Positions 1-64,000 of a DNA stretch of 64,000 nt are shown one piece after another (position 1 is the first letter of the stretch; each line of letters begins with the position of its first letter). The stretch covers positions 2,436 through 66,435 of the forward strand of contig JAIFWN010000003.1 in the NCBI GenBank assembly GCA_019658995.1, written 5' to 3'. A program made the translations under genes and the position numbers. The notes beneath the pieces are model-generated. The model saw only the letters and a program-made list of their open reading frames with translations, did no database searches and was not told where the DNA came from. This DNA is from Candidatus Parcubacteria bacterium. Its GTDB lineage: Bacteria > Patescibacteriota > Minisyncoccia > Phycocordibacterales > Zambryskibacteraceae.

Positions 1-525
1 CTCTTCGGTAATACCCTTTATGCGGGCATTATTGTTCTGAAATTTCCCAGCCTTGAGACTGTAGAGGTGGTAACCGCCAAAACCGAAACCAATTTTCCTT
101 ATATCCCCGGCCTTCTCTCCTTCCGTGAGATACCGGCGCTGCTTAAATGCGTGGAGAAACTTTCAACAAAGCCCGACGTCTTTATGGTAGATGGGCAGGG
201 TATAGCTCACCCAAGGCGCTTGGGAATTGCCTCGCATCTGGGCGTTGAGCTCGGTATACCAACCATCGGTGTAGGGAAGAGCGTTCTCTACGGTAAGACT
301 GAGGGAGAGAGGCTCATAGATCCCAAAAGCTGTGAAATCATCGGTTCGGTTATAAAGACCAAGCCTAGGACAAATCCCCTGATAGTCTCCCCCGGACATC
401 TCATAACTCTCGAGGAATCCGTGGAAATAGTCCGGAATACCTTGAGTGGTTATAAGCTTCCGGAACCTACCAGGAGAGCACACAGCTTGGTAAACGATTT
501 TCGGAAAGGAATTATTAATAGTTAA
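1..525 (+). CDS. nfi: Endonuclease V (deoxyinosine 3' endonuclease), 5'-partial at window edge
   Basis: Frame 1 is open from nt 1. Translation has conserved endonuclease V segments (GQGIAHPRRLGIASHLGVELGIPTIGVGKS). The N-terminus lies upstream of the window. Confidence 0.8.
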   Translation, partial: LFGNTLYAGIIVLKFPSLETVEVVTAKTETNFPYIPGLLSFREIPALLKCVEKLSTKPDVFMVDGQGIAHPRRLGIASHLGVELGIPTIGVGKSVLYGKTEGERLIDPKSCEIIGSVIKTKPRTNPLIVSPGHLITLEESVEIVRNTLSGYKLPEPTRRAHSLVNDFRKGIINS

Positions 526-530
526 AAACC

Positions 531-743
531 ATGGCAGTAGAAATAAACAACAATCCCGGAGGAGGCGGTAATGATGGCGGCGGCAGTGCAATGACCGCTA
601 TCGTGGCTATCCTTGTCATCGTCATTATCGGACTTGCAATCTGGTTCGGTTTCCGCGGCCGCGGAGCATCGACAGACGGAGGGGCGAATATAAACGTCTC
701 CTTACCCGCAGGGAGCGGAGACGCGGGCGGCCCCGCATACTAA
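531..743 (+). CDS. Small Gly-rich membrane protein, hypothetical
   Basis: 70-aa ORF with one strongly hydrophobic helix (AIVAILVIVIIGLAIWFGF) between Gly-rich tails. Followed by a hairpin plus T-run terminator. Confidence 0.4.
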   Translation: MAVEINNNPGGGGNDGGGSAMTAIVAILVIVIIGLAIWFGFRGRGASTDGGANINVSLPAGSGDAGGPAY

Positions 744-746
744 GAC

Positions 747-776
747 AAATCCCGGCTCAGCCGGGATTTTGTTTTG
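747..776 (+). terminator. Rho-independent terminator
   Basis: Hairpin AAATCCCGGCTCAGCCGGGATTT followed by TTGTTTTG. Confidence 0.5.
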
Positions 777-822
777 CAAAAGAGGCTCAAATTAAGTAAC
801 ATTAAAGCCGTTTTCGCAATGT

Positions 823-898
823 GCCAAGATAGCTCAGTTGGTAGAGCACATCCATGGTAAGGATGAGGTCCCCGGTTCGATCCCGGGTCTTGGCTCCA
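823..898 (+). tRNA. tRNA-Thr (anticodon GGT)
   Basis: Cloverleaf read by eye: 7-bp acceptor GCCAAGA/TCTTGGC, D-arm GCTCAGTTGGTAGAGC, anticodon loop ATGGTAA, T-loop GGTTCGATCC, 3' CCA encoded. Confidence 0.85.
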
Positions 899-899
899 G

Positions 900-972
900 G
901 CCACCCTAGCTCAGTTGGTAGAGCACCGCTTTCGTAAAGCGGGGGTCCGCAGTTCGATCCTGCGGGGTGGCT
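900..972 (+). tRNA. tRNA-Thr (anticodon CGT)
   Basis: Acceptor GCCACCC/GGGTGGC, same D-arm as neighbour, anticodon loop TTCGTAA, T-loop AGTTCGATCC. CCA not encoded. Confidence 0.85.
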
Positions 973-979
973 CACGGCT

Positions 980-1858
980 ATGGCTTCCAAAGAAGATATA
1001 CAAAAGAAAATTAATGAGATAGAAGAGCGGATGGCTGCCGCTGACTTTTGGAATGATAAGAATAAGGCCCAGACAGATATCAAAGAGCTGCAGAATCTCA
1101 AAGACGAACTGGAAGGAGTTGGTAAATACGACAAGGGCGGAGCGGTGGTCACGATATTTAGCGGTGCGGGCGGGGACGATGCGGAGGATTTTACCCGCCT
1201 GCTTCTTGAAATGTATTTGAAATACTTCGAGAAGAAGGGATTCAAGGCCACGGTTTTGAATAAGAATGAGAACGACCATGGCGGCTTCCGAAATATTACT
1301 CTCGATGTCGACGGTAAAAACGTTTATGGCACGCTCAAGAACGAATCAGGCGTGCACCGTCTGGTGCGTATCTCGCCATTCGGCTCGCGCGGTATAAGAC
1401 AAACCTCCTTCAGTATGGTCGAGGTCATACCGAAGTTCGAGAAGGCGGATGAGCTTGAGATTCCTCCGGATGAGATCCGTATCGAGCTCTCTCGATCAAG
1501 CGGACCTGGAGGGCAGAATGTGAACAAGCGCGAGACTGCCGTTCGCGCAGTGCATATACCTACCAATTTGGCAGTGCACGTTGAGACGGAGCGCAGTCAG
1601 GCCCAGAACAAGGAGAAGGCACTCGCCATGCTCTCGGCTAAACTCTATAAACTCCGCGATGATGAGAGAAAGGCCAAGGAGAAAGGTATGTATGTATCTA
1701 AGACGACAGCCAATGAATGGGGGAGCCAGATCCGTTCGTATGTCTTGCATCCGTACAAATTAGTGAAGGATCACCGCACTGAATACGAATCTCATGATCC
1801 CGATTCAATCCTTGGCGGCAACCTTGACGAGTTCATAGAGGCCGAGAAAAATCTCTAG
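980..1858 (+). CDS. prfB: Peptide chain release factor 2, short form (292 aa)
   Basis: SPF tripeptide (RISPFGSRG) and GGQ (SGPGGQNVN) motifs, and a conserved C-terminal (WGSQIRSYVLHPY). Uninterrupted ORF starting 8 nt after the tRNA. No upstream frame-0 segment or CUU-UGA frameshift site. Confidence 0.85.
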   Translation: MASKEDIQKKINEIEERMAAADFWNDKNKAQTDIKELQNLKDELEGVGKYDKGGAVVTIFSGAGGDDAEDFTRLLLEMYLKYFEKKGFKATVLNKNENDHGGFRNITLDVDGKNVYGTLKNESGVHRLVRISPFGSRGIRQTSFSMVEVIPKFEKADELEIPPDEIRIELSRSSGPGGQNVNKRETAVRAVHIPTNLAVHVETERSQAQNKEKALAMLSAKLYKLRDDERKAKEKGMYVSKTTANEWGSQIRSYVLHPYKLVKDHRTEYESHDPDSILGGNLDEFIEAEKNL

Positions 1859-1893
1859 CCGAGGTACTTCAAAAATGGTAAAATCAGGAATAT

Positions 1894-2574
1894 ATGATTT
1901 TCTTTGACCGTGTGAGCAAGGTCTATCCCGACGGCTCCGTAGCTCTCCAGAATGTCACCCTGACCATAGAACCCAAGGAATTCGTATCTATCGTTGGCCA
2001 GTCCGGCGCAGGCAAGACCACGCTCCTAAAAATGCTTCTGGCCGAGGAGATTCCTACCGATGGGCAGGTCTTCTTTGAATCCTCGGATGTTCACGATCTG
2101 GGTAAGAACGAGATGAACGAACTTCGCCGCAAAATCGGCATGGTCTTCCAGGACTACAGGCTTATATCAGGGAAGACTGTGTACGAGAACATAGCCTTTA
2201 CCATGGAAGCGGCAGGGAAGACAGATGAAGAGATAGAGCAGGATGTCCCGCACGTCTTAGAGCTGGTGGACCTGTCGAGCAAGATATGGAACTTTCCCAA
2301 GGAGCTCTCCGGCGGCGAAAAGCAGAGAGTGGCCATTGCCAGGGCCTTAGTCAACCAGCCTGACGTCTTGGTGGCCGATGAGCCGACTGGTAACCTGGAT
2401 CCGGTTAATACTTATGACATAGTCCAGATCCTGAAGAGGATCAATGATATAGGCACGACCGTCATCCTCACCACTCACAACAAGGGCATTATAGATTCAC
2501 TCGGTAAGCGGGTTATAGTCATGGAGAAGGGTAAAATCATAAGAGACGACAAACAGGGTAAATATTTTATATAA
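1894..2574 (+). CDS. ftsE: Cell-division ABC ATPase FtsE
   Basis: Walker A GQSGAGKTT, ABC signature LSGGEKQR, Walker B VLVADEPTGNLD. 226 aa and directly upstream of an FtsX-like permease. Confidence 0.85.
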   Translation: MIFFDRVSKVYPDGSVALQNVTLTIEPKEFVSIVGQSGAGKTTLLKMLLAEEIPTDGQVFFESSDVHDLGKNEMNELRRKIGMVFQDYRLISGKTVYENIAFTMEAAGKTDEEIEQDVPHVLELVDLSSKIWNFPKELSGGEKQRVAIARALVNQPDVLVADEPTGNLDPVNTYDIVQILKRINDIGTTVILTTHNKGIIDSLGKRVIVMEKGKIIRDDKQGKYFI

Positions 2575-2583
2575 TCTACCGAC

Positions 2584-3510
2584 ATGTTCTGGACCAATTT
2601 CAAAAGAATATCACGCACCGGATTCATGAACTTCTGGAGAAACGGCACAGTCTCTCTGGCGTCGGTCTTTATGATGATCGTAACGCTTCTCGTCATCGGC
2701 TTCATCATCTTCGGCAGCGCCATACTCAATACCTCTCTCAATGCCCTGAGGCAGAAAGTCGATATAACCGTCACTTTCATCCCTACTGCATCCGAAGGCG
2801 ACATCACAAACATCAAGCGTTCGCTCGAGAACCTTCCGGAGGTCTCGCTGGTTACGTACACTTCACGCTCACAGGCACTGGAGGACTTCAAGAAGCGCCA
2901 TGAGAACGACCAGTCCATATTGACCGCTCTCAATGAACTCAACGAAAACCCACTCGGAGCATCTCTCGATGTCAAAGCCAAAGATCCCTCGCAATACCAA
3001 AGTATTGCCCAGTTCCTTGAGGGCAACAATGCTCTTTCGGCTTCCGGCGTGACTATCATCGACCATGTCAACTATTATCAGAACAAAGTGGCCATAGATA
3101 AGCTCACAGGCATCATCAGGAGCGCCGACAAGCTCGGCCTGGCTATTGCCATAGCTTTCATCCTTCTCTCGATACTTATCGCTTTCAACACCATACGCCT
3201 GACTATATATATCGCACGCGAGGAGATCAGCGTTATGCGCCTGGTCGGAGCCTCTACAGCTTACATACAAGGCCCGTTTGTTACCGTCGGAATTATTTAT
3301 GGTTTGGTGGCAACCGTGCTAGCGCTCATCCTCTTTCTGCCGATTACCTATTGGATAGGGAACGTTACCCAGGACTTCTTCATCGGGATGAATCTATTCT
3401 CGTATTATCTACACAACTTTCTACAGATTGCCGCCATTCTGCTCGGTTCCGGTATAATCATCGGTGCAATATCCTCCTTCTGGGCCATCCGCAGGTATCT
3501 TAAGGTTTAA
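2584..3510 (+). CDS. ftsX: Cell-division permease-like protein FtsX
   Basis: N-terminal TM helix, large periplasmic loop, three C-terminal TM helices (FtsX topology). Gene order ftsE-ftsX. Confidence 0.8.
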   Translation: MFWTNFKRISRTGFMNFWRNGTVSLASVFMMIVTLLVIGFIIFGSAILNTSLNALRQKVDITVTFIPTASEGDITNIKRSLENLPEVSLVTYTSRSQALEDFKKRHENDQSILTALNELNENPLGASLDVKAKDPSQYQSIAQFLEGNNALSASGVTIIDHVNYYQNKVAIDKLTGIIRSADKLGLAIAIAFILLSILIAFNTIRLTIYIAREEISVMRLVGASTAYIQGPFVTVGIIYGLVATVLALILFLPITYWIGNVTQDFFIGMNLFSYYLHNFLQIAAILLGSGIIIGAISSFWAIRRYLKV

Positions 3511-4265
3511 GCCTTAATTTTACTGAAAAGGTAAGAGCCAATACCAAGGAAAGCCAGTGCGATTATCGTCACAATTGCAAAGTCGAGACCGAGTGAGAAG
3601 TGGTTACCGCCGATAAGCAGCCCGCGTATACCATCGACGTAGTAAGTCATGGGGTTGGCATGAACGATATAACCTAGAATCTTCGGCAGACCTTCGATGG
3701 GGAACATCGATCCCGAGAGGAAGAACATCGGCGTGACTATAAACTGCATGACGATAGGAAAGCCCTGCATGTCATCAAGCACTGATGCAATCCCTGTGCC
3801 GAGCGCTGTGAAGAGAAGCGCTCCGATAAACATGAAAAGGAGGGCGAGGAGAAGGTAATGGGTCTCTGGCCTGAAGCCGAAAAACATCGAAATGATGACC
3901 ACTATGACTCCCTGGATTGAAGCGACGGTGGCGCCGCCCAAAGTACGGCCGATCATAGTGTTTATGCGAGAGACCGGGGCGACCATAGTTTCCTTTAGGA
4001 AACCGAACTGCTTGTCCCAGATCACTTCTATGCCGCCGAAGACTGCGGTGAAGAGAACGGACATGGCCACAACTCCAGGAGAGAGAAACTGCAGGTAGTT
4101 GCCTTGCCCTGCCTGTTTGAATATCGATCCGAATCCGTATCCGAGCGCAAGAAGGAAAAAGAGCGGCTGTCCCAAAGTACCGACTATGCGCGAAGGGCTT
4201 CTTAAATATTTTTTGACTTGCCTCTGCCAGAGTATGTAGATTGTCTGCATGTCTTTAATTAACAA
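3507..4265 (-). CDS. ABC-2 type transporter permease
   Basis: Six predicted TM helices. Abuts its partner ABC ATPase, whose stop codon (4266-4268) lies 3' to this gene's start codon on the minus strand. Confidence 0.7.
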   Translation of the reverse strand: MLIKDMQTIYILWQRQVKKYLRSPSRIVGTLGQPLFFLLALGYGFGSIFKQAGQGNYLQFLSPGVVAMSVLFTAVFGGIEVIWDKQFGFLKETMVAPVSRINTMIGRTLGGATVASIQGVIVVIISMFFGFRPETHYLLLALLFMFIGALLFTALGTGIASVLDDMQGFPIVMQFIVTPMFFLSGSMFPIEGLPKILGYIVHANPMTYYVDGIRGLLIGGNHFSLGLDFAIVTIIALAFLGIGSYLFSKIKA

Positions 4266-5057
4266 TTAACGTTTTCCGGTCCACATCTTGGCCATGTTGC
4301 GGAACTCGTTTTCGCCTTCTTCTTCTCGTACCGCATGACCGGTAAGCTTCAGGAAGGCGGCTTCGAGTGAGTCGGTACCTGTCCTGCTCATCAGTTCTTC
4401 CGATGTTCCTATATCGACTATCACTCCATGATCTATGATGGCGATGCGATTAGCCATCTTCTCCGCCTCGTTCATGTAGTGGGTGGTGAGGAAGACTGTG
4501 ATGTTTTCCTTCTGGTTCAGATCCCTTATGTAGTTCCACAGCAAGTTCCTGGTCTGCGGATCGAGGCCGAGAGTCGGCTCGTCGAGGAAGAGTACCTTGG
4601 GGTGATGGAGGAGTCCTCTTGCGATCTCCAGGCGGCGCTTCATTCCGCCGGAGAAGTTTTTCACATAATCACCGCGGCGGTCATGAAGTTCCACGAGCTT
4701 AAGAAGTTCTTCTATGCGCGGACGGTAAACCTCTTTCTTCATCCCATAGAGTACGGCGTGAATCTCCATATTTTCATATGTGGTAAGGTCAGTGTCCAGA
4801 GACGGATCCTGAAATACAATGCCGAAAGACTTTCTTACTTCATCGGGATTATCTTCCGGATCGAAGTTGTTCAGCTTTATCTCGCCATCCGTTTTAGGCA
4901 GGAGAGTAGTCAACATTTTAATGGTTGTGGTCTTTCCTGCGCCGTTAGGGCCGAGAAATGCGAAAATCTCGCCCCTCTCAACATTGAAGGATATATGCTT
5001 CACTACCTCGCGATCGCCGAATTTCTTGCTCAGGTTTTTAACTTCTATGATCATCAA
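4266..5057 (-). CDS. ABC transporter ATP-binding protein (ABC-2 exporter family)
   Basis: Walker A GPNGAGKTTT, signature FSGGMKRRLEIA, Walker B LFLDEPTLGLD. Confidence 0.8.
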   Translation of the reverse strand: MMIIEVKNLSKKFGDREVVKHISFNVERGEIFAFLGPNGAGKTTTIKMLTTLLPKTDGEIKLNNFDPEDNPDEVRKSFGIVFQDPSLDTDLTTYENMEIHAVLYGMKKEVYRPRIEELLKLVELHDRRGDYVKNFSGGMKRRLEIARGLLHHPKVLFLDEPTLGLDPQTRNLLWNYIRDLNQKENITVFLTTHYMNEAEKMANRIAIIDHGVIVDIGTSEELMSRTGTDSLEAAFLKLTGHAVREEEGENEFRNMAKMWTGKR

Positions 5058-5115
5058 TGGGTAGTATATAATACGAGAGTACCCACTTTATCTTACAAGT
5101 AGAGCAAACACAACA

Positions 5116-5592
5116 ATGAGCAGTAAAATAATCGCTTTAATAGCCGTGGCTATAGTAATTATCGGCGGATGGCTTGTTTACAAGCAGAGCGGGGACGGGA
5201 CTAGTCTGGAAAATCCAATCCCGGACGCGGCCCTAAATAACCCTAATCCGAATAACACCGCTTCGGAAAACACATCTACTTCCCCGGATCCGGCTCTCAG
5301 CCAAACTCCGGCAGGCTCTGTAAAAGAGTTTACCGTTACCGGAAGCAGCTTTACCTTCGCGCCTAAGACCATGACGGTAAATAAGGGAGATACGGTCAAG
5401 ATCAACTTCGTAAACTCCGGCGGCAGCCATGACTTCGTAATTGACGAGTTTAATGTGAAGACACCTGTTCTTCAGAGCGGACAGAGCGCTTCGGTAACTT
5501 TTGTAGCGGACAAGGCCGGCGCTTTCGAATATTACTGTTCCGTGGGCACTCACCGCCAGATGGGTATGAAAGGCACGCTTACGGTCAAGTAA
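5116..5592 (+). CDS. Cupredoxin-fold (type-1 blue copper-like) secreted protein
   Basis: N-terminal TM/signal segment, then a beta-sandwich domain with the ligand pattern H (GGSHDF) ... C-x4-H-x2-M (YYCSVGTHRQMGM). Confidence 0.6.
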   Translation: MSSKIIALIAVAIVIIGGWLVYKQSGDGTSLENPIPDAALNNPNPNNTASENTSTSPDPALSQTPAGSVKEFTVTGSSFTFAPKTMTVNKGDTVKINFVNSGGSHDFVIDEFNVKTPVLQSGQSASVTFVADKAGAFEYYCSVGTHRQMGMKGTLTVK

Positions 5593-5594
5593 AA

Positions 5595-5624
5595 GAAAAA
5601 CCCCGCCGAGGCGGGGTTTTTTCT
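5595..5624. terminator. Bidirectional rho-independent terminator
   Basis: AAAAACCCCGCCGAGGCGGGGTTTTTTCTT sits between the convergent cupredoxin gene (+) and the small lmo0937-type gene (-). Confidence 0.6.
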
Positions 5625-5776
5625 TATCTGATAGGGTTCTCTCCTCTGATGAGACGGATGAGAATCATGATGATAGCGATCACAAGAAGCAGGTGGATGA
5701 ACCCGCCCAGAGTGTACGAAGTCACGAGACCCAAGAGCCAGAGGATAAGAAGGATAACAGCTATAGTAACAAGCAT
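5624..5776 (-). CDS. lmo0937-family small membrane protein (50 aa), absent from the ORF track
   Basis: Manual reverse-complement translation gives MLVTIAVILLILWLLGLVTSYTLGGFIHLLLVIAIIMILIRLIRGENPIR. Two TM helices with the GGxIHLLLVIA core typical of lmo0937/DUF5670 proteins. Confidence 0.55.
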   Translation of the reverse strand: MLVTIAVILLILWLLGLVTSYTLGGFIHLLLVIAIIMILIRLIRGENPIR

Positions 5777-5835
5777 GTTTCTATAATGATTAACTTATTT
5801 CGCACACATGAATAGACGCCATCCTCTATCTCTTC

Positions 5836-6414
5836 TTACGCAAGCACCTTATGTGCGAGACCCATCTCTACAGCTTCCGCCGCGGTAAGAATTGTGTTCT
5901 TGCCCATCATCTCGAGGATCATGGCCGGAGTATACCTACCGTTCGTTGCATCTGAGACTACGCATGCATACTGGAAATCCTTGAGATGATCCTCATTGAG
6001 CATGGATTCCATATCCTCGACCGTGTAGCGCTTGTCGCCGCCGAAGGTTCTGCCGGCGAGATGGAGGAGAAGGGTAGTGTTCTTAGTCAGAAATCTTTTC
6101 GAGCCGGAGAGGAAGACGATTATGCCGGACGAGTCTACATCGCCGCTGCCTATGGTGACGAGTTTGGGCTTGAGCCAGGATGTCATCGCGTCATAAAAGC
6201 TCATGCCTATGCCGGTAGTGCCTCCATAAGAGTTAACCATAAGATGTATCTCATCATTTGAATTCTCAATCATAAGACGTTTAACGCCGGCAAGAACCTG
6301 TTCGAGGTTCTGGTAGCTTACCCCGCCGAGCCACTCTAAAGTGCGCCCCGGCTTTGATATAAAAACTGCTGGCTTAGGAGAACTCTTCAATAAAGTGCGT
6401 GTTTGGGATTTCAT
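5836..6414 (-). CDS. ClpP-like serine peptidase (S14 family)
   Basis: Aligns to ClpP across INSPGG (here VNSYGG), Ser (GDVDSSG) and His (TLLLHLA). No clpX or clpA neighbour. Confidence 0.65.
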   Translation of the reverse strand: MKSQTRTLLKSSPKPAVFISKPGRTLEWLGGVSYQNLEQVLAGVKRLMIENSNDEIHLMVNSYGGTTGIGMSFYDAMTSWLKPKLVTIGSGDVDSSGIIVFLSGSKRFLTKNTTLLLHLAGRTFGGDKRYTVEDMESMLNEDHLKDFQYACVVSDATNGRYTPAMILEMMGKNTILTAAEAVEMGLAHKVLA

Positions 6415-6536
6415 TTATATCGACTTATTCATAATTTCACCCCTACATTGTAAATATAATTACACAACATGCAAGCTCATCAGTAAAGGTCAGTTGTGCA
6501 TAAGTGGAGAAGCTGTTGACAGAAAAGTGCACAACG

Positions 6537-6566
6537 AAAATCCCGGCTTCCACCGGGATTTTCAAA
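6537..6566 (-). terminator. Putative terminator of the KGG stress-protein gene
   Basis: On the minus strand AAAATCCCGGTGGAAGCCGGGATTTTCG, hairpin then a short T-run, 20 nt after the stop codon. Confidence 0.4.
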
Positions 6567-6587
6567 AAGGATGCTGAGGATACATTA

Positions 6588-6803
6588 TTACCTGTTGCCC
6601 TCACCACCCTCATTGCCGCCGCTATTGCCACCGCGGCTTGAGCCACCCTTCCTGCCTGCATCGCGGGCTTCTTCGGAGGTGAATTCATGGGCAGTGCCTC
6701 TCTCGTGAGCTGCCTTGCCGCCCTTGCTTGCAATCTCTTTCTGCTTCTGCTCATCCATTCCTGCGAAACCGCGCCCAGTTCTGTTGTCGTTTTGATCAGC
6801 CAT
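6588..6803 (-). CDS. KGG-repeat general stress protein (YciG/GsiB-like)
   Basis: Small hydrophilic protein with repeated KGG motifs (SKGGKAAH, GRKGGSSRGG) and a Gly/Asn-rich tail. Confidence 0.65.
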   Translation of the reverse strand: MADQNDNRTGRGFAGMDEQKQKEIASKGGKAAHERGTAHEFTSEEARDAGRKGGSSRGGNSGGNEGGEGNR

Positions 6804-6920
6804 GTTAGTGAATTATTTATTAAGTGATAGCCGATTATCGGTCTATCGATTGATTAATAATCTCGACCTTGGATATTTAACGACGAGTCATTCTCGAGCA
6901 GTCTTACAATTTTGTGTGGT

Positions 6921-7532
6921 CTAATTTATTTTTTTCGGAGTAAGCGGTATTCTTTTTTCCCTTTTCATCCAAATATAGGCAGCTGTAGCCACTATTACGG
7001 CTCCGATGAGGTTAACAATCATATCGCCCATAGTGTCCGGCAATCCAGTTTCCATCGTCCTGGCACCAGTGAATTTGTCGAAGATGAATTCGGCGATTTC
7101 CCAGATAGCTCCGATGGTAACCGAAAACATTACTGAAAATATCGCTGAAAAGCCCGAAGAGAGATTCAGCTTGCCTGATCCCTGGTTTAATATGTAAATA
7201 AAGACGAAGCCGAAGAATCCGAGCAGAAAGCCGGAACCGAAATGCAGGACGCCATCCCACCAAGGAAACTCCTCATAAAAATTTTCCAAGCTCCCGAGGA
7301 AAAGAGTTAAGAATATGAAGATAACCGAGGTAATTTCAAGCTCGAATGGAAGATAAATATCCCACCAGCGCTTCAGTATCCCCGGAGAGATCATCAGCAG
7401 GAAAATCAAGGCCGTATATACCGCCGAAGACCACTCTCTTTGCCAGAGGAAGGCCAGAGCGGCGGCTATCATTAGGGTTCGGAGGACGTAGTAGATTCCA
7501 ACAATTATTTTATTGGGTTTATCAGCCTTCAT
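6921..7532 (-). CDS. Integral membrane protein, hypothetical
   Basis: About six TM helices; no family recognised. Confidence 0.5.
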   Translation of the reverse strand: MKADKPNKIIVGIYYVLRTLMIAAALAFLWQREWSSAVYTALIFLLMISPGILKRWWDIYLPFELEITSVIFIFLTLFLGSLENFYEEFPWWDGVLHFGSGFLLGFFGFVFIYILNQGSGKLNLSSGFSAIFSVMFSVTIGAIWEIAEFIFDKFTGARTMETGLPDTMGDMIVNLIGAVIVATAAYIWMKREKRIPLTPKKIN

Positions 7533-8444
7533 CTATATAGAGACGAAGAGAGCCATAAACTTCATCGGATCGATGGAGATTCCACTGATTTTTACCGAGA
7601 TGTGGAGGTGGGGAAATTCGGCGTAGCCGGTCTGACCGCTCTTACCGATGCTCTGTCCCTTGGAAACATTCTGACCCTCTTCAATACTAACTTCCGAAAG
7701 ATGCATATATATGGTCTGAAGTCCAAACCCGTGATCTATGATAATAGTCTTACCGTAATTCCTAAACTCCCGCACGAGTCTCGCCTTACCACTGTTCATG
7801 GCATATACCGGTGTGCCGACAGCGGCACGGAAGTCGGTACCCTTATGGCTAATGGTAGTGTTTACCGTCGAGCGGGTATAGCCGTAGACATCGGTTATTT
7901 CCACCTTCTCCAGTGGAAAGCGGAACGGTCCCGACCACAATAACGCATTTTCCGACGGTACTGAGTTTATGATCGCATTTTCCTCAGCCAAGGTGGCAAT
8001 CAAATTGTTCGCCGCTTCGGGAGTATTGCCGCCGAGACTCTCAGGAATTCCGAGCGGAGCTGTAACTATCTGACGCTTGCTAATAATCAAATTCTTGCGC
8101 AGGGTGCGGCCATCGCTCAGGCTAAGAAACAGGGGATAGACTCCAACCGGCATCTTCAGATCTATACCGATGAGCGCCGTAGGCTTGTCATTGTATGTAA
8201 ATACCCCGAGTGGCTTGCCCTGGAATGTAAGTGATTTAATAGTCGAAGTACCTATGTTTTCGACTACTACTTCTGCCGGATCGCCCTGGAGAATTGTCTC
8301 CGGCAATATCGAAATCTTAACCTCTTGTATTTCAGTATCGGGCACATTTGGAGCGGTATTCTCTGGCGCTGTTGCGGGTTTGTGCCCCACAGCCAAAGCA
8401 ACAACTATAGCTGTGATTGTGACAATCAGTAAACCTCTCTTCAT
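7533..8444 (-). CDS. M23 family (LytM-type) metallopeptidase, secreted
   Basis: Signal peptide. C-terminal domain with HKGTDF ... D ... HLH (IDHGFGLQTIYMHLS, PHLHISV), the zinc-ligand motifs of peptidase M23. Confidence 0.8.
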   Translation of the reverse strand: MKRGLLIVTITAIVVALAVGHKPATAPENTAPNVPDTEIQEVKISILPETILQGDPAEVVVENIGTSTIKSLTFQGKPLGVFTYNDKPTALIGIDLKMPVGVYPLFLSLSDGRTLRKNLIISKRQIVTAPLGIPESLGGNTPEAANNLIATLAEENAIINSVPSENALLWSGPFRFPLEKVEITDVYGYTRSTVNTTISHKGTDFRAAVGTPVYAMNSGKARLVREFRNYGKTIIIDHGFGLQTIYMHLSEVSIEEGQNVSKGQSIGKSGQTGYAEFPHLHISVKISGISIDPMKFMALFVSI

Positions 8445-8499
8445 ATATACATTGTAACGTTGAAAAGAGGCTTAATTTACGTTATTGTGTCACGGTATT

Positions 8500-8570
8500 T
8501 GCCGATTCGTCTAATGGTAGGACGACCGCCTCTGGAGCGGTTAATTGGGGTTCGAGTCCCTGATCGGCAG
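8500..8570 (+). tRNA. tRNA-Gln (anticodon CTG)
   Basis: U1-A72 acceptor TGCCGAT/ATCGGCA, short D-loop, anticodon stem-loop ACCGC-CTCTGGA-GCGGT, T-loop TTCGAGT. T-stem has two G-U pairs, so confidence is moderate. Confidence 0.6.
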
Positions 8571-8593
8571 CAAACTCGTGGTATCATTATTAT

Positions 8594-8800
8594 ATGAATA
8601 CAGCAGAAAACGCAGTTCGATCATGGGGTGGAGAGTGGGGTAACTATCCGGTCTTTATCCATGGCGGTGGAGGGTTGGGCTGTCTCTGGTTTATCGGCTG
8701 GCTCTTCACTATCGGATACCTGAAGCTAAGCTTCTGGCACGGAGTCCTCGCGATTATCATCTGGCCGTACTACCTGGGCAAGAAATTCCATAGAGCCTAA
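8594..8800 (+). CDS. Small membrane protein, hypothetical
   Basis: 68-aa ORF with two hydrophobic helices. Confidence 0.35.
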   Translation: MNTAENAVRSWGGEWGNYPVFIHGGGGLGCLWFIGWLFTIGYLKLSFWHGVLAIIIWPYYLGKKFHRA

Positions 8801-8832
8801 TTCGTCCTATTACTGAAGTATAATAGTACTTC

Positions 8833-9960
8833 ATGAAGATCAAGTTCCTGACCATGGGTGTTTTGATATTTGCACCCTTATTTGTCTCGGCGGCCATGAG
8901 CGCTCCCTTCGAGATCTCGGGCTGGATACCGTACTGGCGAAGTGCCACCGGCACTGCAGAGTTCCTGACGCACATTGATTCTTTCAAAGAAATTAACCCT
9001 TTCGGTTATACGGTTAAGAACGACGGCACGCTTAACGATGAGATGAAGCTGAGCGAAGCTCCGTGGCCGGAGCTTACTGCCCTGGCACACCTAAAGCAGA
9101 TCAGGGTCATACCGACGGTAATGTGGTCCAATGCTTCCGCTATGGACAGGGTATTCAGAAGCACGGCTCTGCGGGCCGCGCACATTCAGCAGATCGTCAA
9201 TGCGGTCTACCTCAACGGTTTTGACGGGATCGATATAGATTACGAAGCCAAAGCGTCTGAAACCATGCCCTACTTCTCGCTCTTTCTTAAAGAGCTCTAT
9301 AAGGCCATGGGCAAGAAGTGGGTGATGTGTACCATCGAGGCCCGCACTCCTCCGGATTCTCTCAGGCCCGACTCGAGCGTGCCTTATATTCCTGCGTATG
9401 CCAACGATTACGCGGTCATAAACCAGAACTGCGACAGGGTCCGCATTATGGCATACGACCAGGCATCTGTGGACCGCAAACTGACCACTTCCGTAACCGG
9501 ACCATACGTGCCGGTAGCGGATCCGAAGTGGGTGGAGAAAGTTCTTACTCTCGCGGAAAAGAGCATATCCAAGAAGAAGCTGATGCTCGGCGTAGCTACG
9601 TACGGATACGAGTTTCGGGTGACTCCGCTCTCGAGCGGATATGATTACAAACACCTCTGGGCCTTTAACCCCAGGTATGCCACAGAACTGGCCGCATCCA
9701 TGGGTATCACTCCGAACCGCAACATCGCCGGCGAACTCTCCTTTATATATAGACCGGACGCCACCTCGACCGAGCCGACCGCGTCTGTCATAGCCACCGC
9801 TGACAGCACCTTGAGCCAGTCCTTCAATATAGTATGGTGGTCAGATGCCGAAGCTATCAGATCCAAAGTGGAACTTGCCAAGAAGCATGGAATCAGGGGG
9901 GTCTCGGTCTTCAAGATCGACGGCGGAGCCGATCCAAATATATGGCAAGTGCTTAAATAG
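8833..9960 (+). CDS. Glycoside hydrolase family 18 (chitinase-like) secreted protein
   Basis: Signal peptide plus the GH18 catalytic motif DxxDxDxE (FDGIDIDYE). Confidence 0.7.
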   Translation: MKIKFLTMGVLIFAPLFVSAAMSAPFEISGWIPYWRSATGTAEFLTHIDSFKEINPFGYTVKNDGTLNDEMKLSEAPWPELTALAHLKQIRVIPTVMWSNASAMDRVFRSTALRAAHIQQIVNAVYLNGFDGIDIDYEAKASETMPYFSLFLKELYKAMGKKWVMCTIEARTPPDSLRPDSSVPYIPAYANDYAVINQNCDRVRIMAYDQASVDRKLTTSVTGPYVPVADPKWVEKVLTLAEKSISKKKLMLGVATYGYEFRVTPLSSGYDYKHLWAFNPRYATELAASMGITPNRNIAGELSFIYRPDATSTEPTASVIATADSTLSQSFNIVWWSDAEAIRSKVELAKKHGIRGVSVFKIDGGADPNIWQVLK

Positions 9961-9982
9961 GCAGATCTGGTAGAATCCTAAA

Positions 9983-11800
9983 ATGAAAGCAAAAAATACG
10001 GCTAAGGAATTTCTGCAATATCTGAACGATGAATATCACAAGCTCCATAAGGGCTACGAGGAGCTGTTCTGGATTTCCTATATGGGTGATCATAGTGTGG
10101 ATAATAAGCTCAAGCTGGCCCAAAAGAGACGTGATGCTTTCCGAGCTAATCCGGAATTCCCAAAACGATTGAAGGAACTGGAAGAAGGGGCGGACAAGGC
10201 CGCTGGCGTCCGCATCGGATACTGGCTTTGGTTTTTCTCCTGCTATCAGACTCCGCCCGAGGGTTTGGCTGTAAAGGAGAAGATCGACAAGCTTGAAGGA
10301 GAAATACAAAGAAAGCGGTCAACACGCAAGGAGGGCTATACGGATCCTTATACTAAGAAGTTCGTAGCGGCATCCTCAAACAAGATGTCTGTGATGATGG
10401 TTACTCATAACGATGAGAAGGTCAGGAAGTCCTGCTTTAGTGCCAAAGAAAAATTGGCAAAACAGTTCGCCAGAGAATATGTGGAGCTCGTCAGATTGCG
10501 TAATCGATATGCCCGTGCCCTGGGTTATGGGGATTTCTATGAATATAAGCTTAGAACGGTCGATAGGATGAGCAAGCGAGAGATCTTTGGTATTTTTGAC
10601 AAGATATACCGGAAGATCAAGTATGCGGAGAAAAATATCGCCAAACTGGAAAAATCGATGCCCGGACTCAGGAAGCCATGGAATTTCGGCTATATGATGA
10701 GCGGAAATTTCATCAAGGAGAAGGATCCTTACTTTCAGTTCGACCAAGCAATCATCCGCTGGGGGCAATCTTTTGCCGCGCTCGGCATAGACTTCAAGGG
10801 AGGAACGCTGAAGCTCGATCTCCTGGACCGTAAGGGCAAGTACAACAATGGATTCTGCCATTACCCGGACTTAGTCCGTATGGAGAAAGGTAAGCTAATG
10901 CCGGGCAGCGCAAATTTCACCTGCAATATGGTCTACGGACAGGTAGGTTCGGGCCATAACGGATACCATACTCTTTTCCACGAAGGCGGGCATGCCGCTG
11001 ACAGGTTGAATTCGGAGGTCATAGATGTATGCATGAATCATGAATTTGCTCCGAGCTCCAACGCCTGGGCGGAGACTCACAGTATGTTTCTCGATACCGT
11101 TTTCAGCAGTATCGAATGGGCTTCGCGTTATGCTCTGGACAAAGATGGTCGTGCATATCCGTTCGAGCTTTTTGAACACGAAATTAAGAAGATGCATCCG
11201 CTTCGTCCGCTTTCTCTCAACGGAATGATGATGGTCTCCGATTTCGAGCGTCAGGTGTATGAGGCCAAAACTCTCACCGGAGGCAGGGTGAAATCTATAG
11301 CGCGGAATACTTTCAAAAAATATTTCGACCGTTCGGTGCCGTCGCATAACATTCTTAACATTCCGCATATTTACGACTTCGAAAGTTCGGCTTACTACCA
11401 TGGATATGCGCTGGCCACTCTGATTCTTAACCAGTGGAGAGAGTATTTCTACAAAAAATACGGGTATATTGTTGACAATAAGAAGGTCGGTGCGGAGATG
11501 TCCAGGGTTTGGAAGCTCGCCTCTACCAAAGGATTAATGGATTTTGTGAAGATGGCAACCGGTAAGCCGTTATCGGCGGATGCATTCCTGAGAGAGGTAA
11601 CAATGACTTTGCCTGGGATACTCAAGCGTGCCAAGTCTAGGATAGACAGGCTCAAGAAGGTTAAGAGGTATACCGGACCGGTAAAGTTCAATGCCAAAAT
11701 ACATCTTGTGGACGGCAAGAAGGAAATAGCGAACAACAGGAAGAGCTTCGAGGATATGGCTAAGAAGTATTCAGATTGGCTCAGTTCTGAAAGAAAGTAG
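9983..11800 (+). CDS. M3-family zinc metallopeptidase (oligoendopeptidase F-like)
   Basis: 605 aa with a single HExxH (LFHEGGHAAD) about two-thirds along, as in M3B oligoendopeptidases. No signal peptide. Confidence 0.55.
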   Translation: MKAKNTAKEFLQYLNDEYHKLHKGYEELFWISYMGDHSVDNKLKLAQKRRDAFRANPEFPKRLKELEEGADKAAGVRIGYWLWFFSCYQTPPEGLAVKEKIDKLEGEIQRKRSTRKEGYTDPYTKKFVAASSNKMSVMMVTHNDEKVRKSCFSAKEKLAKQFAREYVELVRLRNRYARALGYGDFYEYKLRTVDRMSKREIFGIFDKIYRKIKYAEKNIAKLEKSMPGLRKPWNFGYMMSGNFIKEKDPYFQFDQAIIRWGQSFAALGIDFKGGTLKLDLLDRKGKYNNGFCHYPDLVRMEKGKLMPGSANFTCNMVYGQVGSGHNGYHTLFHEGGHAADRLNSEVIDVCMNHEFAPSSNAWAETHSMFLDTVFSSIEWASRYALDKDGRAYPFELFEHEIKKMHPLRPLSLNGMMMVSDFERQVYEAKTLTGGRVKSIARNTFKKYFDRSVPSHNILNIPHIYDFESSAYYHGYALATLILNQWREYFYKKYGYIVDNKKVGAEMSRVWKLASTKGLMDFVKMATGKPLSADAFLREVTMTLPGILKRAKSRIDRLKKVKRYTGPVKFNAKIHLVDGKKEIANNRKSFEDMAKKYSDWLSSERK

Positions 11801-11865
11801 CAGGGTCTGCGTTATTGGATAAAGAGGCCGGATCTCGGGCTCTTACTAACTAATAATCCAAACCC

Positions 11866-12642
11866 ATGCAGAAACACAAATATATTACTCTCGTCGTCGG
11901 GGCAGCTATAGCGCTCTCGCCTCTGGCTGTTCTCAAGGCGGCATCGCTCATCGGCCTATCATACGGACCCATAGAGACCGAATTGCAGACTAATACGAAT
12001 ATCAACGCCGATCTTGATGCCGGGGCGAGCGCGGACAACCAAGATGGTGGTATTAATGCTGGTGCCGGAGCCAGCGCCAACAGTTCCATCTCTGGAGACG
12101 TCATGACGATAAAGAGAGAGGATGTCCGCGATAACCCCGATGAAGACCGGTCCGAAAACGAAGTAAACGACGACAGCCCGCTCAGTACTTCAGGTAGCAT
12201 AAGTGCCCAGGCCGGAGTCAACGCCGGTATTGCGACTTCCAATGTCGCCACAGAGAGCGATCTCAGAGCCTTTGCCGAGAATGCCATCAAATCCGATGAA
12301 AATATCAACTTCATAAGCTTCGGTAATGACAATATCAGCGTCTCTTACAAGGACCGCGGACGCTTCATTGGTGTCATACCGGTTATCATGGATGTGGAGG
12401 TGGGTGTCGACCAAGGAGGCAATGTGCGCTTCGATTATCCGTGGTTCGGATTCCTGGTTATCAAAGACAGGGCTGATCTCGAAGCACGAGTACGGGCTGC
12501 CGTAGAGTCCTCATCCTCGATAGGAGCCAACGGCTGGACCAATTATGATCGTGCCGAACTTGCCTCAAGGATCGCAGCTGCTCTAAGGGCGCATTATGAA
12601 GCCGGAGACAGCGCAACCTCAACCTCAGAAGCCAATCGGTAA
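11866..12642 (+). CDS. Secreted acidic hypothetical protein
   Basis: Signal peptide; Asp/Asn/Gly/Ser-rich N-terminal half; no recognised family. Confidence 0.5.
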   Translation: MQKHKYITLVVGAAIALSPLAVLKAASLIGLSYGPIETELQTNTNINADLDAGASADNQDGGINAGAGASANSSISGDVMTIKREDVRDNPDEDRSENEVNDDSPLSTSGSISAQAGVNAGIATSNVATESDLRAFAENAIKSDENINFISFGNDNISVSYKDRGRFIGVIPVIMDVEVGVDQGGNVRFDYPWFGFLVIKDRADLEARVRAAVESSSSIGANGWTNYDRAELASRIAAALRAHYEAGDSATSTSEANR

Positions 12643-12650
12643 TACCAGCT

Positions 12651-12684
12651 TAAACCCCGCCAAATGGCGGGGTTTTTGTTTATA
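12651..12684 (+). terminator. Rho-independent terminator
   Basis: AAACCCCGCCAAATGGCGGGGTTTTTGTTT. Confidence 0.6.
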
Positions 12685-12692
12685 ATGGATGC

Positions 12693-13766
12693 ATGTCCTT
12701 TCAGAAAGTGGCGGCTTGGTACAAGCACAACGAACGGCATGTATCGTCGGCCGCACTTATCGGCGGATTCATATTCGACATACTAACGCTTCGGCGCGCA
12801 GACTCGTTCTGGGAAAATTTCTGGGTCGTATTTCATCTCGTCGTCGTTGCCTCGGCTATGATCTTCTTGAGCAAGAGGGAGAAAACGGGGGATAAGGCTT
12901 CAAAGACAGGCTTGTGGGCTCTTACCCTCCTTCAATTCAGTTTCGGAGGGTTGCTTTCGGCTTTCCTGATTCTTTACTTCAGGAGTTCCACATTGTCTGT
13001 GAGCTGGCCGTTCCTTCTCATACTTGCCCTGGCATTCGCTGCCAATGAGCGGCTCAAGCGTTACCACGAGCGCCTGACATTCCAAGTGTCCTTCCTCTTC
13101 CTCTCCCTCATGCTCTTCATGATCTTCCTAGTGCCGGTGCTGATCGGATCCATAGGGACGTTTGAATTCGTACTGGCCGGGGTGTTGAGTCTGGGTGCAA
13201 TCAGACTCTTCCTCAGATTCTTGGAAAAGTTTTCCGGAGATACATATCTGCGCAGCCGGAGAGCCATCCGCCTTTCGATTATTACGATCTTCATCGGGAT
13301 TAACGCTCTCTACTTCACTAATATAATTCCCCCCATACCGCTTTCTCTCAAGGAAGGCGGCATATACCACTCTGTGTCCAGGAGTCCCGGCGGTAATTAC
13401 GTGCTTGGGAAGGAACGCGGAGACCTGCTGGATTTTCTGAAACTGCATAGGACCATCCACGTTGAGCCAGGACATTCACTCTTCCTGTACTCATCGGTTT
13501 TCTCTCCGGCCAAATTCAGCACTACGGTAATTCACGATTGGCAATATTGGAACGAAGAGAGCGGTAAGTGGGTAACAATGTCGAGGATAGCCCTGCCTAT
13601 ATTCGGCGGCAGAGGAAACGGTTACAGGACTTATTCCGAATCGAGCGTAGTCCCCGGTAAGTGGAGAGTCAGTGTGGAGACACCCAGAGGACAGATTATC
13701 GGAAGGGTCGGTTTCAGAGTAGAGCGAGCCTTAACTACACCCGAAGTCATACCGGAAACGCATTAA
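12693..13766 (+). CDS. Membrane protein with C-terminal extracytoplasmic beta-rich domain, hypothetical
   Basis: About six TM helices in the first 230 aa, then a soluble ~120-aa domain. Confidence 0.5.
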   Translation: MSFQKVAAWYKHNERHVSSAALIGGFIFDILTLRRADSFWENFWVVFHLVVVASAMIFLSKREKTGDKASKTGLWALTLLQFSFGGLLSAFLILYFRSSTLSVSWPFLLILALAFAANERLKRYHERLTFQVSFLFLSLMLFMIFLVPVLIGSIGTFEFVLAGVLSLGAIRLFLRFLEKFSGDTYLRSRRAIRLSIITIFIGINALYFTNIIPPIPLSLKEGGIYHSVSRSPGGNYVLGKERGDLLDFLKLHRTIHVEPGHSLFLYSSVFSPAKFSTTVIHDWQYWNEESGKWVTMSRIALPIFGGRGNGYRTYSESSVVPGKWRVSVETPRGQIIGRVGFRVERALTTPEVIPETH

Positions 13767-13818
13767 GAAAGCCTCTCCGGCAGCGTCTTACGTCCCGTAG
13801 TGGGAATGTTATAATGCT

Positions 13819-14385
13819 ATGGTGGCTGACTCTAATCACACGGGCGGAGACGGAAGAATCTGGTCTGTTCTCCTGGGTATCCTCATCTTATTTACGGCGG
13901 TCATATTTTATGCCCGGCATGTAAATATTGCCAGGGTGGAAGAGCAGACCCGGACCCCGGTCGTGGCCCGTTATACTAATTACGCTTATGCCATCAATCT
14001 GCGCTATCCTCCGGAATGGCAGCCTGTCGGCGGCCAGCAGTATGATCGTTATGAAGGCTCAGATGGCTTCTTCAGCGTATCGGCCGGAGGCACAGGAGAT
14101 ATTACTATTGATAAGATGGCTGAGAACGAAGCCAATCATGCCCTGAAGCCATACGGCACGGAGCCTTACATACAGAAACTGACCATAGACGGACAGGACG
14201 CCAGGCTGATTTTACCCTCTCCCGATCAGAGTCCCTCGATGCACGGACAGGCTGTACTCATAGTTAAGTATCCGACTCTCGTGACCATAGGCTCCCAGGT
14301 ATACAAGTATTTGGTATTCTGGGCAGATCGCGCCCACATACAGGATATAGCAAGCTCCATTACCTTCCTCAATAAGCTCCAATAA
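13819..14385 (+). CDS. Membrane-anchored hypothetical protein
   Basis: One N-terminal TM helix then a soluble domain; start codon uncertain. Confidence 0.4.
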
Positions 14386-14395
14386 TACCGAGATT

Positions 14396-14866
14396 ATGGA
14401 TAAGGCAACATTTGCTCTGGGGTGCTTCTGGGGTTCTCAGGTTTTGTTCAAAAAAATCCCTGGGGTTTTAAAAACCGTTGTTGGCTACACCGGCGGACAT
14501 GTGCCGAACCCGACTTATGAAAGTGTCTGCTCTGGTACTACCGGTCACGCTGAAGCTGTCGAGGTGGCCTACGATCCCAGTGTTGTATCCTACCCAGAGC
14601 TTCTAGAGACCTTTTTCGAACATCATGATCCGACTACGCCGAACCGTTCCGGCCCTGACGTGGGTGAGCAATACCGCTCGGCGATCTTCTATCATACTGA
14701 AGAGCAGAGAAAGGCGGCTGAAGAGTTCAGGGACAGGCTGGAACGCAATCACCGCTACAAAAATCCGATTGTGACAGAGATATTGCCCGCAGGAGAATTT
14801 TACCCCGCGGAGGAGTATCATCAAGACTATGCCGAAAAGAATCCCTCCTACGTCTGCCATATCTAA
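14396..14866 (+). CDS. msrA: Peptide methionine-S-sulfoxide reductase MsrA
   Basis: Active-site motif GCFWG near the N-terminus and conserved core ([13 protein letters not shown]). Confidence 0.85.
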
Positions 14867-15440
14867 ACAACTCGGCAAACTCAACACCCCGGATAAGATT
14901 CAGAATTTTCTTAATAAGACGCCATTCAACTTCGAAAGAGGCGGTGAGACGTACCGTTCGGTCGAACAAAGTTTGAAGGCCGGCAGGGCGCACTGCTTCG
15001 AGGGAGCGCTCATCGCCGCGGCAGCACTCTCAATGCACGGGCATAAGCCGCTACTCCTCGACTTGCGCACCATCAATAAGGATGCCGATCACGTAGTCGT
15101 GCTGTTCAAACGGGGCAAATATTGGGGAGCCCTATCGAAGACCAATCACGCGGTGCTCCGCTATCGCGAGCCGGTTTACAAAAGCGTGCGCGAGCTCGCT
15201 ATGAGCTACTTCCATGAATATTTCCTGGAAGACGGCACGAAGACAATGCGCAAGTTCTCCAAGCCCTTCGACCTTTCCAAAACCAAATTCGACTGGCTTC
15301 ACTCCAAGGGGGATCTCGATGGGCTGGTGGATGAGCTGGACCATTCTCCGCACGAGGATGTTTTGCCACGGGGACACAAGCTCCGTAAAGCCGAAAAGAT
15401 TGAAATCAAGTCCGGTCTTCTAGTAGAATGGAAGAGATGA
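14829..15440 (+). CDS. Transglutaminase-like / papain-fold domain protein (putative)
   Basis: Cys-His-Asp arrangement reminiscent of the transglutaminase-like core ([14 protein letters not shown] ... DADHVVVLF). Annotated start overlaps msrA by 38 nt, so the true start is probably downstream. Confidence 0.4.
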
Positions 15441-15898
15441 ATCTCCATCCGATCGTCATCCACTTCCCGATAGCGCTGCTCACTCTGTACTCTATTTTTG
15501 AACTAATCAGGTTTCAAAAGGTGATAGAGAAGCCATACGTCTTCTATATAAAAGCTTTCCTTGTGACCTTCGGTGCCCTGGGAGCTCTCGCCGGAGTAAT
15601 TACCGGAGCTATAACGAGCGGATGGGCGATCGGCGGACCAAGAATTTTTGCTCTCCATCAGATTTTCGGCCTCTCAACCCTCATCCTGTCCATTGGGATT
15701 GCCAAGGGATATCTCTTCCACTGGCAGAGGCCCAATTGGTACTCGGAGCATGTACTGAGACCTAGGGTTTTAGTACCTCTTGCACTCCTTCTTCTTATAG
15801 CGATCACAATTACTGGTGGCCTAGGCGCGGCTATGACCAGAGGCACGCATTTCGACCCCTTCATGGCTCCGATTTTCAAACTACTTGGTGTCTACTAG
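15428..15898 (+). CDS. Integral membrane protein, hypothetical
   Basis: Four predicted TM helices. Confidence 0.45.
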   Translation: MEEMNLHPIVIHFPIALLTLYSIFELIRFQKVIEKPYVFYIKAFLVTFGALGALAGVITGAITSGWAIGGPRIFALHQIFGLSTLILSIGIAKGYLFHWQRPNWYSEHVLRPRVLVPLALLLLIAITITGGLGAAMTRGTHFDPFMAPIFKLLGVY

Positions 15899-17017
15899 TC
15901 TCATTGACTCGCGGAGTCCCAAGAGCACTGCGAAAGCAAGAATAATATATATAGAGTAGAAGGGAAGACTGGCAATAGCCAGGGCACCTGCCGCCGCACC
16001 GAAAATGAGCCCGGCCGACCTGGAAAGTCTAAAGATGGATATCAGACCCGAGTCATTTGAACTAACATGCTTAAAGAAGTAGCTCTCGGTAGTGATTTCG
16101 ATGACGCTCGCTCCGACACGAGTGAAGAAAAGGGCGACAGCCCAGGGTATCGCTTCCTTACCAAGTCCCGGTATGAATAAGAGTGAGACAAAGGTGATGA
16201 AGAAACCCCACGACATGATCTCGCGTTCGCCATAGAACCGGTCAGCAAGTATGCCGGCCGGCCATTCGAATATGATAAAAGGGAGAAGCATTATGGAAAA
16301 TATTACTCCAATCTCCGTCCAGCTGAATCCGATATGTCCGTGAAGGTATATGGGGGTATATATCGCCATCATGCCGAAGAAGAACTCAAGGATGAATCTG
16401 GCAAAGGTCACGCGGCGCACAGCCTTCCTCTTCCACCACAGGAGGAAGGGCAACGAATGCCCCGTGTACTTCCTCCTTGGATGTTTAGACCGCAGGAAGA
16501 ACAAAACCAAGATTATGAGCGGCAGGAGCAAGAGGGCCGCAGCCAGGTAGAAGTATTTGAACTTCTCATCCGTACCCAACAGTGTGATCAGTATCGGGCC
16601 GGCGGCAAAGGCGATATTTGCGAGCGTGAGATAAATACCCCGAATCTCACCGGTTTTCCTGTTGGCCGTATCTTCCTCGAGCATTATGTCTAAGGCGTAG
16701 TAGACCATTGTCGAGACAGAAGCGTATATGAGGAAAAATATAGCCGCATCATACGGGCCGAAGGCGTAGGCGGCGCCTATGGTCGAGCCAAGAGTAAAGA
16801 AAAGAAAAAGGAAAAGGAACCCTCTGGTTCCGAACTTATTGAGAAGCCTTGGTGCCAGTAAAAATAAAGCGGCATTGCCGAGTGCTCCGGCTACATAGAG
16901 TATGCCGATAGTCTGAAGTCCGAAGAAGTGCTCGAGAAAGGACGAGTTTATATAAAGAGTGGCGGCAAAGTGGAGTGAGAAAAAGAACTCCGCGAGAAAT
17001 ATGACAACCAGGCGCAT
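15881..17017 (-). CDS. MFS transporter
   Basis: About 12 TM helices with MFS-like loops. The track begins at a GTG at 17047 inside the rnj terminator; the ATG at 17017 (MRLVVIF...) with a TATAAT 9 nt upstream is the more plausible start. Confidence 0.7.
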   Translation of the reverse strand: MRLVVIFLAEFFFSLHFAATLYINSSFLEHFFGLQTIGILYVAGALGNAALFLLAPRLLNKFGTRGFLFLFLFFTLGSTIGAAYAFGPYDAAIFFLIYASVSTMVYYALDIMLEEDTANRKTGEIRGIYLTLANIAFAAGPILITLLGTDEKFKYFYLAAALLLLPLIILVLFFLRSKHPRRKYTGHSLPFLLWWKRKAVRRVTFARFILEFFFGMMAIYTPIYLHGHIGFSWTEIGVIFSIMLLPFIIFEWPAGILADRFYGEREIMSWGFFITFVSLLFIPGLGKEAIPWAVALFFTRVGASVIEITTESYFFKHVSSNDSGLISIFRLSRSAGLIFGAAAGALAIASLPFYSIYIILAFAVLLGLRESMRLVDTK

Positions 17018-17035
17018 CCGTAAAATTATAGCAAA

Positions 17036-17070
17036 ACAAAGGCGCACGAACAGTGCGCCTTTGTTTTGTT
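17036..17070. terminator. Bidirectional hairpin terminator downstream of rnj
   Basis: AAAGGCGCACGAACAGTGCGCCTTTG flanked by A-run and T-run. Confidence 0.5.
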
Positions 17071-17076
17071 TATAAG

Positions 17077-18858
17077 TTAGACTCCGAGGATTACCGGGAT
17101 AATGACCGGCTTCTTCATAGTCTTTTGGAAGAGGAAGCGGGCAACGTCTTCGGAAACGGCATTCTTGGCATAGTCGAAGTTGATAGGGTTCATGCCCACA
17201 GTTGTCGACTCGATGGCACGCTTGATGATGTGACGGGTCTCGGAGAGAAGTTCCTGATTGTCGCGCAGGTAGATGAATCCGCGTGAGATGATGTCCGGGC
17301 TCTTCTTGAGTCGGCCGGTCTTCGATATGACCATGGCTACTACGACGACGAAGCCTTCCTCGGCGAGCATCTTGCGGTCTCGTATAAGCACTTCGGAGAC
17401 GTCGCCCACGGAGAAGCCCTCCACCACCATATCTTCAGAGGGTGCTTTCTCTGGAAGTTTTACAAATGTGTTGCCCTGGTCGCGGATCTCGATAATTGAG
17501 CCGTTATCGGGGACGATGACGTTTTCTGGTGGGGCACCGAGTTGACGGGCAAGCTCCGCATGCTGCTTCAGCATGTAGTGGTGGCCGTGCACCGGCATGA
17601 AGAACTTATACGGGATCTGGCGATGTACCCACTCGAGCTCGCCCCGCTTGCCGTGTCCGGAAGTGTGTACATCCGAGTCGAGGTAAGTAATGATTTTACT
17701 GTCGTGGCGGAAGAGATTATCTTTGAGCTTAGAGATAGCCTTTTCGTTGCCGGGAATGACGGAAGAAGAAAGGATGATGGTGTCGCTCCTCTGGAGCTTG
17801 ATGAACTTGTGAGTCTTGTTGGACATTCTCATGAGTGCGGCAAACTCCTCTCCCTGGGCACCGGTCGCGATCATCATGATCTTATTCGGCGGATACTTCT
17901 CGATATCTTCTATGGGGACTATATGATCCACTTCAGCCAGGTTCAGGTGCTTGATGATTTCCATATTGTTCTTCATCGAGCGGCCTTCGATAACCACCTT
18001 CTTGCCGTAGCGCTTGGCAATCCTCAAGAACTCAATAATGCGCTCGACCTGGGAGGCAAAGGTGGCAAGGATAACGCGTCCCGGCACCTGGGCGACGATC
18101 GAGTCTATGTTTTTCAAAATGAAATCTTCCGAGGGGGAGAAGCCCGGTTTCTCAATGCCCGTCGAGTCCATAGTAAAGAGAAGGATATTCCTATCCTTAA
18201 ACATTTTGTACTGCTCGATCTCCTTCTCGGTCGGTACGCCGTTCTCGTTGTCGACGCGGACGTCGCCCGTGTTGACGATATCTCCAAGGGGAGTCTCGAT
18301 GATGATGCCGGTAGAGTCGGGGATGGAATGAGTCAGGCCGAAGAAGCGAACCTTAAGGTTCGGAGTGATCGGTATGGATTTGTCGCCCTGGTCGACAATA
18401 CGCATATCGAGAGGCGGAAGCTGGGGGAACTCCTCCTGGCGCTTCTTGATCATAAGCGCGCCGAATTCCCGGGTATAGACCGGAGGATTGCCTATGCGGT
18501 TGATGATATAAGGAATACCGCCTATATGGTCGAGGTGTCCGTGAGTGATAACCAGGGCGCGGATTTTGGACTTTCTCTCCTCAATGTACTTCGTATTGGG
18601 CAGGATATAGTCGACGCCCGGAGTTTCCGCATCGGTGAACTGGATGCCGCAGTCGACTACTATGATGTCGTCACCGTACTCTATTGCCGTCATGTTGCGT
18701 CCGACCTCCTCGACGCCGCCCAGGGGCACGATACGTATGACATTCTCACCAAGCGGCGGGATGATATCGGGAGCTTTCTTCTGGGGAATAACACGGTCAG
18801 ACTTGTGCCGCATGTTCTTGCCGCGCATGCCGCGCTTGAAGGTTGAGGTTGGGTTCAT
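17077..18858 (-). CDS. rnj: Ribonuclease J
   Basis: Metallo-beta-lactamase motif ITHGHLDHIGG, beta-CASP region and C-terminal domain. 593 aa. Confidence 0.85.
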   Translation of the reverse strand: MNPTSTFKRGMRGKNMRHKSDRVIPQKKAPDIIPPLGENVIRIVPLGGVEEVGRNMTAIEYGDDIIVVDCGIQFTDAETPGVDYILPNTKYIEERKSKIRALVITHGHLDHIGGIPYIINRIGNPPVYTREFGALMIKKRQEEFPQLPPLDMRIVDQGDKSIPITPNLKVRFFGLTHSIPDSTGIIIETPLGDIVNTGDVRVDNENGVPTEKEIEQYKMFKDRNILLFTMDSTGIEKPGFSPSEDFILKNIDSIVAQVPGRVILATFASQVERIIEFLRIAKRYGKKVVIEGRSMKNNMEIIKHLNLAEVDHIVPIEDIEKYPPNKIMMIATGAQGEEFAALMRMSNKTHKFIKLQRSDTIILSSSVIPGNEKAISKLKDNLFRHDSKIITYLDSDVHTSGHGKRGELEWVHRQIPYKFFMPVHGHHYMLKQHAELARQLGAPPENVIVPDNGSIIEIRDQGNTFVKLPEKAPSEDMVVEGFSVGDVSEVLIRDRKMLAEEGFVVVVAMVISKTGRLKKSPDIISRGFIYLRDNQELLSETRHIIKRAIESTTVGMNPINFDYAKNAVSEDVARFLFQKTMKKPVIIPVILGV

Positions 18859-18871
18859 CTTTCTCTGTAGA

Positions 18872-20632
18872 TTAGTTTTTTACGAATATGTTCCAGACTG
18901 AATTGGTCTCTATATACCAGTTTCTCGCATCTCTGAAGCGGTCCTGCGGGCTTCCAAGCTCTCCCAGTGCTACGCCGTTTACCGTTTTCGGCACTACGTA
19001 GAGGAAGTTCGGCGAGTAAAGGAATACGGCGGGGACATCTGCTCGCACGGCGGTATCGAAGGCCTGGTAGAGCATCTCGCGTTTGGCGGGATCACTCTCT
19101 GCCCGGGCATCCGTCAGAAGCTTGTCCACCTGGCTGTTGGCATAGAGAGCTATATTCAGTCCGGGATCATTTCTCTCGCTCGAGTGCCAGAACGGATAGA
19201 CGTCCGCATCTTTGCCTACAACTTCTCCGAAGAGTAGTGCGTCATAACGACGAGGACGGATGACATTCTGATTTAGATCACCCTGGTCATATATGGTGAC
19301 GCGCACATCGGCTCCCAGCTCGCTCCAGTCGGCCTTGAGCATATCGGCCACTGCCCGAAGTTCGGGGTTGTCACTAGTAGCGAGAGATAACGATAGTTTC
19401 AGTGTATCCTTTTTGGATTTTTTTTCAAGTATGCCTGTTTCGGAGTTCTTGGTCCAGCCGTTTTTCTCGAGGAGTGCGGAAGCGGCGGCCAGGCGCTCGG
19501 CTCTGGTTTTCGGCAAGGCGGCGTCATTTATGGAAGCAAAAAGGCCGGGAGGAAGCGGGCCTGATATGGGAGTGGCATAGCCGTCGAGCACATGATCTAC
19601 GATTTCTTGCTTGGGTGCAGACATATCAAGCGCCTGACGCACGGTCTTGTCGAGAAGTGCGCTGTTTGAGTTCTGATTGAAGAAGACTCCGAAAACCCTT
19701 GGCAGGGGAGCGGAGAGAATACGTGCACCCTTCTTCTTAAGTATAAGAGCTTCGTCCGGCGAGATGCCAGAGAGGCTCTCGATATCGCCTCCATCATAAG
19801 CATCAAGGAGATCGGCCTCGGAAGGGAAGAATTTGAAAACGTAATGAGCTATGTAAGGAGACCCGGCCACGCTCTCATCGAAAGGTGTGAGGTCGTAGTA
19901 ATTCGGAATACCTCCGTTATCACGGGTCACATTGTCGACCTTGTAAGGACCCGAACCTATGGGTAGGACATTCCACTGGCTGAACGAGAACTCGTCGTCG
20001 GTGACGGATGACCAGACGTGTTTCGGCAGGATACCGACTGTCAGGTTGTTTATGAAAGGCGCATAAGGACGCTTGAGGCTGAAAGTAACCGTAGAACTGT
20101 CGATCTTGTTTACCGTCACTCCGACAAAATCTCCGTAGAGGGGACTCTTGATGCCTGGGTCGAGGATCTTGCCGACTGTGAAGACGATATCGTCGGCTGT
20201 AATCCCCGCACCGTCGTGGAATACGGCACCCGGCTTAAGCTTGGCTGTGTAAGTCAGACCATCTCCGGAGACGGTCACACTCTCGGCAAGGTCTTCCGTG
20301 AGCTTGCCGCTCTTGTCGAAGCGCAGAAGCCCTGAGTATACGAGTGAGACCAGGTTCTTGTCGGCCTCCGAAATAGCCAGAACCGGGTTAATAAACCGCG
20401 GGTTGCCTATGATTCCCTCCGTAAGAGTGCCTCCGCGGAGCGGCACATCTACGAGGAAGGAATTGTTTACACGGAATAGGAGAATGACTGCGGAGAGTAC
20501 AAAGACCACGGTGAGGAAGAAGAAGACCGCCTTCTCGGCCAGGGTAAACTGGCGCAGAGCCTTCTCGGCATAGCGAATCTTCGGTATATGGAAACGCTTG
20601 GTAAAAAGCACTCGGAGTTCTTGGTATGTCAT
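18872..20632 (-). CDS. ABC transporter substrate-binding protein, family 5 (peptide/nickel type), membrane-anchored
   Basis: N-terminal TM anchor and a ~540-aa periplasmic-binding fold. No adjacent permease or ATPase genes. Confidence 0.7.
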   Translation of the reverse strand: MTYQELRVLFTKRFHIPKIRYAEKALRQFTLAEKAVFFFLTVVFVLSAVILLFRVNNSFLVDVPLRGGTLTEGIIGNPRFINPVLAISEADKNLVSLVYSGLLRFDKSGKLTEDLAESVTVSGDGLTYTAKLKPGAVFHDGAGITADDIVFTVGKILDPGIKSPLYGDFVGVTVNKIDSSTVTFSLKRPYAPFINNLTVGILPKHVWSSVTDDEFSFSQWNVLPIGSGPYKVDNVTRDNGGIPNYYDLTPFDESVAGSPYIAHYVFKFFPSEADLLDAYDGGDIESLSGISPDEALILKKKGARILSAPLPRVFGVFFNQNSNSALLDKTVRQALDMSAPKQEIVDHVLDGYATPISGPLPPGLFASINDAALPKTRAERLAAASALLEKNGWTKNSETGILEKKSKKDTLKLSLSLATSDNPELRAVADMLKADWSELGADVRVTIYDQGDLNQNVIRPRRYDALLFGEVVGKDADVYPFWHSSERNDPGLNIALYANSQVDKLLTDARAESDPAKREMLYQAFDTAVRADVPAVFLYSPNFLYVVPKTVNGVALGELGSPQDRFRDARNWYIETNSVWNIFVKN

Positions 20633-20643
20633 GAACTTGGCGT

Positions 20644-20871
20644 CTAGGCGCGGAAGAAGAGTGATGCGAATGAAGAGATGACGAAGAGTACGGCAACAGT
20701 AATAGTACCGATGAAAAGAAACTTCTCGAAGCCGCGGCGGGTATAACGGGTACTGTTCATCCCATCGGCGCCGAAGGCTGAGCCGAGGCCCGCTTCGCTG
20801 CGCTGCAGAAGAACTCCGCAGAGGAGAAGAATCGAAAGCACTACCTGTATGTAGGAAAGTAGAGTTGGCAT
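20644..20871 (-). CDS. secG: Preprotein translocase subunit SecG
   Basis: 75-aa two-TM protein (MPTLLSYIQVVLSILLLCGVLLQ ... FGADGMNS ... TITVAVLFVISSF) with SecG-like Gly-rich loop. The annotated upstream start (20922) is probably too long. Confidence 0.65.
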   Translation of the reverse strand: MPTLLSYIQVVLSILLLCGVLLQRSEAGLGSAFGADGMNSTRYTRRGFEKFLFIGTITVAVLFVISSFASLFFRA

Positions 20872-20945
20872 ATACCTACGAGTGACAATAATAGCACGTC
20901 GGTCTATTGACTTCAATCGCATATACGATATAAAATCGGCCCACT

Positions 20946-21263
20946 ATGAACAGACAAATCAAGAAGCTAAAGATCGTGCCCATGGGCGATAGGGTGCTTC
21001 TCAGGCCGGAGAGGGAAACGGAAGAGAAAAGAATCGGCAGTGTAAGGATCGTTCTTCCGGAAAGCGTGTCTAAGGAGAAGTCGGACCGCGGCAAGGTGGT
21101 GGCCGTGGGCGAAGGAAGGTTTGAGGACGGCAAATTGGTGCCCATGAGGGTGAAAGTCGGAGATGCGGTGATCTTCTCCAAATACGGATATGACGAGGTT
21201 AAGCTTGATGGAGAGGAACTCTATCTGGTAAAGGAAGACAGTATCCTCGCGGTAATCAAATAG
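20946..21263 (+). CDS. groES: Co-chaperonin GroES
   Basis: Mobile-loop and core signatures (PMGDRVLLRP, GKVVAVGEG, GDAVIFSKYG). Immediately upstream of groEL; sigma70-like TTGACT-16-TATAAA upstream. Confidence 0.85.
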   Translation: MNRQIKKLKIVPMGDRVLLRPERETEEKRIGSVRIVLPESVSKEKSDRGKVVAVGEGRFEDGKLVPMRVKVGDAVIFSKYGYDEVKLDGEELYLVKEDSILAVIK

Positions 21264-21266
21264 AAT

Positions 21267-22907
21267 ATGGCAAAAAAAATCTTATTCAACGAAGAGGCAA
21301 GGAGGAAGCTGAAGAGCGGTGTGGACCAGGTGGCAGACGCCGTGCGTATCACGATCGGACCGAGGGGACGTAATGTTGTCATTGATAGAGGTTTCGGCGC
21401 TCCGCAAATTACAAATGATGGCGTAACTATCGCAAAGGATATAACCCTCCCCGACAAGTTCGAGAATATGGGAGCCGAGATTGTGAAGCAGGTGGCCGAG
21501 AAAACAAATGATGTTGCCGGCGATGGCACCACAACCTCGGTCGTACTTACTCAGGCTCTGGTTAAGGCCGGATATGGAAAGATGCTCATGGGCGCCAATC
21601 CCATGGGTATAAGGCGCGGCATTGAAGCCGCTACCAAAGACGCCATCGAAGCCCTTAAGAAAATATCCAAACCTATAAAGACCGATGCTGAGGTCAAGCA
21701 GGTGGCCACTATCTCTGCGGAATCGGAAGAAGTCGGGAGAATTATCGCCGATACTATAAAGAAGGTCGGGAAGGACGGAGTAGTGACGGTCGAAGAGTCT
21801 GAATCTATGGGAGTGGACAGCGAAGTGGTGGAGGGTTTGGAGTTCGACAGGGGTTACATCTCTCCCTATATGGTTACAAATGCGGAAAGAATGGAGGCTT
21901 CATACCGCGATCCGCTCATACTGGTAACCGATAAAAAGATATCCTCGGTTAAGGAGATTCTTCCGCTTTTGGAGAAGATCGCTCAGACTGGCAAAAAGGA
22001 TTTGGTTATAATCGCTGAGGATGTCGATGGGGAGGCCCTGACGACCTTCGTTCTCAACAAGCTCCGCGGCGGATTCAATGTCCTTGCCATCAAGGCGCCT
22101 GGATACGGCGACAGGAAGAAGGAAATGTTAGGCGATATAGCTGTTACGGTCGGGGCTAAGGTTGTATCTGACGATACGGGAATGACCTTTGAAAATACAG
22201 ACATAGCTGTCCTCGGACGTGCCGCGAGAATCGCTGCCACCAAAGACAGTACCGTTATTGTCGGAGGCAAAGGCAAAAAATCTGATATAGAGGAAAGGGT
22301 TGCAACTCTCCGTGCGCAGAGGGAAGACGCATCATCGAAATTCGATAGCGAAAAGCTCGATGAGAGAATCGGCAAGCTCACCGGCGGAGTGGCAGTCATA
22401 AGGGTGGGAGCGGCCACCGAAACTGAGATGAAATATTTGAAATTGAAGATCGAAGATGCTGTGAACGCCACCAAGGCCGCTATCGCCGAAGGTATCGTAG
22501 CAGGAGGAGGAAGCGCACTCCTGAAGGTTTCCCATAAACTCGAAGCAAAATACAGATCATCTAACGAGGCCAAGTCCGCCGCTGAGAATGTCCAGTCGGC
22601 AGAATTCGCCGCAGGATATCTTGCTGTCGTCGAAGCTCTCAGGGAGCCACTGAGACAGATTGCCGAGAATGCTGGAAAGGACGCGGGAGTGATTCTAGAC
22701 AGCGTGGCCAAGGGTGGAGCGAACTCCGGTTACGATGCGCTCACTGATGTTTTTGTCCCGGATATGTTTGCCGCAGGTATCATAGATCCAGTCAAAGTTA
22801 CCAGAAGCGCGGTCGAGAACGCCTCAAGCGCCGTATCCATTCTTCTGACTACGGAAGTTGCCATAGCCGACGAGCCGGAGAAGGAAAAGAAAGAACCTGA
22901 GTTATAA
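21267..22907 (+). CDS. groEL: Chaperonin GroEL
   Basis: Full-length 546 aa with canonical motifs (GPRGRNVVI, AGDGTTT, GGGSALL). Confidence 0.95.
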   Translation: MAKKILFNEEARRKLKSGVDQVADAVRITIGPRGRNVVIDRGFGAPQITNDGVTIAKDITLPDKFENMGAEIVKQVAEKTNDVAGDGTTTSVVLTQALVKAGYGKMLMGANPMGIRRGIEAATKDAIEALKKISKPIKTDAEVKQVATISAESEEVGRIIADTIKKVGKDGVVTVEESESMGVDSEVVEGLEFDRGYISPYMVTNAERMEASYRDPLILVTDKKISSVKEILPLLEKIAQTGKKDLVIIAEDVDGEALTTFVLNKLRGGFNVLAIKAPGYGDRKKEMLGDIAVTVGAKVVSDDTGMTFENTDIAVLGRAARIAATKDSTVIVGGKGKKSDIEERVATLRAQREDASSKFDSEKLDERIGKLTGGVAVIRVGAATETEMKYLKLKIEDAVNATKAAIAEGIVAGGGSALLKVSHKLEAKYRSSNEAKSAAENVQSAEFAAGYLAVVEALREPLRQIAENAGKDAGVILDSVAKGGANSGYDALTDVFVPDMFAAGIIDPVKVTRSAVENASSAVSILLTTEVAIADEPEKEKKEPEL

Positions 22908-22928
22908 TAGGATTACTAATCAAAAAAT

Positions 22929-23486
22929 ATGAACAAAGGAATCATTGCTCTGGTTGTCGTTCTGGTTCTCTTGGTGATTTACGGATTCTCCGGTTATAAC
23001 AGCCTGGTGACGTTGAATGAAGGTGCAGATGCGCAGTGGTCCAAAGTGGAAGCACAATATCAGAGGCGCCTGGATCTCATCCCGAACTTGGTGAATTCAG
23101 TGAAGGGGGTGCTCACTCAGGAGCAGACTGTCTTCGGTGATATCGCAGCAGCCAGAACCGCATACGGCAGTGCGGCAACTCCAGACCAGAAAGCCGCCGC
23201 CGCAAGCCAGGTTGAAGGTGCACTCGGCAGACTTCTCGTCGTGATGGAAAATTATCCGCAACTCAACTCATCTCAGACAGTTCGCGACCTCATGACCCAG
23301 CTCGAAGGCACGGAAAACAGGATCTCAGTAGAACGTACGCGTTTCAATGATGCGGTTCTTGCATACAACACGGCTATCAAGCGGTTTCCGAAGAATATCC
23401 TTGCCGCAGTAACAGGTTTCGGTGAGCGTTCTTACTTCAAGGCGGCTAGCGGTGCCGAAGTCGCCCCCACGGTAAACCTGGAATAA
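22929..23486 (+). CDS. LemA family protein
   Basis: N-terminal TM anchor plus LemA core (YNSLVTLNEGADAQWSKVEAQYQRRLDLIPNLV ... FNDAVLAYNTAIKRFP). Confidence 0.8.
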   Translation: MNKGIIALVVVLVLLVIYGFSGYNSLVTLNEGADAQWSKVEAQYQRRLDLIPNLVNSVKGVLTQEQTVFGDIAAARTAYGSAATPDQKAAAASQVEGALGRLLVVMENYPQLNSSQTVRDLMTQLEGTENRISVERTRFNDAVLAYNTAIKRFPKNILAAVTGFGERSYFKAASGAEVAPTVNLE

Positions 23487-23490
23487 AAAC

Positions 23491-24339
23491 ATGAAGCGAG
23501 TTCTCTTCGCTTCTATCCTCACGCCTTTAGCGCTTTTTGCCTACGTTTCTCCGGGTTCTCCGAGAGGGTATGTGAACGATTTTGCCGGGATGCTTAGCTC
23601 AGGTACAGTCTCTTCTCTGGAGCAAAGTCTGAGCCGATTTGAAAATCAGTCCGGAGCCGAAATCGCCATAGTTACTGTACCCAATCTTGGCGGAGATACG
23701 GTTGAGAATTATGCCGTAAAGCTATTCGAAGAATGGAATATAGGCAAAAGTACGGAAGACAACGGACTCCTGCTTCTGATCTCACGCGACGATCGGCAAA
23801 TACGCATCGAGGTCGGCTACGGTCTTGAGCCAATCGTGACCGATATCGAGAGTGGCAGGATCATCCGTGAAATTATTACGCCGGCATTTCAAAATGGAAA
23901 CTATGACGAAGGTGTCACTCAGGCTGTAGCGAGATTCGAGTCTGATATAGGAGATGGTACTGCGCCTCCTGAGGATAATAATTCGCCGGAATTCGGTTGG
24001 GCCGGAGGGATCTTATACTTTATATTTTTCACCTTAACGGTATTGGGATCAATCTTAGGGCGCTCCAAATCTTGGTGGGCGGGCGGGGTAATAGGAGCCG
24101 GGCTTGCGGTTATTTTAGGATTCTTTTTCTCCTTAAAAGCGGCTATCTTTGCTGGAGTATTTCTTATACCTATTGGTTTGCTTTTTGACTTTCTGGTCTC
24201 GCGATCTTATCAGAAGCACAAGGACGGCGGACCTAAGCCCCCATGGTTCTTCGGCGGCGGCGGCGGCGGCGGACATGGCGGGTTCGGAGGTTTTGGCGGC
24301 GGAAGCTCCGGGGGTGGCGGAGCCAGCGGAAGATGGTAA
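23491..24339 (+). CDS. TPM-domain (TLP18.3/Psb32/MOLO-1 phosphatase-like) membrane protein with poly-Gly tail
   Basis: Signal peptide, TPM fold region (YVNDFAGMLS ... LLLISRDDRQIRIEVGYGLE), TM helices and a Gly-rich C-terminus. LemA-TPM is a conserved gene pair. Confidence 0.75.
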   Translation: MKRVLFASILTPLALFAYVSPGSPRGYVNDFAGMLSSGTVSSLEQSLSRFENQSGAEIAIVTVPNLGGDTVENYAVKLFEEWNIGKSTEDNGLLLLISRDDRQIRIEVGYGLEPIVTDIESGRIIREIITPAFQNGNYDEGVTQAVARFESDIGDGTAPPEDNNSPEFGWAGGILYFIFFTLTVLGSILGRSKSWWAGGVIGAGLAVILGFFFSLKAAIFAGVFLIPIGLLFDFLVSRSYQKHKDGGPKPPWFFGGGGGGGHGGFGGFGGGSSGGGGASGRW

Positions 24340-24348
24340 TCTAAATGT

Positions 24349-24954
24349 ATGAGTGAGGATGCTCTTAAACGCAAAATTGCCGAGCTTGAGAAGACGGTAG
24401 AGTCTTTAGAAAAAGACTTGATCCACGACAAGCTTACGGGGCTCAAAACCCGGGCCTTCTTTGAAGAAGAAGCCAGGATTTACTTCGATGTTGCTATGAA
24501 CGCGGCCATGGAACATGGTCCGAGGAGGAGACAGTGGTTCGGCTTTACTCATATCTCCTTTATATTCTTCGATATCGACCATTTCAAAAAGATCAATGAC
24601 ACTCTGGGTCACCCGGCCGGAGATGAAGTGCTGCAGTCCATAGCCGAGAGCATCAAGACCAGCGTCCGCGATGGTGATACTGCCGCACGCTGGGGCGGCG
24701 AGGAGATTGCCGTAACTCTCGTCGGAGCGACTGAACGCGATGCCTTCCACAAAGCCGAAGACATAAGGAGACAAGTGGAGAATACCCGCTTTGGCAAGTT
24801 CCCGGATCTGAAGATTACCATTTCTGCCGGAGTGGCTTCGGCCTCGCCCGGCGGAACCTTTGAAAAAACTTTGGAAAATGCCGATAAGGCTCTCTATGCA
24901 GCCAAAAATACCGGCCGCAACAGGGTCGTAACGTATTCAGAGATATCGAAATGA
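24349..24954 (+). CDS. GGDEF-domain protein (diguanylate cyclase-like) with N-terminal coiled coil
   Basis: DKLTGL substrate-binding motif, RxxD I-site (RDGD) nine residues before the variant GGEEI, and ALYAAK. About 40-aa coiled-coil N-terminus and no sensor domain. Confidence 0.7.
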   Translation: MSEDALKRKIAELEKTVESLEKDLIHDKLTGLKTRAFFEEEARIYFDVAMNAAMEHGPRRRQWFGFTHISFIFFDIDHFKKINDTLGHPAGDEVLQSIAESIKTSVRDGDTAARWGGEEIAVTLVGATERDAFHKAEDIRRQVENTRFGKFPDLKITISAGVASASPGGTFEKTLENADKALYAAKNTGRNRVVTYSEISK

Positions 24955-24968
24955 AGAGTCGGCCGATT

Positions 24969-25472
24969 CTAACCCCTCTTCCACTCGGTTTTAATGCCCT
25001 TGCGGCGGTTGTCGGCCATGACTAGCTCATCATAGATGCCGTCGATGAGGTCATAGTTTTTGGATTCTTCGAGGGTGACCCAGGCGCACTTGTCAGTCTC
25101 ATTTTCCTGTAGTATCACATCACCGGAGACATAGTCTGCCATGCAGGAGATGACGAGCGAGGGATTGCTGTCAGCATGAACTGTGGCCAGGCTTGTGACG
25201 TATTCGATATTCTCGATCTCTAGACCCACTTCTTCCTTAACTTCTCTTCTCAAGACTTTTTCCAAAACATTGTACCAATAGTCTTTGGTTTCTTTAGGCA
25301 GATTTATATAATCGTTGGTCTCGAGCTTGCCGCCGGGCACAGTCCACATACCTGGGAAACGCTTCTTGGTAGGAGATCTTCGAGTAATAAGATATTTGCC
25401 GTCTTTGACGATAATGGCTGTCATCACCACCTCGTGCAGGAGTTTGTTTTCCATGCAAACATTGTACACCAA
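24969..25472 (-). CDS. NUDIX hydrolase
   Basis: Nudix box GGKLETNDY ... REVKEEVGLEI. Confidence 0.7.
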   Translation of the reverse strand: MVYNVCMENKLLHEVVMTAIIVKDGKYLITRRSPTKKRFPGMWTVPGGKLETNDYINLPKETKDYWYNVLEKVLRREVKEEVGLEIENIEYVTSLATVHADSNPSLVISCMADYVSGDVILQENETDKCAWVTLEESKNYDLIDGIYDELVMADNRRKGIKTEWKRG

Positions 25473-25476
25473 ATAA

Positions 25477-25500
25477 AAAAGCTGACTTTGCGGTCAGCTT
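25477..25500 (-). terminator. Rho-independent terminator (minus strand)
   Basis: On the minus strand AAGCTGACCGCAAAGTCAGCTTTTTTATTTGG, immediately after the stop of the 25494..25979 gene. Confidence 0.5.
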
Positions 25501-25979
25501 GTAGTCACGACATCCTTCTTAAGGTCGAAGACCTTGGTCAGTCGCCAGTAGGCGAGGATTGGTTTCTCGCCTCGACAGCGTATTTCGCCGAGCTTTTTGA
25601 GAGCTGCCCGACCCCGCTGGTAAGGTCGATAGCCGAGAAGGATATTTCTTCCGGCAGCACCCAAAAATTTCCAAACTAAATGCCTGTCTCTTCTCAGATA
25701 TCTAAGGCAGATGACGAGGGATCCCGTTTCAGCCAGGAACTTCTCGTCGCCTTCGTTCTCAGCGATCTTTAAGTCGATCTTGCCGATGTAGGCCTCATCT
25801 TCCAAGAAAGGCTCACCGAGCTTAGGTTTGATTCCGATGTCGCCGCGCGCCTTTGAGACATTCTCGTATGGTAAAAAGTCCGGGAAGGAGAACTGCAGCA
25901 TCTTGGGGTGGAATCCCCAGATGTATGCGACTCCATCCGGCTTTTTGAACACATATACGTAGCCGTTTATGAATCGCAT
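25494..25979 (-). CDS. Hypothetical protein with GIY-YIG-like N-terminus
   Basis: Begins MRFINGYVYVFKKPDGVAYIWGF, resembling the GIY ... YIG beta-hairpin. Start moved to Met26 because the longer track ORF overlaps tRNA-Ser. Confidence 0.35.
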   Translation of the reverse strand: MRFINGYVYVFKKPDGVAYIWGFHPKMLQFSFPDFLPYENVSKARGDIGIKPKLGEPFLEDEAYIGKIDLKIAENEGDEKFLAETGSLVICLRYLRRDRHLVWKFLGAAGRNILLGYRPYQRGRAALKKLGEIRCRGEKPILAYWRLTKVFDLKKDVVTTS

Positions 25980-26041
25980 ATAGCCTCGTCCGCTTGTCTC
26001 TCGCCATACTAAAGTAGTTAGGGTATACTCGCAACACGTTA

Positions 26042-26126
26042 GGAGGGTTCGCATAGTGGTCTAGTGCGCACGCTTGGAAAGCGTGTGTGCCGCAAGGCAC
26101 CAAGAGTTCGAATCTCTTACCCTCCG
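26042..26126 (+). tRNA. tRNA-Ser (anticodon GGA), class II with long variable arm
   Basis: Acceptor GGAGGGT/ACCCTCC, anticodon loop TTGGAAA, long variable stem GTGCCGCAAGGCAC, T-loop AGTTCGAATCT. Confidence 0.85.
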
Positions 26127-26127
26127 C

Positions 26128-26619
26128 ATGGACATAAACGAAATTTATCGCAAGGAAATGAAGATTGCGGAGGAGATATATGGATCTCAAAGTGATCCCG
26201 ATCAGATACCAATTACGGAAGAATCTTTGCAGAAACTTTTAAGCTTGAGTCCGGATACCATTCCCTTTGTGCTAGACGATAAGGGAGAACCTATTTCCTG
26301 GCTGGTAGTCATCCCCTGTGACAACGAGAATACGGATAAATTTCTTAAAGAAGAGATTACTGAACGTGAATTCTTCAATAATCTCAAGCCGGCATCACAT
26401 TATGATGCTCTGTATATTTCCTCCGCGATCACTGTGCCCGCCCATCGGCGTAAGGGCTTAGCAGGAAGGCTCATAGTCGAAACGATCGATTTGTTTAAAC
26501 ATAAATATGGAGTTAAGAGAATTTTTGCCTGGCCATGGAGCAGAGAGGGTGGCGCGGCTATGGAGAAACTTAAATCTAAATACGATATTGAATTAAGAAG
26601 AGCGTTAGATCGCATTTAA
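26128..26619 (+). CDS. GNAT-family N-acetyltransferase (putative)
   Basis: Acetyl-CoA-binding-like motif VPAHRRKGLAGRL and C-terminal GNAT fold. Start moved to the ATG at 26128 (MDINEIY...) because the track ORF starts inside the tRNA. Confidence 0.55.
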   Translation: MDINEIYRKEMKIAEEIYGSQSDPDQIPITEESLQKLLSLSPDTIPFVLDDKGEPISWLVVIPCDNENTDKFLKEEITEREFFNNLKPASHYDALYISSAITVPAHRRKGLAGRLIVETIDLFKHKYGVKRIFAWPWSREGGAAMEKLKSKYDIELRRALDRI

Positions 26620-26681
26620 TGTGCTTAAGGTTGTAAGCGAAGCGGCGGCAAGCAATTGATAACTGATGCGTCTCCAGATAG

Positions 26682-27134
26682 ATGCAGCTCATATCACCAG
26701 ATTTTTTAAATGGGGGCAGTATTCCAGCACAGTTTACCTGTGATGGCAATGACATTAATCCGACTCTGGAAATCAGCGGAATACCTAAAGAGACAAAATC
26801 TTTAGCATTTGTCCTTGACGATCCTGATGCGCCATCAGGGACATTTACACACTGGATAGTCTGGAATATTCCACCCGTAACAGACAAAATCTTGCCAGGA
26901 ACCCTTCCTGTGGGATCAATAGAAGGATTAAATAGCGCTCACATGCTTGGTTATATCGGACCCTGTCCGCCGGTTGGTACACATAATTACATCTTCACAC
27001 TCTATGCTCTCGATGCGACATTGGATGACCTTGATCCGCAAAAAACCGGCAGGGGAGAGCTCTTCGACAAAATGACCGGACACATCATTGCTTCTACCGA
27101 GCTGGTCGGTTTGTATTGCAGAGTTCGAAAATGA
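26682..27134 (+). CDS. YbhB/YbcL-type PEBP-family protein
   Basis: PEBP signatures DPDAPSG and GPCPPVGTHNYIF; 150 aa. Confidence 0.8.
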   Translation: MQLISPDFLNGGSIPAQFTCDGNDINPTLEISGIPKETKSLAFVLDDPDAPSGTFTHWIVWNIPPVTDKILPGTLPVGSIEGLNSAHMLGYIGPCPPVGTHNYIFTLYALDATLDDLDPQKTGRGELFDKMTGHIIASTELVGLYCRVRK

Positions 27135-27211
27135 ATGTGGCGGCTCTAGTTGGGGATATTTTCATATATTTAAGGCTCAGCAGTTGCTAAAATATGGAGT
27201 AAGCAACGCCC

Positions 27212-30200
27212 TTGAAAAAGCACTCTTCTCTGCATCTCATATTCACATTCTTTCTCACGGCGATTCTTATCTACTTGGGCGGATCGCCGCCCGCCGTGAT
27301 GTCCGCCGGAGGAGTGCCATCTATCATAAGTTACCAGGGGCGGCTTGCTGACTCGGCAGGCAACCTCCTCGGCAGCTCATCGGGAACCACATATTTTTTT
27401 GCCTTTTCTATTTGGGATAATGCCACGGTCGGTTCCGGCACGAAGCTCTGGCCTGTGGCCACAACCAGTGTGCCGACGACGGTCAAGTCGGGCGTATTCA
27501 ATGTCAATATTGGTGATACGGCAGGAGGTTATCCGGATACTCTTAACTACACCTTCACCAGCCCTAATATTTTCCTCCAGGTTGATGTGTCATCAAATGG
27601 CACAACCTGGGAAACAGTTTCTCCGCGCCAAAGACTCTCATCGGCTGTATTTGCACAGGTAGCAGAGGCGGTAGTGGGGGCTTCTTCGACCGTAACTACT
27701 CTCACCAATACCAATTTCTACGGTACCTTTGCTACTACGACCAGTGCTACCACTACCAACCTTTTTGCCAATTTTTTAAACAGCGCAACCGTCACAGCTA
27801 GCGGCTTGGGAACATTCGGCAATTTCTTGGCGCTCGGCTCTACGACTCTTCAGAACTTTACTGCACTAAATTCGACAACGACGAATGCCACCACTACGAA
27901 TATTTATGTGAATGGCAAGCTCTACGGAGCCAACCTCACCAACTGCAATAGCAATGCAGACAAACTGCTCTGGGCCAATGGCCTCTTCTCCTGTGGGACA
28001 GATGGAGGCGGAGGTGGATCGGACGTGGATTGGCTCTTCTTCAACAACACCGGAATAAGACTTGGCACTACTACCAACCAGGTCTTGATCGGGTTCAATG
28101 CCACTTCATCTCTGGCTATGCTTGAGCTCAATGTGCAAGCAGGCAAGATACCGCTCTTCATCGGATCGTCGACGGAGTTGTTCAAGATAGACGACTATGG
28201 CCTTGTCTCGGCGAAAAATCTTCTCCTTGACTCTTCAACCACCCTTCAGAACTTCACCTTCGTGAGCGCTACGGGATCACAGGCCACCACTACGAATCTC
28301 TTTACCAACACACTTTTCTCGACTACCGCTTCGTCTACGAATCTCTTTGCCAATACGGCCACCTTCGGCACTCTCGTAGCAGCGAGCTTCAATCCTGCCA
28401 ATATTACGACTGGTAACCTGCTTGTCACTGGCTCATCCACTCTCCAGAATTTCACCTTTATCAACGCCACAGGTTCCCAGGCTACTACCACCAACTTCTT
28501 CTCAACGGGTATCTTCTCAACGATTTTAAATAATTCAGGCCTAGCCACTCTTGGAAATATATTGTCCTCTGGATCATCGACGCTTCAGAACTTCACTTTC
28601 ATTAACGCTACCGGAACTTCCGCTACGACTACCAACTTCTTCTCCATCAATGCTTCGACCACCAACCTCTGGGCTAATGTCATCAGTTCCGGCCTCATTA
28701 ACGGCCAGACTATTACATCCGCTGCTAACTTTACCGGTACTCTAAATGCGACTGGAGGTTTAACAACTCTCTCAAATTTGTTAGTGGCAGGCTCTTCCAC
28801 TCTCCAGAATTTCACCTTTGCTAACGCTACCGGTTCTCAAGCTACGACTACTTACTTCTTCAGTACAAACCTCTTTGGCACGAATGGAAATCTAACAAAC
28901 TTGATATTCAGTCTGGCTACCGGTACCTCTGCCACCACCACTAATTTTTTCAGCACTACCGCCTCTTCTACTAACCTCTTCGCAACCACACTCAATACCG
29001 GTAATATTACCTCCACCGCTCTTGCTACCCTCGCCAATCTCTTAGTATCTGGATCTTCCACTCTCCAAAATTTCACTTTCGTTAACGCCACTGGCTCGCA
29101 AGCCACTACCACGAATCTCTTCTCTGCCAACCTCTTTGGCACTACAGGTTTCCTCACTAACTTACAGCTAAATGGTTCCTCAACTCTCCAAAACTTTACT
29201 TTCTCTAACGCTACCGGCACTTCCGCTACGACTACTAACTTCTTCGCCACCAATGCTTCGACCACCAACTTATGGGCCAACATCATATCTTCGGGTTTGA
29301 TAAACGGCCAAAACATTACAAGTGCCGCTAACTTCACTGGGACTCTCAATGCTACTGGCGGATTGACAACGCTTTCAAACTTGCTTATATCTGGATCTTC
29401 CACTCTCCAGAACTTTACCTTCGTCAACGCCACCGGGACCTCCGCCTCCACTACCAACTTCTTCGCCATCAATGCTTCCACCTCAAACCTCTTCGCCAAC
29501 TCTCTCACAGTAGGGAATATCACTTCAATCCAGGAAACAATCACCAACCTTCTGGCCCTAGGTTCTTCGACCCTGCAGAACTTTACCGGACTTAATTCGA
29601 CCACTACCAATGCCACTACCACCCGTTTAGCCATCATTTCTCTCAACTGCGGGACTTTTACTAACAATGGCAAGCTCACCACTAACGCTGATGGCACGGT
29701 TTCCTGCAGTGATGATATCGCTGCCACACAGGATGTCGATTGGATATTCTTCAACAACACCGGAGTGCGTCTGGCCACGACCACAAACCAAGTTCTCATC
29801 GGTGCAAGCGCCACATCATCTCTAGCCAATCTTGAGATCAGCTTCCAGACAGCAGCTAAGGGCTCACTTCTCACTCTCGGTTCATCGACTCTACAGAATT
29901 TCACCTTCATCACAGCCACCGGCACTGCGGCTACCACTACCAACTTCTTCGGCACTAATATCTTCTCTACGATTCTTAATAACTCGGGTCTGGCGACCCT
30001 GGGAAATTTGCTTGTATTAGGATCCTCAACTCTTCAGGATTTCACTTTCGTTAACGCCACTGGCTCGCAAGCCACTACAACCAGCCTCTTTTCGGCGAAT
30101 GTATTTGGTACGAATGCTAACCTGACAAATCTTATCTTCAGTCTGGCTACCGGCACCAGCGCCACAACTACTAACTTGTTCTCTGGCATATCAAGTTCGA

Positions 30201-33200
30201 CAAATCTCTTCTCTTCAGTTTTGACAGTCGGTAGCAATGCGCTCTTAGTTAACTCAAGCGGCTTTGTAGGCATTGCTACCACTTCGCCATTTGCCAGGCT
30301 TTCGGTAATGCTCAATGCCGGAGATACTAATACCACCGTTTTCGCAATCGGTTCCACCACTGCTACGGGCTTTACAAATCTCTTGAGAGTGGACAATCAA
30401 GGTTCAACTACAGTTAAGACCCTGCGTTTCGACGATACCGGTGCCAACAACCTTTTCTGGACGATACGGGAGGAGTCAGGCAATAACCTGGAAATTTTCT
30501 ATCCCTCGATTCGTCGTGGCGTGTTTGTTAACGCTGGCAATGGAGGCTTTCTCGGAATTGGTACTACCTCAATGCAGGGCTTCTCGTCATTCATCGTTGC
30601 CTCGGCTACCCCGACTATGGAGATTATGGACAACAACGGTCCTGTGGATCTGAAGCACTGGCTCATAAGCGCGGATGCCGGGAAATTCTTCATAGGCAGA
30701 GCGACGGATGACCTTTTATCAACTACCACTTACTTCTTCGTTGACGGCAATATGGGCGGCAATATAGGTCTCAATGAGGCATCACCGAACTTCAGACTCG
30801 AGGCGACAGGTACCAGCGGCAGCGGCTACTTCGGTATTACCAACGCCTCTGACGGCGACGTATTCAGCATTATCTCCACCGGTAATGTGGGAGTCAATGA
30901 TGCCACCCCGGACTTTAAGTTCGAGAGTAACGGCTCGAACGCGAGCGGCTACTTCGGCATCACTAACTCGAGTGATGGAGATATCTTTGCGATAGACGGG
31001 AGCGGAGAAGTGGGCATCGGCATAGTGAATCCGTCATACGCTCTCCATATAGTGGATGATACGAACGAGACGCTCGCCATTGAAACCATTCACACAACCG
31101 GTACATCTCTTGTAATCAAGAACACCAGCGGCGGCGGACACTCCTTTTCTCTCACCAGTACGGGCTCCGACGGCTCGCCAGGCAACTTCGTCATTAGAGA
31201 CAATACGGCGAACTTTACCGGCTTTGATCTTGCCGGAGCCACCGGCAACCTGCAGATTACGCGCGATGCCTACTTCGGCTGGTCATCGAACGCAAGCGAT
31301 GCAAAGGTTGCGGCCGATACTATACTCTCGCGCATCTCTGCCGGGGTTGTTGGCACGGCAAATCTTATACTCTCCGGCAATTCGACCACGTCGCAGGCTA
31401 CTACCACGAACTTCTTCTCGGCAACTATCTTCTCTGATCTTCTAAACAACTCCGGTTTGGCCACACTCGGCAATATGCTTGTTCTCGGCTCGTCCACTCT
31501 CCAGAATTTCACATTCGGCAACGCCACTGGCTCTCAAGCCACCACGACGAACCTTTTCTCGACTAAGGGTAGCTTCACCACTATCTGCTTCACCGGAGAT
31601 GTTTGCCGAACGTCATGGCCATCGACTGGCGGAGGCGGGGGATCAGACACCAATTGGCAATTCTTTAATAATTCTGGCATCCGGCTTGCTACGACTACCA
31701 ACCAGGTTCTCATTGGCGCTTCGGCTACCACATCTCTCGCTAACCTCGAGATCGCCTTCCAGACAGCAGCCGGAGGATCTCTGTATGCTCTTGGCTCCAC
31801 CACCCTTAATAATTTCGCCTTTGCTAACTCAACCGGATCTCAAGCAACTACTACCAACCTATTCTCCACCAATATCTTCAGTACGACAGGAAACGTCTCA
31901 GGCACTCAAACAGCGGGGAATTTGCTCGCCCTCGGATCTTCAACCCTTCAGAACTTCACATTTAGGAACGCTACTGGGAGTGATGCGACTACAACAAATT
32001 TCCGTGTTTCTAATAGAGCAAATATCGTGGATCTCACGGTTGGTAGTATAGAGGGCCTTAATTCAGCATCCTTTAATGTTACAGATGATGCCTCGGGTAT
32101 ATTCGAAGTCAATTCAGCGTCAGTAGGAGATGTATTCACTGTGAATGATTTTGGAACCCCCTATTTTTCAAGGAATCTCGGACTTGGCACATCGACGCCG
32201 TCTGCCAACCTGACGATACAGGATCCCAATCCAGAAATAAATTTCTATGAAAGTAATAACTTCGCCAAAACCAGGCTGGTTCAGCTTGGCGATTCGGAAT
32301 TCGATATCGTTATGTATGACGGTTCGGGTGTTGTCACAAACGCTCTCAATATGAATTTCAACGGCGAAAACGAATACCTTTCCGGTATGTCTGGAACACT
32401 CGGCAGCAATGCAAGCGCTCGGCATGTGTTCTACATCTCACAAAGTGAAGTTGGGGGATTCGATTACAGAGGACTTTTCTCTATTGGTAGTACTAAAACA
32501 AGCGGTGGAACAGCTGTGGCGGCACTCGATGTGACTGGAAACGGTTACATAAGCGGCAAGCTAGGAGTAGGTACAACTACTCCGTATGCAGGCCTCCAAA
32601 TAGCCACATCTACAAGGCCGCAACTCATACTTACGGATATTCTGGCCGGACCTAATGTCAAACATTTCTATGCATCTTCTACGAACGGCCGTCTTGCCAT
32701 AGGCAATCTAAGCGATAATCTCGGATCCTTTACCGATATCATGGACTTGAGCTCGACAGCGATAAACTTCACGCTTGGCAGCGAGGAAAATAAAAGTTTC
32801 AATATCAAAGATGGCCCCGGGCTAACCACTCTCTTTTCGGTTGATAACGATACCAAGACAGTGGGTATCGGGACCACTACGCCCGGAGCTAAATTAGAAG
32901 TGGCCAAAACCTCTTCTGGAGCTACCTCAGATGCTCTCTTCCTTTCCAACCAGGCCTCCGCAACCAATACAGCTACCCGCCTCTCCTTCAGAGCCCAGGA
33001 TATAAAGAATATTGCTACCACTACAGCTTCAATCGTCGGTTTATTGGGTAAGAATTTCGATCAAGCTACCTCAACCCTGATCTTCTCCACACAAAATGCC
33101 GGCACCCTCACCGAGCAAATGCGATTAACTGACACAGGCCTCCTGCTGATCGGATCAACTACACTGCAAAATTTTACATTCAGAAATGCTACCGGCACCT

Positions 33201-35455
33201 CGGCTACAACCACCAACTTCTTCGCTACGAACGCTTCAACCACTAACTTTTTCGCTAACGTAATAAGTTCAGGTCTTATCAATGGCCAGACAATATCAAG
33301 CGCTGCGAACTTCACAGGCACTCTCAATGTCACAAGCGGTCAGACAACCGTATCAAATCTTTTGGCGACGGGATCCAGCACCCTCCAGAACTTCACTTTT
33401 GTTAATGCTACTGGCACTTCGGCTACAACCACCAACTTCTTCGCTACAAATGCTTCCACGACTAACCTCTTCTACGCCAACGCTGTCGGAGGAGCGGAGA
33501 CCCTGAGTGGATTGCTGACGGCTGCCAATATCCGATCGAACGGCTCGTCCACCCTCCAGAACTTCACATTTGTAAATGCGACGGGTTCCCAGGCTACGAC
33601 TACAAATTTGTTCTCAACTAACTTATTTGGCACGACAGGCAACTTCTCTGGTCTCTTAACTCTCGGAAATCTTTTGCTCACAGGCTCTTCGACCTTCCTG
33701 AATCTAACTTTTGTTAATGCTACCGGCACTTCCGCCACAACTACAAATCTCTTTGCCACCACGCTCTTCTCAACCACTCATAACAACTCGGGTCTGATCA
33801 CTACAGGCAATCTCCTGGCATCAGGCTCTTCAACTTTGCAGAGTTTTACAGCAATTAATTCGACAACATCACAGGCTACCTCGACCAATTTCTTCTCAAC
33901 GAATATCTTCGGCACAACAGGAAATATTTCTGGACTCTCGACTTTCGGCAATCTCCTTGTGTCCGGGTCGAGCACGCTTCAAAACCTCACCTTCTCCAAT
34001 GCGACGGGCTCGCAAGCTACCACAACAAATATCTTCTCCACTAACATCTTCGGCACGACTGGAAATGTTTCCGGTCTGGCTACTTTGGGTAACCTCCTCG
34101 TCTCCGGCTCCTCCACTCTTCAGAACTTCACTTTCGTTAATGCTACCGGCACTTCCGCTACAACAACAAACTTCTTCGCTACGAATGCTTCTACTACCAA
34201 TCTCTTCTTCACGACCAGCAGGGGAGGATCGGAGACCCTCACTGCCACTCTCACCGCCAATAATCTTCTTGCTAACGCTTCTTCCACTCTCCAAAACTTC
34301 ACATTTGTTAACGCCACAGGCTCACAAGCGACGACAACGAATCTGTTTGCAACCAATCTTTTTGGCACTACGGGAAATATATCGGGTACGCAGACAGTGG
34401 GGAATTTACTCTCGCTAGGCTCATCAACCTTACAAAACTTCACATTCTCTAACGCCACAGGCACTTCAGCGACCACAACCAACTTCTTTGCTACCAATGC
34501 TTCGACCACAAACTTCTGGGCAAACGTTATATCTTCTGGTCTTATCAATGGCCAAACCATTACCTCTGCAGCCAACTTCACCGGAACTCTTAATGTTACA
34601 AGCGGACAAACTACACTCTCAAATCTTCTTGTTACTGGGTCTTCAACCCTCCAGAACTTCACCTTCATAAACGCGACGGGTTCCCAGGCTACTACAACAA
34701 ATTTATTTGCCACAACTCTATTCTCAACAACACACAATAATTCGGGTCTTGGTATATTTGGCAATATTCTGTCCCTTGGCTCATCTACTCTTCAGAATTT
34801 CACGTTTGCTAATGCTACCGGTTCCCAGGCGACAACAACCAGTCTTTTTGCGACGAAAGCAGACTTTACAACTCTATGTATAGCTCAGGATTGTAAAACA
34901 GCCTGGCCTACGTCCGGAGGAGCTTCCACTGATAAGTTTGCAACTTCAACAAACGGATTGGCAATTTATCCGAACAGCGCCGCGGCAGTAGTGATAGGCG
35001 GCAGTGCCACAACCACAACCGGAGCAGAGCTCGAAGTACTCGGGGATATCTATGTTTCTGGTTCCTCAACCCTTCAGAACTTTACCTTCATAAACGCCAC
35101 AGGAACTTCAGCGACCACTACTAATTTATTTAGTACTACGGCTTCTTCTACAAACCTCTTCGCTACTGCTATCCAAGCCGGTACGGCCACATTCAATAAT
35201 ATTCTTGGGAACAGCTCCTCCACTCTCCAAAACTTCACCTTCGTCAACGCTACGGGTACATCGGCCACCACCACCAATTTCTTCGCTACCAACGCCTCTA
35301 CTACCAACTTCTTCTTTACCACATCGAACGGCGGCAACGAGACCCTTACTGCTCGAACTTCACATTCATCAACGCCACTGGCTCCCAGGCTACGACCAGT
35401 AACCTATTCAGTACGAATATATTTGGTACCACCGGCAATTTGTCTGGACTCCTGA
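27212..35455 (+). CDS. Giant repeat-rich surface protein, N-terminal segment (2747 aa), most likely one gene with 35440..41061
   Basis: TTG start. N-terminal hydrophobic helix (LHLIFTFFLTAILIYLGG). Then dozens of diverged ~40-45-aa repeats (GSSTLQNFTFxNATG[ST]xATTTN[LF]F[AS]T) and three Cys-pair/DVDWxFFNNTGxRLxTTTNQVLIG modules. Ends in frame-shifted repeat sequence. Confidence 0.7.
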   Translation: MKKHSSLHLIFTFFLTAILIYLGGSPPAVMSAGGVPSIISYQGRLADSAGNLLGSSSGTTYFFAFSIWDNATVGSGTKLWPVATTSVPTTVKSGVFNVNIGDTAGGYPDTLNYTFTSPNIFLQVDVSSNGTTWETVSPRQRLSSAVFAQVAEAVVGASSTVTTLTNTNFYGTFATTTSATTTNLFANFLNSATVTASGLGTFGNFLALGSTTLQNFTALNSTTTNATTTNIYVNGKLYGANLTNCNSNADKLLWANGLFSCGTDGGGGGSDVDWLFFNNTGIRLGTTTNQVLIGFNATSSLAMLELNVQAGKIPLFIGSSTELFKIDDYGLVSAKNLLLDSSTTLQNFTFVSATGSQATTTNLFTNTLFSTTASSTNLFANTATFGTLVAASFNPANITTGNLLVTGSSTLQNFTFINATGSQATTTNFFSTGIFSTILNNSGLATLGNILSSGSSTLQNFTFINATGTSATTTNFFSINASTTNLWANVISSGLINGQTITSAANFTGTLNATGGLTTLSNLLVAGSSTLQNFTFANATGSQATTTYFFSTNLFGTNGNLTNLIFSLATGTSATTTNFFSTTASSTNLFATTLNTGNITSTALATLANLLVSGSSTLQNFTFVNATGSQATTTNLFSANLFGTTGFLTNLQLNGSSTLQNFTFSNATGTSATTTNFFATNASTTNLWANIISSGLINGQNITSAANFTGTLNATGGLTTLSNLLISGSSTLQNFTFVNATGTSASTTNFFAINASTSNLFANSLTVGNITSIQETITNLLALGSSTLQNFTGLNSTTTNATTTRLAIISLNCGTFTNNGKLTTNADGTVSCSDDIAATQDVDWIFFNNTGVRLATTTNQVLIGASATSSLANLEISFQTAAKGSLLTLGSSTLQNFTFITATGTAATTTNFFGTNIFSTILNNSGLATLGNLLVLGSSTLQDFTFVNATGSQATTTSLFSANVFGTNANLTNLIFSLATGTSATTTNLFSGISSSTNLFSSVLTVGSNALLVNSSGFVGIATTSPFARLSVMLNAGDTNTTVFAIGSTTATGFTNLLRVDNQGSTTVKTLRFDDTGANNLFWTIREESGNNLEIFYPSIRRGVFVNAGNGGFLGIGTTSMQGFSSFIVASATPTMEIMDNNGPVDLKHWLISADAGKFFIGRATDDLLSTTTYFFVDGNMGGNIGLNEASPNFRLEATGTSGSGYFGITNASDGDVFSIISTGNVGVNDATPDFKFESNGSNASGYFGITNSSDGDIFAIDGSGEVGIGIVNPSYALHIVDDTNETLAIETIHTTGTSLVIKNTSGGGHSFSLTSTGSDGSPGNFVIRDNTANFTGFDLAGATGNLQITRDAYFGWSSNASDAKVAADTILSRISAGVVGTANLILSGNSTTSQATTTNFFSATIFSDLLNNSGLATLGNMLVLGSSTLQNFTFGNATGSQATTTNLFSTKGSFTTICFTGDVCRTSWPSTGGGGGSDTNWQFFNNSGIRLATTTNQVLIGASATTSLANLEIAFQTAAGGSLYALGSTTLNNFAFANSTGSQATTTNLFSTNIFSTTGNVSGTQTAGNLLALGSSTLQNFTFRNATGSDATTTNFRVSNRANIVDLTVGSIEGLNSASFNVTDDASGIFEVNSASVGDVFTVNDFGTPYFSRNLGLGTSTPSANLTIQDPNPEINFYESNNFAKTRLVQLGDSEFDIVMYDGSGVVTNALNMNFNGENEYLSGMSGTLGSNASARHVFYISQSEVGGFDYRGLFSIGSTKTSGGTAVAALDVTGNGYISGKLGVGTTTPYAGLQIATSTRPQLILTDILAGPNVKHFYASSTNGRLAIGNLSDNLGSFTDIMDLSSTAINFTLGSEENKSFNIKDGPGLTTLFSVDNDTKTVGIGTTTPGAKLEVAKTSSGATSDALFLSNQASATNTATRLSFRAQDIKNIATTTASIVGLLGKNFDQATSTLIFSTQNAGTLTEQMRLTDTGLLLIGSTTLQNFTFRNATGTSATTTNFFATNASTTNFFANVISSGLINGQTISSAANFTGTLNVTSGQTTVSNLLATGSSTLQNFTFVNATGTSATTTNFFATNASTTNLFYANAVGGAETLSGLLTAANIRSNGSSTLQNFTFVNATGSQATTTNLFSTNLFGTTGNFSGLLTLGNLLLTGSSTFLNLTFVNATGTSATTTNLFATTLFSTTHNNSGLITTGNLLASGSSTLQSFTAINSTTSQATSTNFFSTNIFGTTGNISGLSTFGNLLVSGSSTLQNLTFSNATGSQATTTNIFSTNIFGTTGNVSGLATLGNLLVSGSSTLQNFTFVNATGTSATTTNFFATNASTTNLFFTTSRGGSETLTATLTANNLLANASSTLQNFTFVNATGSQATTTNLFATNLFGTTGNISGTQTVGNLLSLGSSTLQNFTFSNATGTSATTTNFFATNASTTNFWANVISSGLINGQTITSAANFTGTLNVTSGQTTLSNLLVTGSSTLQNFTFINATGSQATTTNLFATTLFSTTHNNSGLGIFGNILSLGSSTLQNFTFANATGSQATTTSLFATKADFTTLCIAQDCKTAWPTSGGASTDKFATSTNGLAIYPNSAAAVVIGGSATTTTGAELEVLGDIYVSGSSTLQNFTFINATGTSATTTNLFSTTASSTNLFATAIQAGTATFNNILGNSSSTLQNFTFVNATGTSATTTNFFATNASTTNFFFTTSNGGNETLTARTSHSSTPLAPRLRPVTYSVRIYLVPPAICLDS

Positions 35456-35800
35456 CTCTCGGCAATCTTTTGCTTACTGGTTCCTCCACTCTCCAAAACT
35501 TCACCTTCGTTAATGCTACCGGTACTTCCGCTACAACAACAAACTTCTTCGCTACAAATGCTTCCACAACCAATCTCTTTGCCACAGCTATACAAGCCGG
35601 TACCGCAACGTTTAACACCATTCTCGCCAATGCTTCCTCCACTCTCCAAAACTTCACCTTCGTCAACGCTACGGGTACATCGGCCACCACCACCAATTTC
35701 TTCGCTACCAACGCCTCTACTACCAACTTCTTCTTTACCACATCGAACGGCGGCAACGAGACCCTTACTGCTCGTACCAATGCCACAACCACAGGGACTC
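27660..35800 (+). repeat. Coding tandem repeat array, about 135-bp (45-codon) diverged units
   Basis: Recurrent GGNTCNTCNACNCTNCAGAAYTTCACNTTC cores at irregular ~120-140 bp spacing. Units differ at DNA level except one exact 140-bp duplicate. Confidence 0.8.
35216..35774 (+). repeat. Exact 140-bp direct duplication (35216..35355 and 35635..35774), 419-bp period, spanning the ORF break
   Basis: The two blocks match at every base by line-by-line comparison. The 419-nt period makes the copies fall in different frames. Confidence 0.9.
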
Positions 35801-38800
35801 TCAATGTGAACGGGCTCCAGTTTGCGGACAACGGAGCCAACAACCGATACTGGACGATCACCGAAGATGCAGGCAATAATCTTCAGATTTCCTACCCTGT
35901 AGCTACCGATGTCCGTATCAATCAGAACTTCCTGGTCAGTGGCTCTACCACTCTTCAGAATTTCACATCGCTCAACGCTACCACTGCTCAGGCCACTACT
36001 ACAGCCCTGGCTATAAGCAGTCTTAATTGTTCTTCGGGCGCACAGCTCCTCCAGACAAACTCATCAGGCAGCGTAATCTGCGGTACGGACGATGGCGGTG
36101 CCGGCAGTACGCCTGGGGGTAATGCCGGAGCAGTACAGTTCAACGACGGTGCAAGCGGCTTCACCGGCAACGAAAACTATCTGTTCTTCAGTAATGCCAA
36201 TAAACTCTTTGGTATCGGAAGCTCCACTCCGACTGCTATTTTATCGGCGTCGAGTACGACTGCGCTGCTTCCGGTAGCAATCTTTGATCAGCGCAGTACG
36301 GGAGGGCTTCTTACTCTCCAGCGTTCGGGAGTGGACAAGTTCACAGTCAGTAACGACGGCGGACTCAATATTTATGGCGCAACTTCCGATTCTGTCAAAA
36401 CCACTACGGGCACCGGCAAATCATCTGACTTCGACTTTACCGGTTCCACTATCGCAACCGCCAGCACTACCGCAACAAACGGTTATGTGACTATCATTGA
36501 CGGCACGATCTCCGGAGACGGTATAGTTTCCGCAACCACTACTACGACCGGTACGGTCATAGGAAACGGCGCCCAGGTTATCATTCGCTCCGACGGGCAA
36601 TATGTGATTATCCAAGGAGGTGGTACGGCAACAGCTTCTATCTGGGACGGATTCAAGAGTGGTTCCGGTGCAGCAAGCATGGCAACCACTACCATCGCTA
36701 CCGGCGGTACGGTTAACACAGGCGCTATAGCTGTCAAGCGCCCAGACGGCAGATATGTCATCTTCCACGGAGGTGCCGCTAACTTGAGTTCGATATTTGA
36801 TCCTTACAACATAACAGCAGCGGTAGCCGGTCCGCCTCCGGGAGGAGCTTGTACGACCGGTACTAACGCATTTCTGCGTCCCGACGGCAAGTATGTAGTC
36901 ATATGCGGAGGAACTACGGGATGGGGAGTATATGATCCGTCTCAGGCTCCTCCGGGCTCACTTACTGCCGGTACCGCCATAGGCGGCAACTGGGGGGCTG
37001 GCGCACACGCACTCTCAAGAGATGACGGAACCTTCCTTGTTTATCAGGGAGGTGGATCCAATACCTTTATTTACAATCCGTTCACCAATACCATGACAGC
37101 GGGTCCTACTGCGCCCGCCGCTATTGCCGCCGGTGCTTTATCTGTTCGGAGGCAGGACGGCACATTCCTTACTCTTCCGGGAGCGGCCAATACTTCCTAT
37201 TCCTATAATCCGGTAAGCACTACAACGCCGAACGGGCAGGGAGCCTTCGTTACCAATTTCGGAGTCGGACCTTCATCATCACTCTCTGACGGCTCGACAA
37301 TACTCTGGAGACAAGACGGGAAGTACACTCTGATTACCGCCAATACTACCGTGTTAAACGTGGTAGATCCCGGTTCCGGATCTATTGTTCCTAAGTTTAC
37401 CAATCCGGGCGCACCCCTAGCTCTTTCCGGGAATGCCGGAGCGGGTATCACTGCCTTTATGCTGCCGAACGGCAGGTACGCCATACTGCGCGGCGGCGGC
37501 CAAGCCATTGATACTTACGACATGAACTTCGCTACCGGTTTATCGAGCGGCAATGTTCAAAATTCATACTACGAAAGCGAATGTATAGATAACACCAATT
37601 TGTCCTTGGACTCGACTCTGAACTGGAACAAAAATGACGAAGGCACTATCTCGGCCCAAATAAGAACTGTAACCAGTCCTCAGGACTGCTCGACGGCGAC
37701 ATACCGCACCATACAATCTAGCGGCAGTCTCATTGGTGCCACCACTACGGCCAACAACAGGGTCCAGTTCAAATTCTTCTTCCAGCGCGAACTTCCGAGA
37801 TTCCTCGACCAGGAGTGGGGTGTGCGTAAGACCGCGCAGACCAGATACCGCCGCGTCAACGCCGACCCGGTCCTCTATGATGTAACGGTAGACAACTCCA
37901 CATCACTCCATAGAACGCAGTTCGACTTTGGCAATGCCGTATCCTCTACTACGGCACCATCTTCAGGACCGGTAGCGGTTAACATTACCAATGACACAAA
38001 CCGCAACAACGCCTTAGCTCTGGCTGCAGGCGTCGGCTACGGCACTACCATTAACACTGCGAATAACGGCTATTACAACGGAGCTTTTGGCTTTGCCCAG
38101 CCGCTTTCAACACCGACAGCATCCACCACCGTGGTAATGAAGCGCCCCGATGGCAAGTTCACTATCATTGCCGGTAACAATACGATCAACTCCAATGTTT
38201 ATGACCCGGCACTGGCTACCTCTACTGCCGCCACTGCCGCAGCCAATAAACCTACGGTACAAATAGGCAATGGCGCATTGGCCTTCAAGCGTCCCGATGG
38301 CAAGTTCCTGATAGTCATGGGTAACACGAGCAGTACCACGGTCTCCTCCGTTGGTGCTACTACTACGAACATTTATGATCCGGTTACCGACACGTACGTT
38401 GCCGGACCGAATCTGGCAACCGGCGGAAGCAGTAACGGTGCCGGTGCCGGCGCGGCTGTCATTCCTCTCCCTAGCGGCAGGGTACTCATCATTCATGGCA
38501 ATGCTACCAACGCTACTTCTGTATATGATCCGGTACAGAACACCATGACTGCCGGACCGAATCCTACGGCTGTAGTAGGTTACGGTTCAATAGTGATTCC
38601 TCGTCCTAACGGCCAGTATATGTTCATACCCGGTATGGTCTCGCTTACCTCTTGTACGGTGAACACCACAGTTAACCTCTTCGATCCATATGCCATGGTG
38701 TTTACTACAAATGCTGGTGTGGCTAATGCAGGCGGCACAGGACCGGGAGCCTTTGCATTACAAAGGAGTGACGGCACATGGCTCATAGTTCGTGGAGGTG

Positions 38801-41061
38801 CATCAACCGGTTGTCTCGGTACGGGCACTACTGCTATCTATGATCCAGTCTCCCATCTGTCCACTATTACCGGTCCTGGTTTATCAACAAATGTCGGCCT
38901 TGGAGCTTACGCTCTGCCTCGTCCTGACGGCACATGGCTTCTTGTAAATGGCGGCGGCGGAGTATCACTCGCCGGTCAGAGTGCTACACAAATATATATA
39001 GAACGAGGTGGAGGGTTAACCGCTACCGGTGACCAGTCAACAATTGGCGCATTTATCTCTGGTCCGACGATGAACGTGGCGGCAAATAGCGGAGGTACGG
39101 CCTTTCAGCTTCCTGACGGCAAGTTCGCCATCATAACGGGAGCTGCGACTACCACTACATCCAACAGTATGCAGTTCTACGATGCAGGATGGGTAGCGAG
39201 TGGCATATACAGGTCTGAGCAATTTGACCTCTCTCCAGTGGGGACGAAGCTCGATTCCAACTCAACTCTTAACTGGAAGTCGAACATGATATCATCCGCT
39301 GTGGGCGGTATCTCCGCCGAAGTAAGGAGCGCTCCCACACAAGCTGCTCTGGCAACGAGTACTACGAGGGAGATACCGATATCGGGCGGACTCATCAATC
39401 CGGCCGCCACCGACACCTGGCTCCAGATAAACTTCAACTTCAGGAGAAGCTTCCCATCTTACGGAGGTATATACAGCGACGTATGGTACTCTTCCGCATC
39501 TATGAGCTATCCACTTCGTCCTGTTGTTACTCCGACTTTGTATGAATTTAAGATAACAAAAGATGATGATCTTTTGACTCTTAACGCCGATGGCTTGGCG
39601 CTCTTCAGAGTCAACTCTGGCGGAGACGTCTATACATCGACAGGAGGCACCATCAACACCTCCGGCGCAGACCTTGCCGAGCGCTATACCTCGCAAGAGC
39701 CTCTCGACTTCGGCGAAGTGGTCTCGGTCGATCCGATGAATAATCATGCGGTCAAGAAAACTTCTTACCAATATCAGCCCGATGCACTCGGTGTGGTCTC
39801 GACCGATCCGGGCTTCGTGGCGGGCGCTTATACTGAAGATTCTTATCCAATAGCTCTTGTCGGCCGCGTGCCGGTAAAGGTTTCGACGGAAAACGGCTTC
39901 ATCCGCGCCGGCGACAAGCTCACAGCAGCGAGCGTCCCTGGCTATGCCATGAAGGCTACTCTTGCCGGACATGTTATCGGCCACGCACTCGAGAATCTTA
40001 AGAGCGATAAGCTTGTAGACTGCCCGGCAAGCAGTATCGTCATACCCGGCAGGAAGTGCGGAGTTGTGATGATGTTCGTCAGCCTTGGGGATTTCATAGG
40101 AGAACCGGTTGGCGATGCCATGATGGAGTACAACAGTTTGCACAATATAGATATTTCGAGCTTTGCTACTACATCTGTGATGCTCGGCGATGAAGCTATA
40201 GGCATTGTACCGGGTACGAGGGAAGCCAACGTATTGAACTTCCTAGAAAACCTGAGGAAGGATAGGGAAGCCGGCTCTTCTTACCGCTCCGAAGTATTTG
40301 CCGATAGAGTATCGGCTGTTTCAGACATTATCGCGCCAAACATTTTTACCCGTATTCTCAAGGCTGAAAGTGTGGAAGGACTGACATTTAAAAGCGATAA
40401 GGTCATTGCCAATGCTTTGGTAGTAAATAGCATCGGTGCTGAGGGCACGACCACGCTAGCTCTTATGGGTGATGTGAACTTCTTCGGTCGACCTTACTTT
40501 ACTTCGGACACTGCTGGCAGTGCCATCATAAAGAAGGGCGCTAAAACAGTGGAGATCATCTTCGACAAGGAGTACATCGATACGCCGATAGTGAGTTCCA
40601 CTATCGCTCTTGAGTCGGCTTCGACGAGCGAAGCACAGGAAGAAGAGATATTCACTCAAGATATCCGCTTCATAGTCTCAAGAAAGAGTGTTCACGGCTT
40701 TACCATAATCTTGAACAAGCCGGCTCCAAACGACATCGGCTTCAGCTGGATAGCTCTGGCGGTGAAGGACTCAAAACTCTTCACCTCAAGAGAAATACCG
40801 CTTGCCGAGACTACTCCGATCACCGCAGTTGTAGAATCTGTGCCTCCTCCGCCAACAACTCCGCCAGTCTCAAATGAGCCGACTTCTACAACCACTATGC
40901 CAGTTGAGGCAACAAGCACTCCATCTATGATAGAAACCACGCCTACAACTACTCCTTCCGTATTACCATCTGAACCAGAATTAACTCCCCAAGTCGAGCC
41001 CGAATCAACACCTATAGTTGATGTTTCTCCATCTGAACCATCCCCGCAAAGCGGGCCATAA
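35440..41061 (+). CDS. Giant surface protein, C-terminal segment (1873 aa): repeats, Kelch-like propeller blades, C-terminal globular region, Pro/Thr-rich tail
   Basis: The track starts at a TTG inside continuing repeat sequence. About 12 blade-like units of pattern [RK]xDG[KT][FYW]hhhxGG ... YDP. Ends with a P/T/S/E-rich low-complexity tail. Confidence 0.7.
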   Translation: MSGLLTLGNLLLTGSSTLQNFTFVNATGTSATTTNFFATNASTTNLFATAIQAGTATFNTILANASSTLQNFTFVNATGTSATTTNFFATNASTTNFFFTTSNGGNETLTARTNATTTGTLNVNGLQFADNGANNRYWTITEDAGNNLQISYPVATDVRINQNFLVSGSTTLQNFTSLNATTAQATTTALAISSLNCSSGAQLLQTNSSGSVICGTDDGGAGSTPGGNAGAVQFNDGASGFTGNENYLFFSNANKLFGIGSSTPTAILSASSTTALLPVAIFDQRSTGGLLTLQRSGVDKFTVSNDGGLNIYGATSDSVKTTTGTGKSSDFDFTGSTIATASTTATNGYVTIIDGTISGDGIVSATTTTTGTVIGNGAQVIIRSDGQYVIIQGGGTATASIWDGFKSGSGAASMATTTIATGGTVNTGAIAVKRPDGRYVIFHGGAANLSSIFDPYNITAAVAGPPPGGACTTGTNAFLRPDGKYVVICGGTTGWGVYDPSQAPPGSLTAGTAIGGNWGAGAHALSRDDGTFLVYQGGGSNTFIYNPFTNTMTAGPTAPAAIAAGALSVRRQDGTFLTLPGAANTSYSYNPVSTTTPNGQGAFVTNFGVGPSSSLSDGSTILWRQDGKYTLITANTTVLNVVDPGSGSIVPKFTNPGAPLALSGNAGAGITAFMLPNGRYAILRGGGQAIDTYDMNFATGLSSGNVQNSYYESECIDNTNLSLDSTLNWNKNDEGTISAQIRTVTSPQDCSTATYRTIQSSGSLIGATTTANNRVQFKFFFQRELPRFLDQEWGVRKTAQTRYRRVNADPVLYDVTVDNSTSLHRTQFDFGNAVSSTTAPSSGPVAVNITNDTNRNNALALAAGVGYGTTINTANNGYYNGAFGFAQPLSTPTASTTVVMKRPDGKFTIIAGNNTINSNVYDPALATSTAATAAANKPTVQIGNGALAFKRPDGKFLIVMGNTSSTTVSSVGATTTNIYDPVTDTYVAGPNLATGGSSNGAGAGAAVIPLPSGRVLIIHGNATNATSVYDPVQNTMTAGPNPTAVVGYGSIVIPRPNGQYMFIPGMVSLTSCTVNTTVNLFDPYAMVFTTNAGVANAGGTGPGAFALQRSDGTWLIVRGGASTGCLGTGTTAIYDPVSHLSTITGPGLSTNVGLGAYALPRPDGTWLLVNGGGGVSLAGQSATQIYIERGGGLTATGDQSTIGAFISGPTMNVAANSGGTAFQLPDGKFAIITGAATTTTSNSMQFYDAGWVASGIYRSEQFDLSPVGTKLDSNSTLNWKSNMISSAVGGISAEVRSAPTQAALATSTTREIPISGGLINPAATDTWLQINFNFRRSFPSYGGIYSDVWYSSASMSYPLRPVVTPTLYEFKITKDDDLLTLNADGLALFRVNSGGDVYTSTGGTINTSGADLAERYTSQEPLDFGEVVSVDPMNNHAVKKTSYQYQPDALGVVSTDPGFVAGAYTEDSYPIALVGRVPVKVSTENGFIRAGDKLTAASVPGYAMKATLAGHVIGHALENLKSDKLVDCPASSIVIPGRKCGVVMMFVSLGDFIGEPVGDAMMEYNSLHNIDISSFATTSVMLGDEAIGIVPGTREANVLNFLENLRKDREAGSSYRSEVFADRVSAVSDIIAPNIFTRILKAESVEGLTFKSDKVIANALVVNSIGAEGTTTLALMGDVNFFGRPYFTSDTAGSAIIKKGAKTVEIIFDKEYIDTPIVSSTIALESASTSEAQEEEIFTQDIRFIVSRKSVHGFTIILNKPAPNDIGFSWIALAVKDSKLFTSREIPLAETTPITAVVESVPPPPTTPPVSNEPTSTTTMPVEATSTPSMIETTPTTTPSVLPSEPELTPQVEPESTPIVDVSPSEPSPQSGP

Positions 41062-41069
41062 AATAAAAT

Positions 41070-41471
41070 ATGACAAAAAAATATAAACTTGCTTTAAGTG
41101 TTGCTCTAGTTTTGGTGATGGGCGTGTTTGTTGGAGTAGGGATCGTAAAGGCGACTGGAAGTAACCAAATAACCACTTTTAATTTAATAGGGGATAATAA
41201 GTTCAAATTTCATGTAGTTAGCTTCGATTGCTCTACATCTACTGACGAAACTTTCACATTACCTACAACCGTTCAGAATAACGGAGTGATTCAAGTAGTA
41301 AAAACAGATTCAACCTCTTGCTCTGGTAGAAAGATAACTCTCCTACCATCTTCGGGAGATATGATTGAAGGCGGACCCGAATATGTTATTTTTTCTGGTA
41401 CAGGTTCTGCAGTTACATTTGTTGCTGACGGAGCAAATAGAAATTGGTGGGCAATTAGTAGCTATAGATAG
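41070..41471 (+). CDS. Small secreted hypothetical protein
   Basis: 133 aa with signal/anchor helix (LALSVALVLVMGVFVGVGIV) and a Cys-containing beta-rich domain. Confidence 0.45.
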   Translation: MTKKYKLALSVALVLVMGVFVGVGIVKATGSNQITTFNLIGDNKFKFHVVSFDCSTSTDETFTLPTTVQNNGVIQVVKTDSTSCSGRKITLLPSSGDMIEGGPEYVIFSGTGSAVTFVADGANRNWWAISSYR

Positions 41472-41523
41472 TAAATTAGTCATAATCTAGCTGGTCATAC
41501 TTGGCTCTGCTATAATTCGCTCA

Positions 41524-41919
41524 ATGGAAAATTTGAAGCAGGAATTCAAGAGTCTGTCTAAGAAGTTAAGAATGGTATTTCTGGCAGTTCTGACAGTCGG
41601 GATCCTTAGCTTAATCTCAACGGCCGTATTGGCAGAGAAGCTCCAGAAGGCTTCGGATCCGGCTCTGGCTGCGCAGGAAGAGATACAGAAGGTCGTGGCT
41701 GAAGTGGGAAGGTTCATAATCCTGCCTGACGATGAGACCCCAACCATGGCAACTGTCTCGGACCCCTCGAAGCTTAGCGGCCAGCCGTTCTTCGAAAATG
41801 CGGAAGCTGGTGATAAGGTTCTCATCTATACCATATCCAGGAAGGCTATACTCTGGAGACCGTCTACAAAGAAAATAATCGAGGTAGCCTCTATCAATGT
41901 CACTTCTCCAGCACAATAA
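41524..41919 (+). CDS. Membrane-anchored hypothetical protein
   Basis: 131 aa, N-terminal coiled segment plus TM helix; TATAAT 8 nt upstream. Confidence 0.45.
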   Translation: MENLKQEFKSLSKKLRMVFLAVLTVGILSLISTAVLAEKLQKASDPALAAQEEIQKVVAEVGRFIILPDDETPTMATVSDPSKLSGQPFFENAEAGDKVLIYTISRKAILWRPSTKKIIEVASINVTSPAQ

Positions 41920-43243
41920 CAGAGCACTTAAGGTTCTCATTCTCTCTTTCGTCTTTGCCGGAATATTTTCCACAGCTAGGGCGCAAAACTTCTCTTCCGG
42001 CGGCTATTCCGTACTCGCTCCAGTTATCGCTCCCGGCGGACACTCTACCTCCCCAAGCTACTCTCTCATAAGCGTAATATCCCAGCTTGCCATAGGCACT
42101 TCATCGGCAACCGCTTTTAATCTATCAAGCGGTTTCCTGTATTATCCCTTCATAACCACGCCTATTCTCGCGGCCACTCCGGGTAATGCGCAGGTAGTGC
42201 TCAATTGGACGGCTGCCGACGGTGTGCTTGGCTGGTCGGTCGGCTCGTACTCGGTGGGACAAACTGTTACGGCGGGCAGTGATTACTCATACACTAATGT
42301 CGGCAATGTACTCACCTCGACTCGTACAGGACTTTCCAATGGCACTACTTACTACTTTATAATCCGGGTCATCGACGCGGCTGGCAATACAGTAGCTACT
42401 TCGACTGAAGTCTTTGCTATGCCCGTCGCTCCGGCTGGCGGAGGAGGTGGAGGCGGGGGCGGAGGTGGCGGAGGAGGTGGAGGCGGGGGCGGAGGATACA
42501 CTGGCGGTGGTACTGGGAGCGGCAGAGTGAACTTCTCAGGACGGGCCTATCCGCGAAGTACGGTGACGGTTCTTAAGGACGCACAAGTTGTCATTACTAC
42601 CGTGGCTGATGCTGCAGCCAACTTCGCAGTCTCACTTATGAACCTCTCGGGAGGTAATTACTTCTTCTCATTATATAGCGAAGACAACAATGGCGTGCGC
42701 AGCAGTCTCCTGACCTTTCCGGTTTCCGTTACCGATGGCTCTACCATGAATATCGGAGGCATCTTCATCACTCCGACCATTGCCGTAGACAAAAGCGAAG
42801 TCAAAAGGGGAGACAATATCTCTATCTTTGGCCAGACGGCCGCCCAGAGTGATGTCACGATCCAGGTTAACTCCGACGAGCCCTTCTTCGCCAAAACCAA
42901 GGCTGATGCCTCCGGTGGCTATCTCTATAATTTCGACACGGTGCCACTTGAGTATGGCGACCACAGCACCAAATCCAAGAGCGCTTTGTCGGGTGAGATC
43001 AGCTCATTCAGCTCCGTTGCCGCCTTCAAAGTCGGCACACAGAACGTGCTTATAGGCAACTTGCCGAAGACTTGCAATAAAAAGGGCGATACCAACAAGG
43101 ACTGCAAGGTTAACCTTGTGGACTTCTCTATAGTAGCCTTCTGGTACAAGCGCCCCAATCCGCCGGCCAATGTCGATCTGAACGGCGATAAAAAAGTGGA
43201 CCTCATAGACTTTTCCATACTGGCTTATAACTGGACCGGATGA
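41897..43243 (+). CDS. Secreted FN3-like/Ig-like protein with C-terminal dockerin-type tandem Ca-binding repeats
   Basis: Signal peptide, FN3-like segment (PGNAQVVLNWTA ... TTYYF), 40-residue Gly tract, Ig-like region. C-terminal duplicated dockerin type I segments GDTNKDCKVNLVDFSIVAFWY and DLNGDKKVDLIDFSILAYNW. Confidence 0.65.
   Translation: MSLLQHNNRALKVLILSFVFAGIFSTARAQNFSSGGYSVLAPVIAPGGHSTSPSYSLISVISQLAIGTSSATAFNLSSGFLYYPFITTPILAATPGNAQVVLNWTAADGVLGWSVGSYSVGQTVTAGSDYSYTNVGNVLTSTRTGLSNGTTYYFIIRVIDAAGNTVATSTEVFAMPVAPAGGGGGGGGGGGGGGGGGGGGYTGGGTGSGRVNFSGRAYPRSTVTVLKDAQVVITTVADAAANFAVSLMNLSGGNYFFSLYSEDNNGVRSSLLTFPVSVTDGSTMNIGGIFITPTIAVDKSEVKRGDNISIFGQTAAQSDVTIQVNSDEPFFAKTKADASGGYLYNFDTVPLEYGDHSTKSKSALSGEISSFSSVAAFKVGTQNVLIGNLPKTCNKKGDTNKDCKVNLVDFSIVAFWYKRPNPPANVDLNGDKKVDLIDFSILAYNWTG
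42431..42490 (+). repeat. Tandem 30-bp x2 GGN repeat encoding the poly-Gly linker
   Basis: GGCGGAGGAGGTGGAGGCGGGGGCGGAGGT is repeated twice head-to-tail. Confidence 0.9.
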
Positions 43244-44010
43244 TGAAATACCCAATATATATAGCATCTCTTATGCTTCTGCTCCCTGTGACTCTCTCCG
43301 CAGCTACGGCTGTTATAGAAGTTGATACGATATCGGAATCCGTGAACGCACTCGAAGCTACTGTCCGGATCCCTTTAGGTATGGAAGTTAAAGAAGTCCG
43401 AAGCGGTGATTCGGTAATAGTCTTTTGGATCACTCCGCCTACGCTGTCGACATCGACAAATTCCATTTCCTTTGCCGGATTTACTCCGGGCGGGTTCAAG
43501 GGCAAACGGACGGTCTTCTCTGTTGTCGGTGAGTTCGACAAGAGCGATCTCTCCGGCATAACATTCAGCGCGGTGCAGGCGCTTAAGAACGACGGTGAGG
43601 GCACGTCTGCCTCGGTCAGGCTTAGCGCCTCTCTTTCAGAATCGGTAGAGGATACCATCGTGCCGGAAACATTTGCTCCTCTTCTGTCGCGATCCGACGA
43701 TGTCTATGCCGGCCGGCTGTTCGTTTCCTTCTCGGCTCTCGATAAGAATACCGGTGTAGCCAAGTTTGAGGTAGCCGAGACCTTCTTCGGCCGACCTGAT
43801 GACGAGGACTGGGTGGAGGCCGCAAGTCCGTATGAAGTCAAAGACAATCTGCTCTTGAAGAGAGTTTATATAAAAGCTACTGACCATAAGGGCAATTACA
43901 GAGTAGAGTCTGTTTCTCTGCCGTACAGGCTCCCCGCAGAGATTTTCCTTGCTATAATTATTGGAGCGTTATGTATACTCGCTCTTCGCTATTCAAAGCG
44001 CTCTTCGTAA
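43240..44010 (+). CDS. Cohesin-like domain surface protein with C-terminal TM anchor
   Basis: Signal peptide; ~140-aa beta-sandwich (VNALEATVRIPLGMEVKEVRSGDSVI ... ISFAGFTPGGFKGKRTVFSVVGEF ... ITFSAVQALKNDGEGT); C-terminal TM helix. Start overlaps the dockerin gene stop by 4 nt (ATGA). Confidence 0.5.
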   Translation: MMKYPIYIASLMLLLPVTLSAATAVIEVDTISESVNALEATVRIPLGMEVKEVRSGDSVIVFWITPPTLSTSTNSISFAGFTPGGFKGKRTVFSVVGEFDKSDLSGITFSAVQALKNDGEGTSASVRLSASLSESVEDTIVPETFAPLLSRSDDVYAGRLFVSFSALDKNTGVAKFEVAETFFGRPDDEDWVEAASPYEVKDNLLLKRVYIKATDHKGNYRVESVSLPYRLPAEIFLAIIIGALCILALRYSKRSS

Positions 44011-45728
44011 TAATCTTCTTCGTCGCGCCGGTTCTGGCCAGTGCCGCTACGCTCTTCATTTCGCCGGAATCAGATTCATACGCTGCGGGAAAAACTTTCT
44101 CTATAAGAGTCAGGGTTTCTTCGCCTCAGGCTATCAATGCGGTATCGGGATCTCTCACCTTTCCGACGGACAAGCTGCAGGTTACATCGGTTTCTAAAAC
44201 CGGCTCGATACTGACTCTGTGGGTTGCCGATCCTTCATACTCCAACTCTGATGGCAAGGTGAGCTTCGAAGGTGTTGTACCTAACCCGGGATGGAGCGGT
44301 ACGGGTGGAACTGTCGCTACCGTCAGCTTCCGCGTAGTCGGATCAGGCTCCGCCAAGGTTTCCTATACGGCCGCATCGGTCCTGGCAAACGATGGCAATG
44401 GTACAGAGCTCTGCTACAATTGCGGTCTCTCAGCGACATACACCCTAGGCGGAGCTCCAGCTCCGGTAGTCCCGGCTGAGGAAGTCGAGCCTTCGGGTAC
44501 TCCCGGCGCTCCCAATATCACTTCGTCTTCGCACCCGGTGCAGAGCAAATGGTATGGGGAGGAAGATGCCAAGTTCTCCTGGACGAACGAGCCGGGCGTG
44601 ACGGCAACCAGAGTGCTTCTGGGAAAGAGCGCCAATTCCACTCCGACCGCGGAGTACACTCCGCCCATAACTAATAGGGAGATAGACAATATCGAAGATG
44701 GCATATGGTATTTCCACGTACAGAACAAGAATAGTAAAGGTTGGGGTTCGACCGCCCACTACATGATCAAGGTCGATACCACTGATCCTGACTCATTTGT
44801 AATGAAAGAGGTGGCGCGTCCCGATGATACCGATCCGAGAGTCAGACTGTCGCTCTCTGCCTCCGACGATACCTCGGGTATAAAGTCCTTCGGCATTCAA
44901 GTGGACAAGGGTGAGATGCAAGACTGGGTCGAAGACGGTACCGGCATATATGTGACAGATCCTCTGCCGCCGGGCGAGCATACAATTTTTGCCAGAGCTT
45001 ATGACGAGGCGGGGAACTTCGCTACGGCTTCGGTTAATGTGGAGGTGAAGGGAATCCCGGCACCCAAGATCACTTCGTATACCGACAAGATTTCCGGATC
45101 GGCGCCAATCATTGTAAGAGGTACAGCTTTGCCAAACTCGATAGTTAGAGTCACTCTTACTAAGGGCGGATCTCTCGGCGGGATCTTCGGCTCCGACTCC
45201 GGAGAAATATCACCGTTTACCAAGGATACCAAATCCGATGACTCCGGCGATTTCTCACTTTCTCTGGATACCAAGGGCATGGAGAGCGGAGCATACGACT
45301 TGACCGCCATAGCTATAGACCGTCGAGGCGCCCAAAGCGAGCCGACCGCACCGAAGACCGTGCTCATCAACGCCGGATGGCTCCGCTCTATAGGTTCGAC
45401 GATCCTTACCGTCCTGGCCATAGCGGTGCCAGTGCTTGCACTCCTCTTCCTCCTCTTTATCATATTCATGAGGGGTTTCCATACCGTGAGGATGACCAAC
45501 AGGAAGTTCAGGGCCGAACTTCATAATATAGAGCATCTGGTCGATCAATCCTTCGTCCTTCTCAAGGAAGACGTCGAGGACTCTATCAGGCTATTAGAGA
45601 AGACGAAGTCGAGGAGGAAATTGACCGAGGAGGAGGAGGCTATAATTGATAGGCTCAGACAGAATCTCCGCGATGCCGAGAAGGTCATACACGGTCAGGT
45701 GAGAAGAATAGAGAAAGAAATTGGCTAA
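43971..45728 (+). CDS. Cohesin-domain surface protein with Ig-like domains, TM anchor and cytoplasmic coiled-coil tail
   Basis: N-terminal domain matches cohesin consensus features (AGKTFSIRVRVSSPQAINAVSGSLTFPTDKLQVTSVSKTGSIL ... GKVSFEGV ... GTVATVSFRVVGSGSAKVSYTAASVLANDGNGTEL). Later Ig/FN3-like segments, one TM helix near residue 480, charged coiled-coil C-terminus. Confidence 0.6.
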   Translation: MYTRSSLFKALFVIIFFVAPVLASAATLFISPESDSYAAGKTFSIRVRVSSPQAINAVSGSLTFPTDKLQVTSVSKTGSILTLWVADPSYSNSDGKVSFEGVVPNPGWSGTGGTVATVSFRVVGSGSAKVSYTAASVLANDGNGTELCYNCGLSATYTLGGAPAPVVPAEEVEPSGTPGAPNITSSSHPVQSKWYGEEDAKFSWTNEPGVTATRVLLGKSANSTPTAEYTPPITNREIDNIEDGIWYFHVQNKNSKGWGSTAHYMIKVDTTDPDSFVMKEVARPDDTDPRVRLSLSASDDTSGIKSFGIQVDKGEMQDWVEDGTGIYVTDPLPPGEHTIFARAYDEAGNFATASVNVEVKGIPAPKITSYTDKISGSAPIIVRGTALPNSIVRVTLTKGGSLGGIFGSDSGEISPFTKDTKSDDSGDFSLSLDTKGMESGAYDLTAIAIDRRGAQSEPTAPKTVLINAGWLRSIGSTILTVLAIAVPVLALLFLLFIIFMRGFHTVRMTNRKFRAELHNIEHLVDQSFVLLKEDVEDSIRLLEKTKSRRKLTEEEEAIIDRLRQNLRDAEKVIHGQVRRIEKEIG

Positions 45729-45740
45729 AACTAAAACACA

Positions 45741-46112
45741 ATGACAGAACTTAATCCAAAACTTACCGAAGACGAAAAGGAAGTAATGTTTGCCAAAGGC
45801 ACTGAAGCTCCTTTCACCGGCGCTTATGTCCATACCAAGGACAAGGGTACATATATCTGCAAAAATTGCGGAGCGGAATTATTCAAATCCGATGCCAAAT
45901 TTGATTCCGGCACCGGCTGGCCCTCCTTCGACAATCCGGCCAACACGCAAAATGTAGTACTCGAGCCAGACAACTCCCATGACATGCACAGGACAGAGGT
46001 GAAGTGCGCGCACTGCGGAGCGCATCTCGGACATGTCTTCGATGACGGGCCGACTACGACAGGGAAGCGCTACTGCATCAACTCGGTTTGCCTGGATCTG
46101 AAAAAGGAGTAA
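45741..46112 (+). CDS. msrB: Peptide methionine-R-sulfoxide reductase MsrB
   Basis: Two CxxC pairs (CKNCGAEL, CAHCGAHLGHVF) and the GTGWPSF motif. Confidence 0.85.
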   Translation: MTELNPKLTEDEKEVMFAKGTEAPFTGAYVHTKDKGTYICKNCGAELFKSDAKFDSGTGWPSFDNPANTQNVVLEPDNSHDMHRTEVKCAHCGAHLGHVFDDGPTTTGKRYCINSVCLDLKKE

Positions 46113-46126
46113 TTCACAGAGTTGAC

Positions 46127-46155
46127 TTGACAAGAAAAGCGGGTTGGAATATAAT
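46127..46155 (+). promoter_or_regulatory. Consensus sigma70-type promoter TTGACA-17-TATAAT upstream of the RRM gene
   Basis: TTGACA at 46127-46132, 17-nt spacer, TATAAT at 46150-46155. That leaves a ~105-nt leader before the ATG at 46264. Confidence 0.5.
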
Positions 46156-46263
46156 AAGGGGGATGTAAGTTTCTCCATAGGTTTCGGGCTTGCCCTGTGA
46201 ACGTAGAAGAGAAAAGACCGGCGCTTACATGTTTAAAAATTTGGCCGGCAAATAGTTATAGAG

Positions 46264-46548
46264 ATGTCAACAAAGCTCTACGTAGGAGGTATTCCTTACA
46301 CCACGACCGAACAGTCGCTTAAGGATGCTTTCAGCAAGGCTGGTTCCGTTACTTCTGCTTCGATCATAATCGACAGAATGACGGGCCGCTCCAAGGGATT
46401 CGGTTTCGTCGAGATGGCAAATGATGCGGAAGCAGAAGCTGCCATCAACATGTGGAACGGTGTGGATTTCGAAGGTCGCAAGCTTACGGTCAACGTAGCT
46501 CGCCCCCTCGAGCCCCGCGCTCCGGGCATGAACCGCCGCCCTATGTAA
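46264..46548 (+). CDS. RRM-type RNA-binding protein
   Basis: RNP-2 (LYVGGIPY) and RNP-1 (KGFGFVEM) motifs, Arg-rich C-tail. Confidence 0.8.
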   Translation: MSTKLYVGGIPYTTTEQSLKDAFSKAGSVTSASIIIDRMTGRSKGFGFVEMANDAEAEAAINMWNGVDFEGRKLTVNVARPLEPRAPGMNRRPM

Positions 46549-46570
46549 TATCCCGCAAGGGAATTTACAG

Positions 46571-46600
46571 ACAAAAGCTCCCGCAAGGGAGCTTTTGTTA
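46571..46600 (+). terminator. Rho-independent terminator
   Basis: ACAAAAGCTCCCGCAAGGGAGCTTTTGTTA. Confidence 0.6.
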
Positions 46601-46610
46601 TACTTTAAAT

Positions 46611-47060
46611 ATGAGTTTGAGGAAAAAGCTCGTCTTACTGGCAATAGCGGTATCGGCTCTGGTACTGGCTTTTAAATTCCTGCCGTATAGCTGCGACTGC
46701 GGACCGGATACGCTTCAGATCGGCGATACAACTATAAGCGTAGCCATTGCCGACTCTCCTGAGGAGAGGGAACAGGGGCTTTCGGGACGTGAAAGTCTTC
46801 CCGAGGGTAAGGGAATGCTTTTCGTTTTTGAAGAGCCCGGGGATTACGGCTTCTGGATGAGGGATATGAAGTTTCCGATAGATATTATTTGGATAAATTC
46901 CGAGAAGCGTGTGGTTGGTATAGAAAAGGACATCAAACCAGAAAGTTACCCTGATACTTTCCGGCCCAGCGAAGCCGTAAAATATGTCCTTGAGGTGCCA
47001 GCGGGTTTCTCTCAAAGACACTCGGTTGACACAGGCACGGAGGTGTATTTTGCATTCTAA
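46611..47060 (+). CDS. DUF192 (COG1430) family secreted protein
   Basis: Signal/anchor helix then DUF192 hallmarks (AIADSPEEREQGLSGRESL ... GMLFVFEE ... FWMRDMKFPIDIIWI ... YVLEVPAG). Start moved to the ATG at 46611 because the track ORF runs through the upstream terminator. Confidence 0.6.
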   Translation: MSLRKKLVLLAIAVSALVLAFKFLPYSCDCGPDTLQIGDTTISVAIADSPEEREQGLSGRESLPEGKGMLFVFEEPGDYGFWMRDMKFPIDIIWINSEKRVVGIEKDIKPESYPDTFRPSEAVKYVLEVPAGFSQRHSVDTGTEVYFAF

Positions 47061-47120
47061 TCCACAGGGCTTTTGACCGGTTTTTCACCTAGAATATGGA
47101 TACAAACAGAGTAATTTTCT

Positions 47121-49757
47121 ATGGTTATATTTGTCACAAGACGAGACGGCACCAAGGAGCCCTGGAATGCCGATTACATCAACCGCTCCATACAGAGAGA
47201 GACAAAGGGCCTGCCTGATCCCATAGCCAAAGTCATACAGATAGCCAATGACACGCGCCTGACCGTCTATGATGGCATCACTACCGACGAGATGGACGTG
47301 GCTACCATCAACGCCGCTATCCAAAATATCAAGGATGATACTGATTACGACATCATAGCCAAGAGATTGCTGTTGAAGACCATATATAAGAAGGTGGTCG
47401 GCCACTACAAGTCAGATGACCGCGCCGAACTGATCATCAAGCATCGCGACGGCTTCATCAACTTCGTCAAATCCGGCGTAGAGGCCGGACGGCTCCATCC
47501 CTTTATGATAGAGAAGTTTGATCTGGAGCGTATTACCGATGCCATGAATCTCGACCGCGACGAGCTCTTCCTATACTCAGGGCTCGACGGTCTCATGAAC
47601 CGCTACGGCATGAAGGACGCTGACCAGAAGCCGCTAGAGACTCCTCAGTACATTTTCATGCGCGTAGCCATGGGACTTTCATATAACGAAGACGATCCAA
47701 CCGCCTGGGCTGTCCGCTTCTATGACAAACTTTCCAAACACGAGTACATGGCCGGAGGTTCGACCATGCTCGGATCCGGTACAGTACGCTCCTCACTGTC
47801 TAACTGCTTCCTTCTTGAGATACATGACGACATGGAGCATATTGCCAAGTCGGTCTCGGACGTCATGCTTCTTTCCAAGGGTTCCGGCGGATTGGGCGCA
47901 TCGGTAACCAAACTTCGCGCAGCCGGCTCGCCGCTGAAAAGCAACTTCGGAGGATCATCGACCGGTCCGGTGACTTTCGCCAAGATTATCGACACCGCCA
48001 TCCGCGCCATTCAGCGCGGGGGGAAGAAGAAGGGAGCATTGTGTTTCTATATGGAAAACTGGCACCTCGATTTCCCGGACTTCCTCGACTGGAAGCATAA
48101 TGCCGGGGATGACTACCTGCGTATGCGTACCGCCAACACTGCCGCTTATATTTCCGATGAATTCATGAAGCGAGTGAAGGCGGGCGAGGATTGGTACCTC
48201 TTCGATCCGGCCGAGACTCCGGACTTGAACGAGATGTACGGCAAAGTCTTCTCCAAGCGTTATGCCGAATATGTGGATATGGCCGAGAAAGGTCAAATAC
48301 GGGCCTGGAAGAAGATGCCCGCCCGCGAGCTTTGGAGGAAGACCTTGGTAGCCCTCCAGACTACTTCCCACCCGTGGATCACCTGGAAGGACCCCATCAA
48401 TCTCCGGGCACTCAACAACAATATGGGTACCATCCATATGTCGAACCTGTGCACAGAGATCTGCCTCCACCAGGACAAAGACAACATAGCCGTATGTAAC
48501 CTCGCTTCGTTAAACCTAGCCGCGCATGTCTCGGAGAAGCAGGTCAACTGGCAGAAACTCGAGGAGTCGGTCCGTCTTGCCGTCCGCCAGCTGGACAATC
48601 TCATAGATATCAACAAGCTCCCCGTCAAAGAAGCCGAGAAGAGCGATAAGGAGAACCGCGCCATCGGGCTCGGGGTTATGGGCTTGGCCGATGTCTTCGA
48701 ACGCCTTGGCTTGTCATATGATTCCGTCCATGCGCATAACTTTACTGACCGTATCTTCGAATTTGTTTCCTACATGGCTATCGACGAGAGTACCAATCTG
48801 GCCCGCGAGAGAGGCAACTATCCGAATTTCGAAGGCAGCCGCTGGTCCAAGGGTATGGTGCCTGTGGATACCCTGGAAATTCTCGAGGAGCGCCGCGGCG
48901 TGCCGCTTACCGTCGATAAGGAGAGCCATCATCGCGGACTCGACTGGAACATCCTGCGCGAGAAGGTTAAGACCGGTATCAGGAACTGTACACTCATGGC
49001 CGTGGCTCCGAATGCCAACATCGGCCTGGTTGTCGGTACGGTACCGGGCATCGATGCCCGCTTCTCCCAAGTCTTCTCGCGCAACAAGATCAGCGGCAAA
49101 TACCTGGATATCAATCACAACCTCGTGCGCGATCTCAAGAACATGGATCTCTGGGAGAAGGTCAAGGGCCGCATCATCGAGCTCCAGGGCGATATCTCCT
49201 CGATCGAAGAGATACCGGACCACATCAAAGATATTTATAAAACTTCCTTCACTACCTCCGCCTATGCTTATATAGAGGTGGCCGCAAGAGCGCAGAAGTG
49301 GGTTGATCAGGCTCTCTCGCGCAACATGTACCTCGAGACTCGGGATATCGACGAGACGATGAAGATTTATGAGACTGCCTGGGAGAAAGGTGTAAAGACT
49401 ACTTACTACCTCCACATGAAGCCACGCCATACCGCCGAGCAGTCGACTGTGGCAGTCAACAAGGGTACTGCCATGGGCAAGAAGGGCTTCGCCGCCCTCA
49501 AAACTGTGCCAGTAGCCGCCACTCCGAGCGCTCCGGTATGGAACAAGACCGCAATCCAGCCGAAACTCATAGAATCCGTCGAAGTATCGAAGATCTCCGA
49601 GAAGCCGGTTGAGTCCGGACAGGTTGTAACGGTTGCTTCCCGTGAGCCGGAAACGGTGAGAGTCGAGCCAAGCGTGCCAGCAGAGTCCAGACAAGGCTTG
49701 GTCGTGCACATGCCGGAGAATCCCGCAGACGCCAATATCTGCGATAGTTGTCAGTAA
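47121..49757 (+). CDS. nrdA: Ribonucleotide reductase class Ia alpha subunit with N-terminal ATP-cone
   Basis: ATP-cone (VTRRDGTKEPWNADYI), catalytic signatures (NLCTEI, Cys/Glu region) and C-terminal tail; 878 aa. Confidence 0.9.
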   Translation: MVIFVTRRDGTKEPWNADYINRSIQRETKGLPDPIAKVIQIANDTRLTVYDGITTDEMDVATINAAIQNIKDDTDYDIIAKRLLLKTIYKKVVGHYKSDDRAELIIKHRDGFINFVKSGVEAGRLHPFMIEKFDLERITDAMNLDRDELFLYSGLDGLMNRYGMKDADQKPLETPQYIFMRVAMGLSYNEDDPTAWAVRFYDKLSKHEYMAGGSTMLGSGTVRSSLSNCFLLEIHDDMEHIAKSVSDVMLLSKGSGGLGASVTKLRAAGSPLKSNFGGSSTGPVTFAKIIDTAIRAIQRGGKKKGALCFYMENWHLDFPDFLDWKHNAGDDYLRMRTANTAAYISDEFMKRVKAGEDWYLFDPAETPDLNEMYGKVFSKRYAEYVDMAEKGQIRAWKKMPARELWRKTLVALQTTSHPWITWKDPINLRALNNNMGTIHMSNLCTEICLHQDKDNIAVCNLASLNLAAHVSEKQVNWQKLEESVRLAVRQLDNLIDINKLPVKEAEKSDKENRAIGLGVMGLADVFERLGLSYDSVHAHNFTDRIFEFVSYMAIDESTNLARERGNYPNFEGSRWSKGMVPVDTLEILEERRGVPLTVDKESHHRGLDWNILREKVKTGIRNCTLMAVAPNANIGLVVGTVPGIDARFSQVFSRNKISGKYLDINHNLVRDLKNMDLWEKVKGRIIELQGDISSIEEIPDHIKDIYKTSFTTSAYAYIEVAARAQKWVDQALSRNMYLETRDIDETMKIYETAWEKGVKTTYYLHMKPRHTAEQSTVAVNKGTAMGKKGFAALKTVPVAATPSAPVWNKTAIQPKLIESVEVSKISEKPVESGQVVTVASREPETVRVEPSVPAESRQGLVVHMPENPADANICDSCQ

Positions 49758-49784
49758 TTAATATTTGCAAATAAATAAAACAGA

Positions 49785-50825
49785 ATGCTCATAGGGAAAG
49801 CCAGTCCGGACGACATGAATCTGCATCCCATCCGCTACCAGTGGGCTTATGATCTCTATAATCAGGCAGTCAGGAATACCTGGTTCCCGCACGAAATTGC
49901 TCTCAAGGAAGATCTCGATGACTGGGAGAAGATGACGGAAGACGAGAGGCATGCCGTCAAATTCCTTATGGCCTTCTTCAATCCGGCGGAGCTCATCGTC
50001 AACCGTTCCATAGCTCTCGGTATCTATCCCTATCTCAAATCTCCCGAAGCGCACCTATATCTGGCCAAACAGATGTGGGAGGAGGCCAACCACTGTGTGG
50101 CCTTTGAATATGTTTTGCAGACTTTTCCCTTTGACCGCGAGAATATCTTCCAGCTCCACTTAAGTGTGCCTTCGATGGCCGCCAAAGAAGAGTACATAAA
50201 TAAATATATGAGGAGGATGACGGAAGAGACACTGAACATTGAGACCATGGACGGCAAGAAGGACTTTCTCAGGAATCTCGTGGCTACTAATATAGTTATG
50301 GAAGGTATCTGGTTCTACTCTGGCTTTATGGTGGCCTTGAGCTTCCGCCAAAGGAATCAGCTCCGTAACTTCGGCTCGATGATCAACTGGGTTCTTCGCG
50401 ACGAGTCTCTCCATCTCAAGTTCGGCATGAACCTGGTCCACAATATTTTGGAGGAGAATCAGGAACTTCTTACCGAGGATTTCGCCGCCGAGATCCGCGA
50501 TATCATCATCGAGGGTGTGAACCTCGAGACGCAGTACAACAAAGATCTTTTCCCTCAAGGCATTCTCGGCCTCAATGCCGATTACGTGAACCAGTATGTG
50601 CAGTATGTCGCCGACAGACGCTTGGAGGAGCTTGGACTGCCAAAGTTCTACAATGCCACCAACCCGGCCAAGTGGATGTCTACCGCTACCGACGTCTACG
50701 AGCTCGTCAATTTCTTCGAAGCCCAGAATACCTCTTACGAGGTTGATGGCCACAGCGCTTCGGTCAAGAAAGAAGAGTACAAAGAGCCAACCGCCCCGGC
50801 TATACCTGCCGGAGTAGGGGAATAA
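49785..50825 (+). CDS. nrdB: Ribonucleotide reductase class I beta subunit
   Basis: Di-iron/tyrosyl-radical ligand motifs (EEANHCVAFEY, MEGIWFYSGF, RDESLH). Directly downstream of nrdA. Confidence 0.9.
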   Translation: MLIGKASPDDMNLHPIRYQWAYDLYNQAVRNTWFPHEIALKEDLDDWEKMTEDERHAVKFLMAFFNPAELIVNRSIALGIYPYLKSPEAHLYLAKQMWEEANHCVAFEYVLQTFPFDRENIFQLHLSVPSMAAKEEYINKYMRRMTEETLNIETMDGKKDFLRNLVATNIVMEGIWFYSGFMVALSFRQRNQLRNFGSMINWVLRDESLHLKFGMNLVHNILEENQELLTEDFAAEIRDIIIEGVNLETQYNKDLFPQGILGLNADYVNQYVQYVADRRLEELGLPKFYNATNPAKWMSTATDVYELVNFFEAQNTSYEVDGHSASVKKEEYKEPTAPAIPAGVGE

Positions 50826-50836
50826 GAGATAAAACG

Positions 50837-50862
50837 AAAGGTGCGTCTTGCGACGCACCTTG
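50837..50862. terminator. Hairpin terminator after nrdB
   Basis: AGGTGCGTCTTGCGACGCACCTT after an A-rich run; a second perfect 7-bp hairpin CTTCTTCTCAAAGAAGAAG follows. Confidence 0.5.
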
Positions 50863-51162
50863 GTAGCAACCTTCTTCTCAAAGAAGAAGTATCGCAATGA
50901 GCATGCTGCCGAGTCCCCAGCGTACAGCGCTGCCGAAGTTCCTGGAGTCTGCGGCCCTGGCTGATCTTGAGATAAATGCCCAACATATCAGGAGTACCAG
51001 GGCTTGCATCATCAATGCTCCTGCGATTTTCTGAGTCTCCGCATCCATTGCCTGTCTCCAAAAAGAGGTTTGTGATCCTTTATAATTATACTACATATAC
51101 TATGAGTTTGTCAAGTAGAAAGAGTAGGGCTTAAATTAAGCTCAGGATGATACAATTTACCC

Positions 51163-52152
51163 ATGACTATACGAGTAGCAATTAACGGCTTTGGGCGCAT
51201 CGGCAGGGCGTTTTATAAACTAGCAAAGGAGAATCCGGACCTTGAGGTTGTGGCGGTCAACGACTTGGCTCAAAAGGAGAATATCGAGTATCTTCTGAAA
51301 TTCGATACCGTTTACGGCCAGTGGAAAGGTAAATTGGATGCCAAGTATCTCTCAGAGCCCGAGCCATCTCGTCTCCCTTGGAAGGATTTGAACATTGATG
51401 TAGTGGTCGAAGCTACTGGTCGCTATACGACCTACGCCACCGCCAAAGCCCATCTTGATGCCGGGGCCAAGCGCGTGGTGGTAACCGCGCCGATGAAGGA
51501 TGATCCGGTGCCGGGAGTAGAAGGCGCTACGGTGCTTCTTGGTATCAATGAGGATAAATTCGAGACTTGCGAGATCACTTCGAACGCTTCTTGTACCACC
51601 AATGCCGCTTCTCCTGTACTGGCTATCCTCGACGAAGCGCTCGGAGTGGAGAAAGCTATATTGAATACCGTCCACTCTTATACAGCGAGCCAGGGAATCG
51701 TAGATGGCCCGAACAAGAAGGATTGGCGAGAGGGCCGTGCGGCGGCGCAAAACATCGTGCCATCGAGTACCGGAGCAGCTATAGCCGTTGGCAAAGCTCT
51801 CACACAGCTTGATGGCAAGTTCGACGGAATCTCTATCCGCGTGCCCACGGTTATCGGCTCGATTGCCGATATCACCTTCATCTCCAAACGCGATACGACT
51901 GTAGAAGAAGTGAACCAGATCATGACCAAGGCTTCACACACGGATAAGTGGAAAAATATTTTCGAAGTGACAGATGAACCGATTGTCTCCTCCGATGTGC
52001 GCGACGCGGCACATGCCTCTATCGCCGATCTCGCCTTCACCCGAGTAGTTGGCGGCAACTTAGTGAAAGTCTTGGCTTGGTATGACAATGAGATGGGGTA
52101 TACGCATACTCTTATAGAGCATGTGGTGAAGTCAGGGTCGAAAATAAAATGA
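51163..52152 (+). CDS. gap: Glyceraldehyde-3-phosphate dehydrogenase (type I)
   Basis: NAD-binding NGFGRIGR, catalytic ASCTTNA, WYDNE near the C-terminus. Confidence 0.9.
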   Translation: MTIRVAINGFGRIGRAFYKLAKENPDLEVVAVNDLAQKENIEYLLKFDTVYGQWKGKLDAKYLSEPEPSRLPWKDLNIDVVVEATGRYTTYATAKAHLDAGAKRVVVTAPMKDDPVPGVEGATVLLGINEDKFETCEITSNASCTTNAASPVLAILDEALGVEKAILNTVHSYTASQGIVDGPNKKDWREGRAAAQNIVPSSTGAAIAVGKALTQLDGKFDGISIRVPTVIGSIADITFISKRDTTVEEVNQIMTKASHTDKWKNIFEVTDEPIVSSDVRDAAHASIADLAFTRVVGGNLVKVLAWYDNEMGYTHTLIEHVVKSGSKIK

Positions 52153-52787
52153 AAACTTGGATTAAAAGCGGACTAATATTAGGAGTCCTCTCGGTCACCA
52201 TTTCTCTTGCAGGTAGCATACCACTAGTCGTAGATTACTTATCAGTCGAGCAAGGACTCGGGTATGTAGATCACGCCACTTTCATACCCCAGCTTGTTGT
52301 TGTGGTTGCTCGTTTACCGCTTCTGCCGGTGCCTCGCCCTGCCGAGTTATGGATGGAGAGGGCGATGGGTGGGTATGTTTTTAGCATTTTTATGACCTTA
52401 TTGGCTGGATTTGGGTGGCTTGCTCTAAGTTGGATCGTACATCTTATTTGGTCACGATTAGGTGACTACAAGTACAGAGTCAGATCACTTTTGTTTAGCA
52501 GATTTACCCTACTTTTCGCTGTCGTGCCTCCTATCCTGTTTCTATTGGCAGTATCTATTACAGAAATGGCGGGAGAATTTTGGGGAGGCCTTCTTGCTAT
52601 TATGTTAATAATCCTTACTTACCCGGCTTTCCTGCTCAGTGGTGTGTTGGAAAGAATTCATGGCCCATTGGGTATTTATTATCCGAGTGATATCAATTTG
52701 ATACATTTGTCCGCCCTAACCTTCCTGATTGGGGGATATGTAATTGGGGTATTTGCCAACTATATTCGTAGAAATCTAGAGGAGTAA
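52149..52787 (+). CDS. Integral membrane protein, hypothetical
   Basis: Five or six TM helices; 4-nt overlap with gap. Confidence 0.4.
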   Translation: MKTWIKSGLILGVLSVTISLAGSIPLVVDYLSVEQGLGYVDHATFIPQLVVVVARLPLLPVPRPAELWMERAMGGYVFSIFMTLLAGFGWLALSWIVHLIWSRLGDYKYRVRSLLFSRFTLLFAVVPPILFLLAVSITEMAGEFWGGLLAIMLIILTYPAFLLSGVLERIHGPLGIYYPSDINLIHLSALTFLIGGYVIGVFANYIRRNLEE

Positions 52788-52789
52788 AT

Positions 52790-53227
52790 ATGAAAATTTA
52801 TATTGGTAGCGATCATTCCGGGTTCGAACTCAAGGAGAAACTGATCCCTTTCTTGCGCGACCTCGGACATGAAGTGGAGGATAAGGGACCGCACCAGTTC
52901 GACAAGGATGATGATTACCCGGACTTTATCCGACCGGTGGCCGAAGCGGTGGCTCGCGATATCGAGGCCAAAGGAATCATTATCGGTAAATCCGGTGAAG
53001 GCGAGGCAATGGCGGCAAATAGAGAGAGGGGGGTACGTGCGGCAGTCTACTATGGCAATAACTTGGAAGTGCTGAAGCTCTCCAGAGAACACAATGATGC
53101 TAACGTGCTCTCGCTTGCTGCGGGTTTCGTACCGGCAGACGAAGCCGCCTCGGCAGTGAAGCTCTGGCTCAATACTCCTTTTTCCGAAGAAGAGAGACAT
53201 ATAAGGCGCATAGCGAAACTGGATTAA
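52790..53227 (+). CDS. rpiB: Ribose-5-phosphate isomerase B family (Cys-less, Glu-type)
   Basis: Collinear with RpiB/LacAB (IGSDHSGFELK, AANRERG, EHNDANVLSLAAG). Catalytic Cys position is Lys within GKSGEGEAMAANR, with Glu as in actinobacterial RpiB. Confidence 0.75.
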   Translation: MKIYIGSDHSGFELKEKLIPFLRDLGHEVEDKGPHQFDKDDDYPDFIRPVAEAVARDIEAKGIIIGKSGEGEAMAANRERGVRAAVYYGNNLEVLKLSREHNDANVLSLAAGFVPADEAASAVKLWLNTPFSEEERHIRRIAKLD

Positions 53228-53761
53228 ATGGAGATAATCCCCGCGATTCTGGAGAAAAACGAAGAAGATTTCATAAATGCAGTTGCTTTTTTGCCGCCGG
53301 AAGTGAAGTTTGTGCATGTAGACGTGCTGGAAGATGATGTCTGGGCTCCGATCGAGAGAGATTTTGAAGCGCATCTAATGGTGGAAGATCCCGAAGAGAT
53401 ATTCGATATATGGAAGGAAAGGGGAGCAAAGCGGATTATTGCGCATAAGATATTACCGAAGACCGAAGGTATGGAGGTCGGTTTAGGATTAGAAATGCAT
53501 ATACCAATCACGGACGAAGTTTTTGGGGCCGACTTCGTGCATCTAATGTCTATAGCCAAGATTGGTGAGCAGGGACACCCCTTAGACGAGCGCATCTTTG
53601 ATAGAATAAGAGAGGTCAAAGAAAGATTCCCCGGCAAAATCATATCTGTCGACGGCGGTATAAACATATCGAATTACGAAAAACTAATTGAAGCCGGTGC
53701 GGACAGGCTGGTAGTGGGTTCAGGATTCAAAGAACTATGGACATTACAGATGAAAAAGTAA
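53228..53761 (+). CDS. rpe: Ribulose-phosphate 3-epimerase (short form)
   Basis: VHVDVLEDD, HLMVEDP, VDGGI and AGADRLVVGSGF match Rpe landmarks; 177 aa. Confidence 0.65.
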   Translation: MEIIPAILEKNEEDFINAVAFLPPEVKFVHVDVLEDDVWAPIERDFEAHLMVEDPEEIFDIWKERGAKRIIAHKILPKTEGMEVGLGLEMHIPITDEVFGADFVHLMSIAKIGEQGHPLDERIFDRIREVKERFPGKIISVDGGINISNYEKLIEAGADRLVVGSGFKELWTLQMKK

Positions 53762-54600
53762 CAGAACTGGAGAAGCGCGCGAATGACATTCGCATCTCCA
53801 TTATTAATATGCTCCTAGAGGCTAAGAGCGGCCATACCGCCGGGCCTCTTGGCATGGCTGACATCTTTACCGTACTTTTCTTCCATATTCTTAAACATAA
53901 ACCCAAAGATCCCAAGTGGCCGGAGCGAGACAGGCTGGTGCTTAGTAACGGCCATATTTGCCCGGTTTATTACTCAACTCTGGCACATGCTGGGTATATC
54001 CCCATGGAAGAACTAAGAACTTTGAGGAAGTTCGGCTCACGCCTGCAGGGTCATCCGCACAGAGATTTCTTGCCTTACCTTGAGTCATCATCCGGACCGC
54101 TTGGATCCGGCCTCTCACAAGCCGTTGGCATGGCTCTGGCTGACAGAATGGATGCAAAGGAAGATAAGAGAAGAATCTATGCGCTCCTCTCCGACGGTGA
54201 GCACGACTCAGGACAGCTCTGGGAGGCTGCTATGCTTGCAGGTAAGAACAAATTGCGCAATCTCACCGCTGTTGTAGACAGGAACAATATTCAGATAGAC
54301 GGCTTCACCGAAGACGTGATGCCCCTGGAGTCCTTATCAGACAGATGGCGAGCCTGGAACTGGCATGTGATTGAGATTGATGGCCACAACATTCGTGAGA
54401 TTGTTGATGCCTTCAATAAGGCCAAGACCATATATGAAAAGCCTACCGTCATCATCGCCCATACCATACCAGGGAAGGGAGTGAAAGAGTTTGAGCGAGA
54501 CTACCGCTGGCATGGCAAGCCGCCGAATGTTGAGGAAGCCAAAATGGCTTTACACGAGCTCCGTACTCTCGGCGGCAAAATAAGAAGCGAACATCAATAA
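53737..54600 (+). CDS. Transketolase, N-terminal (TPP-binding) subunit of split enzyme
   Basis: GHTAGPLGMADIFTVLF, ThDP-binding GDG-like segment LSDGEHDSGQLWEA. Confidence 0.85.
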   Translation: MDITDEKVTELEKRANDIRISIINMLLEAKSGHTAGPLGMADIFTVLFFHILKHKPKDPKWPERDRLVLSNGHICPVYYSTLAHAGYIPMEELRTLRKFGSRLQGHPHRDFLPYLESSSGPLGSGLSQAVGMALADRMDAKEDKRRIYALLSDGEHDSGQLWEAAMLAGKNKLRNLTAVVDRNNIQIDGFTEDVMPLESLSDRWRAWNWHVIEIDGHNIREIVDAFNKAKTIYEKPTVIIAHTIPGKGVKEFERDYRWHGKPPNVEEAKMALHELRTLGGKIRSEHQ

Positions 54601-55577
54601 TGCTCAATCCTGATTTGAAATTGAATGAAAAGCTATTCGACAAAGATGTCGAGCAAGTACCGATACGCAAAGGCTTTGGCGAAGGGCTTGTGAAGGCGGG
54701 AGAAGAGAACCCACAAGTTGTCGTGCTCTGTGCCGACCTGACCGAATCCGCACAGGCCCTGGCTTTCAAGGAAAAATTTCCAAATAGATTCGTAGAAATA
54801 GGTGTGGCGGAACAGAACTTGGCTTCGGTAGCCTCAGGCATGGCGGCAATGGGCAAGATTCCATTTATCACTTCGTACGCAATGTTTAGCCCTGGCCGCA
54901 ACTGGGAGCAGATCCGCACGACCATTGCGTACAATAACCGGCCAGTGAAGATCGCCGGCTCTCATGCCGGCATCAGTGTAGGTCCGGATGGCGGCACACA
55001 TCAGGCCATTGAGGATATCGCTATTACCAGAGTCATTCCGAGGATGGTTGTGATCTCACCCTGCGATGCTATTGAAGCGCGTAAGGCCACCGTAGCCGCA
55101 GCTAAGACAGATACGCCAGTATATATAAGACTGGCGCGCGAGAAGACCCCTGTCATGACTACGGATAAGACCCCCTTTGAGATCGGCAAAGCGCTAATAG
55201 TCTGGGAGTCTAAAAAGCCTAAAGTCGGCATCATTGCTACAGGCGCGCTCTTGTATAAAGCTCTTGAAGCGGCTAAGGAGCTCTCGGGAAAAATTGAAGT
55301 GGAGGTGATGAACCTATCGACTATTAAGCCCTTGGACGAAAAGGCTGTAATAGCTCTTGCTAAGAAGACTAAAAATATTGTGACGGTCGAAGAGCACCAG
55401 ATAAGGGGCGGCATGGGCAGCGCGGTGGCGGAGTGCCTGGCAAAACACTTTCCCGTGCCCATGAGGTTTATTGGAGTCGATGATCAGTTCGGTCAGTCCG
55501 GCACACCGGAAGAATTGATAGAGCACTACAGCATGGGCAAAACTGCTATAATTGAGGGGGTTAAAAGCCTTCTCTAA
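54600..55577 (+). CDS. Transketolase, C-terminal (pyrimidine-binding) subunit
   Basis: FVEIGVAEQN, GPDGGTHQAIEDIA. Start overlaps the stop of the N-terminal subunit. Confidence 0.85.
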   Translation: MLNPDLKLNEKLFDKDVEQVPIRKGFGEGLVKAGEENPQVVVLCADLTESAQALAFKEKFPNRFVEIGVAEQNLASVASGMAAMGKIPFITSYAMFSPGRNWEQIRTTIAYNNRPVKIAGSHAGISVGPDGGTHQAIEDIAITRVIPRMVVISPCDAIEARKATVAAAKTDTPVYIRLAREKTPVMTTDKTPFEIGKALIVWESKKPKVGIIATGALLYKALEAAKELSGKIEVEVMNLSTIKPLDEKAVIALAKKTKNIVTVEEHQIRGGMGSAVAECLAKHFPVPMRFIGVDDQFGQSGTPEELIEHYSMGKTAIIEGVKSLL

Positions 55578-55581
55578 AATC

Positions 55582-56076
55582 ATGAAAAAATTGATACCAA
55601 TTGTGTTTGCGTTGGTAATAATCCCGCAGATTACTATGGCTGCGTGGTGGAAGCCATGGAGTTGGAACTGGGGATCTTTTATGCGCTCAGATAGAGCAAG
55701 TGAAGTGCTAAAGCAAAATGCCGAAAAGAAAGTTGAAAAAACTACCACCACAAAGCCTCAGCCGAAACCCTCTGTGGTTCCGGTCACTACATCGACTCCG
55801 GAAAGTCAGATCTCTAAAGTCGAAATTCGAGCAAATGGCACGAAAGGCTGGATAAGACAAACTGATAATGTAGTCATCTCTTGGACTTCGAATGCGAAGG
55901 AATGCACCTTAAGTCTTGAAGATATGGCTTATTCTGTTCCCGGCATAGGAAATAAAGATTTCAAGTTGAGTTTTTCCGGACCTTACGACACTAAACACCC
56001 AACTTTCTGGATCGGCTGCTATATTGATGGCAAATGGGTTTCAGATAATGTCGTTGTCGGTGGATTACTTCAATAG
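55582..56076 (+). CDS. Secreted hypothetical protein
   Basis: Signal peptide (MKKLIPIVFALVIIPQITMA) then Trp-rich and beta-rich domain. Start chosen at the internal Met to avoid overlap with tkt. Confidence 0.4.
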   Translation: MKKLIPIVFALVIIPQITMAAWWKPWSWNWGSFMRSDRASEVLKQNAEKKVEKTTTTKPQPKPSVVPVTTSTPESQISKVEIRANGTKGWIRQTDNVVISWTSNAKECTLSLEDMAYSVPGIGNKDFKLSFSGPYDTKHPTFWIGCYIDGKWVSDNVVVGGLLQ

Positions 56077-57018
56077 TCTTTCAATCCCTTCTCGCGTAAG
56101 GAGACCTTTCTGAGCGCCGACTTGCTGTACGACTGACATAGAGTTAACTGCGCCCCAGGAGAGTGCCGTGAGTAGATCGTGACCAAGTGCCAAGGCTGCG
56201 ACGGTAGTGGATGCGAAGGCATCGCCGGCGCCGGTGCGCTCGAGCGGGGGTTTGGTATCCGGGAACGGCTTTTGGGAAATGACCTCTCTGCCATCATATG
56301 CATAAGCACCACTGGGTCCGTCCGTAAGTACCACAATCTTTGGTCCGAGTTCCCGCATGCGCTTGAGCAGTTCTTCCTTGCCTAGAGTGTTTATTCCTAA
56401 AATCTTCTCGGCCTCGGCTATATTGCAAAAAAAGATGGCTGTCCGTGCATAAACCTCTTTCAACTCCCTGCCCATGTTTATTTGGAAAGTGCCGGGCTGG
56501 AAAGCGAGCGAGGTCTCCGGATGCCTGTTCAAATACTCGACAATTTGTCTGTGGTAGTCGAGAGTGTCCTCACCCAGAGAAGAGAGATAAAGCCATTTCG
56601 GCGGCGCAAACTCCGGCAGTTTGTATTCATAAGCCTCGTGCTTCACGAGTATGGTGCGGTCATCCTCATACCAGAGCACATAATGGTGATTCGTGGTGTG
56701 TCCAGCATGAGTCTTTACTAATCCTACATCTACTTTGTTTGACTCAAGGGCCGCCAAGCACTCCTTGCCGAGTGCATCATCACCTAAATCAGCTATAAGG
56801 GCCGATGAAAGCCCTAAGCGGGCGGCCGAGACGGCGGCATTGGGGCTGTTGCCTACCGCATAAACATCCTCCGCAGAATCGAAGGGAATCTTTTCGCCGA
56901 ATGGCATTGTGATTGTGCATTTTTCCCTATCAATATCGCAGTGCACACTCGCATCCTTGAGCCTAATGAAAGTGTCTGTAACGATGTCGCCTATAGCCAC
57001 AAAATCGTGCATTTGCAT
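56065..57018 (-). CDS. PfkB-family sugar/nucleoside kinase
   Basis: Ribokinase-like fold with C-terminal GAGDAF motif (TGAGDAFAST) and N-terminal GD box (IGDIVTD). Start taken at MQMHDF. Confidence 0.7.
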   Translation of the reverse strand: MQMHDFVAIGDIVTDTFIRLKDASVHCDIDREKCTITMPFGEKIPFDSAEDVYAVGNSPNAAVSAARLGLSSALIADLGDDALGKECLAALESNKVDVGLVKTHAGHTTNHHYVLWYEDDRTILVKHEAYEYKLPEFAPPKWLYLSSLGEDTLDYHRQIVEYLNRHPETSLAFQPGTFQINMGRELKEVYARTAIFFCNIAEAEKILGINTLGKEELLKRMRELGPKIVVLTDGPSGAYAYDGREVISQKPFPDTKPPLERTGAGDAFASTTVAALALGHDLLTALSWGAVNSMSVVQQVGAQKGLLTREGIERLLK

Positions 57019-57059
57019 AATTCTAACACGTCTAACTCTGCCGTGGTAAAATAGTACCA

Positions 57060-57908
57060 ATGAAAACGCTTAAGGAGGCTGTTGCGGAAGCGGCAGAAAA
57101 AATGGTTGCCATAGGCCACTTCAACGTATCGGATTCCGAGGGCTTTAACGCAGTGGTGGAGTCGGCCAAGGAACTCGGAGTACCGGTTATCATAGGAGTG
57201 TCAGAAAAGGAGAGGTCTTTCCTTGGTGTAGCCGAGATACGCGCGCTTGTTTCGGTAGAGCAGGGTAAGGGGTTACCCGTGTACCTTAATGCCGACCATA
57301 CTTACTCGGTCGAGGCTTCAAAGGAAGCTGAAGATAACAAATTCGATTCCGTCATTATCGACGGAGCCGAGAAACCTTTCTTTGAGAATGTAATGATGAC
57401 TAAGGAGGTGGTCAACTACGCCAAAGGAGAGAATCCGGAGATCTTGGTCGAAGGCGAACTCGGCTTCATCGGCTCTGGTTCCATGCTGCGCGATGAGATA
57501 CCAGAGGGAGTCTCGGAAGAGACTCAGACAAGTGCCGAAGATGCCGCGAAATTTGTAGAAGAGACGTGTGTGGACCTCTTTGCCCCATCGGTCGGCAATA
57601 TTCACGGACTTATAAAAAGCGGCGAGCCGAAGCTGAATATTAAGAGGATAAAGGAGATTGCCAAGGTGGTAAACGTACCACTGGTACTCCACGGAGCTTC
57701 TGGTAATACCGACGAAGATATAGCACAGGCTATTGAGGCAGGCATCCGCATAGTCCACATCAATACCGAGCTCCGCCAGGCATACAAAAAAGGCATCAAG
57801 AAAGGCTTGAGCTCCGACGAACTGGCCCCTTACAAATTCATGGCTGAAGGTGTGGAAGAGATGAAGAAGATCGTGACAGCCAAACTAAAACTTTTCAACA
57901 AATTGTGA
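57060..57908 (+). CDS. fba: Class II fructose-1,6-bisphosphate aldolase family
   Basis: Zn-ligand His (LNADHT, VLHGASG) and TIM-barrel landmarks (IGHFNV ... GELGFIGSG). Confidence 0.8.
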   Translation: MKTLKEAVAEAAEKMVAIGHFNVSDSEGFNAVVESAKELGVPVIIGVSEKERSFLGVAEIRALVSVEQGKGLPVYLNADHTYSVEASKEAEDNKFDSVIIDGAEKPFFENVMMTKEVVNYAKGENPEILVEGELGFIGSGSMLRDEIPEGVSEETQTSAEDAAKFVEETCVDLFAPSVGNIHGLIKSGEPKLNIKRIKEIAKVVNVPLVLHGASGNTDEDIAQAIEAGIRIVHINTELRQAYKKGIKKGLSSDELAPYKFMAEGVEEMKKIVTAKLKLFNKL

Positions 57909-59500
57909 AAGAGGAGATAAAAAAGTTTTTTAGAGGAGAAGCTTTGGATGACGAGGCGACACTCAAGCTTTACAGCAAAGACGCGTCGCTGTTTATGGTG
58001 AGGCCGAGGCTCGTGGTGTATCCCAAGAACCCGGAAGATCTGCAAAATTTGGTGAAATGGGTGGGGGAGAACAAGAGCAAGGATCCGACGCTTTCTGTCA
58101 CTGTTCGCGCCGCCGGCTCATGCATGTCGGGCGGCCCACTCAACGAGTCAATAATCGCCGATGTGACCAAGCATATGAATATGGTCGGAGAGATAAGGGA
58201 AGAGGGAACAGCAGTACAGCCGGGTTTATTCTACAGGGATTTTGAAAAACGAACTCTCGAAAGGGGTCTGATATTGCCCTGCTACACTGCATCGAAGAAT
58301 CTCTGCGCGTTGGGCGGCATGATTAGCAACAACTCCGGAGGCGAGAAGACGCTCCGCTACGGCAAGATGGAAAATTTTGTGACGGAGTCAAAAGTTATTT
58401 TTGCCGATGGCAACGAATACACCGTAAAGCCCCTCACCAAGCAGGAGTTGGGCCGCAAGATGGCTGATGGCGGTTTCGAAGGCGAGCTTTATGAGAAGCT
58501 CTACCAACTTATAGAGCAGAACAAGGAAGTGATAGAGAAAGCCAGACCGAATGTATCAAAAAATTCCGCCGGTTACTATCTCTGGAATATCTGGGATGGC
58601 AAAACTTTCGACCTGAACAAATTACTCGTCGGTTCCCAGGGCACTCTCGGCATAGTTACGGAGGCTAAGGTCAAACTTGTGCCGGTCGAACCGGTGTCGA
58701 GGCTTTTCGTCATCTTCCTCAAAGACTTGTCGCCACTCGCAGATGTAGTGAATGAGATATTGCCGACCGCTCCTGAGTCCATAGAGTGCTATGATGACGC
58801 GTCTATCAAGCTGGCAGTCAGATTTCTGCCGAAATTTATCCTGCGCTTTATCCCCGAGGCTCTGATGATCCTTCGCGGAGGAGTGCCCAAGCTAGTTCTC
58901 CTCGTCGAGTATACCGGGAAGACCGAGGAAGAGGTCTTGAAGAAGCTCGATATATTGAAAGATAAGATGAAGCATTTCGATCTGCCGACTCACAGAGTCG
59001 ACTCGGCCCGCGAATCCGAGAAGTATTGGACTATCCGCCGTGAGAGTTTTAATCTCCTGAGAAAGCATGTGAGGAACGCCCGCACAGCCCCATTTGTGGA
59101 CGATGTGGTGATCAGGCCTGGGGACATGCCCGCCTTCCTACCATCGATGAGGAAGATTCTGGATGACTACAAACTCACGTATTCGCTCGCGGGACACGCA
59201 GGTAATGGCAATTTCCATGTCATACCCCTCATGGACATGCGCAATAAGAAAAACATACAAACTATTAGGGAAGTGGGTGAGAAGATTTATGATCTCGTGG
59301 GAAAGTTCCACGGCTCGATCACTGGCGAGCACAACGACGGCATAGTCCGCACTCCGTACTTGGGTAAAATGTACTCGCCGGAAATCTTAGATCTCTTTCG
59401 GCAAACCAAAGAAATATTCGATCCCCAAAATGTTTTTAATCCCGGTAAAAAAGTCGGTGGCACTATCGACTATCTTACCTCGCACATAGCTATTGAATAA
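57905..59500 (+). CDS. FAD-linked oxidase (GlcD / D-lactate dehydrogenase-like)
   Basis: PCMH-type FAD-binding N-domain (VVYPKNPEDLQNLVKW ... RAAGSCMSGG) and C-terminal FAD-oxidase domain ending GEHNDG ... NPGK. Confidence 0.75.
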   Translation: MKEEIKKFFRGEALDDEATLKLYSKDASLFMVRPRLVVYPKNPEDLQNLVKWVGENKSKDPTLSVTVRAAGSCMSGGPLNESIIADVTKHMNMVGEIREEGTAVQPGLFYRDFEKRTLERGLILPCYTASKNLCALGGMISNNSGGEKTLRYGKMENFVTESKVIFADGNEYTVKPLTKQELGRKMADGGFEGELYEKLYQLIEQNKEVIEKARPNVSKNSAGYYLWNIWDGKTFDLNKLLVGSQGTLGIVTEAKVKLVPVEPVSRLFVIFLKDLSPLADVVNEILPTAPESIECYDDASIKLAVRFLPKFILRFIPEALMILRGGVPKLVLLVEYTGKTEEEVLKKLDILKDKMKHFDLPTHRVDSARESEKYWTIRRESFNLLRKHVRNARTAPFVDDVVIRPGDMPAFLPSMRKILDDYKLTYSLAGHAGNGNFHVIPLMDMRNKKNIQTIREVGEKIYDLVGKFHGSITGEHNDGIVRTPYLGKMYSPEILDLFRQTKEIFDPQNVFNPGKKVGGTIDYLTSHIAIE

Positions 59501-59509
59501 AAAGGCCCG

Positions 59510-59725
59510 CTATTTGTGCGGGTCGTCAAGTAGGATTGATGGGTTTTCAAGCTCGTTGAGAAGTCGGGTATCGTGTGCGATGGTCTGGCGGAGCGTTTGT
59601 TCATGAGGGGGCGCAATTTTCGGCTCCTGAAGGCGCTTGGTGTTCTTACTAATTGCATTTTTTAGTTTCTCTTTCCTATTTTCATAAGCGGATATGACAT
59701 CAGTGCAGTCCATCTTTACCTCCAA
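59510..59725 (-). CDS. Small hypothetical protein (71 aa)
   Basis: Hydrophilic ORF; a minus-strand hairpin plus T-run terminator overlaps its stop. Confidence 0.3.
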   Translation of the reverse strand: MEVKMDCTDVISAYENRKEKLKNAISKNTKRLQEPKIAPPHEQTLRQTIAHDTRLLNELENPSILLDDPHK

Positions 59726-59783
59726 AGAGCGCTGTCTTAGGCCATTGTTCCATCTTGATTAAAGGTCGTCAATAGGCTAAGAT

Positions 59784-60464
59784 GTGGAAATGCTCTCCCT
59801 CAAGGCTGAGATCAGAGACACAAAGGTCAAACCGGACGAAATCCGCAAAGCGGGGAAGATTCCCGCTGTTTTCTATGGCAAAAAGGAGCCTAGTACTCCT
59901 GTTGCCATAAAGAAGACCGACTTCCTCAAAGTATGGAAGGAGGCTGGAGAATCGTCCGTAATCTCGCTTGAGACTCCTGAGGGTGCCGTGGAGAGCCTCA
60001 TACACGAAATAGATTTTGATCCCGTCACCGGAAGTCCTCGTCATGCTGACTTCTATGTGTTCGAGAAGGGTCATAAAGTTAAGGTTGAAGTGCCTATCGA
60101 GTTCACCGGTGTTTCCGCCGCGGTCAAGGATATGGGCGGCATATTGGTCAAGGTCATGCATGCGCTCAAAATCGAGGCCATGCCCAAAGACCTGCCGCAC
60201 AATATCGCCATCGATATAACCCCGCTTGTTTCCTTCGAAAGCCAGATACTGGCAAAGGATGTGGTGATACCGGAAGGCGTAACTCTCCTTGAAAATCCCG
60301 AGGAAGTGGTAGCGCTGGTCAATGCCCCTCGTGAAGAAAAAGAGGAGGAAGCGGCTCCTATAGATCTTTCGGCAATCGAGGTGGAGAAGAAGGGCAAGGA
60401 AGAGACTGATGAAACGGCTGCCGAGGGCGAAGTGCCTGTCAAAGACGCTAAGGAATCCAAATAA
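59784..60464 (+). CDS. rplY: Ribosomal protein L25 / general stress protein Ctc
   Basis: L25 N-domain (GKIPAVFYGK) plus Ctc-type beta-barrel extension and an acidic tail. Confidence 0.8.
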   Translation: MEMLSLKAEIRDTKVKPDEIRKAGKIPAVFYGKKEPSTPVAIKKTDFLKVWKEAGESSVISLETPEGAVESLIHEIDFDPVTGSPRHADFYVFEKGHKVKVEVPIEFTGVSAAVKDMGGILVKVMHALKIEAMPKDLPHNIAIDITPLVSFESQILAKDVVIPEGVTLLENPEEVVALVNAPREEKEEEAAPIDLSAIEVEKKGKEETDETAAEGEVPVKDAKESK

Positions 60465-60491
60465 ATTCGCCGCGCGGGCGGCATTATAATA

Positions 60492-61883
60492 ATGAACTTT
60501 CGACGTCAGTTTATCGTATTCTATCTGTGCTTCTCGGTAATTTCGGCTTCGGCTGTGCCATTTTTCATAAACCCGGTCTCTGCTCAGACTGATCCATGTA
60601 ATACGAATATCGCCGGTAAGTCTAATGCCGAACTTCAGCGTGATCTGGATGCTTGTAATGCTGAGATAGAGAAGTGGACAGAGGTCTTGAACAATACCAA
60701 GAAGAATACCGCTTCGTACGCTACAGAAGTGGCCAAGCTGACTGCCAGGATCAATGCCGCTCAGGCTACCATCAAGGGCAAGACTATCGCTATCGCTAAT
60801 CTCAACTCCAATATTTCCAAAAAGCAGGGTGAGATCAGCCAGCTTGAGAGCAAGATTGATCAGGATATAGAGCACATTGCCGAATTGGTCAGAAAGACCA
60901 ACCAAATTGATTCTTTCTCCGTAGCTGAAGCTATTCTTTCGGAAAAATCTTTCTCGGATTTCTTTGTCGATATCGACTTGTACACATCTACCCGAAGCTC
61001 TCTCATAGCGCTGGTTGATAGTCTCCGCGGTGTGAAATCTGAAACGGAGACTCAGAAAGCCGAACTGGCCAAGCAGCGGGATGCCGAGGCCGAAGCCAAG
61101 GCTGTGATTGAAGCCAATAAGAAAAAGGTCGAGCAGAGCCAGGCTGAGCAGAAAACTCTCCTTACCCAGAGCCAGAATCAGGAGAAGGCCTACGGCCAGC
61201 TCCTTGCCGAAAAGCAGGCCAGGGCTGCGGCTATACGCACAGCACTCTTCGGTCTCCGTGACTCCGCGGCCATACCATTCGGCACTGCGCTTCAGTATGC
61301 CCAAGCTGCAAGTCAGAAGACTGGTGTGCGCCCGGCGCTCATCCTGGGTATACTCCAGCAGGAGTCCAATCTTGGACAAAATGTCGGTACCTGTGTCATA
61401 ACCAACCTATCTTCAGGAGAGACCCGTAACGTCAACACGGGCAGGGTATTCCCGAACGGCATACATCCTACGCGCGACTTGCCTCTTCTCCAGACGCTTC
61501 TCTCGGAGCTTGGGGGCGATCCCCTGAACACTAAGGTATCGTGTCCACTCTCGATCGGCTATGGCGGAGCCATGGGTCCGGCGCAGTTCATTCCATCCAC
61601 ATGGAATCTCATGAAGAACCGTATCGCAGCGGCTACTGGAAAATCTGTCCCAGATCCCTGGAATCCTTCGGACGCTATTATGGCCATGGCGCTCTTCCTC
61701 AAAGACCTGGGTGCGGCCTCGGGCTCGTTTACCAACGAACGCACGGCTGCTTGCCGATATTATTCCGGTAAAAACTGCTATGGTGCGAGCGGCGCACCGA
61801 ATTCCGGCCTTTCCTATGGCAATAGCGTCATGAACAGGGCGGCAACCATACAAGCCAATATCGACCTGTTGCAGGATGTCTAA
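60492..61883 (+). CDS. Secreted coiled-coil protein with C-terminal lytic-transglycosylase (SLT/lysozyme-like) domain
   Basis: Signal peptide, ~230-aa coiled coil, then SLT-like catalytic region (ILQQESNLGQN ... GAMGPAQFIPSTW). Confidence 0.55.
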   Translation: MNFRRQFIVFYLCFSVISASAVPFFINPVSAQTDPCNTNIAGKSNAELQRDLDACNAEIEKWTEVLNNTKKNTASYATEVAKLTARINAAQATIKGKTIAIANLNSNISKKQGEISQLESKIDQDIEHIAELVRKTNQIDSFSVAEAILSEKSFSDFFVDIDLYTSTRSSLIALVDSLRGVKSETETQKAELAKQRDAEAEAKAVIEANKKKVEQSQAEQKTLLTQSQNQEKAYGQLLAEKQARAAAIRTALFGLRDSAAIPFGTALQYAQAASQKTGVRPALILGILQQESNLGQNVGTCVITNLSSGETRNVNTGRVFPNGIHPTRDLPLLQTLLSELGGDPLNTKVSCPLSIGYGGAMGPAQFIPSTWNLMKNRIAAATGKSVPDPWNPSDAIMAMALFLKDLGAASGSFTNERTAACRYYSGKNCYGASGAPNSGLSYGNSVMNRAATIQANIDLLQDV

Positions 61884-61910
61884 AATACTGGTACAGTAGC
61901 CGAGCATATA

Positions 61911-62168
61911 ATGAAGAAAGAAATACACGCCAAAGAATACAGACCGGTCCTCTTCAAGGATAACGGCAACGGCATGGAATATATCATTCCTTCGACCGTC
62001 GCCACCAAGGAAGAAGCTAAGGCAAAGGATGGTAAAACTTATCCGCTTTTCCGCGTGGAAATCTCTTCATCTTCACATCCTTTTTATACGGGGCAGGAAA
62101 AGGTTCTTGACTCCGCAGGCCGCGTAGAACGCTTCAAGCAGAAGCAGGCTAAGGCTAAGAAAAAGTAG
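61911..62168 (+). CDS. rpmE: Ribosomal protein L31 (type B, zinc-independent)
   Basis: HPFYTGQ motif and Lys-rich C-terminus; no CxxC pair. Confidence 0.8.
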
Positions 62169-62171
62169 ATT

Positions 62172-63053
62172 TTGGAATTTGACATAGAAAAATACAAAGC
62201 GAACCCAAAGACGGCTTATATGGCCAAGGCGTATTTGGAAGTGCCCGACCAGGAGTCGAAACAGATGATCCTCGAAGAGATGGATAGGATTCTCAGCACC
62301 GACGTGCCGGAAAATGAGGAATTCCCAAACGAGATAATCCTCGAAGTCCGTGCCGGGGCGGGTGGAGAAGAGGCGGCCCTCTTCGCCAAGGAGCTTGCGG
62401 ATATGTATATATCTTACGCGAAGCTGGCGGGATGGAGCGTGGCGGTAGTGGACGAGTCGTTCTCAAGTGTCGGCGGCTACAAGGAAGCCTCTTTTGAGAT
62501 CCGCGGCATTGATGTATATAAAAAGCTCCGCTTCGAGACCGGGGTGCATCGCATTCAGCGGGTGCCTGATACAGAGAAAACAGGCAGGGTTCATACCTCT
62601 ACCGCTTCTGTGGCCATTCTGCCAGTGCGAAAAAAGACAACTATAGAAATAAAACCTTCAGACATAGAGATCGAGACCTCGCGCTCGGGCGGAGCCGGCG
62701 GACAGAACGTCAACAAGGTCGAGACCGCCGTGCGTATCGTCCATAAGCCTACCGGCATAGATGTGCGTTCAACCTCGCAGAGAAACCAGCTCAAGAATAA
62801 AGAGATGGCCATGTCTATCCTTGTGGCCAAGCTCCAGGCAAAGAAAGATGAGGAGGAAGCCGCCAAGTACTCGGCGGACCGCAAATCCCAGATTGGCACA
62901 GCCGACCGCTCGGAGAAGATCCGCACCTATAATATCCTTCAGGACCGCATCACCGATCATCGTATAAACGTCAGCTGGCACAATATCCAAAAGATCTTCC
63001 AGGGCTATATGGAGCCGATAGTTGAGGCTCTTGAAAAGGCGGCAACAGTCTGA
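62172..63053 (+). CDS. prfA: Peptide chain release factor 1, short form (293 aa)
   Basis: PxT tripeptide region ([14 protein letters not shown]), GGQ ([10 protein letters not shown]), conserved [12 protein letters not shown] start 4 nt after the rpmE stop. Confidence 0.85.
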
Positions 63054-63076
63054 TAATATCAACACCGCACTAGAAA

Positions 63077-63808
63077 ATGCCAACCAAGGGACAAAACACG
63101 GGTCTGATCGATGAGCTCTTCGCCGCGGGAGCTCATTTCGGCTTTGTTAAGGCCCGCCGCCATCCATCAGCCATACCATTCATCTTCGGACAGAAGGATA
63201 AGGTCGAGATTTTCGACCTTGAGAAGACTTCCGAGGAACTCCTCAAGGCCTTGAAGTTCATAGAGGAAAAGGGCAATGAGAATGCCGTTCTTCTCTTAGT
63301 CGGCGGTAAGTCCGAGGCCCGAGAAGCTGTTAAGGAAACCGGAAAGGAGCTCGGGATGCCGTTCGTCAGCGGACGCTGGATCGGCGGCACTCTCACCAAC
63401 TGGCCTGAAATCAAGAAGCGCATAGCTAAGCTCGAAGACCTGACTACTAAGCGCGAAAGAGGCGAGCTCGGCAAATATACAAAGAAGGAGCGTCTCCTGA
63501 TTGATCGCGAGATAGACAAGCTCTCACTATACTTCAGCGGCTTATCGAAAATGATCGCACTTCCTAAACTCCTAGTGGTGGTTGACCCCAAGAAGGAGCA
63601 TATCGCAGTCTCCGAGGCCAAACGTATGAATATCCCGGTCGTCGCCATAGCCGGTACCGACACCAATCTCTATGATGTTAATTATGCTATACCGGCCAAT
63701 GATGCTTCAAGGTCTTCCATAGCTCTCATACTGAAGAAAATTGCTGAGGCTTACAGAACCGGTGTATCAAACCAGAAGAAGAACGAACCGGTGCCAGAAG
63801 CAAAGTAA
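63077..63808 (+). CDS. rpsB: Ribosomal protein S2
   Basis: AGAHFGF, RWIGGTLTNW, VVVDPKKEHIAV. Confidence 0.9.
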   Translation: MPTKGQNTGLIDELFAAGAHFGFVKARRHPSAIPFIFGQKDKVEIFDLEKTSEELLKALKFIEEKGNENAVLLLVGGKSEAREAVKETGKELGMPFVSGRWIGGTLTNWPEIKKRIAKLEDLTTKRERGELGKYTKKERLLIDREIDKLSLYFSGLSKMIALPKLLVVVDPKKEHIAVSEAKRMNIPVVAIAGTDTNLYDVNYAIPANDASRSSIALILKKIAEAYRTGVSNQKKNEPVPEAK

Positions 63809-63819
63809 GAGACCTGGTA

Positions 63820-64000
63820 CAATTTACATATGGCAGAAATAACTACAGCCGATATCAAGGCCCTTCGCGACGAAACCGGTCTTTCCATTGGCGAGGTGAG
63901 GAAAGCGCTCAATGAGGCCGGGGGAGATAAATCCAAAGCTCTCGAGGTTTTGAAAAATAAGAGCGTTGAAGCGGCGGCTAAGAAGGCTGACCGGACCCTC
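63820..64000 (+). CDS. tsf: Elongation factor Ts, 3'-partial at window edge
   Basis: N-terminal UBA-like dimerisation segment (ITTADIKALRDETGLSIGEVRKALNEAGGDKSKALEVL). Gene order rpsB-tsf. Confidence 0.8.

Follow-up and report, generated by a model that had tools for sequence, protein, structure and literature searches.

A conserved Patescibacteria gene trio as a probable envelope anchoring module built on a non-cellulosomal cohesin-dockerin joint

The closest known analogue of the locus described here is the type III pair formed by the X-dockerin of CttA and the cohesin of ScaE in Ruminococcus flavefaciens, where CttA on ScaE is a stand-alone adhesin. In Clostridium thermocellum, the type I/II pairs of SdbA, OlpB, Orf2p and OlpA/OlpC serve in SLH-based wall anchoring of enzyme-loaded scaffoldins. 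Cohesins are also found in Archaeoglobus fulgidus (non-cellulosomal; PDB 2xdh) and on glycoside hydrolases of Clostridium perfringens (cohesin-FN3 of GH84C NagJ; the GH33 sialidase cohesin), and for many non-cellulosomal dockerins and cohesins no partner is known. A substantial part of bacterial diversity belongs to the CPR bacteria, or Patescibacteria, whose members seem to be attached to host cells. Little is known in general of the way in which these bacteria attach pili and giant surface proteins to the cell. The pam operon published for Ca. Mycosynbacter amalyticus is described as using the terminator/anchor PamR, which consists of two FnIII domains and a transmembrane (TM) helix and for which an N-terminal strand has been proposed (Troman et al., bioRxiv 10.64898/2026.03.03.709456).

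We identified three adjoining ORFs (A, B and C), all on the plus strand, in a 64-kb stretch of Parcubacteria DNA (the window; Table 1). They probably constitute a conserved anchoring module of the Patescibacteria envelope, based on a cohesin-dockerin joint of non-cellulosomal type, and the head of A may couple to a structure encoded upstream. A sequence-only reading of the window had placed the ORFs at these same positions and proposed a non-cellulosomal pairing of cohesin and dockerin as a plausible wall or membrane anchor for surface proteins. Taken as a membrane anchor, this is still the best reading; the outcome named in advance as its refutation (no significant cohesin or dockerin profile hits, and unrelated predicted folds) is not what was found. 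Its scope was underestimated: conservation of the module is wide in Patescibacteria, and pili or giant proteins are associated with it.

The ATGA overlap of A and B noted at 43240 is real (...GGA TGA / ATG ATG AAA), and the B and C ORFs also overlap, sharing 40 nt (43971..44010). The trio is not directly downstream of the giant gene, as had been thought, because two small ORFs (41070..41471 and 41524..41919) lie between. Signal-like N-terminal segments were identified in A, B and C from hydrophobicity. A promoter and terminator scan of the stretch from the giant gene to C gave no convincing internal signals, and the sole perfect promoter of the scan is at 46127, downstream of the trio. When the six-frame translation of the 64 kb was searched with the family HMMs, a single dockerin (E=2e-34) and a pair of cohesin-like domains (E=2e-43, E=2e-30) were identified and no others (remaining scores E>1). 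This is far beyond what chance would give. The genes with the dockerin and the two cohesin-like domains all adjoin and overlap.

Table 1. Positions of the trio, its domains and the upstream genes in the window (nucleotide coordinates unless marked aa).
Feature	Position	Strand	Remarks
Giant protein, predicted secreted	27212..41061	+	Listed as two ORFs, 27212..35455 and 35440..41061
131-aa protein	41524..41919	+	N-terminal TM; directly upstream of A; NCBI KW796_01475, hypothetical protein
Gene A	41897..43243	+	Predicted secreted adaptor protein, 448 aa
A, N-terminal part	aa		Signal peptide 1-29; conserved low-confidence head 30-90; FN3 91-175; poly-Gly linker 180-207
A, C-terminal part	aa		Ig domains 209-291 and 294-380; dockerin 396-448
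Poly-glycine flexible linker of A	42434..42517	+	aa 180-207; in part from a 30-nt tandem duplication
Dockerin module of A	43082..43240	+	aa 396-448
Predicted Ca loop 1 of A dockerin	43088..43123	+	D398-D409
Predicted Ca loop 2 of A dockerin	43175..43210	+	D427-D438
Gene B	43240..44010	+	Predicted short membrane-anchored paralogue of C, 256 aa; NCBI KW796_01485, hypothetical protein
B, layout	aa		Signal peptide; cohesin-like domain 22-131; Big_13-like domain ~138-225; C-terminal TM 227-253
Gene C	43971..45728	+	Predicted long membrane-anchored cohesin protein, 585 aa; NCBI KW796_01490, hypothetical protein
Cohesin domain of C	44043..44456	+	aa 25-162; predicted membrane-distal tip
Stalk of C	44511..45371	+	FN3-like aa 181-270; Big_13/OmpL47-type 273-360; Big_7 Ig 364-467
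TM helix and cytoplasmic tail of C	45378..45725	+	TM aa 470-508; helical tail 509-585

Judged by profile, by its duplicated loop-helix and by its likeness to solved dockerins, the C-terminus of A is a type I-like dockerin. The dockerin profile PF00404, which had been suggested as a check, matches A above its gathering cutoff (25.2 bits vs 22.9; E=1.9e-5; aa 396-442) and matches 62/65 A orthologues. The two dockerin-like segments first noted from sequence alone indeed form the C-terminus of A. Each holds a 12-residue loop (D398-T-N-K-D-C-K-V-N-L-V-D409 and D427-L-N-G-D-K-K-V-D-L-I-D438) with Asp or Asn at positions 1, 3, 5, 9 and 12, followed by a helix (407-415 and 436-444) in the AlphaFold model, where the dockerin has a pLDDT of ~88-95. 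D398, D402, D409, D431 and D438 are invariant in the orthologues, and N400, N406 and N429 are at least 90% conserved. Compared with the PDB, the family profile of the A dockerin matches 2y3n_B (E=2.2e-7), 5nrm_B (7e-6) and 1daq_A (7e-5), and its best 11 matches are without exception cellulosomal enzymes that carry a dockerin or dockerin modules on their own. Searched as single sequences against the PDB sequences, A, B and C returned poly-Gly linker artefacts and noise only. The poly-Gly linker is kept in the family consensus and is modelled at pLDDT <50.

The expected cohesin-like domain of ~140 aa after the signal peptide was confirmed for C and not for B, where it is ~110 aa. In the AlphaFold model of C (pLDDT 87.9), aa 25-162 form a cohesin-type beta-sandwich. 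Neither the profile of the whole C protein nor that of its cohesin domain recovered any solved cohesin among PDB sequences, and the fold evidence for C had to come from structure. The other suggested check, with Pfam Cohesin (PF00963), gave a divided result: 27/60 full-length C orthologues (best 1.1e-10) and 9/72 B orthologues match, and neither B nor C of the window does at E<=1. The evidence for cohesins in B and C thus comes from orthologues, profile comparison and structure, not from Pfam matches of the window sequences themselves. LANDGxGT is among the conserved motifs. The TM anchors proposed at the C-terminus of B and in C are supported by hydrophobicity. The tail that had been noted after the TM of C is ~80 aa long and helical in the model (helices 470-548 and 553-584), and carries a conserved motif, LLE.TK.+R.LT.EE.

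The cohesin-like domain of B is ~17 N-terminal residues shorter than in most B orthologues and in C, and the absent residues align with the first two predicted strands of C. This shortening is common to five related loci; in most B proteins the domain is complete. Profile comparison of the B and C families (hhalign probability 100%, E=1.3e-42) makes it certain that B is homologous to C, cohesin domain included, and a paralogue of it. B is read as cohesin-bearing because of this homology.

Across the breadth of Patescibacteria, at least 584 species genomes were found to contain relatives of C. The C profile matches 5,518 cluster representatives (50% identity) at E<=1e-30, a count that includes long repeat-rich proteins matching several times. 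The A-B-C order is kept in 61 of 67 informative loci from many CPR lineages, B adjoining C in 63/67 and A adjoining B in 61/67. B-C fusion proteins also occur, with a topology that leaves both ectodomains outside. SEML1_0315 of Southlakia, an essential 'dockerin' protein, was considered as a member of the trio and rejected, being a stand-alone protein of 927 aa with unrelated neighbours (Wang et al., 2023, PMC10633639); the tables of that paper hold no cohesin or dockerin entries.

We propose that B and C would be exported by Sec and held in the cytoplasmic membrane by the C-terminal TM helix, each with a stalk of beta-sandwich domains (three in C, one in B) whose membrane-distal tip would bear the N-terminal cohesin. 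A would be secreted, and its dockerin, a predicted calcium-binding EF-hand pair with two Ig domains before it, would plug into the cohesin of C and so fasten A to the cell non-covalently. C is more likely the main partner of A, and B may be a second or alternative one. The poly-glycine linker and the variable N-terminal head of A would point outward, and the head would couple to the surface structure encoded directly upstream. In the window this would be the giant protein and the 131-aa membrane protein. In other lineages it would be Pam-type donor-strand-exchange pili, whose base could be capped by the donor-strand-like mature N-terminus of A. What the analysis establishes is the identity of the domains, the topology, the conservation, the gene order and the joint variation of head and cargo. 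Strict co-occurrence makes dockerin-cohesin binding quite likely; attachment of the A head to upstream cargo is a tentative proposal.

The two giant ORFs are probably one frameshift-split gene encoding ~4,600 aa, as a signal segment occurs only at the N-terminus of the first and the frame is open across the junction. Searches of the giant protein against Pfam (no matches), PHROGs and the PDB were uninformative and revealed no recognizable interaction module. A dockerin on this protein, raised as a possibility by the sequence-only reading, was not found with the dockerin HMM. The giant protein is a candidate cargo of the anchor, and its link to A in the window is one of synteny alone. Homologues of it are upstream of the trio in 15 loci; the pairing with the 131-aa membrane protein occurs here and in ~15 other loci. 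The 131-aa protein, for which domain-profile searches gave no family matches, is conserved directly before A in 14 of the loci that have the giant-gene arrangement. Elsewhere the upstream set comprises CPR Pam donor-strand pilins and putative chaperone-like proteins. By the criterion of the Pam pilin C-terminal domain (NCBIfam NF058581 / PamT NF058579), true Pam pilins are present among the upstream fibre genes (NF058581 at 81.8 bits vs a cutoff of 55; 20/62 ORFs match). In 16 loci such pilins immediately precede the trio, and 13 of these loci also encode a putative chaperone-like protein. No Pam pilin was identified in the window (best E=1.8 with our own HMM; nothing with NCBIfam on the neighbouring ORFs). 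Architectural parallels with the Pam paper concern a possible equivalence of B or A to the PamR anchor and of the upstream proteins with signal peptide and TM to the PamC/D chaperones; a faint WxLIP_PGBD match (E=0.09) was also obtained.

A may instead be the end-point, a small adhesin or envelope strut seated on B and C by a real joint, with neighbours that are only co-regulated surface components. Its own modules are adhesin-like (FN3, two Ig domains, a Cys-rich or type-2 head), CttA offers the precedent, and the giant protein lacks a recognized interaction module. We consider this unlikely, since the type of N-terminal head changes with the upstream gene set. Type-2 heads accompany the giant and 131-aa genes in 16/19 cases, and Cys-rich or other heads accompany fibre and putative chaperone-like genes in 40/45, an association that is confounded by the shared ancestry of the loci. 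The switch also occurs within one candidate-phylum label (Magasanikbacteria L001/L033 vs L031/L076/L086). Also against an end-point role, the mature N-terminus of A in Pam loci mimics a pilin donor strand: a strand motif, V.[IV][ST]A.V, is present in 12 of 13 A proteins of these loci (background 77/935) and resembles the linker strand of the same genome's pilin. One of the 12 matches falls within the signal peptide; in that A protein a similar strand follows the peptide. The head of A in the window is type-2, modelled at pLDDT ~40, and the donor-strand motif was not identified in it.

It is a good deal less probable that the dockerin and the cohesin-like domains are not mutual partners, and that A, B and C are three independent, co-expressed surface proteins. 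Each would then bind another target (host or wall glycans, peptidoglycan), or the dockerin would be a Ca2+ stabilizer only. Partnerless non-cellulosomal modules are many, and B and C of the window miss the Pfam Cohesin model. Against this stands the strict set of one dockerin and two cohesins in an overlapped trio across hundreds of species. In addition, the dockerin and the C cohesin are the best-conserved parts of their own proteins: with mean pairwise identities of 63% (dockerin), 54% (Ig pair of A) and 56% (C cohesin), these are the slowest-evolving parts. Distance matrices of the C cohesin correlate with those of the A Ig pair (rho 0.70) and the dockerin (0.48), both above the correlation with the rest of C (0.42). 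For dockerin and C cohesin the partial correlation is only 0.16; these mirror-tree correlations are suggestive, being weak once controlled and confounded by shared ancestry.

B and C could also be an assembly platform that chaperones or polymerizes fibre subunits, with A as initiator or terminator subunit and the cytoplasmic tail of C coupling assembly to a cytoplasmic partner. The trio does share one gene string with pilins and putative membrane-anchored chaperone-like proteins, B of the window lacks N-terminal residues in a way that recalls strand-deficient donor-strand folds, and the tail of C is conserved. Nevertheless, the Pam model requires only its chaperones and no added machinery, the trio is equally conserved beside giant single-chain proteins that need no polymerization, and the cohesin domain is complete in most B proteins. 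We regard this explanation as very improbable. The absence of glycoside hydrolases, noted at the outset, extends to enzyme domains of any kind in domain-profile searches of A, B and C. The domain names, and nothing else, suggest a minimal polysaccharide-degrading complex of cellulosome type. This reading is effectively refuted by the absence of any glycoside hydrolase, CBM or other catalytic domain in the trio or the genes beside it, the lone dockerin protein in 64 kb, the single cohesin per protein and the small non-enzymatic modules that make up the A head in 65/65 orthologues.

The anchoring module that we favour is one of few widely conserved, lineage-typical CPR envelope gene sets with a readable mechanism. 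It would take the cohesin-dockerin pair beyond the cellulosome and make it a candidate for a general means of anchoring, tied here to giant genes and to the Pam pilus, which has only recently been described. The trio could also yield compact orthogonal cohesin-dockerin pairs for protein engineering. It is conceivable, if rather doubtful, that A-B-C is a general base-plate of CPR surface filaments, working via a cohesin-dockerin joint and not a sortase, usher or TM pilin. Pam-type pili would be tied via the donor strand of A and giant tail-fibre-like adhesins via the type-2 head, and the conserved cytoplasmic coiled coil of C could pass force or signal into the cell. If so, the dockerin-cohesin joint would be a central and almost universal part of the envelope in Paceibacteria, ABY1 and Microgenomatia, and would account for the grip of these wall-poor episymbionts on their hosts.

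Our literature search found no paper describing the trio; the Microsyncoccus transcriptome paper does not mention its genes. Compared with the CttA/ScaE system, which has one cohesin anchor and belongs to another phylum, the trio has two paralogous cohesin anchors. ScaE is sortase-attached to peptidoglycan, whereas B and C have a TM helix, with a cytoplasmic tail in C; CttA binds cellulose, whereas A has a variable head that tracks upstream giant or pilus genes. Unlike the C. thermocellum scaffoldins, the trio has no enzymes, CBMs or SLH domains. Positions 10-11 of the loops read Leu-Val and Leu-Ile in A, against Ser-Thr in the type I dockerins of C. thermocellum. The A. fulgidus cohesin is not known to have pili or giant proteins in conserved synteny. 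The trio cohesins are predicted to be membrane-anchored and lack enzymes, unlike those of C. perfringens. Relative to the Pam operon, the window has the giant gene at the position of the Pam pilin, and the N-terminal strand of A in Pam loci resembles that proposed for PamR (architecture compared from the text of the Pam paper, which never mentions cohesin or dockerin; bioRxiv 10.64898/2026.03.03.709456).

The window derives from a MAG of Candidatus Parcubacteria and encodes a trio of adjacent genes for a dockerin protein (A), a short cohesin-like protein (B) and a long cohesin protein (C). The ATGA stop/start overlap that the sequence-only reading placed between A and B is present in the window sequence. 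The B and C ORFs share 40 nt, and an overlap of like kind was found in distant genomes. A search of the six-frame translation of the 64 kb with family HMMs recovered a single dockerin and two cohesin-like domains, with no other hit at E<1, in line with the module set first proposed. The trio was also correctly described as lacking a glycoside hydrolase, as no catalytic domain was identified in A, B or C.

Positions and annotation of the three genes of the dockerin-cohesin trio in the window
Gene	Position	Strand	Length	Annotation
A (dockerin protein)	41897..43243	+	448 aa	ORF at these coordinates
B (short cohesin-like protein)	43240..44010	+	256 aa	NCBI KW796_01485, 'hypothetical protein'
C (long cohesin protein)	43971..45728	+	585 aa	NCBI KW796_01490, 'hypothetical protein'

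The dockerin of A is real. It matches Pfam Dockerin_1 (PF00404) at aa 396-442 with 25.2 bits (gathering score 22.9), and the two Ca-binding repeats originally recognized by eye each contain a 12-residue loop (D398-D409 and D427-D438) with Asp or Asn at positions 1, 3, 5, 9 and 12. Among 65-69 A orthologues from other genomes, D398, D402, D409, D431 and D438 are invariant and N400, N406 and N429 are conserved in at least 90%; PF00404 is matched individually by 62 of 65 orthologues. When a profile built from the last 64 residues of the A family was compared with solved structures, the top 11 matches were all dockerins and cellulosomal dockerins were retrieved (e.g., 2y3n_B, E=2.2e-7; 5nrm_B; 1daq_A). 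The region is modelled with pLDDT ~88-95 and a helix after each loop (AlphaFold2, 56-sequence alignment), and some A orthologues are already named 'dockerin type I repeat-containing protein' by NCBI. A also carries a pair of cysteines (window 43064..43105, KTCNKKGDTNKDC), with C390 lying ~8 residues ahead of the first Ca loop and C403 at loop position 6. The 56-sequence family consensus (K-C-x-x-K-G-D-L-N-x-D-C) has Cys at both sites, and the pair may form a disulfide clasp that stabilizes the dockerin.

From N to C terminus, A carries a signal peptide, a 60-aa head, a run of ~22 glycines, two Ig (Big_6) domains and the dockerin. The head is conserved yet modelled with low confidence. In the window it is of the type that we call type 2 (41984..42166, A residues 30-90), with repeated S-x-N-F/Y strands ending in G-F-x-Y-x-P and a pLDDT of ~40, which is compatible with a segment that would fold only on a partner. 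The poly-glycine linker is in part encoded by a near-perfect 30-nt tandem duplication of ggcggaggaggtggaggcgggggcggaggt (42437..42496; 29/30 nt identical). Linker length varies among A orthologues, and the duplication is likely a hotspot for this variation.

The cohesin assignment of B and C is shaky on sequence alone, because neither window protein matches Pfam Cohesin (PF00963) at E<=1 and sequence profiles of C retrieve no solved cohesin. For C, the AlphaFold2 model (60-sequence alignment, mean pLDDT 87.9) contains an N-terminal beta-domain at aa 25-162, and PF00963 is matched by 27 of 60 full-length C orthologues (best 1.1e-10). The nearest structural match is 2xdh, a non-cellulosomal cohesin from Archaeoglobus. 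We consider the cohesin identity of C settled by this predicted structure together with the family evidence. B is a paralogue of C by profile-profile comparison of the two families (probability 100%, E=1.3e-42): its N-terminal domain aligns to the C cohesin and its second domain to the Big_13 domain of C. PF00963 is matched by 9 of 72 B orthologues, and window B and four close relatives lack ~17 residues that align to the first two predicted strands of C. A weak, non-significant match (E=0.62) of the C cohesin profile to PDB 9rwu_A, a 210-aa 'Pilus assembly protein' chain, covers C residues ~117-160 (conserved motif around LANDGxGT); it may be meaningful in view of the link to pili.

B and C have signal-peptide-like N-termini and, as proposed, C-terminal TM segments (B 227-253, C 470-508), which places the cohesin at the membrane-distal tip. 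The stalk of C is built from three additional beta-sandwich domains (FN3-like, Big_13/OmpL47-type and Big_7), and its TM helix extends into a conserved ~80-aa helical tail on the cytoplasmic side, where the sequence-only reading had also placed a tail. Some proteins of 866-901 aa are B-C fusions; these keep the TM segment of B followed by the signal segment of C, forming a hairpin that holds both ectodomains outside.

Evolutionary rates and distances were compared across 64 trios, an exploratory analysis in which shared ancestry confounds the numbers. The slowest-evolving pieces are the dockerin (mean pairwise identity 63%), the C cohesin (56%) and the Ig pair of A (54%); the B cohesin (35%), C stalk (37%) and C tail (34%) evolve more quickly. 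Distance matrices of the C cohesin correlate with those of the A Ig pair (rho 0.70) and the dockerin (0.48), and only at 0.42 with the remainder of that protein. With controls, the partial correlation between dockerin and C cohesin is small (0.16). The comparison points to C as the main dockerin partner, and the Ig domain adjoining the dockerin perhaps makes an X-module-like contribution.

Relatives of C are encoded in at least 584 genomes (one genome per species). Among the matches listed, record titles name Parcubacteria/Paceibacterota, Magasanik-, Uhr-, Wolfe-, Portnoy-, Colwell-, Jorgensen-, Komeili-, Dojka-, Wildermuth-, Campbell- and Doudnabacteria, and Microgenomates. Some taxon labels in these titles are unreliable, and the few that name other phyla are presumed to be mislabelled or mis-binned (one 'Gammaproteobacteria' record, for example, consists of a lone 876-kb contig). 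A C profile had 5,518 matches at E<=1e-30 in 1.84 billion cluster representatives; the best 150 are mostly full-length matches of ~570-600 aa, with long proteins rich in repeats and fusions of B to C making up the rest of these. Upstream DNA was sufficient to assess gene order at 67 loci: B immediately precedes C at 63 of them, and A immediately precedes B at 61.

Two alternative gene sets occur upstream of A, and both are found among genomes labelled Magasanikbacteria. In the window and ~15 further loci, the order is a giant protein homologous to ORF 35440..41061, a 131-aa protein with an N-terminal TM segment (in the window NCBI KW796_01475, 'hypothetical protein') and then A-B-C. In ~40 loci, one to three 'fibre' genes precede a protein with a signal peptide, beta-sandwich and C-terminal TM segment, and then A-B-C. 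Many fibre genes encode Pam pilus subunits by NCBIfam: CPR_Pam_pilin_C (NF058581) matches 20 of 62 ORFs (best 2.6e-46; 81.8 bits against a cutoff of 55 for a 354-aa fibre protein), and PamT matches 15 of 62. The Pam pilus, a filament that CPR bacteria build by donor-strand exchange, has membrane-anchored PapD-like chaperones, and its proposed anchor, PamR, would insert an N-terminal strand into the last pilin; cohesins and dockerins are not mentioned in the description of this pilus (2026 preprint, Troman et al., bioRxiv 10.64898/2026.03.03.709456). Some fibre proteins (2624..4759 in locus L001, 3878..5344 in L003) have an N-terminal TM segment followed by G-W-x-Q-V-W-x-N-P-x-F-P-P-K, and that of L001 (DUF2341 and LamG) weakly matches TafC-family fimbrial proteins (E=3e-7). 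These may belong to another filament type, distinct from Pam, that uses the trio.

The head of A appears to be matched to its cargo. Type-2 heads accompany the giant and 131-aa genes in 16 of 19 cases, and Cys-rich or other heads accompany fibre and putative chaperone-like genes in 40 of 45, which makes the Ig-Ig-dockerin part of A, with B and C, a constant chassis. At Pam-pilin loci, 12 of 13 A proteins match the strand motif V.[IV][ST]A.V (background 77 of 935 ORFs), although one match sits inside the signal peptide of a protein that has a comparable strand downstream of that peptide. Pilins from the same genome have a linker (donor) strand that is closely similar to the motif, and other A proteins at fibre loci start with a similar ATIKI.[IV]CG strand. 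No Pam pilin was identified in the window. The head of window A has no donor-strand-like motif and is poorly modelled, so it is synteny only that links it to the giant protein.

No dockerin or Pfam domain was identified in the giant protein. Its two ORFs (27212..41061; 2747 aa and 1873 aa) appear to be a single ~4,600-aa gene that a frameshift has split at ~35380..35455. The reading frame of the second remains open 5' of the TTG start, the final ~35 residues of the first look out of frame, and only the first has a signal segment. Copies of a ~45-aa repeat (SSTLQNFTFVNATGTSATTTNFFATNAS...ETLTART) lie on either side of the junction; the split may reflect misassembly caused by repeats or a genuine frameshift. 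A 133-aa ORF (41070..41471) with a hydrophobic N-terminal segment has no family match and is absent from the recurrent neighbour families of 80 related loci. Downstream, an msrB-like gene (45741..46112) begins 12 nt after C, and a perfect sigma-70 consensus (TTGACA-17-TATAAT, 46127..46155) lies 5' of an RRM-type RNA-binding gene at 46264. This arrangement suggests that the A-B-C transcription unit runs through msrB.

From the domains, topology, conservation, synteny and co-variation of head and cargo, we infer two binding steps. Cohesins predicted to be held above the membrane by C, and perhaps B, would receive A through its Ca2+-dependent dockerin. The flexible poly-Gly linker and head of A would then connect to the giant protein in the window, and elsewhere would cap the base of a Pam-type pilus.

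No publication on the trio emerged from literature searches that combined dockerin or cohesin with Patescibacteria, CPR or Parcubacteria. The essential dockerin-domain protein of Southlakia was considered as a member and rejected, being a different, stand-alone protein. The trio combines known modules in a new architecture, with a new distribution and a probable new role. In R. flavefaciens, an X-dockerin attaches the adhesin CttA to the ScaE cohesin, and this is the nearest known functional analogue. The trio differs from CttA/ScaE and from 2xdh in its anchoring by TM helices, two paralogous anchors, cytoplasmic tail, absence of enzymes, and link to pili and giant genes.
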